A stretch of 64,000 nucleotides of DNA from Owenia fusiformis (lineage: Eukaryota). Position numbers and translations under genes: made by a program. Where the stretch lies: the NCBI GenBank assembly GCA_903813345.2, contig CAIIXF020000001.1, positions 3,410,001 through 3,474,000 of the forward strand. The letters run 5' to 3'. The notes below the pieces were generated by a model. That model was not told where the DNA came from and ran no database searches. It saw only the letters and a program-made list of their open reading frames with translations. Below, one piece after another: positions 1 through 64,000 of the stretch (positions are counted from its first letter, which is position 1; each line of letters starts with the position of its first letter).

Positions 1-32
1 TAACATAAAATACATGTAAATGTAATCCTTAC

Positions 33-679
33 GTTTGGTAGGATCTAAAGAATTAACCAAAGCATCTGGACACGTGGTGTTAATGAATTCTGAAATAAAA
101 ATACTAAATTATTTTAATACAAGAATCAAAGCACATTTTAAAAATTATTTTTAGTTTTAACTATTCCAGAGCTGTAGAGTGGTAAATAATTATATTTATG
201 ATCTGAGTTTCACTACGTTAACTTACCACCAGCCGCATAACATGCTGCATCATTTTGACATTCAGGTCTTACATTGTAATCCCAGTCACAAATCAACTCT
301 TCCTGGTTCCATACAAGAGGTTCTGGACACACTTTTAATGTGGCAATGTTGAGAAATGCATCACAAACATAATACGAACAGCATGTTGGTCCTACTAGGT
401 AGCCACAAGAATCGCATAGAGCTGTAACATATCATTTTTGTGGTATTTACAATTTACAACAGTATATAAAATATACCAATTTATTATTCTTTCCAATTGA
501 AAGAACAAATTGAAACATGTTCTATGAGCATGTAGAGCATACTCCTTTTTGAAGAATTAATTGTTTTATCATTTTTTATTATCTTATATTAAAGGTATAC
601 CTTTCTGTGAAGCATTTAGTTGGATGGTTACGGATGTTCCACCAACTATCAGGGCAGAAGCCACAAAAAGAAACAACAT
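33..679 (-). CDS. Secreted chitin-binding type-2 (CBM14/peritrophin-A) domain protein, 5' exons only; continues off the left edge
   Basis: Coding exons 679-601, 421-227 and 89-33 have GT-AG boundaries and compatible phase 1 junctions. They give MLFLFVASALIVGGTS (signal-peptide-like)...LCDSCGYLVGPTCCSYYVCDAFLNIATLKVCPEPLVWNQEELICDWDYNVRPEC...EFINTTCPDALVNSLDPTK. YYVC...CPxxLVWN....CDW..NV..C is the CBM14 signature. Missed by the ORF track. Confidence 0.85.
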
Positions 680-2625
680 CACAACCTAGAAAAAATTATA
701 TAGTAAGCATATAGCTTCCTATACCTGTTGCTGTTAAAAACTGGACTAACAGAGACTGAATAAATGTGACGTCAAAAGATAGATGTCACCAAATTTAGAT
801 TTTTAATTTTAATCTCTAGCTCTAAATAATATTGACCAGAAATCATTAAGTCAATGAAAGTAAATGAAGAAAATAGTTTTGGATTCACTATAATGGGACA
901 TTTCACATGAATCCACCTGAAGGTTCCCAGTTTAAAAGAAATATATCTTCTCTACAAACAACCTGCCTCTATTTCTGGCTTGTGTGTTTGTGAAGTAAAC
1001 ATAATCTAAATGTTTTTTTAAATGATAATAATAAAAAATAATTGACACTCCCCATGAAATAAATCGAATTAATTAAAACTGATTACTTACCAAATGTAAG
1101 ATGCGCCAATATCAATGTTGTTTTCTTGTGCTCTCTGTTGGAATGTGTTGCCTTTTGGGGTCAGACAACAAATGCGGCAGTTTCACACTAATCTGTGGAT
1201 TATAACTTAAATATTTGTCAATGATGCGTCATGTTGCCACATCATCATCCCTATCAACACCATCGATTCTGTCTTTCATGTGCCTCAGGGATTGAACATA
1301 AAGTCAATCATTCGTTTACTACTCTTCATTAGATTAACATTTAATACCTTTGTTATTTACTTAAAATATGCATGCAAGCACATACTCGTTACCGCTTAAC
1401 ACCTTAAAATGTAGTTACTATCATTTTAAATAAGACTAAGCTTGATTGAATTCTCTTTAATCATATATTCTTATGTTAAAATAAACTGGATAAAATTTAA
1501 AAATTAAACTTTCTGAAATAGACAAAAATGGAAAATATTATTGTATTGTAGATCAAAGACTTAAAATATGGTTCAATCATGTCATTCCATTTTGGGCATT
1601 ATACAATAGTTAAGGGAGTGGACTCTAGTCTGGGCTATAAAGTGGATAACTTTTCACTCGGAATCTTCATTGAAAATGAGCAATCACTGAAGAAACATTT
1701 GATCATTTCCCAACTTAAACAATTAAATTAATCAAATGACATTTATTGTATTTTCAAAAAGCATTTATAACCTTTTTCATGTTAATCTCAGCTTATACTT
1801 CTGAACATGTTATGTGACTCAAGAAACAAGACAATACAATGTTTAGTATTATACATTGAACTTATTATAACGAGTCTTAACATTTGTTGAGGTATACAGG
1901 TATACAGTATACTATCTTAGTTTTCACATGATGTTCTACAATACAGCATTCTAATTGAGGTGAATTCCTCTCTTCTGAAAGGTGTGGGTGTTTCTGCATA
2001 TATATAAGGAATTTCAATTCCATAGTTACTTTTGTTTCTTTACAAAGCCCCAACCCATTAGGCCTATTCTTCTCATCATGACCCTTTGACATCATTAATT
2101 TGACTGACTGTAACAGGAAACATCAGTTCGAAATTTTGGATATTTATAATATCCACCTTTTTAACATTGGTCAATTTGTGTATAAATGGTACAACTGATT
2201 AACAGTGTTGCCACAACATTTTGGTGTCTTTCCATATAAATGTTGATATTCACAATTATCATACTCGCTATTGTCAGGATTTCCATGCTTTTGGATATAA
2301 CACCAAAGTTGGATTTTTTCTATAAAGATTCATTCACTTGATTTAGATTCTATCAAGTATCACCAAATATATCATTTTGGGTCTCAAATGCATTTAATCA
2401 CAATTTACCATCTCCAGCAGTATTTGTCCGAAGACCATACTTCATTTTGCTGCCACTCCACCTGCTCCTCCCTGATGACTGTTATTTATATGTATTTATT
2501 TATTTGCGCTATTATTATATTCAATTTATAAATCAAACAGTATATACACCTAGATATAGGTTGTTCACTGTAAATGATTTGTATTTTGATTTATTGTTAT
2601 ATGACGGAAATAAGTAATAAATATA

Positions 2626-3975
2626 AACAAGGAAACGAGATCACACCATCAAAAAACTTTCAAAATGGCCGCCAGAAAAAATGGCTGCCCAGAAATTAAT
2701 CAGCTCTAAAACTTGATATCCTCTATCCAGTCGAAATGTTGAGGCATGCGCAGACCTCTATTTAGTGATATTTTCATTTCAAATATGGCGGCCAATCCGA
2801 TGTCTAACGACCCTTACAAAGAATCTAGGCAGTTTGCATTTTTACCTCCTGTGAAATAACAAGTGGAATTTTAGTGGTTGTTTTGTGTTTTCTTATCATT
2901 CTGCATCGTAATTCTATGTGATGTGGTGTTGAAATGTCAGCAGAAATACATATCCATACGATAATCGAGTGAATCAGTTAACAGATTTTTCGAAAACCTG
3001 TCTCGTGCTAAGAGTGTAAAAACTTGTATTAACATGCTCAAAAGTGCCAATGTGCTCATCAATGTCAAGCTAAATCAATGTTGTGTCTAAAACAGGTACC
3101 CGATCTACTCAAAACAGCTTGTCATTCACGTATACACGCTTAGCAAACACGGCGAAATGACCTGAATCTTGGAATTTCGTTCGAGAGCTAGTAATGTTTG
3201 CTCCGGTCTTCGTCATAAGTGTTCATCAGACTTCACGCATGCGCAGGAGAAAAACCATCAACCAATAAGGTCTATAAATCAATTTTGCGCATGCGCCTTA
3301 CAACGGTAAAGAAATTCGTATTTATGAACGAACCAGTTTGAGATAACCCGATATCAGTCGGAGAAATCTGACGATCTACGAAACTCACTTCAAAAAATCA
3401 AATGCGGACTGACGGCGTATTCTACTATGTTTGGATCTAAGATTTTCAGTATAGATAAAGTCTTTTATGATCTTTTTTTTGACGAAAAATTTTAACATGC
3501 GCAGAAGTCCCATTTTCGTTGTACCATATTGACTGTATCATGTGTGCAAATTTGGAGACAATCCAACAAGTGGTTTTCCAAAAATGGCAATGATAAGATA
3601 TATCGGAAAACCTTCAAAATGGCCACCAGAAAACTAGATCGCCGCCAAAAAGTCTATTAGCTCTACAACTTGAAATCCTCTATTATGTGTGCGAATTTGG
3701 AGAAAAATCTGATGAGCGGTTTTCCTAAAATGGCAATGACAAGTTTTTCCGAAAAACCTTCAAATTGGCTGCCAGAAAACAAGATGGACACCCAAAAGTT
3801 GATCAGCTCTAGAACTTGATATCTTCTATCATGTGTGCGAATTTGGAAAATATCCGATGAGCGGTTTTTGTGAAATGGCGATGACAAAATAGCGGGACGA
3901 TCACGATCACAATCAAGATCATGACCATGATCACAACGACTATGATGACTATATCCCACCGATGGTGTGACAAAA
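2626..3975. mobile_element. Helentron-like non-autonomous element (HINE), family C, copy 1
   Basis: Begins AACAAG...GAGATCACACCATC. Ends with an (ACGATC)n-like microsatellite then GATGGTGTG, the inverted copy of CACACCATC. Internal ~120-bp tandem units. Second copy at 60242-61735. Confidence 0.7.
2728..3535. mobile_element. Non-autonomous TIR DNA transposon inserted in HINE-C copy 1 (CAG...CTG termini, 4-bp TSD; possibly Academ-type)
   Basis: Imperfect TIR CAGTCGAAATG / CATATTGACTG with TATC duplicated at 2724-2727 and 3536-3539. Removing it restores the host repeat GATATCCTCTATCATGTGTG. Confidence 0.65.
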
Positions 3976-4149
3976 AGTGTCTTTTAAATGGTATCATGAT
4001 GCCCTATACTGTATTTAACTTATCAAACATATACATCTAAAACAACTAGACTTTGGAAATTGAACGAAGTTCAATTTCAGACTCCAGATCTAGACTCTAA
4101 AATAAGCCGAGTCATCCAGAATAAGCTGAGTCATCCAGAATAAGATGGA

Positions 4150-4330
4150 TGGATAAAATAGGAAGGTAGGATAGGATAGAATGGGAAGGAACGATAGGAT
4201 AGAATAAGAAAGAAGGATAGGATAGAACAGAATAGGAAGAAATGATATGATAAAAGAGGATAGGAAGGAAAGGATACGAAGGAAGGATAGATAGGAAGGA
4301 TAGGATAGGATCAGATAGGAAGGATGGATG
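4150..4330. repeat. Polypurine (AGGAT/GGAAG)n tract within HINE-A (also at ~5530, 7345, 14960, 18625, 19765, 51050, 52195)
   Basis: Directly visible degenerate AGGAT/AGAAT/GGAAG repeats following the left end of several copies. Confidence 0.9.
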
Positions 4331-7131
4331 AATTTTTCAATATTTTCTTCTCTACTCTTGACTTTCTATCAGGATACCATCAGATCGATTTTCCGAAATT
4401 TCAAAACGCCATAACTTCCGAACTGGAAGTCGGATCTAAATTTGATTTAAAGATTCGAATTCCTGACAAAATTCTACCCCTAATTCATAACTCATACGTT
4501 AAATTTGGCGAATTTTTATTTTGACCTACTTTTTGGACACGCCATAACTTCGGAACCGGAAGTCGGATCGAAATTTGGTTTGCAGATTCGGATTTCTGAG
4601 AAAATTCTATTCTTAATTCATAACTCAATCGTTAAATTTGGAGAACTTTTTATTTTGACCTACTTTTCGGACACCATATCTCAAAATTGGGTCAAAATAC
4701 TGTCTGACGGCAAAAGGCTAACGCTATTAGCACACTCTTGGCTACATGTATACACAATTTCGAAGAATATAATTAAAGTGTAGTGTCAGAATCGCAAAAA
4801 TAAGGAAAACCTTTGGATTTGACCTAGATTTTGACCTAGGCATTTTGGTGTCAACTTTTTGAAGCTAGATGGCTTTTGAGGTTCCCTTCTTTTAAAGGCT
4901 TTCATTAAATTAAGCTGATCTCAGTCTACATTTCGTATTTTTCACTTCAAAAAAATCTTTTTTCCCATTGACTTAACATGGGCACCAAATTTAGCGATTT
5001 TTGAACTTTTAAAACGACATAACTTCCGAACCGGAAGTCGGATCGAAATTTGGTTTGCAGATTCAGATTCCTGACAAAATTCTACCCCTAATTCATAACT
5101 CATACCCTGAATTTGGAGAACTTTTGTTTTGACCTACTTTCTGGACGCCATACTTCAAAATCGGTAAGAGTAATTAAAAAAAACAAGGACACTTATAAAA
5201 GGACTTTTTCTAAGCTACATGATGAAAAAACAATGAAGACGTTTCGATAAATAACGACGAAGATAATTGATAGAATGTTGAAAATGTAAGATTTGACCTA
5301 GTTCTTGACCTTTGACCTAGATAAAAAATTGACCCAATTTCCGAGAAACTAGATACTGGACCTAAATTGACCATATACAGGACTTGACTCAATGTCTTCT
5401 AGTTAAGGAGAAAACGTGGGTAGAAGAATAACTAGATTTTGGAAATTGAACGAGTTCAATTTCAGACTCCAGATCTAGACTTTTTTTAGCCGAGTCATTC
5501 AAAATAAGCTATGTCATCCAGCAAAAGATAGATGGATGGGTGAAAAAGGAAGGAAGGATAGGATAGAATAGGAAGGAACGATAGGATAGAATAGGAAAGA
5601 AGGATAGAATAGAACAGGAAGAGGATACGTAGCAAGGGTAGATAGGAAGGATAGGATAGGATCAGAAAGGAAGGATGGATGCATTTTTCAATATTTTCTT
5701 CTCTACTCTTGACTTTCTATCAGGATACCATCAGATCGATTTTTCTCGAAATTCAAAACGCCATAACTTCCGAACAAGAAGTCGGATCGAAATTTGAATT
5801 GCAGATTCGGATTCCTCACAAAATTCTACCCCTAATTCATAACTCATAAGTTAAATTTGGAGAATTTTTTATTTTGACCTACTTTTCGGACACCATATCT
5901 CAAAAGTGGGTCGAAATACTTTCTGACGGCAAAAGGCTAACACTATAGGCACACTCTTTCCTACCTGTATACAAAATTTTGAAGCAAATCATTCAGATAT
6001 AGTGTAAGAATCGCAAAAATAAGGAAAAACTATGAATTTGACCTAGATTTTGACCTAGGGATTTTGGCGTCCAAATTTTGAAGTTAGGTAGCCTTCGAGG
6101 TCCCCTTCTTTCATAGGCTTTCATTATTTTAAGCTGTACTTAGTCTATATCTCGTATTTTACACTTCAAAAAATTCTTTTTTTCCGATTGACATAACATG
6201 GGGCACCAAATTTAGCAATTTTTGAGCTTTCAAAATGTCATAACTTCCGAACCGGAGGTCGGATCGAAATTTGATTTGCAGATTCAGATTCCTGAGAAAA
6301 TTCTATACTTAATTCATAACTCAAACGTTAAATTTGGAGAATTTTTTATTTTGACCTACTTTTCGGATACCATATCTCAAAAGTGGGTCAAAATACTTTC
6401 TGACGGCAAAAGGCTTACACTATTAGCACACTCTTGGCTACATGTATACAAAATTTCGAAGAATATAATTAATCTGTAGTATCAGAATCGCAAAAATAAG
6501 GAAAAACTATGAATTTGACCTAGATTTTGACTTAGGCATTTTGGTGTCCAAATTTTTATGAAAAGAAGGTTTTGAGGTCCCATTCTTTTATGGGCTTCCA
6601 TTATGTTTAGCTGTGCTTAGTCTATATCTCATATTTTACACTTCAAAAAAATATTTTTTCCCATTGAATTAACATGGGGCACCAAATTTAGCGATTTTTG
6701 AATTTTCAAAACGCCATAACTTCTGAACTGGAAGTCAGATTGAAATTTGGTTTTCAGATTCGGAATCCTGAGAACATTTCCTATAAGACTGATATCCTGG
6801 ACATTGGATTCGGAGAACTTTTTTTTGGACCTCGTTTTCGGACACTGATATCTCGAAATCAGTTTGAGATACCAAAAAACTAAATCGACCCTAGATTTTC
6901 TACTTTTTTATAAGGAACACAATGAAAAAAAAACGGATCAAAAATATTGAAGGACAACCGAGAAAATCGAAAAAAGTGACAAAGTACTGGATTTGACCTA
7001 GTTCTTGACCTTTGACCTAGATAAAAATTTGACCCAATTTCCGAGGAACTAGATACTGAACCTAAATTGACCAAATGATTGACTTTACTGAAGAACTTAT
7101 GGTTATTGAGAAAACTGGGATAGAAAAAGAA

Positions 7132-7132
<1 letters not shown>

Positions 7133-7162
<30 letters not shown>

Positions 7163-7180
7163 AAGAAGAAGAAGAAGAAG
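7133..7180. repeat. (AAG)n microsatellite adjacent to a HINE-A terminal hairpin
   Basis: Perfect AAG run just before the 7198-7224 hairpin; it accounts for the poly-Phe ORF in the track. Confidence 0.95.
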
Positions 7181-10100
7181 AAAACTGACGAAAACAATAG
7201 ACTCCAGATTTCATCTGGAGTCTAATAACTAGACTTTAGAAATTGAACGAAGTTCAATTTCAGACTCCAGATCTAGACTTTTTTTTAAGCCCAGTCATCT
7301 AAAATAAGCCGAGTCATCCAGAATAAGCTGAGTCATCCAGAATAAGATGGATGGATAAAATAGGAAGGTAGGATAGGATAGAATGGGAAGGAACGATAGG
7401 ATAGAATAAGAAAGGATAGGATAGAACAGAATAAGAAGAAAGGATATGATAGAAGAGGATAGGAAGGAAAGGATACGAAGGAAGGATAGATAGGAAGGAT
7501 AGGATAGGATCAGATAGGAAGGATGGATGAATTTTTCAATATTTTCTTCTCTACTCTTGACTTTCTATCAGGATACCATCAGATCGATTTTCCGAAATTT
7601 CAAAACGCCATAACTTGCGAACCGGAAGTCGGATCTAAATTTGATTTAAAGATTCGGATTCCTGACAAAATTCTACCCCTAATTCATAACTCAAACGTTA
7701 AATTTGGCGAATTTTTATTTTGACCTACTTTTTGGACACGCCATAACTTCCGAACCGGAAGTCCGATCGAAATTTGGTTTGCAGATTCGGATTTCTGAGA
7801 AAATTCTATTCTTAATTCATAACTCAAACGTTAAATTTGGAGAACTTTTTATTTTGACCTACTTTTCGGACACCATATCTCAAAAGTGGGTCAAAATACT
7901 TTCTGACGGCAAAAGGCTAACGCTATTAGCACACTCTTGGCTACTTGTATACACAATTTCGAAGAATATAATTGAAGTGTAGTGTTAGAATCGCAAAAAT
8001 AAGAAATAACTTAGAATTTGACCTAGATTTTGACCTAGGCATTTTGGTGTCCAAATTTTGAAGCTATGTGGCTTTTGAGGTCCCCTTCTTTTAAAGGCTT
8101 TGATTATATGAAGCTGAACTCAGTCTATATTTCGCATTTTTCATTTCAAAAAAATCTTTTTTCCCATTGACTTAACATGGGCACCAAATTTAGTGATTTT
8201 TGAGTTTTCAAAACGCCATAACTTCCGAAATTTGGTTTGCAGATTCGGATTCCTGACATAATTCCACCTAATTCATAACTCATACATTGAATTTGGAGCA
8301 CGTTTTGGTGTGACCTACATTCTGGACGCCATATCTCAAAATCGGTAAGAGTAATCAAAAAACGATTTGCCTTACGGAATTAGCTTTGTTTCCAAGGAAC
8401 ATAATGAAAAAAAGACCGAGAAAAAATATTGAAGAACGACTGAGAAAATTGGTAAAATGATGAAAATACAAGATTTGACCTAGTTCTTGACCTTTGACCT
8501 GGACAAAAAATTGACCAAGTTTCCGAGAAACTAGATACTGGACCTAAATTGACTGTATACAGGACTCGACTCAATGTCTTCTAGTTATTGAGAAAACGTG
8601 TAGAGAAAAATAATAACTAGACATGTAAATTGAACAAGTTCAATTTAAGACTCCAGATTTCAAACTTTGTTTAAGCTGAGTCATCCAGAACTTGTAAGCT
8701 GAGTCATTCAGAATAAGCTGAGTCAGCTAGAATATAGACATTTAGACAACTTTTAAGAAGGCTATCTTCGACTCTATTGGCTTACATGGGGATATCATCA
8801 TATCGACTTTTCGAGACTTCAAACCGCTATAACTATCTAACCAGAAGTTAGATCGAAATTTGGTTTAAAGATTCTGATTCCTGAGAAAATTCTTCCCTTA
8901 ATTCATAACTCATACGTTAAATTTGCAGAATTTTTTATTTTGACCTACATTTCGGACTCCATATCTCAAAAGTGGGTCGAAAAACTTTCTGACGGCAGAA
9001 AGCTAACACTATAAGCACACTCTTTACTACCTGTATACAAAATTTTGAAGCAAATCCTTAAAGTGTAATGTCAGAATCGCAAAAATAAGGAAAAACTATG
9101 AATTTGACCTAGATTTTGACCAAGGCATTTTTGCGTCCAAATTTTAAAGCTAGATAGCCTTCGAGGTCCCCTCCTTTTATAGGCTTTCAGAATATTAAGC
9201 TGTACTCAGTCTATATCTGGTATTTTACACTTCAAAAAATCCTTTTTCTCATTGACATAACATGGGGCACCAAATTTAGCGATTTTTGAGCTTTCAAAAC
9301 GCCATAACTTTCGAACGGGAAGTCGGATCGAAATTTGGTTTGCAGATTCGGATTCCTGACAAAATTTTACCCCTAATTCATAACTCATACGTTAAATTTG
9401 GAATTTTTTTTATTTTGACCTACTTTTTGGACACGCCATAACTTCTGAACCGGAAGTCTGATCGAAATTTGATTTGCAGATTCGGATTCCTGAGAAGATT
9501 CTACCCTTAATTCATAACTCATACGTTGAATCTAGAGAATTTTTTATTTTGACCTACTTTTCGGACACCATATCTCAAAAGTGGGTCAAAATACTTTCTG
9601 ACGGCAAAAGGCTAACACTATTAGCACACTCTTTGCTAACTGTATACAAAATTTTGAAGTAAATTATTAAAGTGTAGTGTCAGAATCGTAAAAATAAGGA
9701 AAAACTATGAATTTGACCTTGATTTTGACCTAGGCATTTTGGTGTCCAAATTTTGAAGCTATGTAGCTTTTGAGGTCCCCTTCTTTTATAAGCATTCATT
9801 ATGTTAAGCTGTACTCAGTCAATATCCTGTATTTTACACTTCGAAAAAGTCTTTTTTCCCATTGACTTAACATAGGCACCAAATTTAGCGATTTTTGAGC
9901 TTTCAAAACGCCATAACTTCCGAACCGGAAGTCCGATCCAAATTTGGTTTGCAGATTTGGATTCCTGAGAAAATTCTACCTCTTTTTCATAGCTCACACA
10001 TTCGATTTGGAGCATATTTAGGCGTGACCTACATTTCGGACGCCATATCTCAAAATCGGTAAGAGTAATCAAAATTCTGATGTCATATCTTTGATTCGCC

Positions 10101-10417
10101 TTTTTCTAAGCTACACGATGAAAAAAAGATGGAGGAGTTACGAAAAATATTGACGAAGATATGATGAAGAATGTTGAAAATGTAAGATTTGACCTAGTTC
10201 TTGACCTTTGACCTAGATAAAAATTTGACCTAATTTCCCAGAAAGCCGGTTTCAGTTTTTAGTTAACCATGTAAGTTGGATTAAGTAAGCTGTTATAGTT
10301 GACGAGAAATTTGGTGAGGAGGAAGAAAAAAGAAAGAAAAATAATAACTAGATTTGTGAAATTGAACAAGTTCAATTTAAGACTCCAGATTTATTTTACC
10401 TAGATAGATCAGTAAAG

Positions 10418-10625
10418 AGCTGAGTAATTAACTGAGTAATTAGCTGAGTAAGTACCTTAGTAGTAGTTGAGTAAGTAGCTGAGTAAGTAAATGGGTAAAA
10501 AGCTGAGTAGGTAGCTGAGTAAGTAGCTGAGTAAGTACCTGAGTTAGTAGCTGAGTAAGTAGCTAAGTAAGTAATAACTAATTAAGCAATTGAGTAAGTA
10601 GTCAAATAAGTACCTGAGTAGGTAG
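10418..10625. repeat. 12-bp GCTGAGTAAGTA tandem repeat in one HINE-A subfamily (also ~12645-12812, ~48930-49132)
   Basis: Directly visible. It replaces the polypurine tract in the copies starting at 10347, 12573 and 48858. Confidence 0.9.
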
Positions 10626-13600
10626 GGAGGTAAAGTAGGGTATGTAGGAATTTTTGAAAGTTTATTTGATCAATCTGCATCGTGAATACTGGCAAGTGCG
10701 AATTTCAAACTTCAAAATGGCTTAGAATCTTAACCGGGGGTCGGATTGCAATTTTAATTTCAGATCCGGATTCCTTAGGAAATTCTACCCCTAATTCATA
10801 ACTCATACGTTAAATTTGGAGAACTTTTTATTTTGACATACATTTCGATCACCATATCTCAAAAGTGGGTCAAAACACTTCTTGACGGCAACAAGTTAAC
10901 ATTATGAGCACACTCTTTGCTACATGTATACAAAATTTGGAAGAATATCATTGAAGTGTAGTGTCCGAATTGCAACAATAAGAAAAAACTAAGAATTTGA
11001 CCTAGATTTTGAACTAGGTATTTTGGTGTCCAAATTTTGAAGGAAAGTAGCTTTTGAGGTCCCCTTCTTTTATGGGCTTTCATTATGTTTAGCTGTACTC
11101 ATTCTATATCTCGTATTTTTACACTTCAAAAAATTATTCGGTCCCATTGATTTAACATGGGGCACCAAATTTAGCGATTTTTGAGATTTCAAAACGCCAT
11201 AACTTCAGAACAAGAAGTCGGATCGAAATTTGGTTTGCAGATTTGGATTCCTGAGAAAATTTTACCTTAAATTCATAACTCACACATTAAATTGGGATAG
11301 TTTTTATTTTGACCTACTTTTCGGACACCATATCTCAAAAGTGGGTCAAAATACTTTCTGACGGCAAAAGGCTAACACTATGAGCATACTCTTTGCTACC
11401 TGTATACAAAATTTTAAAGCAAATCATTTGAATATAGTGTCAGAATCGCAAAAATAAGGAAAAACTATGAATTTGACCTAGATTTTAACCTAGGGATTTT
11501 GGTGTCCAAATTTTGAAGCTAAGTAGCCTTCGAGGTCCCCTTCTTTAATAGGCTTTCATTATATTAAGCTGTACTCAGTTTATATCTCGTATTTTACACT
11601 TCAAAAAAATCTTTTTTCCCATTGACATAACATGGGGCAGCAAATTTAGCGATTTTTGAGCTTTCAAAACGCCATAACTTCCGAACAGGAGGTCGAATCA
11701 AAATTTGGTTTGCAGATTCAGATTCCTGATAAAATTCTACCCCTAATTCATAACTCATACGTTAAATTTGGAGAATTTTTTAGTTTGACCTACTTTTCGG
11801 ACACCATATCTCAAAAGTGGGTCAAAATACTTTCTGACGGCAAAAGGCTAACACTATTAGCACACTCTTGGCTACATGTATACAAATTTTCGAAGAATAT
11901 AATTAATCTGTAGTGTCAGAATCGCAAAAATAAGGAAAAACTTTGAATTTGACCTAGATTTTGACCTAGGCATTTTGGTGTCCCAATTTTTATGAAAAGA
12001 AGGTCTTGTGGTCCCTTTCTTTTATGGGCTTCCATTATGTTTAGCTGTGCTTAGTCTATATCTCGTATTTTACACTTCAAAAAAATATTTTTTCCCATTG
12101 AATTAACATGGGGCACCAAATTTAGCGATTTTGAATTTTCAAAACGCCATAACTTCTGAACCGGAAGTCAGATTGAAATTTGGTTTTCAGATTCGAAATC
12201 CTGAGAAGATTTACTATAAGACTGATATCCCGGACATTGGATTCGGTGAAATTTTTTTTGGACCTCGTTTTCGGACACTGATATCTCGAAATCGGTTTGA
12301 GATACCAAAAAACTAAATCGACCCTAGGTTTTCTACTTTTTTATGAGGAACACAATGAAAAAAACCAGGATCAAAAATATTGAAGGACGACCGAGATAAT
12401 GGGAAAAAGTGACAAAGTACTGGATTTGACCTAGTTCTTGACCTTTGACCTAGATAAAAATTTGACCTAATTTCCCATCATCCCAGATACATTCCCTAGT
12501 TAATCATGTAAGCAGCTTAAAGTAAGCTCTTCTAGTTGGTGAGAAATCTGGGAAGGAGGAAGAAGAAAAATAACTAGATTTGTGAAATTGAACAAGTTCA
12601 ATTTAAGACTCCAGATTTATTTGACCTAGATAGATCAGTAAAGAGCTGAGTAAGTAACTGAGTAATTAGTTGAGTAAGTACCTTAGTAGTAGTTGAGTAA
12701 GTAGCTGAGTAAGTAACTGGGTAAAAAGCTGAGTTAGTAGCTGAGTAAGTAGCTAAGTTAGTAATAACTAATTAAGCAATTGAGTAAGTAGTCAAATAAG
12801 TAGCTGAGTAGGTAGGGAGGTAAAGTAGGGTATGTAGGACTTTTTGAAAGTTTATTTGATCAATCTGCATCGTGAATACTGGCAAGTTCGAATTTCAAAC
12901 TTCAAAATGGCTTAGAATCTTAACCAGGGGTCGGATTGCAATTTTAATTTCAGATCCGGATTCCTTAGGAAATTATGCCCCTAATTCATAACTCATACGT
13001 TAAATTTGGAGAACTTTTTATTTTGACCTACATTTCGATCACCAGATCTCAAAAGTGGGTCTAAAAACTTCTTGACGGCAAAAAGTTAACATTATAAGCA
13101 CACTCTTTGCTACATGTATACAAAATTTCGAAGAATATCATTGAAGTGTAGTGTCCGAATTGCAAAAATAAGAAAAAACTAAGAATTTGACCTAGATTTT
13201 GAACTAGGTATTTTGGTGTCCAAATTTTGAAGGAAAGTAGCTTTTGAGGTCCCCTTCTTTTATGGGCTTTCATTATGTTTAGCTGTACTCATTCTATATC
13301 TTGTATTTTTACACTTCAAAAAATTATTCGGTCCCATTGATTTAACATGGGGCACCAAATTTAGCAATTTTTGAGCTTTCAAAACATCATAACTTCTGAA
13401 CAAGATGTCGAATCGAAATTTGGTTTGCAGATTCGGATTCCTGACAAAATTCTACCCCTAATTCATAACTCATACGTTAAATTTAGAATTTTTTTTATTT
13501 TGACCTACTTTTTGGACACGCCACAACTTCCGAACCGGAAGTCGGATCGCAATATGGTTTGCAGATTCCGATTCCTGACAAAATTCTACCCCTGATTCAT

Positions 13601-14375
13601 AACTCATAAGTTAAATTTGAAGAATTTTTTATTTTGACCTACTTTTGGGACACCATATCTCAAAAGTGGGTCAAAATACTTCCTGACGGCAAAAGGCTAA
13701 CACTATTAGCACACTCTTGGCTACATGTATACACGATTTCGAAAAATATAGTTTAAGTGTAGTGTCAGAATCGCAAAAATAAGGAAAAACTTTGAATTTG
13801 ACCTAGATTTTGACCTTGGCATTTTTGTGTCCAAATTTTTAAGCTAGATGGCTTTTGAGGTCCCCTTCTTTTAAAAGCTTCCATTATATTAAGCTGAACT
13901 CAGTCTATATTTCGTATTTTTCACTTCAAAAAAAATCTTTTTTCCCATTGACTTAACATGGGCACCAAATTTAGCGATTTTTGAGCTTTCAAAACGATAT
14001 AACTTCCGAACCGGAAGTCGGATCGAAATTTGGTTTTCAGATTCGGAATCCTGAGAAAATTTCCTACAAGACCAGTAGCGTGGACATTGAATTGGGAGAA
14101 CTTTTTTTTGGACCTCGTTTTCGGACACTGATATCTCGAAATCGGTTTGAGATATCAAAAAACTAAATCGACCTGTTTTCCCCTACTTTTTTATGAGGAA
14201 CACAATGAAAAAAACCCGGATTGAAAATATCGAAGGACGACCGAGAAAATTGAAAAAAGTGACAAAGTACTGGATTTGACCTAGTTCTTGACCTTTGACC
14301 TAGATAAAAATTTGACCTAATTTCCCATCATCCCAGATACATTCCCTAGTTGATCATGTAAGCAGCTTAAAGTAA

Positions 14376-14786
14376 GGGGAGGCATCAAAAGTTCAATGTC
14401 TGATAGGAAACTAAATAAATCTAGTTTTGAGTTGGACCCCCCCCTCCCCCTCAAAACTAAATACAATGAAAGTTGATTGCGGACTTTTCACATGTTTTAG
14501 CGACTCAATTTGGACTTTCATGGGGGCAGTACTATAACTTATTCATGATTCTTAAACATGTGCCAACAACAATAGGCATGATATTCCATGTTGCATGCAT
14601 CTTGGTGAAGAAGGCATCTAGTAAAGTCTTCATTTTTAAACCATTCCAAGGCATTTCGACTCGAAATTGCAAAAAATTTAAATGTTGAAATTTGTCGGAT
14701 AGCAAACTGAAATGGCTTTGACCCCCTCCCCCCCAAACTAGATTTATTTAGTTTTCTATCAGACATTGATCTTTTGATGCCTCCCC
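14376..14786. mobile_element. MITE with TAA TSD (PIF/Harbinger- or Zator-like) inside the HINE-A copy starting at 12573
   Basis: ~50-bp TIR GGGGAGGCATCAAAAG.TCAATGTCTGATAG.AAACTAAATAAATCTAGTTT with TAA at 14373-14375 and 14787-14789. The empty site AAAGTAAGCTCTTCTAG is present in the sibling copy at ~12519. Confidence 0.9.
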
Positions 14787-16910
14787 TAAGCTCTTCTAGT
14801 TGGTGAGAAATCTGGGAAGGAGGAAGAGGAAGAAAGAATAATAATAACTAGATTTTGGAAATTGAACGAGTTCAATTTCAGACTCCAGATCTAGACTTTT
14901 TTTAGCCGAGTCATTCAGAATAAGCCAAGTCATCCAAAATAAGCTGAGTCATCCAGAAAAAGATGGATGGATGGATGGATGGATGGATGGATGGATGAAA
15001 AGGGAAGGAAGGATACGATAGAATAGGAAGGAACAATAGGATAGAATAGGAAAGAAGGATAGAATAGAATAGGAAGGATAGGAAGGAGAGGATACGAAGC
15101 AAGGGTAGATAGGAAGGATAGCATAGGATCAGAAAGGAAGGATGGATGCATTTTTCAATATTTTCTTCTCTACTCTTGACTTTCTATCAGGATACCATCA
15201 GATCTATTTTTCTTGAAATTTCAAAACGCCATAACTTCCGAACCGGAAGTCGGATCGAAATTTGATTTGCAGATTCGGATTCCTGACAAAATTCTACCCC
15301 TAATTCATAACTCATACGTTAAATTTGGAAACTTTTTATTTTGACCTACTTTTTGGACTTTGGACACGCCATAACTTCTGAACTGGAAGTCGGATCGAAA
15401 TTTGAATTGCAGATCGGGTTCCTGACAAAATTCTACACCTAATTCATAACTCATACATTAAATTTGGAGAATTTTATATTTTGACCTACTTTTCGGACAC
15501 CGTATCTCAAAAGTGGGTCAACATACTTTTTGACGGCAAAAGGCTAACGCTATAAGCACACTCTTGGCTACATGTATACACAATTTCGAGGAATATAATT
15601 AAAGTGTAGTGTCAGAATCGCAAAAATAAGGATAAACTATGAATATGACCTAGATTTTGACCTAGGTATTTTGGTGTCCAAATTTTGAAGTTAAGTAGCC
15701 TTCGAGGTTCCCTTCTTTCATAGGCTTTCATTATTTTAAGCTGTACTTAGTCTATATCTCGTATTTTACACTTCAAAAAAATCTTTTTTTCCCATTGACA
15801 TAACATGGGGCACCAAATTTAGCGATTTTTAAACTTTCAAAATGTCATAACTTCCGAACTGGAAGTCGGATCGAAATTTTGTTTGCAGATTCGGATTCCT
15901 TAGAAAATTCTATACTTAGTTCATAAATCACACCTTAAATTTGGAGAATTTTTCTTTTGACCTACTTTTCGGACACCATATCTCAAAAGTGGGGCAAAAT
16001 ACTTGCTGACGGCAAAAGGCTAACACTATTAGCACACTCTTGGCTACATGCATACAAAATTTCGAAGAATAATCTGTAGTGTCAGAATAGCAAAAATAAG
16101 GAAAAACTTTGAATTTGACCTAGATTTTGACCTAGGCATTTTGGTGTCCAAATTTTGAAGCTAGATGACTTTTGAGGTCCCATTCTTTTAAAAGCTTTCA
16201 TTATATTTAGCTGAACTCAGTCTATATTTCGTATTTTTCACTTCAAAAAAAATCTTTTTTCCCATTGACTTAACATGGGCACCAAATTTAGCGATTTTTG
16301 AGCTTTCAAAACGCCATAACTTCCGAACCGGAAGTCTGATTTGAATTTGGTTTTCAGATTCGGAATCCTGAGAAAATTTCCTATAAGACTAATATCCTGG
16401 ACATTTGATTCGGAGAACTTTTTTTTGGACCTCGTTTTCGGACACTGATATCTCGAAATCGGTTTGAGATATCAAAAAACTAAATCGACCCTAGCTTTTC
16501 TACTTTTTTATAAGGAACACAATAAAAAAAACACGGATCGAAAATATTGAAGGATGACCGAGAAAATCGAAAAAAGTGGCAAAGTACTGGATTTGACCTA
16601 GTTCTTGACCTTTGACCTAGATAAAAATTTGACCCAATTTCCGAGGAACTAGATTCTGGACCTAAATTGACCAAATGACTGACTTTACTGAAAACTTTAT
16701 GGTTATTGAGAAAACTGGGATAGAATAATAAGAAGAAGAAGAATAAGAAAACTGACGAAAACAATAGACTCCAGATTTCATCTGGAGTCTAATAATAAGA
16801 AAACTGGCAAAAGCAATAGACTCCAGATTTTCATCTGGAGTCTAATAATAATAAAGAAAACTGGCAAAAGCAATAGACTCCAGATTTTCATCTGGAGTCT
16901 AATAATAATA

Positions 16911-18452
16911 ACTAGACATTTAAAATCGCCACGGGGGCGATTTCGTAGAATGCCGTTCCTCGCCGCAGCAGCAAATTCGGTGCACAATTGACCTTTTTCA
17001 AGGTCACACAGAGGTTGAATTCCAAAACCGAAAGCATATTTGATATCATATTTTGCCATATTTTTGAAATTTTGGCACTTAATTTAAAAACCCGTACCCT
17101 TATCCTCCCAGACAAATTTTTCAAAATTGGGGCACCCAATCCCAATTAAAAAACCCGGAATATATGTTAAATGAGAAGAATGAGGCATGCCATGTACAAA
17201 ATTTGGGCAAAACATATCTATAGTGGCTCCTTGTACATGAAAAACAAGAAATATGTCTTACGTCGTTTTACGTTGAAGGTCAAAGGTCAAGGTCAAAATG
17301 TTGACCTAATTTACTATAGTTAAGTACAGTGTAATACAATGGTACCAATTTTGAATCAATTTGAGCAATTTTAGCAATTTAACATTTTTGACCTTTTCAA
17401 GGTCACCCGGAGGTCAAATTCCAAAACCACAAGCATATTTAGAATCAGGGACATCCATACTTCATACTTGCAAAGAATTGGAATGAAAATCACCCAAATT
17501 ATAAACCCTAGAGATATGTTAAATGGGAAGAGTAAGGCATGGAAAAAATAACTACAGTGGCTCCTTGAACAGGTAAAACAAGAAATAAGTTTTACGTCAT
17601 TTTACGGTGAAGGTCAAAGGTCAAGGTCAAAATGTTGACCTAATTTACTCTAGTTTAGTACAGTGTAATACAATGGTACCAATTTCGAATCAATTTGAGC
17701 AATTTTAGCAATTTAACCTTTTTGACCTTTTCAAGGTCACCCGGATGTCAAATTCCAAAACCACAAGCATATTTAGAATCGGGGACATCCATACTTCATA
17801 CTTGCAAAGAATTGGAATGAAAATCCTAGTTTTCAACTTTGAGGTCATTTGAAGGTCAATGTCAAAGGTCAAGGTCAAAATGGTGACCTAATTTACTCTA
17901 TCCGAGTACAGTGTAATACAATGGTACCAATTTGGAATCAATTTGAGCGATTTTGATTTTTGAACTTGTTGACCTTTTCAAGGTCACTCAGAGGTCGGAT
18001 TCCAAAACCGAAAGCATATTTGGAATCAGGGGCTTCTATTCTTTATATCTGCTCAGAATTGGGATCGGATACACAGTTTTCAAATTTTGCCCCACTGGGG
18101 TGCCCCATTTTTCAAATTTGGGGCACCCAATTTTAAAACCCGGAATATATATGAAATGGCAATTGTGAGGGATGGCATATGCAAATTTTGGGTAAAAAAT
18201 AAAAATGGTTACTCCTTGTACGTGCAAAAATGTAAAAATTTGCGATTTGACCTTGGCTAATTAGGGAGGGGCTAATTAAAAAAATGAAGGCATTTCCCTG
18301 TAGCCCAGGAACATGTCAAGGTTGATGGTATATGCTAATTAGCTGACATGTCGGTGTGTGCGGAGAAATCTTGCGTGGAATAATAATAATAATAAAAATA
18401 AGAAAAAGGCGAAAACTATAGAATGCCGTTTCTTCGAAACCGGCATTCTAAT
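16911..18452 (-). mobile_element. Helentron-like (HINE) family B element inserted among the family A right ends
   Basis: Left end ACTAGA + hairpin AAATCGCC-ACGGG-GGCGATTT + TAGAATGCCG. Right end (AAT)n + hairpin TAGAATGCCG...CGGCATTCTA. Internal tandem repeats rich in AGGTCA/TGACCT. Same architecture as family A, unrelated terminal sequence. Confidence 0.8.
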
Positions 18453-21029
18453 AAAGAAAACAGGCAAAAACAATAGACTCCAGATTTTCAATCTGGAGTC
18501 TAATAATAACTAGACTTTGGAAATTGAACAAGTTCAATTTCAGACTCCAGATTAAGACCTTTTTTAGCCGAGTCATCCAGAATAAGCCGAGTCATCCAGA
18601 ATAAGCTGAGTGATCCAAAAAAAGATGGATGAATAAAATAGGAAGGTAGGATAGGATAGAATAGGAAGGAACGATAGGATAGAATAAGAAAGAAGGATAG
18701 GATACAATAAGAAGAAAGGATATAATAGGATAGGATAGGAAGGAAAAGATACGAAGGAAGGATAGAAAAGAAGGATAGGATAGGATCAGATAGGAAGGAT
18801 GGATGAATTTTTCAATATATTCTTCTCTACTCTTGACTTTCTATCAGGATACCATCAGATCGATTTCAAAACGCCATAACTTCCAGCAGTCAGATCCAAA
18901 TTTGGTTTGCAGATTCGGATTCCTGACAAAATTCTACCCCTAATTCATAACTCATACGTTAAATTTGGAAACTTTTTATTTTTACCTACTTTTTGGACAC
19001 GCCACAACTTCCGAATCGGAAGTCGGATCGGAATTTGAATTGCAGATTCGGATTCCTGACAAAATTCTGCACCTAATTCATAACGCATACGTTAAATTTG
19101 GAGATTTTTTTATTTTGACCTACTTTTCGGACACCATATCTCAAAAGTGGGTCAAAATACTTTCTGACGGCAAAAGGCTAACACTATAAGCACACTCTTG
19201 GCTACATGTATACACAATTTCGAAGAATATAATTGAAGTGTAGTGTCAGAAACGCAAAAATAAGGAAAACCTTTGAATTTGACCTAGATTTTGACCTAGG
19301 CATTTTGGTGTCCAAAATTGAAACTAACTGGCTTTTGAGGTCTCCTTCTTTTGAAGGCTTTCATTAAATTAAGCTGAACTCAGTCTATATTTCGTATTTC
19401 TAACTTCAAAAAAATCTTTTTCCCATTGACTTAACATGGGCACCAAATTTAGCAATTTTTGAGCTTTTAAAACGCCAAAACTTCCGAACCGGAAGTCGGA
19501 TCGAAATTTGGTTTGCAGATTCGGATTCCAGAAAGAATTCTACCCCTAATTGATAACTCATACCTTGAATTTGGAGAACTTTTTATTTTGACATACTTTC
19601 TGGACGCCATATTTCAAAATCGGTAAGAGTAATCAAAAAACGGATGGCACACATATGAAAGGGCTGTTTCTAAGCTACATGATGAAAAAAAGATGAAGAC
19701 GTTTCGATAAATAACGACGAAGATAATAGAACAAAGGTTGAAAATGTAAGATTTGACCCAGTCCTAGGATAGGATAGGATATAGAATAGGAAGGAAGGAT
19801 AGGATAGGAAGGAAAGGATAGGAAGGAAGGATAGATAGGAAGGATATGATCAGACAGGATAGGAAGGAAGGATGGATGATTTTTTCTATATTTTCTTCGC
19901 TACTCTTGACTTTCTATAAGGATATCATCAGATCGATTTTTCTCGAAATTTCAAAACGCCATAACCTTTGAACCGGAAGTCGGATCGAAATTTGGTTTGC
20001 AGATTTGGATTCCTGAGAAAATTCTACCCTTAATTCATAACTCATATGTTAAATTTGGAGAACTTTTTATTGTGACCTACTTTCTGGACGCCATATTTCA
20101 AAATTGGTAAGTGTAATCAAAAATCTAATGTCATATCTTTGCTTTGGCTTTTTCTAAGCTACATGATGAAAAAAAGATTTAGGAGTTACGATAAACAACG
20201 ACGAAGATAAATGACAGAATGTTGAAAATGTAAGATTTGACCTAGTTCTTGACCTTTGACCTAGATAAAAATTTGACCCAATTTCCGAGAAACTAGATCT
20301 AGGACCTAAATGGACCATATATAAGACTTGACTCAATATCTTCTAGTTAACGAGAAAACTGGGAAAGAAAAATAAGAATAAAGAATAATAAAGAATAAGA
20401 ATACTGACAAAAACAATAGACTCCAGATTGACATCTGGAGTCTAATAATAATAAAGAAGAATACTGACGAAAACAATAGACTCCAGATTGACATCTGGAG
20501 TCTAATAATAAAGAAGAATACTGGCAAAAACAATAGACTCCAGATTGACATCTGGAGTCTAATAACATTATGCAACAACAGTCTTGTAAAGTCACTTATG
20601 AATGTTGCTCTGATAGGCTAGGCAAATGGAAGTTTAACATCCCAAAAATTGCAACAGTTTTTAAATTAGGCTTATATTGTATATTGATACCAGTTGAAAA
20701 ACATATCAAAAATATAGAAAAATATATGCAGTGGACAAATATGAAATGTCACATTCAAGGTACCCCCCTCCAAATTTGAGTATGGGATTGTAAATATTTT
20801 TTTATTTCAAAATGGAATACTCTTGTCAACTAAACGAGTAATATTATGATAGTTTACTGACATAAGAGCAACCAAAAATTGTTAACCAACTATTTGAGTG
20901 CAATAATTGGCATTTCTAGCGCCAAATATATGAAAATAGGCCATCAAATAGCCCGAATTTAATATAACAATGTATTTATTTCTGTATCAATTCATCAGAA
21001 TTGCATGAAAAATATTAAGGAGGGTATTG

Positions 21030-22306
21030 CAGTGGCGTAGGCAGGATTTGTCAGGGGGGGGGTTCTAATATTTTCTGCCAAATTTGCCAAATGTGCTTAA
21101 ATTTTGCCAAATTTGCTTAAGTTTTGCCAAATTTGTTTAAATTTTGCCAAATTTGCTTAAATTTTGTCTAATTTGTTTCAATTTTACCAAATTTGCTTAA
21201 ATCTTGCCAAATTTGCTTAAATTTTGCCAAATTTGATGAAATTTTGCCAAATTTGATGAAATTTTGCCAAATTTGCTGAAATTCTGCCAAATTTGCTGTA
21301 TGTTTGCCAATTTACCTCAATTTTGCCAAATTTGCTTAAATTTTGCAAAGTTTTCTTAATTTTGGTCTAATTTAATTAATTTTTGACAAGTTTCTAAAAT
21401 TTTACTTAAATTTTGCTAATTTTACAAAGTTTCATTGTTGCCAAATTTTCATAATTTTTGCCCATTCGCTAAAATTTAAAATTTTACCAAATTTTCTCAA
21501 GTTTACCAAATCTCAAACAATTGCAAAAGCAAAAAATAGGTAAAATATCCCAAGACCAAGTTCATTTATTTGGGCAGATTTTTTTAAATTTGGACCCAAC
21601 ATACCACAAATTCACAGAAATTAGCAGACATAGAACCCCCTCCCCCCCAATTTTCAATGATGAATCGCTTGTACAACGAGCTTTATAAATAAATAGGAGC
21701 CAAAAATCAGTAATCAACTCTGTGTGAGTGATCTTTATACTTGCTCTCTGATCTAACTACAGCATGTAAAAATAAGAACGTTGTAAGTAAGAATTTTCTA
21801 GCGTTCACAATTTTGGTGCATCACGGCCCAGTGTCACTAAACATTCACATGTTCAAAATTCTCTGCTGATTTATATCAAAAATTAGACCATTTTGACGTT
21901 ATGTACAACAATCAGATAATTTCAACTTGGTAGGTATGCTTTATTTGTGCATTTGAATTCATTTTGAAGATATTACTTCAGTATTTCAGGCCTAAAGTGC
22001 AAAGAGCATACCTATTATCGCCCATTATCTGATTATTGATTAGAAGTTTTTTGTTTTTCTGTTTTTTTAAAAATCTTTTTTACTCAAAATGAAGCTATAA
22101 ATCTCACATATTTCCATCTTGACATATAACTCAATTGTCTTTGGGTAATCAAAAACGATAAATTATTGAAAGACTGCAAAAATTTTACTCAAAGTTTGGA
22201 GGTTTGCATAATTGCCAGAAAGGGTGGGTTCGAATTTTTTTAGGCAAGATTTGGGGGGGGGGGTTCGCACGAGCCCTACGAACCCCCTCTCCCTATAACG
22301 GCCCTG
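21030..22306. mobile_element. hAT-like non-autonomous element with 5-bp TSD, inserted in the Academ left TIR
   Basis: Termini CAGTGGCGTA / TAACGGCCCTG with TATTG duplicated at 21025-21029 and 22307-22311. G-rich subterminal tracts. TIR homology resumes after it. Confidence 0.75.
21078..21430. repeat. 21-bp minisatellite AAATTTGCTTAAATTTTGCCA
   Basis: Directly visible tandem units that degenerate rightwards. Confidence 0.9.
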
Positions 22307-23233
22307 TATTGTACACCTGAACATTGTCTTTGATAAGTATCAGGGTCATTAAGTGAATATTGAGCGTGGAAATAATATTTGAAATTTCAATATTTTACCA
22401 CACCCACTTTTGGGGTGACCTTACTTTTGTTTAATTACTTCCAAGATATGTCATATTTGAACTCAATAGCACAACTAGATTATTTGTAAAGGAGACACAC
22501 AACCATTAGATCCTTCCGCCAAGTGGGAAGACGAATAGATGGCATTATAAAAACAAAAATATAGTCCAATTATTGTAATTACATTAGCATCACCAGTGGT
22601 TGGATTTTGGTAAGTACATGAATGAAAAAGTGTATGTGTGGACCAACTCTGAGACATGATTTGATGTGATTAAGGTGCATTTTCTTTAAAAAATTTGACC
22701 TTTTTGACCTGCCTCCATCTGTCAAAATCAGAATGACATTTTTTGACATTTTCTATAGATGGCGTCTTCAACAGGTGAGATCTTTTGATTTTCGTGGGGA
22801 GTTTTGATTCAAACTTTTTTGACTGACAGAGGACATACTGGGGTATGATGCAATGATAGCAAAACATGTCCACAAATCTTAGTTTTCTCTTGAAGACAGA
22901 TCGTTTGTATGGGAATACGCATGTTATAACAATTAGTTGGGTTAACCCAAAGGCTTATTTTGTCCTGAAAACAGTTTTTTGAGGTTTTCAGGAAAGGATT
23001 ATGTAAAAAAGTAGAAAAACAGCAAATGCCAGGTGAAATATAGGGGAAGCCCTACTTTTAGATGATAACTGTTAAATTATCAAATGTTTTTTCCTTTTAA
23101 ATTCAATTTGATATATAATATACATTTTCTGGTAAAACAGAGAACGATTTGTTACAATCAGTGGTCAAAAAATGTCCTTGAAAAGGCAACAAAATGTTAA
23201 ATATCCCTGTCCCTGACATCAGTTTATTAATAT

Positions 23234-23791
23234 GAGCCAAAAAAGGTAACCCAACCAAATGTTTGTTAATAACCCAGTCATTCAGCATGGGTTTGACATC
23301 ATATTTGGCACAATTACCTTGTTCAATGTTCTTTCATTTTACTAAGTGTCATTGATCTATCCTTAATAGTCACGATTTTATGGTCATTTACAAAATGTGC
23401 TCAAAATATCGAAATGTGCCTAACTGACTGGACATCAATACCTCCAATTTTTTTTTTATTTGTGGACCTTTTTTCGATACTAACAACACTTGAAACATTA
23501 AAACAAGAGAAAAGAATGAAGATGAGAGTCATAACACATGATTTTTATGCTCCTGATATGAACAACAACGCACGATACGTTCAAGTTGGCCTCCAGACAT
23601 GACACCCATATTTCATGGCATGGTATAAAATGGCCATAAAATCGTGACGACTAGAGACCATTGAGACTGGGTAGATTGATAATACATTGACCAAGACTAA
23701 ATTCTGCCAAATATGACACTAAATCCATGCAGGATAACTGGACTGGATTATCAAGATTTGTTTGGGTTAATTACCTTTTTGGCTCGCCCTG
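23234..23791. mobile_element. Degenerate Tc1/mariner-like MITE
   Basis: ~150-bp diverged inverted arms (GAGCCAAAAAAGGTAA... vs ...TTACCTTTTTGGCTCGCCCTG-TA). The right end has CCCTG|TA; the left end is eroded. Confidence 0.55.
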
Positions 23792-24166
23792 TATTAAGGA
23801 AAAATTGTTACTTTTGACTAAGGTGTTCTTAACCACACAGTGATATTGAGAAATGAAATGAAGAAGTTCAACTGAAGAATGTTCGATTTCAAGATGAAAT
23901 TCAATAAAAAATGAGGAAAAGGTTCCTACATTAATAAATCCTCCTGAGTTAACTAGTGTAACGTAAAGTAAATCCCTGATCTTTATACAGGGCCTGGTTC
24001 GATTATGTTATGTTCATTATCAAAAATGCTGCCTTAATTTTGTAATCTTAACCTTCATATATGTGTCTTACTTATAGAGAGCAAAAAAGAATGCTGATTA
24101 AATAAGCTTAATACTATTATGTTGTAACAACAATCAGTTACAACCTTGTCTTTCACCAGCCTTCAT

Positions 24167-24438
24167 CAGGGGCGGATATGGGAACCAACAAGGGGGGGGG
24201 CCCAAATGTCAGGTCTGAGAAAAAAACTTCCGCGGAAACAATTTTGGGCCCCTAAAACCCTGAAGTGGGCCCAAATTTTGAAAAATTGAGACCCATTTTC
24301 TTCAATTAAAAAATAAGGCTTTAAAAGGCCCATTTATGACCAAAAAGGCCCACTTTTTGGGGCCTTAAAGCCTTTTTTGGGCCCAATTTTTTTTCAGGGC
24401 CCGCCCAAGGGGGTGGGAGGGGCCCAGATCTGCCAGGG
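24167..24438. mobile_element. Short hAT-like MITE with 5-bp TSD
   Basis: Termini CAGGGGCGGATATGGG / CCCAGATCTGCCAGGG (imperfect) with TTCAT duplicated at 24162-24166 and 24439-24443. Many GGGCCC motifs. Confidence 0.65.
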
Positions 24439-25031
24439 TTCATTATTTAGTCATCATTATTCTCATGATCAGTAATGGAGGTATTTGCACAAATGCCTTT
24501 GCATACCTTACATGTCAAAGAACAGTTATTTCATTTTTCTACAAGAACATCTCATAGAAATACAATCTGCCTTACACACACAATGGATGATCTCTGAGAA
24601 AGGGGAGCTGCATTTAGGCAATTGGTACATATTTTCGTTGCTTATTTCCCAGCCCAATTATAATGGAGGCAGTTTATTTCCCTCCCACTCCTGGATCTGA
24701 TGGTACACTCTGTAACTGTGGTATTCCGCAGCATCAGAAAATGGAGGAAGAACACGGGGCTGCAATAATTCAGATCTTGCTGCTCTCTTTTAATAGAATT
24801 TTAGAAGCCTAAGATAATTTAGGGTTTCACCATTTTTCCACCATAAATTGACAAAAGAGCATGTCCCTCTGCAATGACAGAGTTGCTTGCATTTCACTGG
24901 TTTTCTACTTGTTTACGTTGTAACAAAATGTCGGAACATCGAAGGTTTGATTTTTCTTTTTTCTTTATTTCACACATTGTAGGCAGAATTCCCACAACAT
25001 TGTTATCACAAACATTTATCAGTATTATATG

Positions 25032-27072
25032 CAGAGCTGTCAAGTGTCCCGCTAATGGCGGGATTATCCCGCGAATTTGATCAAAATTAGGCTAATTCGC
25101 GTGTCCCGCAATGTCCCGCGAAGTCCCGCAAATGTGGCTTTGACCTCCGCGAATTTCCGAAATTATTGCAATCCCCTATATTGTGATAATCTTATCTTTT
25201 ATAAGAAGCTAAGTTTTTGCACTTTTGAGGAGTAAAGTTTATCTAATTTTAAGTACCTAGCGTGCTGTTGTTTGGTATCAAAATAAAGGGGAAAGGTTCA
25301 ACTTTCATTTTAATTACGAAAATAGGGATGTAGGTCACAAATAGTTCCAACGGTGGCCTTTTTACTACCCGTGTGGCCTTCATCTGAGAACTGAGCAAAT
25401 ATAAGCAAACGCGAGTTACAATAAATGGACGCTGATATCTAGAAAGGGTTTGTAGAAAAACACGGGTACCGGGTAGTAAATCCTCCATGCTGGGTTCAAA
25501 CTTGGTACCCGGTACCCGGTCAAAAAAACGGCAACCCAAAAAACGAAAAATACGAATATATAACATAATAGATTATGAGAAAACGTGTAAGATTTGTTTT
25601 GAATTTACAAAAATGTATATAACATCCTTCAAAATTGAGCTAGAAGCTTCAAATAAAAAGCATATTTTAAGGCTCTTTTCTTCCTCTATCGTCATGGCCA
25701 TATTTTCATTGGTTATGGGGGGGGGGGGCTGCGATCGCACAATCGCATCCTCTCCTGGCTACGCCTATGACATTGTAAGACATAACAATTAACAATTCAG
25801 TGGACATTTTGTCGAAAATTGGGATAACTTAAATTATGATTAATAATCAAAATCTTACACGTTGCATCATTTAAATTAACACACGTCACCTCTCTGCTAA
25901 AGCAACGATAGCTATTTACAGGTTTAAATCATAATCAAAACAATTCATGTACCAACATACGAAGTATTGAAAATAGAGTAAGATTGATTTGTCTTGTTTT
26001 TCAAATCGTCTTACAATGTCATTGGCGTAACCAGGAGGGGGTGCGATCGCACCCCCCCCCCCCTTCATTACCAATGGAAATTTGACCATGATGATAGAGG
26101 AAGAAAAGAGCCTTAAAATGCTTTTTATTTGAAGCTTCTAGCTCAATTTTGAAGGAAGTAACATACATTTTTATAATTCAAAACAAATCTTACACGTTTT
26201 CTATGATCTAATTATGTTGCATATTCGTATATTTCGTTTTTTGGGTACCCGTTTTTTTCGACCGGGTACCAAGTTTGAACCCAGCATGGAGGATTTACTA
26301 CCCAGTACCCGGTTTTTTCTACAAACCCTATCTAGAAAAGTAACCTCATTTCCTATAATTTGATGTAGATTAATCGAACCCCTATATCACGGGCTTTCAA
26401 TTGAAAGCCCATGCCTACAGTATATGAATAGGTACATTTTAATATATAACATTATGGGGGTAAGCGTTTCATAGTTGGTCACGACGCCAGAAGTGCAAAG
26501 TATTGTTCCGAATTTTTGAATTTCGTGTTAGATTACGGTACTCACACCTGAAGCATGGTTTTTGTTTTTGATAAATTACAATGAAGTATAATAATATTCC
26601 TATGCGTATTTTGTGAAATTGTGTTGACGTTTATTTAAGTTACAATGTAACGGTGCATTATATTTGATTAATCAGTATCTGGAAGTTTGATTTAAGTACT
26701 TTAACACGCTTTTACATTAGTCCCAATCACGCAAATCCCTTGAATGTCCCGGGACATCCTGCAAATTTAGGTGGATGTCCCGCGAAATCCCGCAAATTTA
26801 GGGCACTTTGTCTAAAAAATCTGTCCCTCTATGAAGTTTTTGGTGGTACCCCTGTTAACTGTCCCGCAATTAGGGTGTTTGTCCCTCGAATGGTCCCGCG
26901 AAATCCCGCGAATTTGATAAAAAAAAGGCCTATTAGCACAATCACGCAAATCCCTTAAATGTCCCGCGAAATCCCGCGAATTTAGTAGATGTCCCGCAAA
27001 ATCCCGCAAATTTTGGGCACTTGGTCTAAAAAATCTGTCCCGCGAGAAAATCTTTAGGGGTTGACAGTACTG
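25032..27072. mobile_element. hAT-like element with 6-bp TSD and TCCCGC subterminal repeats
   Basis: Termini CAGAGCTGTCAA / TTGACAGTACTG with TATATG duplicated at 25026-25031 and 27073-27078. Confidence 0.75.
25446..26328. mobile_element. Foldback MITE with ~330-bp TIRs (Mutator/MULE-like)
   Basis: GGGTTTGTAGAAAAA... / ...TTTTTCTACAAACCC with TATCTAGAAA directly repeated on both flanks (10 bp; 8 bp if the termini are taken 1 nt wider). Confidence 0.8.
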
Positions 27073-29801
27073 TATATGTTTAAAAAAATGTTCATATTTG
27101 CGAACAAATAGTTCAGAAGACAACAGAATCTTCGATTTAATTCCTCAGTTACATAAACGGTATTTCGATAAACAATTAAGATCTGCACTTTTAACCCAAA
27201 CCGTTTATTTAACTTAAGTAAGGAATTAAATCAACAATTCTGTGAGAAAAAAACATCGTGGGGATTCTGCCTACAACGTGTGAAAAAAAGGAAAAAAGAA
27301 ATATCGTACTTTCGACGTTTAGACATTTTGTTACCGAAACGACAAGCGTAATCGAGCGGATCACCAGTGCTTTTGGTAATTTAAAAACAACCGCTTGTTT
27401 TCTCAAGAACTCACTCTTTTTTATCTGCCTCAATGACAGCTTCTTGTCTATGCCATATATAACCTGAATGCGTTGTCACACCCCAGAAAAGAAACAAGAT
27501 ATTGTCACAGACCACTTTTCCCAAAGACAATCTTATTTCATTTATATTCCAACATTTTGTTTCTTGGGTTGCTGCTTTTGGTTCAGGTTTGAAGAAAATG
27601 TTGAAGTTTGTGTTTTGTGCATGATAAATGAGAAGCACAAGGAGATCTGTATGAGTACTGTATTTGAGGTTTGGACACTTTGGATTGCAGTTTTCACAAT
27701 CACAATATCTGCATCAGATTCTGAATGCAGCACATGTACACTCAATGTTTTCCAACCTGACAGACAGAATTACCATCATTCCTATGCACTGAAATTATAT
27801 TAATGAAAGACTCCCCAGATATCTGAGATTTTAATGTTCTCTGTCAGTTTAAATTCCGTTTAATAACCATAAATTCGTTTCTACAGCATTATACATCCAA
27901 TTGATAGTTCCATAGTTATGTACTCTTATGTAATGATTTATTTATCTGATGAATTTAAATATATGCAAATTTTGTAATTGCAGATTGTAATTAATAATTT
28001 AAACAATATTAAATTCTACAAAATCTACAACTTACATTATTTAGATAAGCCTAGTATAGAGCAGTTATCAAATACCCTAATATCAGAGTGGTGATATGTA
28101 AATTATTCTTCAAATAAAAGTGAGGTCACCTTAACATTTCACCTGGTGCAACTAATAATTCCTATTTTTCATACTAATAAGGTATAAACCTTCACAAAAC
28201 TTGTATTTTAGATGATGACAAGCCTATATAAATGATTTAGATGTCAACTCTAATACAAATGTGATGCATTGTGGGAGTTAATCATCAAAACTATAGTCTC
28301 CCCTATAGTGGGCGGGGCAAAACTATGAAAATGAAATAATTTTTTTCTTCCTAAGTATACACCTTAGAATTCTGACACTCACCAAATATAAAGTTCATAT
28401 CAATATGTAACACCATGATTTTTTTCATGCTTTTCTGACAAACTGATCCTAAAATATGTAAATAGATATGCGATAACATGCCTGTTTTGTGGCCTATTTT
28501 GTTATACTTTGGGGTCAAATGACCAATTACTGGTCTCAAAATTGATTAAAATAATATTTAAATTATTTGTGAATATGTGATCTATCATAATAAAGCTTGA
28601 ATACTTGACTAAAGTATTCCATTTGGGAAGAAAAAATTGTTTCCTACCAATACTCAATTTTGGGGTAGGGTTGTTGGGGGTACCTAGGAAGTGAAATTTC
28701 ATATTTGTCCACTGCATACATTTTTCTATATTTTTGATATGTTTTTCAACTGATATTAATACATAATATAAGACTAATTTAAAAACTGTTGCAATTTTTG
28801 GGATGTTTGGGCCTTTTATGAGCCCATTTGCTTGGCCTATGATGCATCACACTCCATCTAACTTTTCAACCATATAAATCTGAAACAATAACATTAGTCT
28901 GTAAAATTTGAACCAAATAACTACAATTAGATTCATCGGAGATTGTATTTCTTCTGAAAAAGAGGCCATTTTTTAAGATAATTCATTCTTAGTTAAATCT
29001 CTTGACTGGGAATTATGGATTTAATCAGAAATAACATCTTGAACAACCCTTATACAAGTATAATACAGTGTGGAACATAAAATCCCTCCCTATATACTTC
29101 CCTACCTAGGTTTGTAGAAGGTATGTTAGTGTGATGACATAGAGCTTGATTCAAGACTAAAGATAAACTTTATGCACACGCATTTCAATTTCAATTTTAA
29201 GGATAAAAGCTGAAATGTTTTGACAAACAAAAAGGGAGATGTTAAAGTGACCTTAGTGCAGGTTTTTTAACGGCACATCAAATCAAAGGTACAAAATATA
29301 CTGAAAATGTGCATTTAATTCTGCTTTTACCACAAGGTCCACCCTTAATATCATGAAAACTGGTGAATATTTATATAAGAGGAATAAGCACAAACAGGAA
29401 TTAGAAGCCTTCCACTTACCGTATTCTCACTGATAAGCGCACAGTGCACTTCCCAAAATAAAATTTAAAAGGGAGATTCTAATAAGAACACATACAAGGC
29501 AATCTGAATTAGATTTTGAATATAACCAAAATTGAGTAGCCATTTACAAGAAGTGCTGATTTTAAAAGCAATATTTCCTTCAGGTAAAAACAAAGAGAGT
29601 GCATCAATCAATCAACCCATTCCGGCCATATAAGCATTATGTTAAAGGTATAGCCAGTAAATTACTTTTTACATACGGACAAAAGGCTTTGCTATATCCC
29701 TTCTCAAATTTTGTTCAGTGGGATAATTAACCGACACAAATTGTTATAACCATAAACATTTTTATCAAAACAGATATAAATTATTTAGGTTAAGAAGTAA
29801 A

Positions 29802-31161
29802 ATGGCACTGCTAAAAGGAGTTTCACATCTTTTTCGAACGAGCTCTAAATACTTTGGTGCAAGTGGCTTGCAGAATCGTTGGTATTCTGAAGAGGTTAAA
29901 AAAGCACACAAAAAGCAAAATACTGAGATTATGTTCTCAATGGTAAGCAGGATAGTTTTTCTAAAAATTCATATATGAAGTATTTGTAGTTCAGCAATGT
30001 TGTATATCAATTAACCTTTTTTATTTTTGTGAATGGATTTTGGATTGAGTGTATTGAATGGACTATTGCAAAACACTTTTCTCATTTTTTTAGAATTGGG
30101 AAGATGTTGCACCAATAAGACATGCAATGGGAATCAAAAGTGGAGACAGAATCTTCACAATTGCATCATGTGGTGCCAATGCTATGACCCTTCTCCTGGA
30201 TGATCCTGCTGAAGTTGTGGCCCTAGATTTATCAATTCCACAGCTACATTTGGCAAAGTTACAAGCAGCTTGCATCAAACATCTGACGTACCAAGAGTTC
30301 ATTGACTTTGCTGGAGTTGACAGAGAAAATGTAAAAGCTGAGGAGCGTGTCCGCATATATGAAAACATCAGGAAAGCATTAGAATCAGATGTAAGAGAGT
30401 TTTGGGACTCAATGACACCTGAAATAGAGTTTGGCATTATACATTGTGGAACATATGACACAATTTTCAGGAATACTGCTGAGGATATGGTCTATGTTGC
30501 ACTTGATACACGTGACATCAAAACATTCCTGGAAATGGGTGATGATATTGAGGAACAGGCTAACTTCTTTGAAGAAGTGATTAACACCAAACACTGGAGA
30601 AAAGCAATGTATAGGCTGACCTACCATACAACAAAGGATATGGACTTCTCCATCATTCCAGATGTGGATTATGCAACATTTTACTACAGGAGAATGGTTG
30701 ATGTTTATAAGAGCATTCCAATGAAGGAAAACTATTTTGGAGAATACCTTTTCACTGGCGGATACTCTGGGAAAAACAAGCTCAGAGATTACCTTCAAGA
30801 AGAGAACTTTGCTGTAATGAAAGATCGTGTTGAACGCTTGCAGTGGGTCCATGGAGAACTCACAGATTGGCTTGCCAAGTACCCTGCAAGCACTCAGCCA
30901 CTAAAGTTTGATGGCATCTGTATATCTAACATAACAGACTGGCTATCCTTAGCAAACCACAATGCAGCAATTGAATCAGCTGTCAAAATCTGCAATCCAG
31001 GTGGACGAATCATGTTTTGGAATTTAAAAGGCATGTCCAAATACTGGCCAAGTGAAATGATTGACAAAGCAATCAAGGTTGAACATGAAATTGAAACTTC
31101 GGCAACATTACTAGATCGAGCAGTTGTCTGGGAGCCACTCAGGGTTGCAACAGTTATATAG
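29802..31161 (+). CDS. BtaA-like / DUF3419 family SAM:diacylglycerol 3-amino-3-carboxypropyl transferase homologue, 402 aa, with predicted mitochondrial presequence
   Basis: Exon 29802-29942 (47 codons, donor GTAAGC) joins exon 30094-31161 (acceptor TTTTTTTAG) in phase 0. Motifs FSMNWED, GDRIFTIASCGANAMTLLLDDPAEVVALDLSIPQLHLAKL, ENYF, ISNITDWL, PGGRIMFWN and LDR match the BtaA/DUF3419 pattern. AATAAA at ~31186. Confidence 0.85.
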
Positions 31162-32126
31162 ACATTTTGATAAATTGAACAAAGTAATAAAATTGTATGG
31201 CCATCAAGTGACATTTCATTAAGCATACCTTTAGCACCTAAGACTTATAACCAGATGTCAAAACCGAAAAATGAGTCGATAATGCTAATAAATAAGCAAG
31301 CTGGATACTTATTAGGTTCAGACCTGAGCACCCACAGCTATTTCTGATGCTACGTTACCATAAAATAAAACAAATGACAAGGTAATCTAGATAACAGAAG
31401 TAGGAAAACAATAAACATATCAAGGGCATTAATTTAAGGAGAAAGTACAAAACACACAACTTTTCAAATATATAAGGGCAAAAATGTTTTCTGAGCTATC
31501 TCCAGGGTTCAGAACATTTTTTTAATTTTCCTATTGAAGCCAAAAGTTTTTTTAACACCATCATTCAGTGAAATGTGAACTATAACAGATACAGGCCTAA
31601 AGCTTTTTCATAAAAGACCCAGGTCTTCATGAACTAAAGAGTTACCCCTGTATCTAAATAGAAACTTATCAAGGCTGACAGTATATCCTTATGAGAGTAG
31701 AGCAGTACAATATGTCACATAAAATAACATTTTTATATCTAAGTAAACAACTTGAAAACTAGAAAACAGCAACTCCCAAAAGAAGGAATTCCCAAAAAAT
31801 AGATGGTATTTGAGTTATCGGAAATTTTTTCATGGTTGATTATAAAACTATTTTAGTTTTGATTTGAGTCCTGGGTCCATTGTATAATCTATTATAAAAT
31901 ACTGTAATAAAAAAACAATATTACACTCTCCAAGTACATGCACACTGATATTCCAATTAAAACCAATACTGAAATTCTAAAAAAAAAGATTTTCCATCCT
32001 TTCTTTTTATGGTAAAATATTATTTTGAAAAAATTCAATAATTCCAAAGAAAAGTATACATTTTCACAATAATATGTACATTGACCTTTTTCAACAGAGT
32101 GCAATATTATATTTCACCTAAATGTA

Positions 32127-33493
32127 AACCAGAACAACGGCAACGCCAAAGCGTAGCGAATCCCATCGAACAGAAATGGCTGGCATTTTTACAAACGAAT
32201 AGCAAACATCATAAAACAACACACCAGAAAGGCCACCATTTTCAAAATGGTTGCTCACTAGCCAAGATGTCATCAGAAGAAATAATATGCTTTTAAGTAG
32301 CCACCTCTAAAATCTTTGAAAAATCATACATGTACTTGTAAAATAACACACATAAAAATGGTGGCCATTTTTCACAATGGCCAACTACTCCCCAAAGTTT
32401 TATTAGACAATGTGCCATGCTTAAAGTATTCACATATCAAATATGAACAAAATCGCTCCATTACTTTTCGAGTTATAGTAAAATACGTTAAAATGGCGGC
32501 CATTTTTCAAAATAGCCACCTTCGACCAAAAGTGTCATTAGAAATAGACAGTGTGCCATGCTTATAGTATTCACATACCAAATATGAACAAAATCGCTCC
32601 ACGACTTTTCGAGTTATAGTAAAATACGTTAAAATGGCAGCCATTTTTCAAAATTTTTTTCAAAATGGCCGCCTTCTACCAAAAGTGTCATGGGACAGTG
32701 TGCCATGCTTATAAATAGTATTCACATACCAAATATGAACAAAATCAGTCCACTACTTTTCGAGTTATAGTAAAATCCGTTAAAATGGCGGCCATTTTTC
32801 AAAATTTTTTTCAAAATGGCTGCCTTCTACCAAAGGTGTCATAGGACAGTGTGCCATGCTCATAGTATTCACATACCAATTATGAAAAAATCGCTCCACT
32901 ACTTTTCGAGTTATAGTAAAATACGTTAAAATGGCGGCCATTTTTCAGTTATAGTAAAATACATTAAAATGGCGGCCATTTTTCAAAATGGCCGCCTTCT
33001 AACAAAAGTGTCTTTAGACAGTGTGCAATGCTTATAGTATTCACATACCAAATATGAACAAAATCGCTCCACTATTTTTTGAGTTACAGCAAAAATCGTA
33101 AAATGACGAGTAAAGGCCGCCATTTTTCAAGATGGCTGCCATGTGCTTCTTTAATATCTACATTTGTAGCATTATTAATGCCCCTTATAATTTTTTTTAC
33201 ATTTAAAACATATTGCTATTACAGTTTTACATATTGCACCTAAATTACTGTAAAATCGGCCCTAAAATGGCCGCCATTTTGAAATGAGCCGCCATTTTGA
33301 AAATCGGCTTTCGAGCAGAACTTCTACCCCCATAGGTTATATGTGTACAAAATATGAACAAAATCGGGCCAACAGTATTTGAGTTATTGCCCGGACGGAC
33401 GGACGTACGGACGGACGGACGGACGGACGGACGGACGGACGGACGGACGGAGGCGTTCCCTATATCCCTCCAAACTTCGTTCGATGGGATAAT
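32127..33493. mobile_element. Helentron-like (HINE) family D element with ~145-bp central tandem repeats and (ACGG)n
   Basis: Perfect 12-bp subterminal inverted repeat ATCCCATCGAAC (~32160) / GTTCGATGGGAT (~33479). (ACGG)n at ~33392-33450. Internal units carry AAAATGGCGGCCATTTT. Confidence 0.8.
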
Positions 33494-34834
33494 TATGACA
33501 ATATTTCATCATTTTGGGAGAATGCAAATAGATTATGAACTGAGTGGCATGTTATTTTCCCGGACAGGGTGTAGCACTCAGTTGCTATAACGCTGGCAAG
33601 ATCTGGGCTCAGTATAATCCTGTTTAAAAATTACATGGTTTACACCAAAGTAACAAAGCATGCATTACAGTTTCAATATGCAAAATTATCAAACATGAAT
33701 CACATCACTTTATTCCATTAGTGTCATGTGAATCTGAAAATAACTTGAAACATGTAGAAGCAAAAAACATCACAAGAGGTTTTCAATACATTGAGTTGAC
33801 ATTAATTGTTCATTTGAATAGCATTAACTACATATATACATGTTTTTCTCCATTTATTAATTTCCCTTGGAGCTAGCGTACAACTGGAAATGTATCCAAT
33901 CTATTGTTTTCCTAAACTTGAAAATTGGATTTTGGTGAAACTTTGCACTTTTGTTACAATTTATAATGTCAAAGATTTCCAAATGTTTCTTTAGCAAGAG
34001 AATAAGGCCTGGTGTTTTCTAACTCGCATTCAGGGTTGCACTATTAAGGGGTCCATTTTTGAAAACATTTTAACATTCAATTTAGTTGCAAGTCGATCAA
34101 TGTTACTCTTGTTTTCAGGGAATCTTTATGAATGTTCCAAGAACTGAATGCAGTACCACTGAAAAAATTTATAGAATTCATTCTGATTCATTGCTTTATA
34201 AAATAATAACAAGGTGTCAACTGAAACATTCAGTTTGTTTTTAGATGCATGAAACACATAAAAAGGCATTTATTGCTTGCTTAAATAATATTTATTCCTT
34301 TTTACATGTTCTTATCATTTATTTAAATTACACTTATTTTTGTTATGTCTTTTGGTGATCTGTTCGTTAAATTTTAACAATAATGACATAACAATAGTAA
34401 TAGTAACAGGATTAAATGGCATATGCATTTCTTGAAGAATCATGAATATATCACAAAGATGTAACATTACAAAAATTAATCTTGAAAATATTGCTAAATT
34501 ACTGTAGCTGTCTGTAGGACTCTAAATGTGCTAATTCATAACATTAAATACATTCTATTGCTTTCAGACTGCAATCCAAAGTAAACTACACAAGCTATTA
34601 CAAATACAAGAATGGATGTCTCTCAATATATTTCGAATAGACAGCAAAGAATGCAAATTCAGCATTATAAAGTCTGTCACCTAATTTAGGTTTAATATTT
34701 AATTCAAATATGAACTCACAAACATGAATACAACAGTGATACTAATATGCATAAGTAAATGATCTTTTTGTGATTTTCTTGCACAAAGATAGATTAGAAT
34801 CAATATCATTTTCTCAAGCAGATAAATCCAATTA

Positions 34835-35759
34835 CCATATTCTCTGTAATTAGCGCCCACCCCCTAATAAGCACCCACCCGCTTCACAAAGTTAAAGTAC
34901 AAATATATCAGAAAAAATCACATTCCCAAAGAAATTCGAGTGGGCGATAATAGAGTACTTATACTAAACTGATGTAAATGTGACACATTTTGCAAGTCGA
35001 TGCGTCCTCCCAATAAATATCTATCCTTGGCTGCTTCCCACATCATACTCAACTAATATTATCTCAAAATAGTCCATAATGAATGAAAAAAACGTTTGAG
35101 TTTTGAGAACTTAGATCAGCATTTTACCAAGATAGTTTCTGCGCGGGATTTCTCTATACCTCAAAAGATTGTTACATTTTTCATTTCTTCTTAATATTTC
35201 TTGCCTTTAACAAGACTTCACACGAAAAACGACGATCTATCATCAAATTAAAAAGACAAGGCATTAACATGACAAAATGTCACCACCTAGTTGCTCACAA
35301 TATTATGAGTTTAATCTTAAGTCAGATTTGAATTTCTGAGAACTTGTAGATGATTTTGAAAAAATGAATCAGTCAATTTGAAGTAAGTTGAAAAAAGACC
35401 TTTTTGACCCTGAGAAGGTCATCGGGGGAAAACAATTCCTTCAATTCGAGGGGCTCTGTTGGGGATTTCTTCAATCACTGTCAATATTGTCTATAGTTAG
35501 ATTCTTGCATGATCTTTGCTTTATTTTAGCGATCTTTACCGTAATCTCGCCAATAACAATACATGTCATTATTGTAAAAATATGCTATTACTTCATTTTG
35601 ATGTTGCAAATAAGGCATTCTTGGCAGGAAAAATTCCCATGCATGAAAAACCTGGGGATTTTTGACTTCTTTCATATATTGGCGGCGCTTATTAGAATGG
35701 TCTGAAAGATGTATTTTCAATTGTCTAAATGCCCCAGGCGCTAATTACAGAGAACACGG
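34835..35759. mobile_element. pogo/Tigger-like MITE
   Basis: TIR CCATATTCTCTGTAATTAGCGCC / GGCGCTAATTACAGAGAACACGG flanked by TA on both sides. Confidence 0.8.
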
Positions 35760-36304
35760 TATGGATGTTGATCTTTTATTTATATGGCAACATGCTGCTC
35801 TCATATTAAAATGACAGTTTTTGATTATGGTAAGCTCGAATTTTATGAGTTTGAGAACTCACATTTCAAGCACTTAGCTTTTTCAAAGTAGCAATACACA
35901 GTAGAAACGAGAAAAAATAAAATGTAATTTTCAACAAAAAATGTTATTTGAGACATTTAGTCGGGGCCTTGGAGGAGATTCAAACATTTTCCAGATACAT
36001 GTATATCATTATCACTGTACATACATTCTGCAAATGTAAGAAATAACACTAAAACCTACAATGAAAAAGATGAGGAAATGACATTATCAAGAGAAAGTTA
36101 TGGTAAAATATGGTTAAGTTTTGCCAACTTTCAACATTTTTTGTGAAAATACTTATGGTACAATATGGTATCTTTTTAATCCTTTTCAACCACAGAACAA
36201 ACAGTCTGATGACCTATCAGTCTCAGCTGAGGCATTCTTGCTCCACATCTTTGTGAGAAAACTGATCATATAACTGTATCCTATTATAAAATTTAATACA
36301 TATA

Positions 36305-38591
36305 CGAGGGGTGATCCAAAAGTCTTGGACGCCCCGCTCTAACTTTGCTATTTTTTAATATAATTACATGAAACTTTCAGATAATAAAGAGCAACATCTT
36401 AACAACTTTATGTATAAGTTTCAACAGAAAATAATATATTTTAGCTACTTTTCTGAATATCTTTTAATACCGGGTCCCTGCCACCCGGAACGGTATTTAA
36501 AGATTGCAAATCACGTCACAACTGCTATAATATGACAAATAATTTAGGTGCAGGTGCACAACCTAACACCAGCCATGATATGAGAGAATATGAGAGTGTC
36601 ATCTGCCATCATCATCTTCACATATTCAGGCCTACTTTTCAACATATTTTCCACGAATTTGAACACATTTTTCATACCGCTTTACAGTGGAGACGATAAC
36701 CCCATTTAACGTGAAGTACGGCAATTGCCATGTTGCACGACAATTGACGTGAAATTATGAAGCATAAGTGCGCATGTCAATAGATAATAACGGCAATTGC
36801 CGTCATGTCAGTCAAGTGACGTGCAATATTTTGCACGGCAATTGACGTGCAAACTATTATCTTGTAAAAGTTTCTCATATTATCGGCAGGACAACAGGCA
36901 GTGGGTAAATCATGATCTGCATCGTATGTAATAGTTATAATCATAAACATTTGCTATTGTCCGGGTTGCATTTTGAACTAACAACTAATATGTTGTGCTT
37001 ACGTCAATGTTTACAAGAAATATTTATTCAACAGCAAACCGGAAGTAAACATATGATGAAAGAAAACTAATAAATTCTGATCTAATGAGGATAGGAATTT
37101 TAATTGTTCAAAATTCGTTTAAGGTATAATCATTAGATCATTGTAAAGAAGGTTTAAAAACTAAATCCAGCCAGAAAAAACGAAAAAAAATCAGCAACAC
37201 ACCGAGGTCAGGAAAACACTTCCGGCCAAAAAGAAGAGGGAAAGTAGACCCCATTTTAGTGATTTCCAGTGGTCTTTTCTCGGAATTGGGGCTCACGTTG
37301 TGTTAAGAGATTAAAATACCATTGGGTCAGTATCAATTTTGTCGTCAAACCCGTCGGAAAGACGATATCTAGACAATTGAAGGAGTATTAGTAATTCCAA
37401 TATGGCATTTTTCTAGGATTCGTGAGAGGTAACTTTGATTAGTTCTAGCGCAAAATTCCCACATAGGATCGCGAATTCCTGCATACAAGTGCTAGATTAG
37501 ATTAAATACTTGAAGAAAATGCAATAAAAAGCGTTCCATCGATCGATTTAGACTTTCCAAGAATGCAAGTTCGGTGGTGACTTCATTGGTTCGTAACATT
37601 GACAGAAAATTCACAAGATTGAACGGCATTTTTCTCCACAATTTTGGAATGAAATACTTCCCTGGGATTTAATATATCATAAATGTTTACCAAAGTATAC
37701 GTACTATAAAAGACATGTTACTTAGATTGTATATATATATTAAACGCTAGGTCTTCTAAATAACCTGGTGTTTAAATTATGATTACAATGGACATTATGC
37801 TTATTGGCGTGATTCACGTCAATTGACGTGCAAAATGGCGATCTCCGTGTTACACGTTAAATGGGGTTATCGTCTCCACTGCTTTAGCAATGAATGGAAG
37901 ACATTTATGAAACCGCCATTGCTTATGTGATACAAATGCTGCTGGAGTGCCACTCTAAACCTCATTCAATGAGTAAAAAACATTTTCTTTCAACCCTCCT
38001 TTCCACTTGGAGAAAAGGAAGAAAATCACACGAAGCCATAGATAGACAGTTTCGTGCATATGGTAGCTGCTCAAGGTCAATAACAGTGAAAATATCTTGT
38101 AGTATTCTTTGTTCCACTTTGATTTCTTTCGTGTTCTGCATTTCAGCAGCCATCTTGCAGCAAAAATGATGCCAGATTGAGGGTTGCTTGTCTGGTGGCA
38201 TTTTCTTAGAATTTGACATGTACGGCCATTGTCATATGTGACATCATATATAATTAAAACACAATTAATTGGTTGCCTAGTAACAAAGGAAGTAAACTAA
38301 GATGGTTTAACATTCAAAAAGAAAGAAAATATAGTGGTCAAGACTTGCGAAACAAGTGAAATGGTGGTAACATTTAAGGCTCAAAGTTGCTATGTGCGAA
38401 TACCGTTCCGGGTGGCAGGGTCCCTGTATTAAAAACTATCTAGAAAACTATATAAAATATATAATTTCTCCATGAAATTAGTACACAAAGTAGTTAGGTT
38501 GTTGGTCTTTAATACTGGAAAGTTTAAAGTAATTTCATCAAAAACCAACAAAAATAGAGCAGAGCGTCCAAGACTTTTGGATCACCCCTCG
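36305..38591 (-). mobile_element. Internally deleted mariner element with transposase C-terminal remnant
   Basis: TA TSD and TIR CGAGGGGTGATCCAAAAGTCTTGGACGC extending ~190 bp. Remnant reads MASCDF-FLF...FHSLLKRYEKCVQIRGKYVEK* once the inner insertion is removed. Confidence 0.85.
36685..37881. mobile_element. Non-autonomous TIR element, 29-bp perfect TIR, 5-bp TSD, nested in the mariner
   Basis: CAGTGGAGACGATAACCCCATTTAACGTG and its exact reverse complement. CTTTA duplicated at 36680-36684 and 37882-37886. Subterminal CAATTGACGTG repeats. Confidence 0.85.
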
Positions 38592-39456
38592 TATTTGCTG
38601 TTTTAAGCTGTTTATCCGAGAAACCAGTCCAGTTAGGGTATAATAATATTATAAGCTACTAGCTTTTTATAAATGCTTCAAACAGTTCATTGTATTCATA
38701 ATGTTCTGGCCATATTTTAGAGCTACATTTCCAAAGTGACTAAATCACATTTCTGACCACATTCAGCCCATTACTATTGACCAGTTTGGTGTATTAACTC
38801 AAGGCTCACCGACACATTACCTTATATAGTCACAGCTCAAAGTCACTACCTTATATAGTCACACCACATCAAACTGAATCAATTTTGTCAGTTTGTCATA
38901 TTAATTGCACAGTGTGGCATATTATTCCCGTCACAACAGACCAGCCTGTCATCTTTACTATCAGGTAAATCAATAATACCAGTCTATCATATTGATTGAC
39001 CAGTCTACCATATTACCGAAATCGTAACAGTCCATTCTGTCATCTTAATTAACTATCAAGTCAATTATAAAACCAGTATGTCATATTAACTTACCAATGT
39101 CACCATATTTATGACCTCAGTCATAACTTGCATGTCACCTTAACCATGTCACCTTAACCAGTCAATTTATAACTTACCAATGCTCCCAATATGAACCAAC
39201 CACTTGGTAAAATAAGCCATTCAGTACGTCACATTAACTGATCCATCTTATCATACTAGTACCCAACCAGTGTGTTAAACAAGTCACCCATTTAGTCATA
39301 TTCTGAACTTTAAAACTAAATATGACTGAACTGACGTGTCTGATCAATCCGATACATTCATCTTGGGGGAAGCACCATAGTTGTAAAATCACATCACTCT
39401 GATCCTGTCTATCAACTTTGAGCTCTTTATCCAAGTAATACAGTTCAAATTCCAAA

Positions 39457-42400
39457 TCATGCTTCATTGTCATGTACAAAAAGCATCTCAGATTTGCCAA
39501 GTCCAGCTTCAATAAATGTGGGTGCTTCACTAGAGTTACACAGTAATGTTTTCCGTGGAAAGTTAGTCATTATTTGAAAGTCATCTGGAGCGTCATCGTG
39601 ACAGAGGACATAGTTGTATAAGCACTGAAATGACAGGGAATACTATGTTGTAATTAATGAAACTACAGGGATCACTGTGTTGTAAGCACTGAAACTACAA
39701 GGAACATTATGTTGTAATTAATGAAACTACAGGGATCACTGTGTTGTAAGCACTGAAACTACAGAGAACACTATGTTGTAAGCACTGAAACTACAGGGAA
39801 CACTATGTTGTAAGCACTGAAACTACAGGGAACACTATGTTGTAAGCACTGAAACTACAGGGAACACTATGTTGTAAGCACTGGAACTACAGGAAAAACT
39901 ATGTTGTAAGCACTGAAACCACAAAGAAAACTATGTTGTAAGCACTGAAACTACAAGGAACACTATGTTATAAGCACTGAAATAACAGGGAACACTATGT
40001 TGTAAGCACTGAAACTACAAGGAACACTATGTTATAAGCACTGAAATTACAGGGAACACTATGTTGTAAGCACTGAAACTACAAGGAACACTATGTTATA
40101 AGCACTGAAATTACAGGGAACACTATGTTATAAGCACTGAAACTACAAGGAACACTATGTTATAAGCACACTGAAACTACAAGGAACACTATGTTGTAAC
40201 ACTGAAACTGCAAGGGAACACTATGTTATAAGCACTGAAATAACAGGGAACACTATGTTGTAAGCACTGAAACTACAAGGAACACTATGTTATAAGCACT
40301 GAAACTACAAGGACACTATGTTATAAGCACACTGAAACTACAAGGAACACTATGTTGTAAGCACTGAAACTACAAGGAACACTATGTTATAAGCACACTG
40401 AAACTACAAGGAACACTATGTTATAAGCACTGAAAGTACAAGGAACACTTTGTTATAAGCACTGAAATTACAGGAAACACTATGTTGTAAGCACTGAAAC
40501 TACAAGGAACACTATGCTGTAAGCATTGAAACTACAAGGAACACTATGTTGTAAGCACTGAAACTACAAGGAACACTATGTTATAAGCACTGAAACTACA
40601 AGGAACACTATGTTATAAGCACTGAAATTACAGGGAACACTATGTTGTAAGCACTGAAACTACAAGGAACACTATGTTGTAAGCACTGAAACTACAAGGA
40701 ACACTATGTTATAAGCACTGAAATTACAGGGAACACTATGTTGTAAGCACTGAAACTACAAGGAACACTATGTTATAAGCACTGAAATTACAGGGAACAC
40801 TATGTTGTAAGCACTGAAACTACAAGGAACACTATGTTATAAGCACTGAAACTACAAGGAACACTATGTTGTAAGCACTGAAACTACAAGGAACACTATG
40901 TTATAAGCACTGAAATTACAGGGAACACTATGTTGTAAGCACTGAAACTACAAGGAACACTATGTTTTAAGCACTGAAATAACAGGGAACACTATGTTGT
41001 AAGCACTGAAACTACAAGGAACACTATGTTATAAGCACTGAAACTACAAGGAACACTATGTTATAAGCACACTGAAACTACAAGGAACACTATGTTGTAA
41101 GCACTGAAACTACAGGGAACACTATGTTGTAAGCACTGAAATAACAGGGAACACTATGTTATAAGCACTGAAACTACAAGGAACACTATGTTATAAGCAC
41201 ACTGAAACTACAAGGAACACTATGCTGTAAGCACTGAAACTACAAGGAACACTATGTTATAAGCACACTGAAACTACAAGGAACACTATGCTGTAAGCAC
41301 TGAAACTGCAAGGGAACACTATGTTGTAAGCACTGAAATAACAGGGAACACTATGTTGTAAGCACTGAAACTACAGGGAACACTATGTTGTAAGCACTGA
41401 AACTACAGGGAACACTATGTTGTAAGCACTGAAATAACAGGGAACACTATGTTATAAGCACTGAAACTACAAGGAACACTATGTTATAAGCACACTGAAA
41501 CTACAAGGAACACTATGTTATAAGCACTGAAACTGCAAGGGACACTATGTTGTAAGCACTGAAACTGCAAGGGAACACTATGTTGTAAGCACTGAAACAG
41601 AACACTATGTTGTAAACACTGAAACTACAGGGAACACTATGTTGTAAGCACTGAAATAACAGGGAACACTATGTTGTAAGCACTGAAACTACAGGGAACA
41701 CTATGTTGTAAGCACTGAAACTACAGGGAACACTATGTTATAAGCACACTGAAACTACAAGGACACTATGTTATAAGCACACTGAAACTACAAGGAACAC
41801 TATGTTGTAAGCACTGAAATAACAGGGAACACTATGTTGTGATCACTGAAACTACAAGGAACACTATGTTGTGATCACTTAAACTACAAGGAACACTATG
41901 TTGTAAGCACTGAAACTAAAGGGAACACTATGTTGTAAGCACTGAAACTACAGGGAACACTATGTTGTAAGCACTGAAATAACAGGGAACACTATGTTGT
42001 AAGCACTGAAACTACAGGGAACACTATGTTGTAAGCACTGAAACTACATGGAACACTATGTTGTATGCACTGAAACTACATAAACTACGGGGAACATTAT
42101 GTTGTTAGAACTGAATTTACAGAAATCTTTATTTTGGAAGCACTGATAATACATAACGCTATGTTGAAGCATTTTTGTTGAGTTAGTAGAAACACATTCA
42201 TGTTGTAATTAGGCGTTTAATCATAGGGAATGCTAAAAGCTGTCAAAACCTTAATCATAGGGAGCTCTACATTATTATAACGTATACTAGTACAAGAAAT
42301 ATTGATTGCAAGATGACTGCAATAAAGTCAAATAAACAAATAACATGTCTATATTTCTAACAATAACAATCAACCAGTGCAGTACTCATCTGAGAGCAGG

Positions 42401-45400
42401 CCATCTATAAGTCACCCAAATAATCATCTCTACATGTATATACAGGGTGGTCAAAAAAATGGAAACCCTGCATTTTCCTTATATCTTTGTCACTTTAAGG
42501 ATTTACTCCCTGATATTTCACACATTTGTACATCATTCAATTTCCTACCACCCTACCACATTTCATGACCATCAGACTGATAGTCACAATTTTACAGCAC
42601 TTTGAATAACATGCTTCAGATTTGACCATTATCGCGCTGTAGGCAAAACAGCACAGTTGTCAATGAGCCAAATGCATTCCTCAGCAGGTATGGCCTGAAT
42701 GACACGAATGGTCTCACTTTTAAGGTCTGCTATTGCCCTGAGGTCATTCTCATACACACTATCTTTGTCGTTTACCCACAAGTAGGGACATTTTAGACGA
42801 TGAGTACAGGTTTCCCCACAACGCAATAGTGGCCACTGGGCATGTTCTTTAAAGTACTGTAACATTGTGACTATCAATCTGATGGTCATGAAATAAGTAG
42901 GCCGGTAGCAAATTGAATGATGTACAAAAGTGTAAAATATCAGGGAGTTATTTTTTAAAATAACAAAGATACGAGGAAAATGGTAATAGGGTTTCCATTT
43001 TTTGACCACCCTGTAACTGCCAAGTGACTTACCTGCAAGGAATGATTTCTATTGAATCGTCTTTCAACACGTGACCCTGATGGCAGCTTCAGCAGTATCC
43101 TGATAGCATCGGGATCATCTGCAGCCGGCTCTTCTGGAATACTGCAACGTAACTCTGCTTTTTTCGCCTCAATTTCCTGTAAGTTAAACCCAGAATTAAA
43201 AAATACATAATAATGACATGCAATACAATGCTATATATCTACCAAAAATCTGGATAACCCCTAATTGAAAAGAAAATTCTAGAATGACAAGGTAAATTCG
43301 AAATTTTTCAACTGGACACAAACCACGAGCCTTACACACATGTACTGCTAGGTCTGGCCTATTTAAATCTAATAAACCAGCATCATCTATATAAACAGAG
43401 ATAATAGAACTCTGCGCTATAAAAATGCAAAATTCTGCAAGCCAAAATGTGAAATTCTGCAAAAATTCTGCATTTTATCAAAACATTTTTTTCAAAATAG
43501 TGTGAAATTCAAAATAAAGCTACCATATTTTTCTAATGTGTACATGTATTTGAACAACAGATATATTTAGTAACAATATAGAGATGAAATATTGGCCAGG
43601 AGCAATAGAAAACGCATAGGCTAAGATCGATAGAAATAATTTTAAGTAAAGATGACATGGTAATTGATCTGTGTTTATTTATTTTGTGACTCACACTAGG
43701 TGTTCCTTACAAAGCAACCTCAATAAATCGCTACAAAAGAGAGCAACAAATGATTCAAACGATCTACAAGGACCTAAAACAAGGCTAGGTAAGCTTTCAG
43801 TTCAAATTTTGTTCTCAAAGCATGAATTCCGCGAAAATCAACAGAAATTCTATATTCTGCAAATCGCAAAATTCTACATTTTTTTCTGCTGCACCGCGGA
43901 AAAACAGAATTCTAGTATAGTATCTCTGTATAAAGTACAAGTTTAGATTTGATAAATAAAGCACTTACTTTTCAGCAAGCTATTTATCAAAGCGTGATTA
44001 CATTCAAAACGTTGTAGTTCAGCACAAGAATGACTACAATTTAAACCACAATGGAAAATCATTATGTTTTAACATTATCACATGATTTAATATATCCGTT
44101 ATCAAACCTGTAATCTTTGCTCTGCTTCCTCTTGCTTTAGTTTCTCCTCTTCCTCTGCCTTCTCCACCATTTCTTGCTCTTCCTTCTTCTTACGAGCCTT
44201 AATAAACCAATAGAATATTAATACATTTACATCACATGGAGCACACTGTAAAATCATACAGCATTAACATGCAAAATGTCACCACCTGCAATTTGTCACA
44301 AACGCCAAAATGCAAGAAGCTGGCGAAGCTGTCACAAAATGTAAGCTATAACAATATGTCAGCACTTGTGGTGGTGACATACAAAACAAAGTTTAATATC
44401 TTCCTAAAATTGTGACATTTAGGTATAATGGTAACTTATGACTACATTTAATATGAGCTACCTTTTCTTGGTCTGCCTTTAGAGATTCTAGATAAGCTAC
44501 GTCCTGCTCCTGCCTTAGGCTCTGGTTGAAACTTCTCTCATCCCTAACAAATGAAATATATTATCTCATTTAACATAATACATGTTTCTTTACATACACT
44601 TTTAACACAAATTGTGTATTATATTTCTTTATTTTTCAATGCCTTAAAAGTTATTTAAAAAAAAATTGAAGCCGTTAAAACTTGGGGCCTTTTAGCTCCT
44701 AATCTTAAATTAAGACTCACCTATCGGCTCTAACTGCAACAAGGTAGCCTTCGTTATCATTCATGCATCTTGTCACCCTGGTTACTAACTGGGCTGCATC
44801 TATTGGACCTTCTAATCTTGCGACAACTGTCATTCTATTCTCACGTAACACTATTAGGGCCAGGAAGGGGTATGTGTTTTCTCGAAGTGCTTGAGATACT
44901 GAAACAGACACATTGATATGTTTGTTGTTCTTCATTGTGGTAAGTTTACATTAATCAACCCAGCCCATATGGGTATTAGGGTTTCCACGGTTCGCTATTT
45001 TCCCCACACATGTATATCAACCAATCATTAAACATGTATTGGGGAAAATTGGTAGAATAAACTAGAAAAACAGCAACTCAAAGGAGAAGCAAATCCAACC
45101 AAACAATTCTTATTATTGAATTTGGAGGCCATGAACATTTCTTCTTGATCAGAGATTGTTAACCTATAAAGCATTTTTATATAAATTATAACCAAAGCTG
45201 AAAAGACTAACAGACAGACAAATAAATGGATGGCTTTTCTATATCCCTATACAAACTTTGTTAACATGTTCACATTTCTAATCAAACAGCAACAAATTAC
45301 ACACCAACTGCAACAGACTAGCCATATTTTTGGGTAGGGACAACAAGGAGTCCAACTATGAATATAAGTGAACAATAAGTGATAACAATGTCACTTAGTA

Positions 45401-48400
45401 TGAGTTTCATAATTGAGTGAGAAAATTCTTTTCAGGAACCCATACCATCAACATTGCACTTGGTTACAACACGACTGTACAACAAGCACCTGTATGTAAT
45501 GCTAATGTACCACAAGCCCAAGCTGCTGGTGGCCCATATCTCCAATATGCAGAAAAACCAAAACTTTGAATAATCAAGGAACTTAATCATTGGACACAAA
45601 CAAAAAATGGAATCACTGATTTAAAAACATAAATTGTCGAAAAATAATTGTGGTCAATTAAATGATGGGAATATATACCAGGATACAGATATCGAAAATG
45701 ACATTCATGAAAGAAAAACATGAATTAATCTTACTTTTGTTTAAGGCTAAATATATGAGTGTTTAGATGATGTTGATATCCCAAAAACAAATGTCAGTAG
45801 GCTACATGTGATTGCTCAAAGTCCACACATAAGTGCTCTGAATGAAATGTTCAGGTATTTATGAATTGTGAACACAAACGCTTTGTAAATACCATAAAGA
45901 ATATATCGTCAAAAGGCGAATAATATAAAAAATCACAATAATAAAAGTTAATTTATCATTAACCAAAGCTCACACTACACTTGATTCTACAAAGAAATTT
46001 GACTTCCTGTTTCTACCGCACCTGAGCCTTGTTGCTTAAATACTGTATAACACGTTGATTGGGGGGGGGCAATTTTTGTGGATTTAGATATTTGTTTCTT
46101 TTCATGTATTTTTAAATCTTTTTTTCACAATGTAATGAACAATTTTAAATTCGCAGACTTACCAATTTCACACACATGCGAATATACGCGTACATGAATT
46201 AAATGTGTTTTACAGTAGCTTATTTGCATGACAACCATCCTAAACTTAAACCAATTGACAACATATTCACATAAATAAGAGATGTCAATATATCATTACT
46301 TCAATGTTAACAACAGTAGGTGATTCAAAGGGATCTAACCAGGAGAATAACAGGACGGTAAGCAAATTCTTTTCAGTAGCATTGATTTTTCTTTCATTCA
46401 TTACTTTTTGACTTGTCTTTTTCTTATTCCCGTTTTATTTAATACATATATATTGTAGAAGTATCAGAATATTTAATAACATAAACAGCTTATTTTGAAA
46501 AATAATTTTTAGCACATCAGGTAAAATCAATTCCTGGTTCAGTCAATTTCATTCTGAAAAATATTTGGCTGAGTGTTCCACGACTCATTCTTAAAATGGG
46601 GAGTACTTGAATGTCTCTTTGTAACAGCACACATAAATTGAGTGTGCATGTGAAAGATGATCAATTGTAATCACAAGTTAGTGTATTGTCATAGCTGATG
46701 ACATTGTTCAGCGTAGTTACTAAAGTGCCCATTGTTGCAACGAATCAAGAGAATTATTATATCTTAGGGAGTAAACATGCAGAACGAGGTTCAACAAAAC
46801 GTGGTTGGCTATCAGCCTGACCAGCAAGTTATTTACACCATTCAAGCCCCACGCCCCAGTGGTAGAGTTGAACAATTCAATGGAAAAGCAGCAACCATAA
46901 TAGGATCCATCATGATTGGGTTAGGGATCCTATCTATTATTCTAGGGGGTGTAGCTATTGTATTAAAGGTAGCATCATATTCCGTTGGTACAGGAATCTG
47001 GTGCGAACTTTGTGTAAGTACATAGTATATATTTTCAGTGCTACTAAATATATCTGACTGTCTTTTCCAATGATAGTTAAGTTTCCCTACACGAGAGCTT
47101 CATCTACAAATGCACAAGGCTGACACTCATATCAAACATCTGTTTGTCCATCCATTCGTTAGTGTGTCCAGGCAAAAACTCAAATACTGGTTGACAGATT
47201 TGGTTCAAATTTTATAGGCTTATGCTTTATGAGTGTAGGACCTCTGCTAGAAGAAATGTGGTCACTCGACCAGTATACGGATTTGGTTTATTTTCTGATA
47301 TATTTGTCAACCACAAATGGCGTGAGTGGGATTTTATTCATATTGGAATTTGGTAAAATGTAATCACGCCCGGTGATCGTGAATATGGGACGGAGGGGGG
47401 AGCAGGCAATTTCTGCTAGGAAATTCAACAAATCTGGAAGATTTATTTTTTCAAGAAAAAGTTTACTATTGAATTGATCAATGGATAGGCGCACGGTATG
47501 GTAGAATATGTTAGGTTTTCTGGGATTTTTTCTGAAACGATACGCATCTAAGGTATGAGATCTATTAAAAAAGCGCAAGGACATCAACAGGCACAAATCA
47601 ATGTTTTTGCTATAAATCAAGCAACAATGGTCTGGACGACCTGTAATAAATACTTGTAAGTGATGTTATCATAACTAAATTAATGTCATTGCTGAATTTA
47701 TAAAACAAGTTTCCATATGTGAAATAAAAAATAATCGAAAATAATGAATTTGGGACGGAGGGGGGGAGGGGATGGAGGGGGGGGGAGCAATATGTATATA
47801 AGACATGATTAGAGCTGTTTCGCGACTTTAAGTTCTTTTACTCCAAATATCCCCATTTTTCAGTCTCCAGGGGTATATCATCCAGTTTCTTACTAAGTTA
47901 ATGAGTTCATTTTTCAAATACAAGAATTCGTGTGAAGTTGTTTCACTTTATAGAATTATTACTCCCCCCCCTCCATCCCCTCCCCCCTCCGTCCCATTTT
48001 AATTATTTTCGATTATTTTTTATTTTACGTATGGAAACTTATTTTATAAATTCAGCAATGACATTAATTTAGTTATGATGACATCACTTACAAGTATTTA
48101 TTACAGGTCGTGTAGTCCATTGTTGCTTGATTTATAGCAAAAACTTTGACTTTTGCACGTTGGTTGCGTTGCGCCTTTTTTAATAGATCTTATATCTTAA
48201 GGATGCAGTACCAGGTCAGCGTAGAAAAAGTTCCAGACATTAGATTTTGCTCATATTTTTTACATTGTATCACTATGATGTTATCATCATCCAAGTGCAA
48301 TATGAAGAGGATTGACCGTCTGGTAATTACAAAATAAAAAAATTATTTTACCCACCCAAAATGAATCTTTTTACTTTTTTGAGTTAATAGAGCTGGCACC

Positions 48401-51400
48401 TTTCGAACCCTAGTTTTCGTATCCACTAATTGCGACTCAAGATCAAGTTTTCCCATAAAAGTGAAAGGGATAAAATATGCTTGATAAAATGTTTGCAATT
48501 TAATTCTTTTCTGGAAACACCATTATCGAAATAAACTATAATTTTTGAATAAGACTAAATGCGAAAATGACGTTCTTGGGAGCCAGCTTTCTCAAACCGG
48601 AAGTCAAACCTGCGCAAACAGACGTGAAAACCGACCCGGTACTGCATCCTTAAAAGAGTATCGGTTGAAAAATAATCCTAGAATACCTAACATATTTTAT
48701 CATACCGTGCGCTTATTCAATTTGCAATTCAATCGTAAACTCTGTCTTGAAAAAATAATTTTACCAGATTTGTTGAATTTTCTAGCGGAAATTGCCTGCT
48801 CCCCCCCTCCGTCCCATTTTCACGATCACCGGGCGTGGTAATATTAATGTAATAATAACTAGATTTGTGAAATTGAACAAGTTCAATTTAAGACTCCAGA
48901 TTTATTTTACCTAGATAGATCAGTAAAGAGCTGAGTAAGTAACTGAGTAATTAGCTGAGTAAGTACCTTAGTAGTAGTTGAGTAAGTAGCTGAGTAAGTA
49001 ACTGAGTAAAAAGCTGAGTAGGTAGCTGAGTAAGTAGCTGAGTAAGTACCTGAGTTAGTAGCTGAGTAAGTTGCTAAGTAAGTAATAACTAATTAAGTAA
49101 TTGAGTAAGTAGTCAAATAAGTAGCTGAGTAGGTAGAGAGGTAAAGTAGGGTATGCAGGAATTTTTGAAAATATATTTGATCAATCTGCATCGTGAATAC
49201 TGGCAAGTGCGAATTTCAAACTTCAAAATGGCGTAGAATCTAAACCGGGGGTCGGATTGCAATTTTTGCTACAAGTATACAAAATTTCGGAGAATATCAT
49301 TGAAGTGTAGTATCAGAATCGCAAAATAAGAAAAAACTATGAATTTGACCTAGATTTTTTAAACTAGGTATTTTGGTGTCCAAACTTTGAAGTAAAGTAG
49401 GTTTTGAGGTCCCATTCTTCTATGGGCTTTCATTATGTTTAGCTGTACTCATTCTATATCTCGTATTTTTACACTTCAAAAAATTATTCGGTCCCATTGA
49501 TTTAACATGGGGCACCAAATTTAGCGATTTTTGAGATCTCAAAACACCATAACTTCAGAACAAGTAGTCGGATCGAAATTTGGTTTGCAGATCTAGATTT
49601 CTGAGAAAATTCTACCCTTAATTCATAACTCATACGTTAAATTTGGAAAACTTTTTACTTTGGCCTACTTTTTGGACACCATATCTCAAAAGTGGGTCAA
49701 AATACTTTCTGACGGCAAAACGCTAACACTATAAGCATACTCTTTGCTACCTGTATACAAAATTTTAAATCAAATCATTTAAATATAATGTCAGAATCGC
49801 AAAAATAAGGGAAAACTATAAATTTGACCTAGATTTTGACCTAGGCATTTTGGTGTCCACATTTTGGAGCTAAGTAGCCTTCGAGGTCCCCTTCTTTAAT
49901 AGGCTTTCATTAAATTAAGCTGTACTCAGTCTATATCTTGTATTTTACACTTCAGAAAAATCTTTTTTCCCATTGCCATAACATGGGGCACCAAATTTAG
50001 CGATTTTTGAGCTATCAAAACGACATAAATTCCAAACCAAAAGCCGGATTGAAATTTGGTTTGCAGATTTGGATTCCTGAGAAAATTCTACCCTTAATTC
50101 ATAACTCATACGTTAAATTTGGAGAACTTTTTAGTTTGACCTACTTTTCGGACACCATATCTCAAAAGTGGGTCAAAATACTTCCTGACGGCAAAAGGCT
50201 AACACTATAAGCACACTCTTGGCTACATGTACACAAATTTTCGAAGAATATAATTAATCTGTAGTGTCAGAATCGCAAAAATAAGGAAAAACTTTGAATT
50301 TGACCTAGATTTTGACCTAGGCATTTTGGTGTCCAAATTTTTATGAAAAGAAGGTCTTGTGGTCCCTTTCTTTTATGGGCTTCCATTATGTTTAGCTGTG
50401 CTTAGTCTATATCTCGTATTTTACACTTCAAAAAAATATTTTTTCCCATTGAATTAACATGGGGCACCAAATTTAGCGATTTTTGAATTTTCAAAACGCC
50501 ATAACTTCTGAACCGGAAGTCAGATCGAAATTTGGTTTTCAGATTCGGAATCCTGAGAAAATTTCCCATAAGACTGATATCCTGGACATTGGATTCGGTG
50601 AAATTTTTTTTGGACCTCGTTTTCGGACACTGATATCTCGAAATCGGTTTGAGATACCAAAAAACTAAATCGACCCTAGGTTTTCTCCTTTTTTATGAGG
50701 AACACAATGAAAAAAACCAGGATCAAAAATATTGAAGGACGACCGAGATAATGGGAAAAAGTGACAAAGTACTGGATTTGACCTAGTTCTTGACCTTTGA
50801 CCTAGATAAAAATTTGACCTAATTTCCCATCATCCCAGATACATTCCCTAGTTGATCATGTAAGCAGCTTAAAGTTAGCTCTTCTAGTTGGTGAGAAATC
50901 TTGTAAGGAGGAAGAGGAAGAAAGAATAATAACTAGACTTTGGAAATTGAACAAGTTCAATTTCAGACTCCAGATTAAGACCTTTTTTAGCCGAGTCATC
51001 CAGAATAAGCCGAGTCATCCAGAATAAGCTGAGTCATCCAAAAAAAGATGGATGAATAAAATAGGAAGGTAGGATAGGATAGAATAGGAAGGAACGATAG
51101 GATAGAATAAGAAAGAAGGATAGGATAGAATAAGAAGAAAGGATATGATAGGATAGGATAGGAAGGAAAAGATACGAAGGAAGGATAGATAGGAAGGATA
51201 GGATAGGATCAGATAGGAAGGATGGATGAATTTTTCAATATTTTCTTCTCTACTCTTGACTTTCTATCAGGATACCATCAGATCGATTTCAAAACGCCAT
51301 AACTTCCAAACCGGCAGTCAGATCCAAATTTAGTTCGCAGATTCGGATTCCTGACAAAATTCTTCCCCTAATTCATAACTCATACGTTAAATTTGGAAAC

Positions 51401-54400
51401 TTTTTATTTTGACCTACTTTTTGGACACGCCATAACTTCCGAACCGGAAGTTGGATCGAAATTTGGTTTGCAGATTCGGATTCCTGACAAAATTTTACAC
51501 CTAATTCATAACTCATACGTTAAATTTGGAGATTTTTTTATTTTGACCTACTTTTCGGACACCATATCTCAAAAGTGGGTCAAAATACTTTCTGACGGCA
51601 AAAGGCTAACACTATTAGCACACTCTTGGCTACAAGTATACACAATTTCGAAGAATATAAGTGAAGTGTAGTGTCAGAAACGCAAAAATAAGGAAAACCT
51701 TTGAATTTGACCTAGATTTTGACCTAGGCATTTTGGTGTCCAAATTTTGAAACTAACTGGCTTTTGAGGTCCCCTTCTTTTGAAGGCTTTCATTAAATTA
51801 AGCTGCACTCAGTCTATATTTCGTATTTCTCACTTCAAAAAATCTTTTTTTCCCATTGACTTAACATGGGCACCAAATTTAGCGATTTTTGAGCTTTTAA
51901 AACGCCATAACTTCCGAACCGGAAGTCGGATCGAAATTTAGTTTGCAGATTCGGATTCATGGAAAAATTCTACCCCTAATTGATAACTCATACCTTGAAT
52001 TTGGAGAACTTTTTATTTTGACATACTTTCTGGACGCCATATTTCAAAATCGGTAAGAGTAATCAAAAAACGGATGACACATATATGAAAGGGCTGTTTC
52101 TAAGCTACATGATGAAAAAAAGATGAAGACGTTTCGATAAATAACGACGAAGATAATAGACAGAAGGTTGAAAATGTCAGATTTGACCCAGTTCTAGGAT
52201 AGGATAGGATATAGAATAGGAAAGAAGGATAGGATAGGAATGAAAGGATAGGAAGGAAGGATAGATAGGAAGGATATGATCAGACAGGATAGGAAGGAAG
52301 GATGGATGATTTTTTCTATATTTTCTTCGCTACTCTTGACTTTCTATAAGGATATCATCAGATCGATTTTACTCGAAATTTCAAAACGCCATAACTTTCG
52401 AACCGGAAGTCGGATCGAAATTTGGTTTGCAGATTCGGATTCCTGAGTAAATTCTACCCTTAATTCATAACTCAGATGTTAAATTTGGAGAACTCGTTAT
52501 TTTGACCTACTTTCTGGACGCCATATTTCAAAATCGGTAAGCGTAATCAAAAATCTAATGTCATATCTTTGCTTTGACTTTTTCTAAGCTACATGATGAA
52601 AAAAAGATTTAGGAGTTAGGATAAACAACGACGAAGATAAATGACAGAATGTTGAAAATGTAAGATTTGACCTAGTTCTTGACCTTTGACCTAGATAAAA
52701 ATTTGACCCAATTTCCGAGGAACTAGATACTGGACATAAATTGACAGAATAATGATCTTTATTGCCAACCTTATGGTTATCGAGAAAACTGGGAAAGAAT
52801 AATAAAGAATAAGAAGAAGAAGAATACTGACGAAAACAATAGACTCCAGATTTACATCTGGAGTCTAATAAGAAAACTGGCAAAAGCAATAGACTCCAGA
52901 TTTTCATCTGGAGTCTAATAAAAAGCATCATGATAACTTAACACCTTCCTCAAAGAAGATACATAATGAGGTAGGTAAAACAATTTGACCAATCAACTAA
53001 AAAACCTTTCAAATATTAAATTTTACCAATCTTCAATATGAATAAAGGCCCATTCACGCCATTTGTGGTTGACAAATATATCAAATTAATGATCTAAAGA
53101 ATTTACCAAACCCCCATAGATATGCATGTACCATGATCTTTATGTTACGTTAAACGCCAGTGTTGTGTATATTCAATCAAAATTCAGATTGCAATTTAAA
53201 GTAGAGAAATTAGTTCTGTCAAAGAATGAACTGACGCATATTGAAAGAATATCTGAATATATAAACTGCATTCTGATACTCATAGCATCTTTCTGTTTCA
53301 CCCCAGGGCTGAGAAGAAATGAGATGTCATGATTTATCATGATGTATAAACTGTGAGAAAATGAAATTTAATATAAAAGTCATAGAGAGAATGTACATGA
53401 TCTGGAACAGATTGAAATTCAGATGCTGACAATTTGATTCTTGCAAAAAGTTTCCTTGAAAAGGTGTTCTTTTAAGTGATTTCGTATCTTTTAAGTGATA
53501 CAATTAAACATTGATTACAATTTAACATTGCTCTCAATGGGAAATTATTTTTTATTTTTTAAAACAAGCCTTCACAGACACAATTTTAGGACGAAAAATC
53601 CAAAATGGCCGCCTTAACATTTACCAAGAATGTCGAAAAACTAATCAGTTCTAAACTTTCATAGGTAGAAACATCCCTGAGAATTTCAAATGAATCCCTC
53701 AAACGGTTTGGCTGGAAACCTGTAGACAAGATTATTCGGGACGCCCGCCCGCCCGGCAAACTGATTACAATATAGCACCTTAGGGTGCGATAATAAGAAA
53801 TAATGGTTCGTTTATCAACACTCTATCAACTCTTTAAATGATATGAAACAATAAGAAATGTGTTTGGAGTTATAGATAGTATATCATATACTAACACGTA
53901 ATCTAACATTATATAACAAAAGTAATCAAAGAAACAAAACTTCCAAAACCTCCAAAAAGAGATATATTTGTACTGGCACCTCTCACTATTAAACAGATTT
54001 AATCTATAAACAGACACATGTGCACATCTTCTATTGAAGTATATGATGGCTGGGTTATAAACACTCATCAACTTTTTAGATAATATGAAGCAACAATAAA
54101 TGTGTAAATCTTTCCTAGTCCTGAATGATCCCATAAATTCATCATATCAATGTTCACCTTTATAAGTAAATAGAAAAATCTATATTTTGCAGTTCTTTAT
54201 AGTGACTGGATCATTTGGCATTGCTGCAGGCAGATTTAAATCAAAATGTTTGGTAAGTAACCCTCAATAACATCAATATTTTCATTCTTCATTATAAACT
54301 GATTTCATTCTTCATTTAAACTGATTTCATTCTTAATGTTAACTGATTGTTCCGAGGGATATCCAAAAAAATGAGATTTGATATGTGGTATTTTAACACT

Positions 54401-57400
54401 TTAGATTTGATATTTGAACACCTTTTATTTTTCAGATCATCACATTTATGGTATTGTCAATTGTGACATCATGTGCCTGTCTCACTCTGTTGGGCCTCTC
54501 TGCAGTTGGACTGGCAAATGATGAGCTATTCCATTACGCTTGCAAAAAAAACTATTCTTGCTATTATGATAATCTGGTAGGCCTAATTTAATCCTCTATT
54601 GACAATTTGACCTGCACCATTTAAAGAAATGACACTCAATGTTCCTGATTTTACCAGAGCATTCTGCATAAAGATGATACAAATTATGCATATTGTGATG
54701 TTGCTTATTTCGCATCATAGTGTTTGACTAACACTGTGACATCATGTGGTTGGACATGGATGAAGCGTTGTGCAAACTGTTGAAACAGAAAAATTCTATA
54801 CCCAATATGTTAATCAGCTTTTTTATTGTGAAAGAACTTAGATTACATTATGTACAGGATGAAATGATATTTGCAGAGTTTTACTTGAGTTTTGGATATG
54901 TTTAGCAAATTGATCGAGTTGATTTTGAATTTGAGTTACATCTCTAGATGTCAAGCAAAATGAAGATTGTGGCCATGTTTGAATAGATTTCACTTGAGTG
55001 ATCTATTTGACCAGTGATGTTTTAAATTCAGGATGCAAGGGTTGCTACAAATGCATTACTGGTGGTGACATCTATCATCCAGGCAGCACTATGTATCACA
55101 TCCTCTGCCTATTGCTGTATGGCTGTCTGTTGTTGCAACAATGTAAGTGAATGATATGCTTTCACTTAGAATAATAAGAAACAATATAGCCCTTTTCAGG
55201 TAATCTGCTTGTTAAATCACACTATTAATTATAATCCTATAATATGATAAAAAAAGATATCAAGAGATGCAACCCTAATGTATGTATGTATGTATAATTT
55301 ATTTACCTCTTAAATAAAAGAGAGTTACATTCATAGGCATAACATATAATGGACTTTAAGTAAGATAATTAAAACATATTAAAAATTATGTGTTATATGA
55401 TAAAGGATAATTAATCTTTACCCAAGAGTAATTGTCTATGCCTGTGCAACTCGTACACGTGCATCGCTATAAGTAGCAAGGTCTCCTTATCATCATTGTA
55501 TACAATTCCTAAAATCACTTTAAGAGTAAAATCATCGTTCATTACATTTAGATTTCCCCTTGCTATATTGAGTAAGGGTTTTCTGACATTCGTAAAAGCT
55601 GGACAGGTAATCAGGAAATGCTTAACACTATCTCTTTCGTTAAGGTCACAAAAATTACAAATTTCTGATATAGGTGTGTCACCCTCACGTCGTCTACTAT
55701 TTACATCATATGTCGAGGTTAACAGCTTAACCATCATTTTACAGAGGTACATGAGATTGGGGTTTTCTTTAGCAATCACCCACCATACATTGGGTTTTAA
55801 AGTAGACAGCGATCCTGTCACCACATTTAGATTTTTATACATTGAAGACGATAGTACAGTACAAAAATTGTGAAATCTCTTGACACGTCCGTATACTACA
55901 ATTCTAAATTCTTGTTTGGATGGAATTTGAGCATTAAAAATCATGTCCTTAACATAGTCTGTGAGATTATAAAACAGAACCGTATCCCACATTTGAGCTA
56001 ATGGAGACTTCCTACCCTGATATGTTGATTTTAAATACATCATTCGTATAAGTCTTTCTAAACAAATAACCTTATATATACAACTTACAGGCAACCTTAA
56101 CAACATGTACAGAAACATTAATCTATCACAGTCAATTTTTGCTCTAACAGACATCCAACCAAGCAAACTTGTAGCAACAGGGTCCGGTGTATTCTTTGGC
56201 AGTGTCTGGATGCGTTTTCCGATCTCTTTGTGTAGTCCTTCCATGAGATTAATATCATTGTTTGTGTAAGGTATAACTGCGCACCCATACGTCAGAGTTG
56301 GGTAGGAGAAAGACCAATAAAGCTTCGATCCAAGCAGGGGGTGTATTCCACCACACCCATTGCCTAGGCCTAAGAGTGAACAAAATTTTCTCCTTGCACA
56401 GGATATTGCAGATTTTACATGTAAATTTGTACTACCTAGTGGTATTCCAACATGTTGAGCCGAGTTTACAATTTTAAGGGAACATTTACCAAGTTTGAAA
56501 TCTTGGGCAGCCCTTTTTCTTGGGCCAAAATACATAATGACACATTTTTCTGGGTGGAATTCAAATCTCCAGCGACGACTGTAATCATAAGCTATCTGAA
56601 GTAAGGTATTCATTTGATCATGCCCAGTGGTAATGATGGCAAGATCATCAGCGTATGCCGGACAACCTACAGGGTGTTCCCCAATTTTCGCAACCATTTG
56701 ACTGTCAACCAACTCGAGTAACAAGTCTGCCAAGAAAAACTGATACAAAATCATACTACAGACCCCACCTTGGTGGACTCCCCGGTGGACATTGAAAGAT
56801 TTTTGGTTTAAGATTCCACTAACAAAAACTTTACATTTGTATTTACAATAGGACTGGTACAAAATTCGCCACGCAAGACCATTAAAACCGTTTTGATATA
56901 GTTTCCAGAATAGACCGTCAATCCAGGTACCGTCGAAAGCTTTCTTAATGTCCATTAACGCCAATATGACACCATCCTTAATATTATGGGCAATGGTTTC
57001 CTGTAGTAACAATGATGTTTGAAGAGATGAGCAATTTTCAATAGATGCCCCCTGGAGCTGGGGAATTTTGCTCCTAAGCCGAGGCAGCATTCTTAACAGA
57101 ACAAGATTGTCAAATAATTTCCTTAAAATGCTCATGAGTGTTATTCCCCGATGATGATCCTTGTTAAGACAGTCTTTATTCCCAGATTTTAGTAAGGGAA
57201 TAAGAATACCAGTGCAAAAGTCTTCTGGGATGTACTCGCTGACTCGCATAGCATTAAAAAGTAAGGTTAATAACGAAGTCATACAATCACCACCGTATTT
57301 GATATGCTCAGCATTTAGCCCATCATGCCCGGCTGCCTTGTTGTTATTAAGTTTCATTATACAATCCTTCACTTCTCTCACTGTGAACTTCGTGTCAAGA

Positions 57401-60400
57401 ATACCATCATTGTTCAATAAAGATTCTGCATGCATGTTTTTCAAATCAGATACAACGATTTGCTCAAAATCTTGATCAAAAATATCCCTGTGATCATATG
57501 ATGCTAGTTTACTGAAGTATGATTGCCAATCATTATTTATATCAGTGGGATCAGTTAAAACATCACCAGAATCTGATCTGATAGACCCCGTTGACTTACT
57601 TGTACAATTTCTACTTTTATTCAAGAGGTACCAAAAAGTTCTTTGATCCATATCATTAGCATCATAAATATCATTAAGCTGCTTCTGTTCATAGTTAACA
57701 CGTGACTGATTAAATGCAGCTCGGAAGCCTTTCTTCGCTTCCTTGTAAGCTTTCCTGATAGGATCAGAAGAATCCCTTGGTCTCCCTGCTTTAGTCCATT
57801 TGTGCCAGGCTGCTTTTTGTTTTTTCTTAAGAATAGACAGATCATTGTTCCAAAATGGCTTCTGATGCTTTATAAATTTTTTCAAAGGAATGGCATCATC
57901 AGCTCTGCATTTAACAATTTCAATCAAGCGTTCAATGAAAATATCGATGTCCTTACCATCAAGTTTGCTATTGTCTGACATACTACTGATTAAAGGCTCC
58001 AAATCTGACTGCAAAGGGATTGTATATTTATCATTTACCTCATCACGAGACACCCTGTACCATGAGTAAACCTTCTTGACATATAGCGTTGAGCTTTTAA
58101 CATGTTTAATAGATGGCAGGTCGAAAACACTTTTAATTGCTAAATGGCCATAAGTTGGCGTATACGCGCTACATAAAACCCTACAACTAATTACACTCTC
58201 CAACATGGATTCAGAAATAACAATATGGTCAATATACGATTTATACCCAGTGGCTGATTCATATGTATAAATAGGCCCTTGTGTTTTGTTTTGCATATCG
58301 AGGGCAACTAATCCGTTACGTTGCATCATTTGGAACAATAGTTGACCGTTAAAACTATGATCAGCAGTAGAACGCCGTGTACCATACAAATTGCCCAAAT
58401 TGGCATTAAAATCGCCAATAATTACTATTTTAGCATCTGTTTGACAACTAATTACATATTCTTCCAATGCATTGAGCACGTCTTCAAAATTTTCATTTTT
58501 ACACCCAATCTGTGGCAAATATACAGAAAATATAAAAATTGGCACAGTTGCCTCGACCTTTACACATGCAATCGTAAACGTTTTTGAGGAAATTGGTCAC
58601 GCGTAGTATTCTGCTTTGAGGGGACCGTGCTTAATGTTTAAGCATAGAGCATTATTTATATTCGTTTTACAACATGTTAATATTCTTAGGTATCAAATAC
58701 ACAACATGGCCATATTATTGGACAAGGGCAACAAGGAGTCCTAGCAATGACCACAAGTGGGCCACAAGTGATTTATGTGGCTGGCTACCCTGCGTGCAGA
58801 GTCTAGTTAAACTACACTCTGCCTAGTAGAGACCATATTACAGTTTAGTGGCCCCGCCCCCACGACGGGTGCCGGTGACAGTTTGGGTAATAAATCACGT
58901 TTGACTTACGCGCTGACCTTTCTTCCACCAATCGGCGAGCTTGAAGAAACATACGCCAAATGCGTTCTAATTAAATATGCGCATGTCATTGGTCAATTTC
59001 GGGCTCAACGCTGACGTCAGAAGGAATAACCATATATAGAACGTCGGTCAAATTTGGCCGACGAACACTGATTGGCGCGGTGAGTTCACAGGTTTATTTT
59101 AGTTTGAAAGAGTGAAGACGAAGCTCTCTTTTAAGAAGTGAAGTCAAACGAATGCAAAGGGTAGTGGCTGGCAAGCCAAGCAATTCTACCCCAATGTCAC
59201 AGATGAATGCCACCAGCCAACCAGGTGATATACACAAATACCTTCCTTTAGCCAACTCAATGGAAAAACAATACTGTTTAGAGCTAGAATAGTAATAATA
59301 TACACACTTCAAAACATCTGAAATAAGCTATATTTAAATGCCACAAGCAAACCAGGTGACATACACAAACGCATTCCTTTAGCCACTTTACTTTGTTAGA
59401 ATTACCTTTACTTTCAATGCCAATTTGGCCAATGCCAAATGTCTATTTTGATATAAAAACTAAACCTAACGAACACATATGGCACTTGAAAAATAAATGC
59501 TTAAATCTTATTTCAACAAAAAGGAAATATATATCAACACCTTAAAAACAAAAGCCGCATACTTCAAAAATTTGAGGGCAACAGTAAAAACCAAAATAAA
59601 TTTCAGTCCATCTCAACAGTGACAGAGCAGCAAACAAAGGACCAGAATAGCAAAATTTGAAACAATGTAGCTTTTTTGATATAAAGTCTCATTAAATGAA
59701 ATTTGATGAGTAACTCTAGAATTAAATTATCTTTAAAATGAGATATGACACACTATGAAACATTAAGGACTTTTTGCTGTAGAGGGGAGTGCCGTGTTTT
59801 TTGACACCCTGTATATTCCAGTTTTTTATTTGGGTTTACCAATTTTGAAAATGAAGAAGGAGTCGCTTGTGTCCCAAATTTGCTTCTGGGGCATGAAACT
59901 GCTTTCTACCTTCAAATTATCTGAATTCAACGTATATAATATGTAAATGAAAAATCGCTTGAGGAAGAACACATTTAAGAATTTGCACTGAATAATATCA
60001 ATGTTTATTCCAGTTAGCATGATATTCATAGGATAACATGTAAAAAAAACGGTATTTTTGTAATCAGTGGTAAAATATGATATTTTTGTCTTATTTTCAC
60101 TTAACCATAGCATATGGTGTTTTAGCCATGACATACGGCGCTGTATGCTATGAATTATGGATTTTTGCTCGCCGGATCATTTGGAAAATTCGGATTAAAT
60201 CACTTAATTTCTGACGATTCTGAAGATGATTTTAACTATGGAACAAGACACAGGACGTGAACGAGATCACACCATCAAATAGGCAGACACTATGAACCAG
60301 GAAAACTGTTCTCCTATTATGTTTACAACTTTCAAGAACAAGAAAACAAGATGGCGCCCAAAAGTTAATCAGCTCTAGTACTTGATATCCTCTATCATGT

Positions 60401-63354
60401 GTGTAAATTTGAAGGAAATCCGGTGAGCAGATTTTCTGAAATGGCGATGGCAAGATTTTTCGAAAAATCTTCAAAATGGCTGCCAGAAAACAAGATGGCC
60501 GCCCAAAAGTTAATCAGCTCTAGTACAGGGTGATCACTAAGTTCTGGGAATTGGTCTGTCATTTCAATATTTTTCAACCAATTCAGTTGAAACTTCCAGC
60601 AAATGTACATTGCATAATTCTGAATTGACTGACAATGTTTCATATACTTTATACTTTTACAATTTATTTTATTGTAATTATAAAAAAAGTAAAAGTGGTC
60701 CGCGGGTCAGCAAATTTTGACTGTGTCAATTTGAAAATTTCCTACCAAAACATATTCATCTTGCCTAGATGGTTGGTTCAAACTTATTGTACTAGAGGCA
60801 GAACAGTACTCTTGAAGTCATTTATTCAGAAGTATTCTTCATTGCTTGGAAGATCATTTCATTTGTAATGATTTCCATAGGGCTGGACGCTCATGAATTG
60901 TTGTCAAACCTAGTCCATAAAGACGCTTTCCAGTCCTCCCTTTGGTATCCCTTGAAAATTTGCTCAAGCTGTTGAGATCAGTCCCTCATCGGATGATGAT
61001 CTCTTATATGATGCTTCAACAGTCAAATTTAGTGAACCTAATGGTGGTTCATCTGGTGAACATTATATGGTGAATGTGGGATATGAACAACTTGTGTGAA
61101 CCCTAATTCTTCAAGAGTAGGATGGGCAATTTAAGGAGTGGGAAGAAGCATAGTCATAATGGAAGATAACTCCCCGCTATTTTGAGTCATGATTGTGACT
61201 TTGAGAGTCTGACCAATCCCAAGAAAATTGAGCAAAGTACACTTTTATATCACAATACAGATGTTACTTTAGAAACTAAAGTTAGAAATATTTGAAAACA
61301 TAAAAAATCACAGAAATGTGTCCACCAAATAGGTATTAATTAACCATACTTTTGGATCAAGTAAAATCAAAATGAATTCAAGTTTTGCTTGACCCGCTAC
61401 GCCATTTGTCATGTTGCTATAGTAACAATAATTATCCATTGTGACATCATATGACAATGAAATTATTTTATCCAACCCAAAATTACATTCACCATTTACC
61501 TTGAAAATCTCAAGTAGATTGGTTGAAAAATAATGAAATGACAGATAAATTCCCAGAACTTAGTGATCACCCTGTATTTCATATGCTCTATCATCTCTGC
61601 GAATTTGGAGAAAATCTGGTGAGCAGTTTTCCTTAAACAGCGATGACAAAAAGCGGGACGATCACGATCACGACCACGATCACGACCACGACCACGACCA
61701 GTATGACGACTATATCCCACTGATGGTGTGATAATAAAAAGACCATCATAGGATATCCTCTATATATACATGTACATTCTTCTAAATTTGTACTCTTGAA
61801 AATTTAATTGTAAATACCATTATTATATAACACAAAATGAAAGTGCTTTCTTGTAGTCTAGTTTTATGTAAGTGGATTTAATAAAAGAAACTGAATTGAA
61901 ATTACATGTATAAGTCGATTAAAGAGTGAACGAGTGACAAAATTCTTTTCAGGAGCACATACCATCAACATTGAACCTGGCTACAACACTAATGTACAAC
62001 AAGCACCTGCATACAATGCCAATGCTTCTGTACCACAGACCCAAGCTGCTGATGACACACCTCCCCAATATGAAGAGAAACCAAACCTGAATAATCAATG
62101 AACTCAATCATTGAAGACACCAACAATAAATGTTCCCAACCAAATCAAATTGCATCAAATTGTTGAAAAATGACCGTGGTCAATTAAATGATGAGAATAT
62201 ATATCCAGGAGATACAGATATTAAAAATGACATTTCAACAATCAAAAGTAAATATCATCATAAGCTTACTGTATAACATATGCCATAACATTCATATAGA
62301 AAATTCACTGTGATCCATTGTATTAAATGAATAATAAGAATAAATTTTGAAATTAATCAATTTGATGAATATGTTTGAGGTAGAACTATTATAACATTGG
62401 GATGGGAACATTGAGCCTTCATGTAAATGTGGTGACAAGAACAAACAAATAAATATTACACGTTTTATTGAAAAATTCCAAATTACTGCCAAGTAATTTA
62501 CCCAGCATGCACAAGACCCAATTAGATCTTGGCACTTTTCTGCTCTGGCATCTGTAAAAAAATCAAGTTCAACAGGTACAAGGTTTTCTTTGAAATGAGT
62601 AATACAACACCAACTCACTCTGACGGATCGATGTCCGATTGAATACAAGAACGGACAGCTTCTTCATATCCCTACCCAACTTGTTTCAGTTGGATAAAAA
62701 TATAACTCATATTTGGTAGAACTGTGACATTGAGAAAAAGTCAGAAACAAAACTGGAACCAAGAGATGGACTCTTCAAAAATCAAAGATCGAAAAAATGT
62801 AAATTACCTCTATATCCCTCTGGACTATTTGTATTGCACGCCCAAAACAGCATGTGGCTGTTTATAAACTCTATCACCTCTGCATTACCAAGGCATTCCC
62901 TGAAAAACAAAACATTTATTTAAAGATTTCAAAGCATAGCGGCAAAAGGTTCACTACAACTTTGATTTCTCAGCTATCTCAAGTCAGCTATTACATTTTA
63001 AGAATAACCTTTTTACAAAACAACCCTTGAAGCCTCAGTAGAGTACAGATGTTGAACAAAATATAGTGTTTTTAACATTAGTTCAATTAATTTAATAAAT
63101 GTATGTTCACATTTGTAACTTTAAAATTATGTACAAAGAAGGGGTTATTTACACTTTGCAAACATTGGTCTTTCAAAAATGTTCTGTTACACTATTTTGG
63201 GATGAAAGAAGTCAATCTGTTATGAATTAACATTTTGAAACATTGAAATATTGACTTTGTTCTTATACCTTGCAAATGTTGCAGTATCTTGGTGGTTATC
63301 TCCATGGAGGTAAACTAGGAGAAACTTCAGCTCTTTTTTGGCATCATTGAGGGC
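39457..63354 (-). CDS. FAF2: FAS-associated factor 2 / UBXD8 (UAS, coiled-coil and UBX domains), last 7 coding exons; 5' part lies beyond the right edge
   Basis: Exons 63354-63269 (ALNDAKKELKFLLVYLHGDNHQD), 62899-62808 (FINSHMLFWACNTNSPEGYR), 44898-44721 (VSQALRENTYPFLAL), 44543-44462 (LRQEQDVAYLESLKADQEK), 44197-44108, 43176-43033 (IPEEP...LKLPSGSRVERRF) and 39624-39457 (FQIMTNFPRK...EAGLGKSEMLFVHDNEA*). All are GT-AG with compatible phases. Confidence 0.95.
39613..42150. repeat. 32-bp minisatellite GTAAGCACTGAAACTACA(A/G)GGAACACTATGTT, roughly 75-80 units, in the last FAF2 intron
   Basis: Directly visible. The first unit overlaps the FAF2 terminal-exon acceptor. Confidence 0.95.
42443..43013 (-). 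mobile_element. Deleted Tc1/maT-type element with transposase C-terminal remnant
   Basis: TA TSD and ~150-bp TIR starting CAGGGTGGTCAAAAAA. Remnant YLW..KDSVYEN...IADLKSETIRVIQAIPAEEC..LIDN. Confidence 0.8.
43396..43928. mobile_element. hAT-like MITE with 6-bp TSD
   Basis: CAGAGATA / TATCTCTG termini with TATAAA duplicated at 43390-43395 and 43929-43934. AAATTCTGC subterminal repeats. Confidence 0.7.
45290..45710 (+). pseudogene. Relic duplicate of the last two exons and 3' UTR of the MS4A-like gene
   Basis: 45436-45569 (THTINIALGYNTTVQQAP...QYAEKPKL*) parallels 61953-62101. 45290-45385 parallels the exon at 58690 but has stops. The UTR matches 62090-62235. No upstream exons found. Confidence 0.8.
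46777..62101 (+). CDS. MS4A/CD20-like four-transmembrane protein nested antisense in a FAF2 intron; exon 5 disrupted in this haplotype
   Basis: Exons 46777-47013 (IGSIMIGLGILSIILG...VGTGIWC), 54193-54252 (FFIVTGSFGIAAG), 54436-54576 (FMVLSIV), 55032-55142 (SSAYCCMAVCCC), 58690-58785 plus 59173-59224, and 61953-62101 (PPQYEEK). Phases are compatible; 281 aa when reconstructed. Confidence 0.85.
47365..48837. mobile_element. Foldback non-autonomous element, CAC...GTG termini, 5-bp TSD (Transib-like)
   Basis: CACGCCCGGTGATCGTGAA / TTCACGATCACCGGGCGTG with GTAAT duplicated at 47360-47364 and 48838-48842. Arms of ~420 bp. Confidence 0.8.
48201..48649. mobile_element. Kolobok-like MITE
   Basis: GGATGCAGTACC / GGTACTGCATCC TIR with TTAA on both sides. 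It interrupts the right arm of the host foldback element. Confidence 0.8.
48858..52919 (-). mobile_element. Two nested HINE family A elements (50932-52869 inside 48858-52919)
   Basis: Two left ends (48858, 50932) followed by two stacked right-end hairpins (52840, 52890). Confidence 0.85.
55278..58575 (-). mobile_element. 5'-truncated non-LTR retrotransposon, CR1/L2-group LINE
   Basis: On minus, AATAAA then an (ACAT)n tail at ~55278-55304. The single long ORF starts inside the endonuclease domain; no ORF1. Confidence 0.85.
55411..58545 (-). CDS. LINE ORF2: partial APE endonuclease + reverse transcriptase + C-terminal CCHC motif
   Basis: SVYLP, IIGDFNA, SYIDHI (endonuclease); KAAGHDG, HRGITL, DIKKAFD, GVHQGG, YADD (RT); CNFC...HFLITC. 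Open for 1044 aa, but the N-terminal endonuclease motifs are absent. Confidence 0.92.
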   Translation of the reverse strand: MPIFIFSVYLPQIGCKNENFEDVLNALEEYVISCQTDAKIVIIGDFNANLGNLYGTRRSTADHSFNGQLLFQMMQRNGLVALDMQNKTQGPIYTYESATGYKSYIDHIVISESMLESVISCRVLCSAYTPTYGHLAIKSVFDLPSIKHVKSSTLYVKKVYSWYRVSRDEVNDKYTIPLQSDLEPLISSMSDNSKLDGKDIDIFIERLIEIVKCRADDAIPLKKFIKHQKPFWNNDLSILKKKQKAAWHKWTKAGRPRDSSDPIRKAYKEAKKGFRAAFNQSRVNYEQKQLNDIYDANDMDQRTFWYLLNKSRNCTSKSTGSIRSDSGDVLTDPTDINNDWQSYFSKLASYDHRDIFDQDFEQIVVSDLKNMHAESLLNNDGILDTKFTVREVKDCIMKLNNNKAAGHDGLNAEHIKYGGDCMTSLLTLLFNAMRVSEYIPEDFCTGILIPLLKSGNKDCLNKDHHRGITLMSILRKLFDNLVLLRMLPRLRSKIPQLQGASIENCSSLQTSLLLQETIAHNIKDGVILALMDIKKAFDGTWIDGLFWKLYQNGFNGLAWRILYQSYCKYKCKVFVSGILNQKSFNVHRGVHQGGVCSMILYQFFLADLLLELVDSQMVAKIGEHPVGCPAYADDLAIITTGHDQMNTLLQIAYDYSRRWRFEFHPEKCVIMYFGPRKRAAQDFKLGKCSLKIVNSAQHVGIPLGSTNLHVKSAISCARRKFCSLLGLGNGCGGIHPLLGSKLYWSFSYPTLTYGCAVIPYTNNDINLMEGLHKEIGKRIQTLPKNTPDPVATSLLGWMSVRAKIDCDRLMFLYMLLRLPVSCIYKVICLERLIRMMYLKSTYQGRKSPLAQMWDTVLFYNLTDYVKDMIFNAQIPSKQEFRIVVYGRVKRFHNFCTVLSSSMYKNLNVVTGSLSTLKPNVWWVIAKENPNLMYLCKMMVKLLTSTYDVNSRRREGDTPISEICNFCDLNERDSVKHFLITCPAFTNVRKPLLNIARGNLNVMNDDFTLKVILGIVYNDDKETLLLIAMHVYELHRHRQLLLGKD
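58786..59163. mobile_element. 378-bp non-autonomous DNA transposon with 9-bp TSD (AcademH- or MULE-like) inserted in MS4A coding exon 5
   Basis: TACCCT / AGGGTA termini with GTGGCTGGC duplicated at 58777-58785 and 59164-59172. Removal restores an open exon with the required phases. Confidence 0.85.
60242..61735. mobile_element. HINE family C, copy 2
   Basis: Same ends as 2626-3975: AACAAG...GAACGAGATCACACCATC, and (ACGACC/ACGATC)n + ACTATATCCCAC.GATGGTGTGA. Confidence 0.75.
60526..61574. mobile_element. Tc1/mariner-like non-autonomous element inserted in HINE-C copy 2
   Basis: TIR CAGGGTGATCACTAAGTTCTGGGAATT (perfect, extending imperfectly to ~70 bp) with TA on both sides. Confidence 0.9.
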
Positions 63355-64000
63355 CTGGAAAACAGTAAATCAAATTCAATAATTAATTGATTAAATTGAA
63401 TCCATCTTGGATTAAGTATCCTAAAGGAAATATATATTTTTCTTATTCATAATTAACTAGTATACAAATAGTGACTGCCATTGAGGGCAATAGGGTAAAT
63501 TATTTCCCCGAGGGAATATCCTCTAAAATGTACTATTCCCGAAGCTACAGGGAAATCATTTACACTATTGCTCGAAATTAGGCAGTCACTATTTGTTTTA
63601 TTATATACCCTATACTGACTCTTGTCCCGTTTCCTCAGCGAAGGCCAAAAGGGCTTACAAAGCCCCCTCCCCAGGTCCATTGTTAGCATTATAAGCTGTG
63701 ACGTCAAAATATACTCTTGAAATTTTTTCCTAAGAAATTTCCGAGACTCTCACTTGACAAATTCAATTGCGTTAAACACTTGAAATTACACAGACGTATT
63801 GAGCTTAGGGAACTTTATCCACGTTGCTTATATTGTATTGTTCACGCACCTATCATGGTGAACGGAGTTGATTTGTGTTTGTGCTTATCCTCAATTTATC
63901 TTTTTTTCATCTGCGCAGTGATGATGCGCAGACGTTTCCAAGGGTAATAGAAGTTGCAACTTTGACGTCAGCGGGCATAGTTCAAATGTATATTCCTGCT

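What the first reader, a model, noticed from the sequence alone, without database searches (positions are those of the whole stretch)
4045..20563. Six-deep self-targeting 'matryoshka' stack of Helentron-like elements whose ends close like balanced brackets
Seen: 8 left ends and exactly 8 right-end hairpins, the latter piled up as short orphan repeats (7198; 16765, 16817, 16874; 18474; 20417, 20477, 20534). Parsed as brackets this is 1[ 2[] 3[ 4[ 5[ 6[ 7[] ] ] B[] ] 8[] ] ]. Subfamily variants independently validate the parse. Copies 2 and 7 (same left-end type) both get the CTGACGAAAAC/loop-TTC end. Copies 5 and 6 both get CTGGCAAAAGC/loop-TTTC. Unique copy 4 gets a unique end. Copies 8, 3 and 1 all get loop-TGAC. 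Every insertion point is in the AAT/AAG microsatellite ~20-40 bp inside the right-end hairpin. Established: Helentrons/HINEs insert at TT and carry subterminal IRs and microsatellites. Inference: the element carries its own landing pad, so a locus becomes an ordered, last-in-first-out record of subfamily activity, possibly a safe-haven strategy. This differs from the head-to-tail rolling-circle concatemers usually invoked for Helitron arrays.
Basis: partly seen in the sequence, partly recalled or inferred. Interest (0 to 1): 0.88.

Follow-up and report, generated by a model that had tools for sequence, protein, structure and literature searches.

The report
Nested stack of non-autonomous Helentron transposons
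Eleven copies of a small rolling-circle transposon have jumped one into another at the same short AAT/ATT repeat near one end, leaving a tidy six-deep nest that records the order of arrival; the element type and its TT target are known, the orderly self-nesting is a neat but modest extension.

Summary
Window 4044-20563 carries 8 "left" termini and 8 "right" hairpins. It tiles exactly once as 1[23[4[5[6[7]]B]8]]. A second nest, C1[C2], lies at 48857-52919. End variants match body subfamilies under the nested pairing: Mantel r=0.776, reached by 12 of 40320 permutations, against r=-0.213 for tandem pairing.

The elements fit the published anatomy of HINE/DINE-1-type non-autonomous Helentrons, but only on the minus strand. 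The AAT/AAG tract is the 5' (ATT/CTT)n microsatellite. The "left end" is the 3' subTIR, palindrome and terminus.

All 11 junction pairs then fit insertion at T^T in ATT without duplication, the published DINE-1 target. All 9 nested insertions hit a 41-nt zone holding 3.1% of TT sites.

Three predicted "empty" joints appear in public contigs. An unrelated metagenome contig shows a pile of four hairpin units.

Nesting is well supported. Self-recognition beyond an (ATT)n preference is untested, because no genome is held. No read spans the locus. No autonomous partner lies in the window. Verdict: new member of a known kind, moderate interest.

The parts
4044..5429 (-). Copy 1 (outermost), 3' terminus to start of its microsatellite; the remainder is at 20507-20563
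   Evidence: boundaries ambiguous by -2 to +4 nt because element ends and target share A/T letters
20507..20563 (-). Copy 1: rest of microsatellite, spacer, 5' subTIR-loop(TGAC)-IR hairpin, terminus
5430..7226 (-). Copy 2, intact leaf element inside copy 1 (hairpin loop TTC, (GAA)20 tract)
7227..8614 (-). Copy 3 body, inside copy 1; remainders at 18505-18507 and 20447-20506
20447..20506 (-). Copy 3: microsatellite remainder, spacer and hairpin (loop TGAC)
8615..10345 (-). Copy 4 body, inside copy 3; remainders at 16904-16909 and 18453-18504
18453..18504 (-). Copy 4: microsatellite remainder, unique spacer and hairpin (loop TTTCA)
   Evidence: joint 10344->18449
10346..12571 (-). Copy 5 body, inside copy 4; remainder at 16847-16903
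12572..14845 (-). Copy 6 body, inside copy 5 (itself interrupted by an unrelated MITE at 14378-14790); remainder at 16794-16846
14846..16793 (-). Copy 7, intact innermost leaf (same subfamily and same hairpin unit as copy 2)
   Evidence: joint 14844->16790
16794..16903 (-). Pile of two 5' units: copy 6 (16794-16846) then copy 5 (16847-16903), identical spacer CTGGCAAAAGC and loop TTTC
16910..18452 (-). Element B: second HINE family (subTIR AGAATGCCG, its own palindrome, (AAT)5), inserted in copy 4's microsatellite
18508..20446 (-). Copy 8, intact leaf inside copy 3
48857..52919 (-). Second, independent nest: C1 (48857-50930 plus 52870-52919, subfamily of copies 5/6) holding C2 (50931-52869, subfamily of copy 8)

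Best explanation
The locus is a pile-up of eleven non-autonomous Helentron-type rolling-circle transposons (HINE/DINE-1-like). Ten belong to one family, in about five subfamilies. One (B) belongs to a second family with the same termini. All lie in one orientation, 5'->3' on the minus strand.

Anatomy, 5' to 3':
- a terminus about 3 nt before an 11-nt subTIR, followed by its inverted repeat (a 12-bp hairpin);
- a 19-nt spacer;
- a short (ATT/CTT)n microsatellite;
- a roughly 230-nt tail, then 2-3 copies of a 476-bp tandem repeat and short minisatellites;
- the 3' subTIR, a separate 10-bp palindrome and about 12 nt ending in CTAGT.

How it most likely works: a Helentron Rep/helicase supplied in trans (inferred, not seen) inserts the element between T and T without duplication. 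The ATT units of a resident element's own microsatellite are a run of that target. TT exists on only one strand of the run, which fixes the orientation. Each newcomer brings a fresh microsatellite and regenerates ATT at both junctions, so the locus keeps offering targets. It grows as a nest in which inner means later.

Shown: the anatomy, the exact nesting, the end-body congruence, and concentration of insertions in the tract. Inferred: the enzyme, and sequence preference as the sufficient cause.

My odds: nesting about 0.9; sequence preference alone as the cause about 0.6-0.65.
For: - Exact single tiling of 4044-20563 by the bracket parse, and a second nest at 48857-52919.
- Whole-element clusters {1,3,8,C2}, {2,7}, {5,6,C1}, {4} equal the hairpin-unit clusters under nested pairing.
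- Mantel tests, tail against hairpin unit: r=0.776, reached by 12 of 40320 permutations. For the five split elements only, r=0.772, reached by 2 of 120. Tandem pairing gives r=-0.213.
- C1, in the other cluster, gets the same unit as copies 5 and 6.
- Anatomy matches published HINE features on the minus strand only (passages; folds, z -6.9, -3.6, -5.0, -2.3).
- All 11 junction pairs are compatible with T^T and no duplication. DINE-1's published consensus target is TT within WTT.
- Nine of 9 nested insertions fall in a 41-nt zone holding 3.1% of TT/AA sites and 28% of AATAA/TTATT sites of the six hosts (p about 3e-14 and 1e-5).
- Joints 5431->20503, 10344->18449 and 14844->16790 in public contigs are the predicted uninterrupted forms of copies 1, 4 and 6.
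- Metagenome contig L001 shows a leaf element followed by four hairpin units and then a new terminus.
- No ORF of 180 aa or more lies inside the nests.
Against: - No read or contig spans the locus, so long-range assembly is unverified. The longest laid pieces are a few hundred bases and the family is very abundant.
- The three supporting joints each rest on 1 contig with sides of 21-25 nt. One also has 2 raw reads with a side of 46. They may be paralogues, not alleles. Only 15 of 466 joints were shown.
- Preference for (ATT)n as such cannot be separated from preference for the element's own tract. All 7 occurrences of (AAT)3 in the window lie inside the nests. Even among AATAA sites in the hosts the insertions are concentrated, so something beyond a pentamer matters.
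- No autonomous Helentron is in the window.
- Within-subfamily identities (1-3 92%, 2-7 93%, 5-6 93%, 8-C2 95%) give no clear outer-older gradient.
- Less favourable versions of the congruence test: the first 150 nt of the left end gave r=0.541, reached by 144 of 40320 permutations. The tail test before removing a MITE from copy 6 gave r=0.307, reached by 1696 of 40320, and r=-0.092, reached by 64 of 120, for the split elements.
Confidence: 0.7

Rival explanations
1. True self-homing. The nesting is real, but it is directed by the resident element's 5' hairpin, for example transposase bound there capturing the incoming strand. Insertion then occurs a set distance downstream, and the ATT tract is merely permissive.
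For: All 9 nested insertions lie 21-34 nt from the host hairpin. They are concentrated even among AATAA/TTATT sites of the hosts: 28% of such sites lie in the zone, yet 9 of 9 insertions do. A second family (B), which shares the terminal and spacer motifs, uses the same spot. L001 shows distances of 21, 30 and 36 nt.
Against: The distance is not fixed. It tracks where the AAT units lie. Outermost copies 1 and C1 sit in ordinary T-rich DNA without a hairpin. Loose ends of raw reads indicate that many hairpin units in the genome are preceded by uninterrupted microsatellite (337 and 651 reads at 16790 and 18454), so most copies are not hosts. Leaf copy 2, whose tract is pure (GAA)n, hosts nothing, as a sequence model predicts, but that is a single case.
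Confidence: 0.2
2. Rolling-circle amplification artefacts. The piles of short hairpin units are 5'-truncated copies made by repeated or aborted rolling-circle replication, as in the 'multiple 5' ends, single 3' end' arrays described for plant Helitrons. The headless bodies are tandem read-through copies.
For: In the true orientation the piles are indeed multiple 5' ends in tandem (TRF periods 57 and 60). A short contig such as L001 looks like several 5' ends with one 3' end. The model is described in a review passage.
Against: Numbers of 5' units and 3' termini are equal in both clusters (8:8 and 2:2). Units within a pile differ in sequence and match bodies in mirrored order. Tandem pairing gives r=-0.213. 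A foreign family (B) sits inside the same series.
Confidence: 0.04
3. Assembly artefact. A very abundant repeat family was mis-joined or expanded by the assembler.
For: The family is extremely abundant: the summed contig word depth in X1 reaches 10^5 across the stretch, and 43612 of 68804 laid records fit two places. No listed piece spans the stretch.
Against: An assembler has no reason to produce an exact, gap-free, mirrored order of subfamily-specific ends. The same architecture recurs 28 kb away and in an unrelated metagenome contig.
Confidence: 0.03

Closest known systems
HINEs / DINE-1 (non-autonomous Helentrons; Thomas et al. 2014, PMC4067079; Yang & Barbash 2008, PMC2374699; passages read)
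   Same: An 11-13-nt subTIR a few nt from the 5' terminus. [quoted passage not shown] A microsatellite in the 5' part. Central tandem repeats of 50-500 bp. A 3' subTIR about 38-60 nt from the 3' terminus and a stem-loop 8-35 nt from it. Insertion in TT (WTT) in T-rich DNA without duplication. No coding capacity.
   Different: The microsatellite is a trinucleotide (ATT/CTT)n rather than the tetranucleotide GTCY/CCGT types reported, so it is itself a run of the target. Serial self-nesting at that tract is not described in the passages I read.
Cg_HINE, pearl and DTC84 elements of bivalves (PMC7492417, PMC3879986; passages read)
   Same: Left module with subTIR, IR and microsatellite. Central satellite-like repeats. 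A right module of about 60 bp with subTIR and palindrome. 'Shuffled' loci with elements inserted within other elements are reported for the Pacific oyster (review passage).
   Different: No sequence relationship was tested, because their consensus sequences are in supplements I could not see. The oyster loci are described as truncated and scrambled. This locus is an exact, undamaged nest.
Paramecium telomere-capping Helitrons (PMC13085455; passages read)
   Same: A rolling-circle element proposed to insert into one strand of a simple repeat. This fixes the orientation and leaves internal blocks of that repeat between successive elements.
   Different: There the target is the host's telomeric repeat, not a repeat carried by the element. 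The elements are autonomous and belong to another clade.
Microsatellite-targeting transposons (MuTAnT in Medicago, PMC4486113, abstract seen; Lepidopteran Helitron-like elements disrupting (GAAA)n, Coates et al. 2010, title seen in a reference list only)
   Same: A transposon family whose insertions concentrate in one kind of microsatellite.
   Different: Those are host microsatellites. Here the tract is part of the element, so targeting produces self-nesting.
Tandem Helitron arrays with multiple 5' ends (Xiong et al. 2016, as summarised in PMC12628747 and PMC8268682; passages read)
   Same: Runs of several 5' ends in tandem.
   Different: Those arrays have one 3' end and are ascribed to rolling-circle amplification. 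Here the ends are balanced and mirrored.

Membership tests
HINE / DINE-1-like non-autonomous Helentron | Subterminal inverted repeats of about 11-15 nt, the 5' one 2-4 nt from the terminus | tested here: met
   AGACTCCAGAT / ATCTGGAGTCT are perfect in 10 of 10 family-A copies. On the minus strand the 5' copy starts 3-4 nt from the terminus. B has AGAATGCCG at the same place.
HINE / DINE-1-like non-autonomous Helentron | [quoted passage not shown] | tested here: met
   The IR follows a 3-5-nt loop and the hairpin folds at -11 kcal/mol, z -6.9. A 19-nt spacer and then the (ATT/CTT)n tract follow.
HINE / DINE-1-like non-autonomous Helentron | Central tandem repeats | tested here: met
   Period 470-477 bp, 2.1-3.1 copies, in copies 2, 5, 7 and C1, with a 133-140-bp sub-repeat in others.
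HINE / DINE-1-like non-autonomous Helentron | 3' subTIR about 38-60 nt from the 3' terminus and a separate stem-loop 8-35 nt from it | tested here: met
   The 3' subTIR starts 45 nt from the terminus and the 10-bp palindrome ends 12 nt from it.
HINE / DINE-1-like non-autonomous Helentron | Insertion between T and T in T-rich DNA, no target-site duplication | tested here: met
   Eleven of 11 junction pairs are compatible with T^T and no duplication on the minus strand. The exact cut is ambiguous over 7 positions. Predicted uninterrupted forms were seen for 3 hosts.
HINE / DINE-1-like non-autonomous Helentron | No coding capacity | tested here: met
   No stop-to-stop frame of 180 aa or more lies in either nest. 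Only 2 such frames exist in the window, both elsewhere.
HINE / DINE-1-like non-autonomous Helentron | An autonomous Helentron (Rep, helicase, AP endonuclease) sharing the termini | not testable with these tools
   There is none in the window: the long ORFs are a LINE and a DUF3419 protein. No genome is held.
Canonical Helitron | 5'-TC and CTRR-3' termini, insertion between A and T, no inverted repeats (as given in the passage) | tested here: not met
   The 5' end is not TC, the elements have subTIRs, and the flanks are T and T. Only the CTAG near the 3' terminus resembles it.
Rolling-circle tandem array with multiple 5' ends | Several 5' ends per single 3' end, units copied from one template | tested here: not met
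   Ends are balanced at 8:8 and 2:2. Units within a pile differ and pair with bodies in mirrored order.

The most novel reading that the evidence does not exclude
Helentron transposition is guided to resident copies. The 5' hairpin with its adjacent (ATT)n acts as a docking site, so these elements home into one another. They build ordered last-in-first-out stacks that spare host genes. If so, piles of 5' ends seen in Helitron-rich genomes, so far ascribed to rolling-circle amplification, would in part be the footprints of such nesting.
Probability: 0.2. Interest if true: 0.65.

Novelty: new member of a known kind. Interest (0 to 1): 0.4.

Why it matters
The locus is an unusually clean natural record of Helentron integration.
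- It holds eleven precise events at one kind of site, giving boundaries, target (T^T in ATT), orientation rule and a relative order of subfamily activity without any experiment.
- It shows how an element that carries a run of its own target can seed self-perpetuating clusters. This offers a simple route to the clustered HINE loci and short satellite-like arrays reported in invertebrate genomes.
- It cautions that 'multiple 5' end' arrays need not mean rolling-circle amplification.
- If the hairpin itself guides insertion, it would be the first homing behaviour described for eukaryotic rolling-circle transposons. That remains to be tested.

Tried and rejected
- Whole genome: not held, so no genome-wide census or enrichment test was possible.
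- Reads: runs of the same organism label hold the stretch, but only short contigs and 151-nt reads were available. The family is so abundant that depth and most joints reflect paralogues. Assembly continuity and presence/absence alleles could not be judged.
- Autonomous partner: the only long frames in the window are a LINE (RVT_1, Exo_endo_phos_2) and a DUF3419 protein.
- Literal search of the library for the subTIR 11-mers: 45 papers, and the 10 listed are all unrelated primer-type matches.
- Pattern scans: 0 hits for the left-end pattern in genome contigs and 0 hits for the hairpin pattern in viral contigs. The metagenome scan gave 1 contig.
- Literature searches for Helentron, HINE or DINE-1 nesting into their own microsatellite found no such description in the listings and passages I read. 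Supplementary files, which hold the empty-site figures and the oyster consensus sequences, were not seen. I therefore cannot say whether this family is already catalogued.
- Age gradient: whole-element identities do not separate outer from inner copies, so that test of the last-in-first-out reading was uninformative.
- First versions of the congruence test were weaker. The tail test was confounded by a MITE inside copy 6. It was rerun with that MITE removed.
Full report
**What is there**

The window is AT-rich (31-38% G+C in 2-kb windows) and clearly eukaryotic. It carries a LINE reverse-transcriptase frame, many tandem repeats and no dense coding.

Between 4044 and 20563 one repeat family dominates. 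The 11-mer AGACTCCAGAT occurs 20 times in the window, always on the + strand.
- Sixteen lie in the reported region. Eight are single copies 35 nt inside a terminus that begins AACTAGA. Eight are the first arm of a 25-27-nt hairpin followed by AAT.

**The bracket parse**

I assigned every base of 4044-20563 to one element according to 1[23[4[5[6[7]]B]8]]. This covers the region exactly once.

After the guests are removed, each split element ends in the same way as the intact leaf copies 2, 7, 8 and C2. The order is a purine-rich AAG/AAT tract, a 19-nt spacer, the hairpin and AAT.

B (16910-18452) is another family with the same plan. It has the same first eight letters, its own palindrome, its own 9-10-nt subTIR, an (AAT)5 tract, a related spacer and its own hairpin.

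**Do the ends belong to the bodies the parse gives them?**

- Whole-element alignments group the ten family-A copies as {1,3,8,C2}, {2,7}, {5,6,C1} and {4}, with 90-95% identity within the tight pairs.
- Under the nested pairing the hairpin units fall into the same groups. Copies 2 and 7 are identical. Copies 5, 6 and C1 are identical. Copy 4 is unique. Copies 1, 3 and 8 share loop TGAC, and C2 is one step away.
- A Mantel correlation between the 200-nt tail upstream of the microsatellite and the hairpin unit gives r=0.776 for the nested pairing. It is reached by 12 of 40320 permutations; exchanging copies whose hairpin units are identical (2 with 7, 5 with 6) leaves the score unchanged, so at least 4 of the 12 are the nested pairing itself.
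- For the five split elements alone, r=0.772, reached by 2 of 120.
- Pairing ends in tandem order gives r=-0.213.
- Weaker versions should be stated. The first 150 nt of the left end, which include variable minisatellites, gave r=0.541, reached by 144 of 40320. The tail test gave r=0.307, reached by 1696 of 40320, before I noticed that copy 6 carries a foreign 413-bp insertion in its tail.
- The second cluster is an independent check. C1 is of the 5/6 subfamily and receives exactly their unit.

**Outside evidence**

Public runs with the same organism label hold the stretch. Laid on 3800-20800 they show a hugely abundant family and only short pieces, so they cannot confirm the long-range order.

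Among the 15 of 466 joints shown, three are the predicted uninterrupted forms.
- 5431->20503: copy 1 without all its guests.
- 10344->18449: copy 4 without copies 5-7 and B.
- 14844->16790: copy 6 without copy 7.

Each rests on one contig with a short side of 21-25 nt, and the last also on two raw reads. These are most likely paralogous solo copies, the usual kind of 'empty site' evidence for this superfamily. They link body type to hairpin variant as predicted.

A scan of metagenome contigs for the hairpin found one contig, L001. It reads as a leaf element, then four hairpin units with differing spacers, then a new AACTAGAT terminus. The piles are therefore a recurrent feature and not a quirk of this assembly.

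**What the elements are, and their orientation**

Passages in four papers describe the plan of DINE-1 and other HINEs.
- A subTIR 2-4 nt from the 5' terminus.
- An inverted repeat next to it.
- A microsatellite in the 5' module.
- Central repeats.
- A 3' subTIR 38-60 nt from the 3' terminus.
- A separate stem-loop 8-35 nt from the 3' terminus.
- Insertion in TT within T-rich DNA with no duplication.

The present elements fit every item, but only when read on the minus strand. The AAT/AAG tract is a 5' (ATT/CTT)n microsatellite. The 'left end' is the 3' end.

That is the complement of TT.

In the minus-strand reading all 11 junction pairs are compatible with insertion between T and T. This includes the two outermost elements, which sit in ordinary T-rich DNA. 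The cut can be placed at any of 7 positions because ends and target share letters.

DINE-1's reported consensus is TT within WTT. ATT is that consensus, so the microsatellite is a run of targets with TT on one strand only. This explains the uniform orientation, 11 of 11.

**How specific is the targeting?**

Within the six hosts all 9 nested insertions fall in the 41 nt upstream of the hairpin, 21-34 nt from it.
- That zone holds 3.1% of the hosts' TT/AA sites (p about 3e-14).
- It holds 28% of their AATAA/TTATT sites (p about 1e-5).

Generic TT preference is therefore not enough. Either longer ATT runs are preferred or the neighbouring hairpin matters.

The window cannot decide between these. 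(AAT)3 occurs 7 times and all 7 are inside the nests, while 84 AATAAT hexamers outside carry at most one insertion. Raw-read loose ends suggest that most hairpin units in the genome are preceded by intact microsatellite. Hosting a guest is therefore not the rule.

**Order of events**

The nine host-guest relations give an acyclic order of subfamilies. The 1/3 type comes before the type of 4, which comes before the 5/6/C1 type, which comes before the 2/7 and 8/C2 types. This fits successive waves of activity.

Divergence within subfamilies (5-10%) does not add an age gradient.

**Rivals**

- Rolling-circle amplification with multiple 5' ends (passages) is contradicted by the balanced, mirrored and heterogeneous ends.
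- Misassembly is unlikely given the exact mirror order, the second cluster and L001, but long reads are needed to exclude it.
- Hairpin-guided homing remains a live refinement.

**Comparison and verdict**

These are new members of the HINE group, with a trinucleotide microsatellite that happens to be the target.
- Strand-specific insertion of rolling-circle elements into a simple repeat has a precedent in Paramecium.
- Microsatellite-targeting transposons are known.
- Scrambled Helentron-in-Helentron loci are reported in an oyster.
- My searches found no description of orderly serial nesting into the element's own microsatellite. I saw listings and passages only, and no supplements.

Interest is moderate.

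Noticed in passing
window 14378-14790: A 413-bp insertion with 53-nt terminal inverted repeats (96% complementary) and a duplicated TAA. It sits in the tail of HINE copy 6 and is absent from copies 5 and C1. It is a MITE. That a TAA duplication points to the PIF/Harbinger type is recalled, not tested.
   Followed up: partly
window ~32150-33500: Another tandem-repeat-bearing element: 151-bp repeats x4 (32355-32985), (CGGA)15 at 33392-33451, and inverted 12-mers at 32160-32171 and 33479-33490. It looks like a pearl/HINE-type element with a tetranucleotide microsatellite. It is solo, with nothing nested in it.
   Followed up: no
L001 1-1463 (metagenome contig): A related element followed by a pile of four hairpin units with differing spacers, then a new AACTAGAT terminus. 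This is an independent nest at least four deep. Its own left-end subTIR differs at two positions from its hairpin.
   Followed up: partly
window 39619-42080: A 32-bp minisatellite, about 76 copies, 90% matches.
   Followed up: no
window 55411-58596 (minus strand): A 1061-aa open frame with reverse transcriptase and endonuclease domains: a LINE, apparently intact over this length.
   Followed up: partly
window 30094-31161: A 355-aa open frame matching DUF3419 (E 8e-45), possibly a host gene exon.
   Followed up: no
window 3536-3891 and 21083-21403: Tandem repeats flank the nest on both sides: 146 bp x2.5 just upstream and 20 bp x16 just downstream.
   Followed up: no
window 7180-7198 and 18422-18433 (minus-strand reading): Families A and B share the letters directly after the 5' hairpin (a GTTTTCG-containing spacer), the first six letters of the 5' end and the last eight of the 3' end, although their subTIRs and palindromes differ. 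This suggests one or two closely related transposases serve both.
   Followed up: partly

Follow-up and report, generated by a model that had tools for sequence, protein, structure and literature searches.

A stand-alone DUF3419 gene of Owenia fusiformis, expressed and interrupted by an intron, encodes a predicted SAM-dependent transferase with a putative mitochondrial presequence

BtaA, the DGHS synthase, moves the aminocarboxypropyl group from SAM onto diacylglycerol. DUF3419, the family to which it belongs, serves as a marker of betaine-lipid (DGTS) synthesis and is considered a bacterial, algal, and fungal family; to our knowledge, its chemistry has been demonstrated for one branch only. 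In algae, DUF3419 transcripts predicted DGTS in 20 of 21 positive strains (PMC6642084), and those members whose biochemistry is known are all aminocarboxypropyl transferases (PMC10685587). An animal-encoded aminocarboxypropyl transferase (ACT) that acts on a small molecule is described for the bursatellin/oxazinin pathway of molluscs (PMC11869996). The mollusc enzyme resembles the gene described here in being an animal SAM-dependent enzyme of presumed microbial ancestry, and it shows that animals can make small-molecule homoserine ethers (PMC11869996). It differs in belonging to an isonocardicin-synthase type family, in its known substrate, and in its NRPS gene cluster, no counterpart of which is seen in the Owenia window.

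The window, that is, the whole 64-kb stretch of DNA analyzed, contains a two-exon gene on the forward strand (29802-31161) whose product, as read from the sequence and its translations, has 402 amino acids. Our preferred reading, which we hold to be somewhat better than an even bet, is that Owenia expresses from this nuclear gene a stand-alone, single-domain class I SAM-dependent DUF3419 transferase that is not a BtaA orthologue, that carries a putative mitochondrial presequence, and that, by analogy with its family, would transfer an aminocarboxypropyl group. The features of the gene and its neighbors are as follows.

29802..29888, + strand: codons 1-29, putative mitochondrial presequence, with four K+R, no D or E before residue 30, and RWYS at residues 26-29
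29802..29942, + strand: exon 1 coding sequence, 47 codons from the start ATG at 29802 to ...ATG|gtaagc, equal to residues 1-47 of gene model P0003
29943..30093, + strand: intron of 151 nt, GT..AG, phase 0, gtaagc ... ttttttag, inside the conserved domain
30094..31161, + strand: exon 2 coding sequence, 355 codons plus TAG at 31159-31161, DUF3419 catalytic domain
30148..30243, + strand: residues 66-97, which run from strand 1 through the G-x-N loop (G74, N76) and strand 2, with D92 at its end, to Q97; predicted SAM-binding part
31162..31652, + strand: 3' untranslated region, of at least this length, 31652 being the end of the X2 contig
42955-43230, - strand: UBX-domain exon, neighbor in the window
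55411-58596, - strand: intact non-LTR retrotransposon ORF, neighbor in the window

The spliced product equals, letter for letter, P0003, a 402-amino acid NCBI gene model of Owenia fusiformis on a 62.2-Mb contig, and a stop codon at 29724-29726 closes the reading frame upstream of the ATG. The original prediction of an intact, spliced animal gene with an intron junction at 29942/30094 was borne out in RNA: a 1682-nt RNA-type contig of run X2 joins 29820-29941 to 30093-31652, skipping 151 nt with GT..AG ends. This is one contig, from one of the four sequencing runs compared; among the runs listed with the gene none is recorded as RNA, the X2 contig itself being RNA-type. In X1 and X5, two runs that look like DNA, the intron is covered. 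Because the X2 contig begins 18 nt past the ATG, the start codon takes its support from the gene model. The gene is found in RNA-type contigs at a word depth of about 30, and the roughly 6% of raw RNA run X14 that was read held zero reads on it. Eighteen variant sites were counted across the sequencing contigs (10 synonymous, 8 non-synonymous); we rejected these counts as a measure of selection because paralogue-like contigs are mixed in. Several of the sites equal residues of the paralogue P0004, so they tell little about constraint.

The predicted DUF3419 match was recovered by profile search. Exon 2 matches Pfam PF11899 at E 8.2e-45 (154 bits, cutoff 28.2), its residues 2-322 aligning to profile positions 16-345 of 385, and positions 1-15 lie in exon 1. 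P0003 carries the consensus residue at all 13 of the near-invariant columns of the family (at least 90% conserved among 119 sequences). Several motifs had been described as deviating from the usual pattern; they are present as quoted, but they still hold G74, N76, D92, and Q97, each of which is at least 90% conserved in the same 119 sequences. The AlphaFold2 model (pLDDT 92, pTM 0.89) has a Rossmann-type core with a helical insert. Its predicted strands (66-70, 87-92, 296-300, 319-323, 347-356, 374-376, and 396-401) form a seven-strand Rossmann-like core, in which G74 lies in the loop after strand 1 and the acidic D92 ends strand 2, as in class I SAM-dependent transferases. From these positions we predict that residues 66-97 are where the class I fold binds SAM.

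Structure comparison placed the model among methyltransferases. VIA-align returned Z scores of 13-15 over ~157-190 residues, the best being 15.3 over 157 residues and the matches being class I methyltransferase cores, many of them SAM- or SAH-bound, and the nine Foldseek matches at E ≤ 0.001 were methyltransferases only. Sequence searches of the PDB gave no match below E 0.1, and the structure searches yielded generic methyltransferase cores and no solved DUF3419 structure; NCBIfam gave no family match besides a chance one at E 0.089. Aminocarboxypropyl and methyl transfer cannot be told apart from the sequence or the fold. The enzyme might be a SAM-dependent methyltransferase rather than an aminocarboxypropyl transferase, its substrate being a small molecule, a protein, or RNA in the mitochondrion, a reading for which its structural neighbors speak, together with weak, sub-cutoff Pfam matches to Methyltransf_11, _12, and _25 on exon 2 residues 241-308 and the restriction of demonstrated DUF3419 chemistry to one branch. 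Against it, the structural matches span just the ~157-residue Rossmann core that is common to all SAM enzymes, and the biochemically known family members all transfer the aminocarboxypropyl group (PMC10685587). We consider methyl transfer unlikely, though worth keeping in view.

The original prediction had called the gene a homologue of BtaA, the enzyme of the first step of betaine-lipid synthesis. This is correct at the level of the Pfam family, and the two proteins have in common PF11899, a split Rossmann core with a helical insert, and G-x-N, D, Q, W, and S at near-invariant positions. A close relationship to BtaA did not survive the phylogenetic analysis. In a maximum-likelihood tree of 70 rows, built without the eukaryotic BTA1 domains and R. 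sphaeroides BtaA, the Owenia proteins form a clade with environmental, eukaryote-like transcripts (support 97/97). Stand-alone fungal DUF3419 proteins (99/95) lie on the same side as Owenia, a 99/91 split separating both from 39 bacterial-type rows, although P0020, P0022, P0026, P0031, and P0146 on this "eukaryote" side may be bacterial. The BtaA proteins that occur with BtaB make up a long-branched clade of their own (100/99) on the opposite side of the split, nested deep in the bacterial half. Forcing Owenia together with this clade was worse by 27.9 lnL units, with a p-AU of 0.040, a marginal value for a constrained group that was chosen after the tree had been seen and that involves long branches. 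Chondrinema BtaA is 22% identical to the Owenia gene (tblastn 1e-15), and Rhizobium BtaA gave no tblastn match in the window at E ≤ 10.

Differences extend to gene content. In four BtaA loci (L001-L003 and L087), the btaB methyltransferase gene lies directly downstream, whereas the Owenia window is without btaB, as had been predicted: the exon 2 Pfam search found a single domain with no fused second (BtaB) domain, the best tblastn value for a BtaB-like ORF in the 64-kb window was E 2.6, and a BtaB profile found nothing there at E ≤ 1; as a control, the profile recovered the BtaB of an independent locus, from Shinella, at 2.7e-64. Among the best 150 of 1529 matches, six alone were long enough to hold a BtaB domain, and these carried PEMT, GNAT, PPDK-like, or no further Pfam domains. 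Compared with BtaA, the animal protein also has the putative N-terminal presequence and an intron in its gene and is without the "GRDP" loop of the bacterial proteins.

The best bacterial-type match, P0019 (E 1.8e-45, ~33% identity), represents single-domain proteins of a length similar to the animal protein. Their genes lie in a conserved PPDK-like/DUF3419/unknown/GNAT/AMP-ligase cluster, in contrast to the animal gene, which stands alone, and P0115 and P0098 are fusion forms of this protein type. A GTDB scan with P0019 as query supplied 80 bacterial loci. The sole locus annotated in full (L028) is flanked by HMG-CoA reductase, UbiA, a PEP-synthase-like enzyme, GNAT, and AMP-ligase genes; the BLAST families at its flank positions are shared by between 31 and 68 of the 80 loci, and a btaB-like gene was found in none of them. 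Because the BtaA-with-BtaB clade is separate and the closest bacterial relatives sit in another operon without btaB, the name BtaA homologue applies at the family level only.

Among relatives with a named organism, the closest are found in Mortierellomycota and chytrid fungi, where they are stand-alone proteins. P0021 (Haplosporangium), P0175 (Mortierella alpina), and P0197 (Quaeritorhiza) are single-domain proteins of about 415 amino acids, but their identity to the Owenia protein is only about 30%, and they retain the bacterial-type loop and a C-terminal "DR.FFY" motif, unlike the animal protein. In the Mortierellomycota proteins the N-terminus is extended and bears an R-L-[FL]-S motif; the case for targeting is less clear in these fungi because the extension has just 1-2 basic residues in its first 30. 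In the Atlas searches, DUF3419 clusters were dominated by bacteria, and Porifera was the most frequent phylum in one of the clusters. Literature searches on DUF3419 and on BtaA-like, BTA1-like, or betaine lipid synthases found nothing on animals, although this absence may have to be read against the BTA1 taxon lists that supplement PMC10685587. Nothing on animals was found in a search on the bacterial P0019-type operon, and nothing relevant in one on Owenia fusiformis and horizontal gene transfer.

These comparisons bear on the proposal that the enzyme has a true BtaA function, making diacylglycerylhomoserine from SAM and diacylglycerol in mitochondria, either as an end product or for methylation to DGTS by an unlinked enzyme. 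The shared PF11899 domain, the retention of every near-invariant residue, and the algal association of DUF3419 transcripts with DGTS (20 of 21 positive strains; PMC6642084) all favor this proposal, and PEMT+DUF3419 fusions tie other branches of the family to lipid head-group chemistry. It is opposed by the position of the gene outside the BtaA-with-BtaB clade and by the AU result, by the BtaA tblastn comparisons, by the lack of a BtaB-domain protein among the six long matches checked in the best 150, and by the missing btaB in both the nearest bacterial loci and the window. Moreover, 12 Owenia paralogues in two old subfamilies suit substrate diversification more than a single housekeeping lipid step, and no report of betaine-lipid synthesis by annelids was found in our literature search. 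On balance, a genuine DGHS synthase seems to us a distinctly improbable identity for this protein.

The presequence-like character ascribed to the N-terminus was supported by several simple metrics calculated with our own script and by the structural model. In P0003 the first acidic residue is at position 30, S+T number 6, and the helical moment is 0.72; AlphaFold leaves residues 1-27 disordered, with a pLDDT under 50. Comparable features recur in paralogues P0009, P0011, and P0015. All five full-length Owenia N-termini have their first acidic residue at 30-36 and 4-8 K+R within the first 30 residues, and an R-x-[FYL]-[ST] motif lies at residues 23-27 in four of the five, P0163 being the paralogue without it. 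By comparison, acidic residues number 1-7 among the first 30 of each of the five bacterial N-termini, which carry no R motif of this kind ahead of the domain, and the environmental relative L004 has no presequence. On the strength of composition metrics and predicted disorder, a mitochondrial presequence is plausible. The idea that the enzyme had gained a targeting exon proved too simple, however. Exon 1 encodes the presequence-like N-terminus together with the opening residues of the conserved motif at the N-terminal end of DUF3419 (...IMFSM), and it is not a pure targeting exon because the intron lies within the conserved domain, splitting this motif (...FSM|NWED...).

Owenia holds 12 DUF3419 gene models on eight chromosome-scale contigs, and these make up 8 of 10 matches in one protein search and 11 of 21 in another. 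Identity between them falls to 31%, and many are partial. The family is old and expanded and comprises two subfamilies, A and B; the present gene belongs to A, and in subfamily B the WED motif is lost and N76 is changed to H. Such partial models and altered motifs, taken with the 8 of 18 variant sites that are non-synonymous and the zero reads in the sampled part of run X14, could indicate that the present gene is itself a decaying or neutrally drifting family member with no enzymatic function of its own. We find this very hard to accept for a gene that has kept its 402-codon frame intact, is spliced, occurs in RNA-type contigs at the depth given above, retains 13 of 13 near-invariant residues, and has a confidently predicted fold.

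The possibility that the gene plays no part in the animal, being a contaminant of the assembly or a recent arrival from bacteria, to which the mostly bacterial make-up of the family and the lack of a further named animal among the 10 and 21 protein matches might point, is already contradicted and can scarcely be credited, given the GT..AG intron within the domain that is removed in RNA, a GC content (0.31-0.38) that matches the surrounding DNA, the animal exons and retrotransposon predicted and found in the window, the 12 divergent models on eight chromosome-scale contigs, and the absence of a close prokaryote relative (0 of 65 pattern matches confirmed across 185,579 species genomes; best bacterial-type match about 33% identical). 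A metagenome scan returned two loci only, among them L004, which is cDNA-like. No inverted repeats were found flanking the gene, so there is no sign of its being DNA-transposon cargo.

Under the preferred reading, that of a stand-alone, putatively mitochondrial DUF3419 transferase, the first 26-29 residues would act as a matrix presequence and would be cleaved near R26-W-Y-S. The mature enzyme would bind SAM and move an alkyl group from it onto a nucleophilic acceptor. By analogy with the family, this group may be 3-amino-3-carboxypropyl, with MTA as the by-product, and diacylglycerol would be one of several candidate acceptors. A broader and more speculative extension, which we put forward as doubtful, is that Owenia and the marine eukaryotes with its closest relatives possess an undescribed mitochondrial pathway in which diversified DUF3419 enzymes transfer the aminocarboxypropyl (homoserine) group from SAM onto lipids or small metabolites, the line being as old as the opisthokonts, retained by a few animals and by fungi that diverged early, and lost from other groups.

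Together, these data describe a lineage of animals in which a dozen DUF3419 copies are expressed or annotated, with introns and putative organelle targeting. Since the bacterial branch closest to these genes lies in another operon altogether, a DUF3419 match by itself is an unsafe basis for scoring DGTS capacity. The sister relation to proteins of Mortierellomycota and chytrids offers a test case for patchy retention versus gene transfer among opisthokonts. If mitochondrial aminocarboxypropyl transfer is correct, it would be a new piece of animal metabolism, and if the pathway is indeed as old as the opisthokonts, animals would make homoserine-ether compounds of their own.

The DUF3419 gene of the window is composed of the following parts.

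29802-29942, + strand: coding part of exon 1, 47 codons from the ATG at 29802, ending ...ATG/gtaagc
29943-30093, + strand: intron of 151 nt, ending ttttttag
30094-31161, + strand: coding part of exon 2, 355 open codons and a TAG at 31159-31161

On translation, the upstream frame is shut by a stop 75 nt 5' of the ATG. The spliced product matches P0003, a 402-aa "unnamed protein product" of Owenia fusiformis at NCBI, at every residue; P0003 lies on a 62.2-Mb Owenia contig, which makes the window annelid chromosome sequence. GC content stays at 0.31-0.38 all along it. For transcript evidence, four sequencing runs were compared with window positions 29400-31700. A 1682-nt contig from run X2 (word depth ~30) links 29820-29941 to 30093-31652 and omits 151 nt with GT..AG ends, thus demonstrating, in one run, that the transcript is spliced and carries a 3' UTR of 490 nt or more; the contig begins past the start codon, and the ATG is outside its coverage. 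Reads from X1 and X5 span the intron and behave like DNA, and the ~6% of raw RNA run X14 that was read contained no read on the gene. The identity to P0003 and the spliced X2 contig, from that single run, bear out the original prediction of a real intron-containing gene, including its junction.

Other features of the window are listed below.

55411-58596, - strand: possibly intact non-LTR retrotransposon, an uninterrupted 1061-codon ORF with Exo_endo_phos_2 endonuclease and RVT_1 reverse transcriptase domains
42955-43230, - strand: UBX-domain exon (UBX E 2e-4)
44717-44950, - strand: exon-like ORF near the UBX exon
32340-33120: tandem array, unit ~141-151 nt, 3 to 6 copies, 62-98% identity, ~1.2 kb downstream of the DUF3419 gene
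4090-19200 and 50400-52950, - strand with partners on +: recurring near-identical ORF pairs, starts near 4090, 7295, 14911, 18592 and 51015

The UBX exon and the exon-like ORF are probably parts of one UBX-domain gene, which may be FAF2/UBXD8-like, and the ORF pairs indicate a repeat, a few kb long, that occupies much of the window's first third.

As predicted, exon 2 matched the Pfam DUF3419 profile (E 8.2e-45, 154 bits against a cutoff of 28.2, profile positions 16-345 of 385). Exon 1 by itself gave no Pfam match, and NCBIfam held no model for the protein. In a 119-sequence alignment, P0003 carries the consensus residue in all 13 columns that are at least 90% conserved (G74, L81, D92, Q97, L103, L111, G121, L143, W151, G161, G166, N260, and S325). 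The motifs ASCGAN and DLSIPQ, described earlier as deviant, are indeed present, but they therefore keep the key family positions.

The window has a single copy of this gene. Single-protein and alignment searches together identified 12 Owenia gene models (P0003-P0009, P0011, P0015, P0030, P0162, and P0163), which made up 8 of 10 matches in one search and 11 of 21 in the other; no other named animal was among the matches of either. The family is spread over eight chromosome-scale contigs, at 85% down to 31% identity to the window protein. Subfamily A, to which the window gene belongs, has ASCGAN and an intact WED, whereas subfamily B has AASGTHA, has lost WED (E50 to V/I), and carries H in place of the near-invariant N76, with D92, Q97, W151, and S325 kept. 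By its sequence, subfamily B may have altered chemistry or be a non-catalytic branch; its Owenia members (P0011, P0015, P0162, and P0163) all lie outside the window.

With phmmer, 1.84 billion representatives were searched exhaustively, giving 1529 matches at E <= 1e-3, of which 723 reached E <= 1e-10 and 34 reached E <= 1e-30. Among the closest non-Owenia sequences, P0010, P0013, P0014, and P0016 share 43-46% identity with P0003, and P0017, P0018, P0025, and P0029 are B-type. The one such sequence read as DNA, L004, a 1543-nt AT-rich metagenome contig, has an uninterrupted ORF (171-1319) running through ...LFSMNSED...; its A-type protein, 61% identical to P0013, begins MG... and has neither intron nor presequence. 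The contig is cDNA-like and resembles a transcript from a different marine eukaryote. The named members of the next clade, found in a search seeded with that clade, are Mortierellomycota (Mortierella, Haplosporangium, Lobosporangium, and others) and three chytrids.

To place these proteins, we built an IQ-TREE phylogeny (70 rows, 390 columns, LG+C20 PMSF, eukaryotic BTA1 domains and R. sphaeroides BtaA left out) with DUF3419 proteins as BtaA anchors whose genes directly precede one for a class I methyltransferase. The anchors are those of Rhizobium leguminosarum (locus in synteny with that of S. meliloti), Chondrinema (labeled "BtaA family protein"), and Shinella. Eleven Owenia and seven environmental sequences grouped with P0031 and P0146 (support 97/97), and the fungal clade (99/95), with P0020, P0022, and P0026, was their sister. 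A split with support 99/91 set the 31 rows on the Owenia/fungal side, a "eukaryote" side that includes five rows without an organism name, apart from 39 bacterial-type rows. The phylogeny thus placed the Owenia clade beside fungal stand-alone proteins and outside the BtaA-with-BtaB clade (100/99), which lies deep within the bacterial half. Constraining the Owenia clade together with BtaA was 27.9 lnL units worse (p-AU 0.040), a marginal result for a grouping that was named only after the tree was seen and involves long branches. In tblastn against the window gene, Rhizobium BtaA found no match at E <= 10 and Chondrinema BtaA matched at 1e-15 with 22% identity. Among the best 150 of the 1529 matches, only six were long enough for a second domain; these carried PEMT, GNAT, PPDK-like, or no further Pfam domain, and none had a BtaB-type domain. 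Seven proteins of 620-634 aa (P0064, P0082, and P0164-P0168) have an N-terminal PEMT/ICMT-type membrane methyltransferase fused to DUF3419. They adjoin the BtaA-with-BtaB clade and may be single-chain betaine-lipid synthases in which a PEMT-type methylase replaces BtaB.

Animal-clade motifs were searched in 185,579 species genomes, one each, and none of the 65 pattern matches was confirmed. A scan with P0019, the best bacterial-type match, gave 208 relatives, from which 80 loci (L006-L085) in many phyla were kept. None of the 80 has a BtaB-like ORF at E <= 1e-3; as a control, the BtaB profile found Shinella BtaB at 2.7e-64 and none in a Brevibacillus locus. BLAST families recur around the DUF3419 gene: a ~900-aa protein directly upstream (55/80 loci), a single family occupying both +1 and +2 (68/80), a ~505-aa protein at +3 (55/80), and, farther upstream, families of ~353 aa (38/80) and ~434 aa (31/80). 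Pfam annotation covered two loci. L028 (positions 3-10171) reads, from -3 to +3 around DUF3419, HMG-CoA reductase, UbiA, and PPDK_N+PEP-utilizers, then a ~446-aa gene of no family, GNAT, and AMP-binding; L063 has an FtsX/MacB permease upstream and the same three downstream genes. Fusion proteins P0115 (PPDK-like+DUF3419) and P0098 (DUF3419+GNAT) link genes of the cluster. Carriers of the conserved cluster range over many phyla, with Akkermansia, Phycisphaerae, Acidobacteriota, Cyanobacteria, and Clostridia among them, and we found no paper on it. Since btaB is missing from all 80 loci and the conserved neighbors differ, DUF3419 is functionally heterogeneous, and the betaine-lipid branch is not the one closest to the animal proteins.

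In all five full-length Owenia N-termini (P0003, P0009, P0011, P0015, and P0163), our own script placed the first acidic residue at 30-36 and counted 4-8 K+R up to residue 30. All but one of them show R-x-[FYL]-[ST] at residues 23-27 (RWYS, RTYS, RYFS, and RRLT), presumably an MPP cut with Icp55-type trimming. These proteins are just 31-47% identical overall. In the five bacterial N-termini, the first 30 residues include 1-7 acidic ones and no such motif precedes the domain; Mortierellomycota proteins are extended too, with R-L-[FL]-S and few basic residues in the extension. The shared features, together with disordered residues 1-27 in the model, fit a predicted matrix presequence, as called by simple composition and motif metrics. 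Mitochondrial targeting, as originally predicted, is plausible from the Owenia N-termini, but L004 shows that relatives can be without the extension. The claim of a gained targeting exon went too far: the intron separates M47 from N48, within the motif aligned to bacterial ...RY(A/S)QVWED..., so exon 1 comprises the presequence and the domain start rather than a separately added targeting exon. Several partial Owenia models start at or just before ...NWED, which suggests, without proving it, that the paralogues have this intron position in common.

The AlphaFold2 model of P0003, with the 119-sequence alignment as input, had a mean pLDDT of 92 and a pTM of 0.89, with residues 1-27 below 50. A PDB sequence search gave no match below E 0.1, and thus no close relative. 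Foldseek returned nine matches at E <= 0.001 (TM-scores 0.2-0.4) and VIA-align a best Z of 15.3 across 157 residues, all to class I SAM-dependent methyltransferase cores; no match took in the helical insert. The window enzyme is most likely a nuclear-encoded, mitochondrially imported SAM-dependent transferase. It would move the 3-amino-3-carboxypropyl group from SAM to a hydroxyl or amine, releasing MTA, a reading that we favor tentatively, by analogy, because the only characterized branch of the family does so. Plain methyl transfer is unlikely. Diacylglycerol as the acceptor, the true BtaA function, is slightly less probable still. Of the predicted BtaA homology, the family match stood and the grouping with BtaA-with-BtaB did not. 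The size and age of the Owenia family point to diversified substrates. Mollusc ACT enzymes show that homoserine ethers of small molecules are made by animals (PMC11869996); ACT, an animal enzyme like the window protein, comes from an unrelated family.

The gene is long resident in the Owenia lineage, as its intron, its host-like base composition, the 12 copies, and the presence of sequences from outside Owenia in both subfamilies indicate. The figure legend of a published BtaA-domain tree has choanoflagellates and fungi and no animals (PMC10685587). The DUF3419 line may be an old opisthokont gene retained in a few groups, or may have passed between eukaryotes or from bacteria. P0003 is already public, automatically labeled "DUF3419 family protein", and literature listings gave no paper on animal DUF3419 genes. 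What appears new, judged from sequence, is that animals have an expanded branch of DUF3419 transferases that stand alone and carry a predicted presequence, which is of interest, yet less so than a true "animal BtaA" would be.

Follow-up and report, generated by a model that had tools for sequence, protein, structure and literature searches.

The last intron of the FAF2 gene of the annelid Owenia fusiformis is largely occupied by a minisatellite, each unit of which repeats the gene's own terminal 3′ splice site. The array is genuine and confined to this locus, and we consider it, with a probability of roughly three in four, to be a tolerated "mirage" minisatellite whose last copy is the one spliced, chosen mainly by its position, and which has no function of its own. 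About 32 bp across the last intron-exon border of FAF2 were amplified in tandem, at this locus alone. Ordinary minisatellite turnover would then have produced the eroded edges, the homogeneous core and the higher-order repeats, and would have spread one substitution creating TGTAG to most of the units. Splicing to any in-register copy except the last would shift the frame and meet a stop; therefore, only alleles that splice the last copy keep full-length FAF2. The last copy would win mainly by position, through exon definition across the terminal exon, because it alone has a whole exon with enhancers and a 3′ end downstream; behind each decoy there would be about 10 exon-like bases before the repeat resumes. 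The extra AG of 53 units, together with the dead unit that adjoins the real site, may provide an added margin, which would not be required, and the array presumably leaves with the intron. The original prediction from this DNA, which proposed either selection on repeat variants or a length-dependent source of truncated isoforms, had named a neutral curiosity as its fallback, and it is this fallback that fits best. Positions below are those of the window, i.e., the whole stretch of 64,000 nt that was analysed.

The FAF2 locus and its acceptor array

FAF2 is a p97 adaptor and a conserved protein-quality-control gene. In Owenia fusiformis it lies on the minus strand, and splicing from 43033 to 39624 gives an open frame that is 100% identical to a database protein (P0001, named a UBX protein of Owenia fusiformis). 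All 13 exons of P0001 were placed by exact match in the window and the next 13 kb, and its alignment with 10 FAF2 homologues is colinear and gap-free at the 43033/39624 junction. The predicted junction is thus correct. The penultimate exon (43033-43176, residues 364-411) encodes the start of the UBX domain and matches P0001 exactly; its sense RNA depth is 23-32 in three runs, and its upstream junction was read 15, 15 and 32 times. It is followed by GTAAGT, the 5′ splice donor (43027-43032) of the 3408-nt last intron, which ends at 39625. The non-array 5′ part of this intron (42201-43032) includes a dispersed repeat, and reads from other loci pile up at about 42400-43030. The true 3′ splice site (39625-39646) has no AG within -14 to -3. 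Behind it comes the terminal coding exon (39457-39624, residues 412-466 and the stop), which is defined by its frame, its identity to P0001 and the homologue alignment and is present in a single copy in the genome. All these features are on the minus strand.

Several other features of the gene were noticed. One FAF2 acceptor (44198-44200, minus strand) is AAG and not YAG, its junction being backed by 19-24 reads per run. Residues 1-23 of P0001 form an N-terminal extension before the Met where the homologues begin and are possibly an annotation overrun. The 17.9-kb FAF2 intron at 62806-44900 contains a 1061-codon open stretch (55413-58596, minus strand), which by eye reads like a LINE endonuclease/reverse transcriptase. 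The same intron contains nested inverted repeats with arms of 44, 159, 217 and 40 nt (47357-48845), which resemble a foldback or MITE-type element enclosing another.

In the last intron, TRF reports a 32-bp unit in 76.5 copies with 90% matches (39619-42080), occupying most of the intron. A unit-by-unit split places 76 units upstream of the true junction (39647-42100, minus strand). They are 27-41 bp long, 62 of them 32 bp, and fall altogether into 30 distinct types, each with an intron tail, an acceptor and about 6-10 exon-derived bases. Among these units 73 have an AG, 72 have a YAG and 3 are AG-dead; as had been pointed out, all of them precede the real site in the transcript, the real site being the last copy. 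The 26-base pattern of the unit has 47 exact matches in the 500-Mb genome, all 47 inside the FAF2 array, and none in a reversed control; therefore, the unit is neither a dispersed satellite nor a product of chance. The split and this locus-specific unit bear out the view that the array was built from FAF2's own terminal acceptor. The further description of the unit as the acceptor plus the first exon bases holds for the acceptor, but the exact match with the exon head extends over only 6-7 bases, and the exact 12-base head occurs in none of the units. As judged from the letters, two spans are compatible with the unit: intron -22 to exon +12, less 2 bases, or intron -26 to exon +6.

The core units mostly show 0-4 differences from the consensus 32-mer and the 3′ edge units 5, and the 5′ edge is eroded. 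The eroded edge (42101-42200, minus strand) contains two degenerate junction copies beyond the 76 units, with acceptors ending at 42143 (TACTAAC at 42188-42182, 41 nt upstream) and 42111, and an AATAAA at 42133. At the 3′ edge, an AG-dead unit (CAG>CAT; 39711-39742, minus strand) is the first copy of a 64-bp higher-order duplication. Another AG-dead unit (39647-39678, minus strand) adjoins the real acceptor, and its altered bases form TTAAT, a candidate branch-point-like word with its A at -30. A further AG (39643-39644, minus strand), ending at 39643, precedes the real acceptor by 18 nt and follows the TTAAT word at a distance of about 10 nt; it is the only such site that, if used, would read through in frame, adding 6 residues inside the UBX domain. 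An RNA structure singling out the real site was sought and none was found beyond shuffles (z=0.77).

An assembly artefact, or an inflated array length, is very improbable. The assembly is haploid and the locus occurs in it in one copy, which would leave room for such an error, but the 30 distinct unit types, the ordered higher-order structure and the eroded edges are unlike assembler collapse or slippage. Moreover, the published Owenia reference, from which the window's assembly may differ, was made from long reads with an N50 of 26-31 kb (PMC9977687).

The many tandem acceptors could also suggest that the array serves recursive (ratchet) splicing or that it gave birth to the intron, since mirages have been proposed as a source of new introns (in the account of PMC3087553). 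Either role can hardly be credited. AGGT, AGGC and GTRAG are all absent from 39625-42200; an acceptor AG directly before a donor GT, the hallmark of an array of recursive-splicing sites, does not occur (no AGGT and no GTRAG), and no donor would be regenerated. Because GTRAG is absent, the donor of the intron is not derived from the unit, and the array is preceded by this real donor and by about 830 bp of unrelated intron sequence, against the birth of the intron from it. The possibility of a coding or in-frame VNTR was ruled out, given the period of 32 and the stop within 45 codons after every in-register decoy.

Decoy acceptors at FAF2 and in fifteen other arrays

An extra AG is present within -14 to -3 (at -8/-7) in 53 of the 72 YAG units, and 19 of the 72 are clean. 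It had been noted from the start that most units carry this AG, that the true site lacks it and that a minority of units are free of it. The clean units are evenly spread (mean index 38 of 76) and seldom adjacent (1 pair vs 4.5 in shuffles); the rarity of adjacent clean units fits higher-order repeats. The extra AG had been expected to weaken the sites, and the counts support this. The 27 real acceptors examined (12 from FAF2 and 15 adjoining other arrays) all lack an AG within -14 to -3, whereas 102 of 400 random TTTCAG sites have one (Fisher p=0.0007). The same rule is described in human, where acceptors are silenced or diverted by an AG that precedes the acceptor AG by more than 5 nt, as reported for the sites treated in PMC9284458 and PMC7317903. 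The extra AG at -8/-7 probably weakens the 53 FAF2 units.

Whether decoys need to be weakened is a different question, on which the other arrays of the same contig are informative. Fifteen arrays repeating an acceptor were scored; the set consists of acceptor arrays only and is biased to conspicuous ones. Their real acceptors were assigned by reading frame. A Pfam search with 14 of the 15 exons behind the arrays gave matches in the expected frame for 10, with E<1e-7 for 6. Architecture and chromosome are the same as for FAF2, with the last unit as the real acceptor. The 15 arrays hold 458 decoys, as counted by an automatic picker, which gives 77 for FAF2, where the manual split gives 76, and which found 104 of the roughly 122 units of the longest array. 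There is an AG in 392 of these decoys, a clean YAG in 377 and an extra AG in 13; 153 of the 458, in 13 of the 15 arrays, are identical to their own real site from -14 to +3. FAF2 differs from the others in several ways: it has the shortest period and the smallest exon share of the 16, it is the only array with mostly extra-AG decoys, and its decoys all differ from the real site. In two other arrays, L012 2178-4550 (minus strand) and L016 1813-3190 (plus strand), about half of the decoys lack the AG itself (14/29 and 15/32), and this AG loss is a different route of decoy decay from that of FAF2.

Clean decoys thus appear to be plainly tolerated in the Owenia genome. Weakening seems unnecessary: in the other arrays 377 of 458 decoys are clean, and in 153 the stretch from -14 to +3 is that of the real site. 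The selector is likely to be the position next to the real exon and not the sequence of the unit. The claim that selection on variants is needed is not supported: 19 clean decoys persist in FAF2, and in 15 of the 15 other arrays the decoys are mostly clean. The other 15 genes presumably also use their last copy, and exon definition would have to operate in Owenia. Reed and Maniatis in 1986 reportedly observed in globin that the exon sequence beside a duplicated acceptor decides its use.

An alternative is that splicing filtered the repeat variants, so that the extra AG, the CAG>CAT change and the new branch point were favoured, since clean decoys would leak before a terminal exon. AG exclusion holds in Owenia, upstream AGs silence human acceptors (PMC9284458 and PMC7317903, for the cases described there), and 53 of 72 FAF2 YAG decoys break AG exclusion vs 13 of 458 elsewhere. 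Besides, the real FAF2 site is the only one of 77 in-register core sites that combines a clean tract with YTRAY at -15 to -45. The persistence of the 19 clean decoys, which have even been re-amplified in higher-order repeats, speaks against such filtering. So does array L017, which also precedes a stop-ending exon and in which 35 of 36 decoys are identical to the real site. The majority of extra-AG units is explained by one mutation and homogenisation as easily as by selection, so that it amounts to one event and not 53. For FAF2 taken by itself the branch-point explanation has its appeal, but real acceptors show no enrichment of YTRAY (10/27 vs 132/400 random sites, p=0.68). Killing of the nearest decoy is not a general rule either, a dead nearest decoy being present in 3 of 16 arrays, where 1.7 would be expected (p=0.22). 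Overall, we regard filtering by splicing as unlikely. Several observations from FAF2 are nevertheless counted against the tolerated mirage: it is the sole array of 16 with an extra-AG majority, it has no decoy identical to the real site, its last 8 units include no clean decoy, and the unit nearest to the real site is AG-dead and carries the YTRAY word. Local selection would also give the last two of these.

Consequences of decoy use and RNA evidence

The UBX domain matches Pfam at residues 384-461 of P0001, and the last-intron junction follows residue 411. In-register decoys would lead to a stop after 0-45 codons (median 20), confirming the early stop that had been foreseen, and would leave about a third of the domain; the anticipated truncation stands, but not its size, which had been put at half. 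A stop in the terminal exon could let a decoy-spliced mRNA escape junction-dependent decay. These considerations allow for low-rate decoy use that scales with copy number and yields FAF2 without two thirds of its UBX domain.

The stretch 42081-45000, outside the array, was covered with reads from three raw RNA-seq runs (6-12% of each) and with one contig run. Three upstream FAF2 junctions were read 9-32 times per run, and together with the sense depth over the donor exon they show that FAF2 is spliced and expressed. No read joining 43033 to 39624 is among the read ends listed, most of the listing being filled by reads of dispersed repeats; we count this against the tolerated mirage, and we infer the use of the last acceptor. 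In the contig run, which is guessed to be RNA and in which contigs drop rare forms, a 1591-nt contig covers the donor exon and continues for 441 nt beyond the donor. If these 441 nt are the true exon, a fraction of 0.59 of the words of 38900-39620 is expected, and the run contains 0.61; the continuation fits the real terminal exon. This limited RNA evidence points to splicing of the last, real copy. The database proteins that contain the donor exon amount to a single one (1 match among 57 candidates), which is full-length. No UBX-less isoform was seen in this database, a weak test given that it has just the full-length protein.

Two sense reads, one each in runs X17 and X19 (2 of the 3 raw runs), enter the 5′ edge of the array (42081-42178, minus strand), with 34 and 41 bases mapped and zero depth over the next 200 bp of unique intron. 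They adjoin the degenerate acceptor at 42143, the TACTAAC upstream of it and the AATAAA at 42133. They are counted against the tolerated mirage and, together with the stop within 45 codons after all in-register decoys, in favour of length-dependent leakage. However, their lengths do not fit a join of the donor to 42111, for which 33 bases are expected (35 with one mismatch). The truncated protein is absent from the database, and mirages are reported to be harmless to splicing in the genes described in PMC3087553 and PMC3902484. We regard leakage of this kind as quite unlikely.

A more comprehensive scenario would unite the two. Clean decoys would leak, owing to the terminal exon and the 6-10 exon bases per unit; the variant that breaks AG exclusion would be driven through the array; the neighbouring unit would change from decoy to branch point; the residual leak would be a decay-resistant, UBX-truncated FAF2 in proportion to the clean units; and Owenia may seed junction minisatellites above chance. 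We consider this scenario doubtful. If selection on variants or a length-dependent isoform were true, minisatellite turnover would be linked to splicing fidelity in FAF2, and if junctions were seeded above chance, Owenia would offer hundreds of natural experiments in acceptor choice. In any case, the FAF2 array is a natural test of 3′ splice-site choice, with about 70 look-alike acceptors transcribed first and in two sequence classes. The extra-AG and clean classes could separate the effects of position from those of AG exclusion in an invertebrate.

The wider genome and known systems

A blind sample of 400 kb (ten 40-kb blocks from contigs C2-C11) contains 43 tandem arrays. Twenty were inspected by eye, after 23 had been set aside (those with periods above 125 bp, every array of C11 and C6, and one of low complexity); 2 of the 20 are acceptor-array-like and up to 3 more are junction-adjacent. 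Neither of the 2 candidate exons of the sample matches Pfam (0/2). On contig C4, a 108-bp x 12 array (L050 8075-9372, minus strand) has TTTTCAG-like acceptors per unit and one open frame of 487 codons with no Pfam match, and it could be a coding VNTR or an in-frame mirage. On contig C9, an 84-bp x 5 array (L069 2439-2857, plus strand) has an acceptor-like site per unit followed by a 47-codon open frame, again with no Pfam match. On contig C8, a GT-rich 56-bp array (L064 8719-9171, plus strand) sets in precisely at the donor that follows a homeobox-like exon, and GTGAG words recur in it. A 145-bp satellite that to the eye resembles a tRNA occupies tens of kb on each of the contigs C2 and C11 (blocks L040-L043 and L076-L079). 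A genome-wide count of triple TTTTCAG gave 1705 matches vs 298 in a reversed control, but many of the 100 matches listed belong to dispersed repeat families and the count was rejected as unusable. Four locus-like tandem arrays on contig C1 (266792-267185, 6254602-6254985, 20247310-20247610 and 27823206-27825082) have TTTTCAG in each unit with periods of 43-49 and are candidates for more acceptor mirages.

A literature search, largely confined to papers free of subscription, brought up none that deals with arrays of this kind in Owenia or FAF2. Related systems have been described elsewhere. In human, acceptor silencing by AG exclusion works through an AG that is separated from the acceptor's own AG by more than 5 nt on its upstream side, a position matched by the extra AG of the 53 FAF2 units. 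The human cases, as presented in PMC9284458 and PMC7317903, are single-site variants, whereas on the annelid side there is the depletion count of 0/27 vs 102/400.

Intron 7 of human F7 carries a 37-bp VNTR with identical donor copies that are functional but silent by position, according to PMC1557585. Like the FAF2 array, it is a boundary-spanning minisatellite that reiterates a splice site and whose exon-adjoining copy is the real one. As described in that account, it differs in being on the donor side, in having 5-9 identical copies of which the first transcribed is used, and in that silence was tested with 50 constructs. In FAF2 the acceptor side is repeated, the real copy is transcribed last, and the silence of the decoys is a prediction.

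The closest parallel is found in the mirages of amphioxus, tandem repeats spanning exon-intron boundaries that are described for Adh3, troponin C, the globins BflGb6 and BflGb9, and PGBD5 (PMC3087553, PMC3902484). These consist of copies of the intron 3′ end and the exon start, with splice signals in many but not all copies (PMC3087553). They have homogenised cores, divergent edges and unstable lengths, and leave splicing undisturbed, according to PMC3087553, with which the account in PMC3902484 agrees. The FAF2 array shares four structural features of this class. Its unit spans the exon-intron boundary of the host gene, as the tandem intron 3′ end and exon 5′ start do in BflGb6, and is locally derived (47/47 exact matches in the array). 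The splice signal is kept in many, not all, copies (an AG in 73/76), the core evolves in concert, and the edge units are divergent and escape homogenisation, as the amphioxus accounts also describe. The length of the FAF2 unit lies within the 10-72 bp given for Adh3. On the other hand, the host is an annelid, and there are 76 copies vs the 2-7 given for the globin and PGBD5 cases. The FAF2 array has only 6-10 exon-derived bases per unit, precedes a terminal exon and consists mostly of extra-AG copies. Length instability and normal splicing are reported as shown for amphioxus; for FAF2, normal splicing has indirect support. Taken together, the FAF2 array belongs to a known type of repeat, of which it is a long case and one of many in this genome; it is most likely tolerated and functionless.
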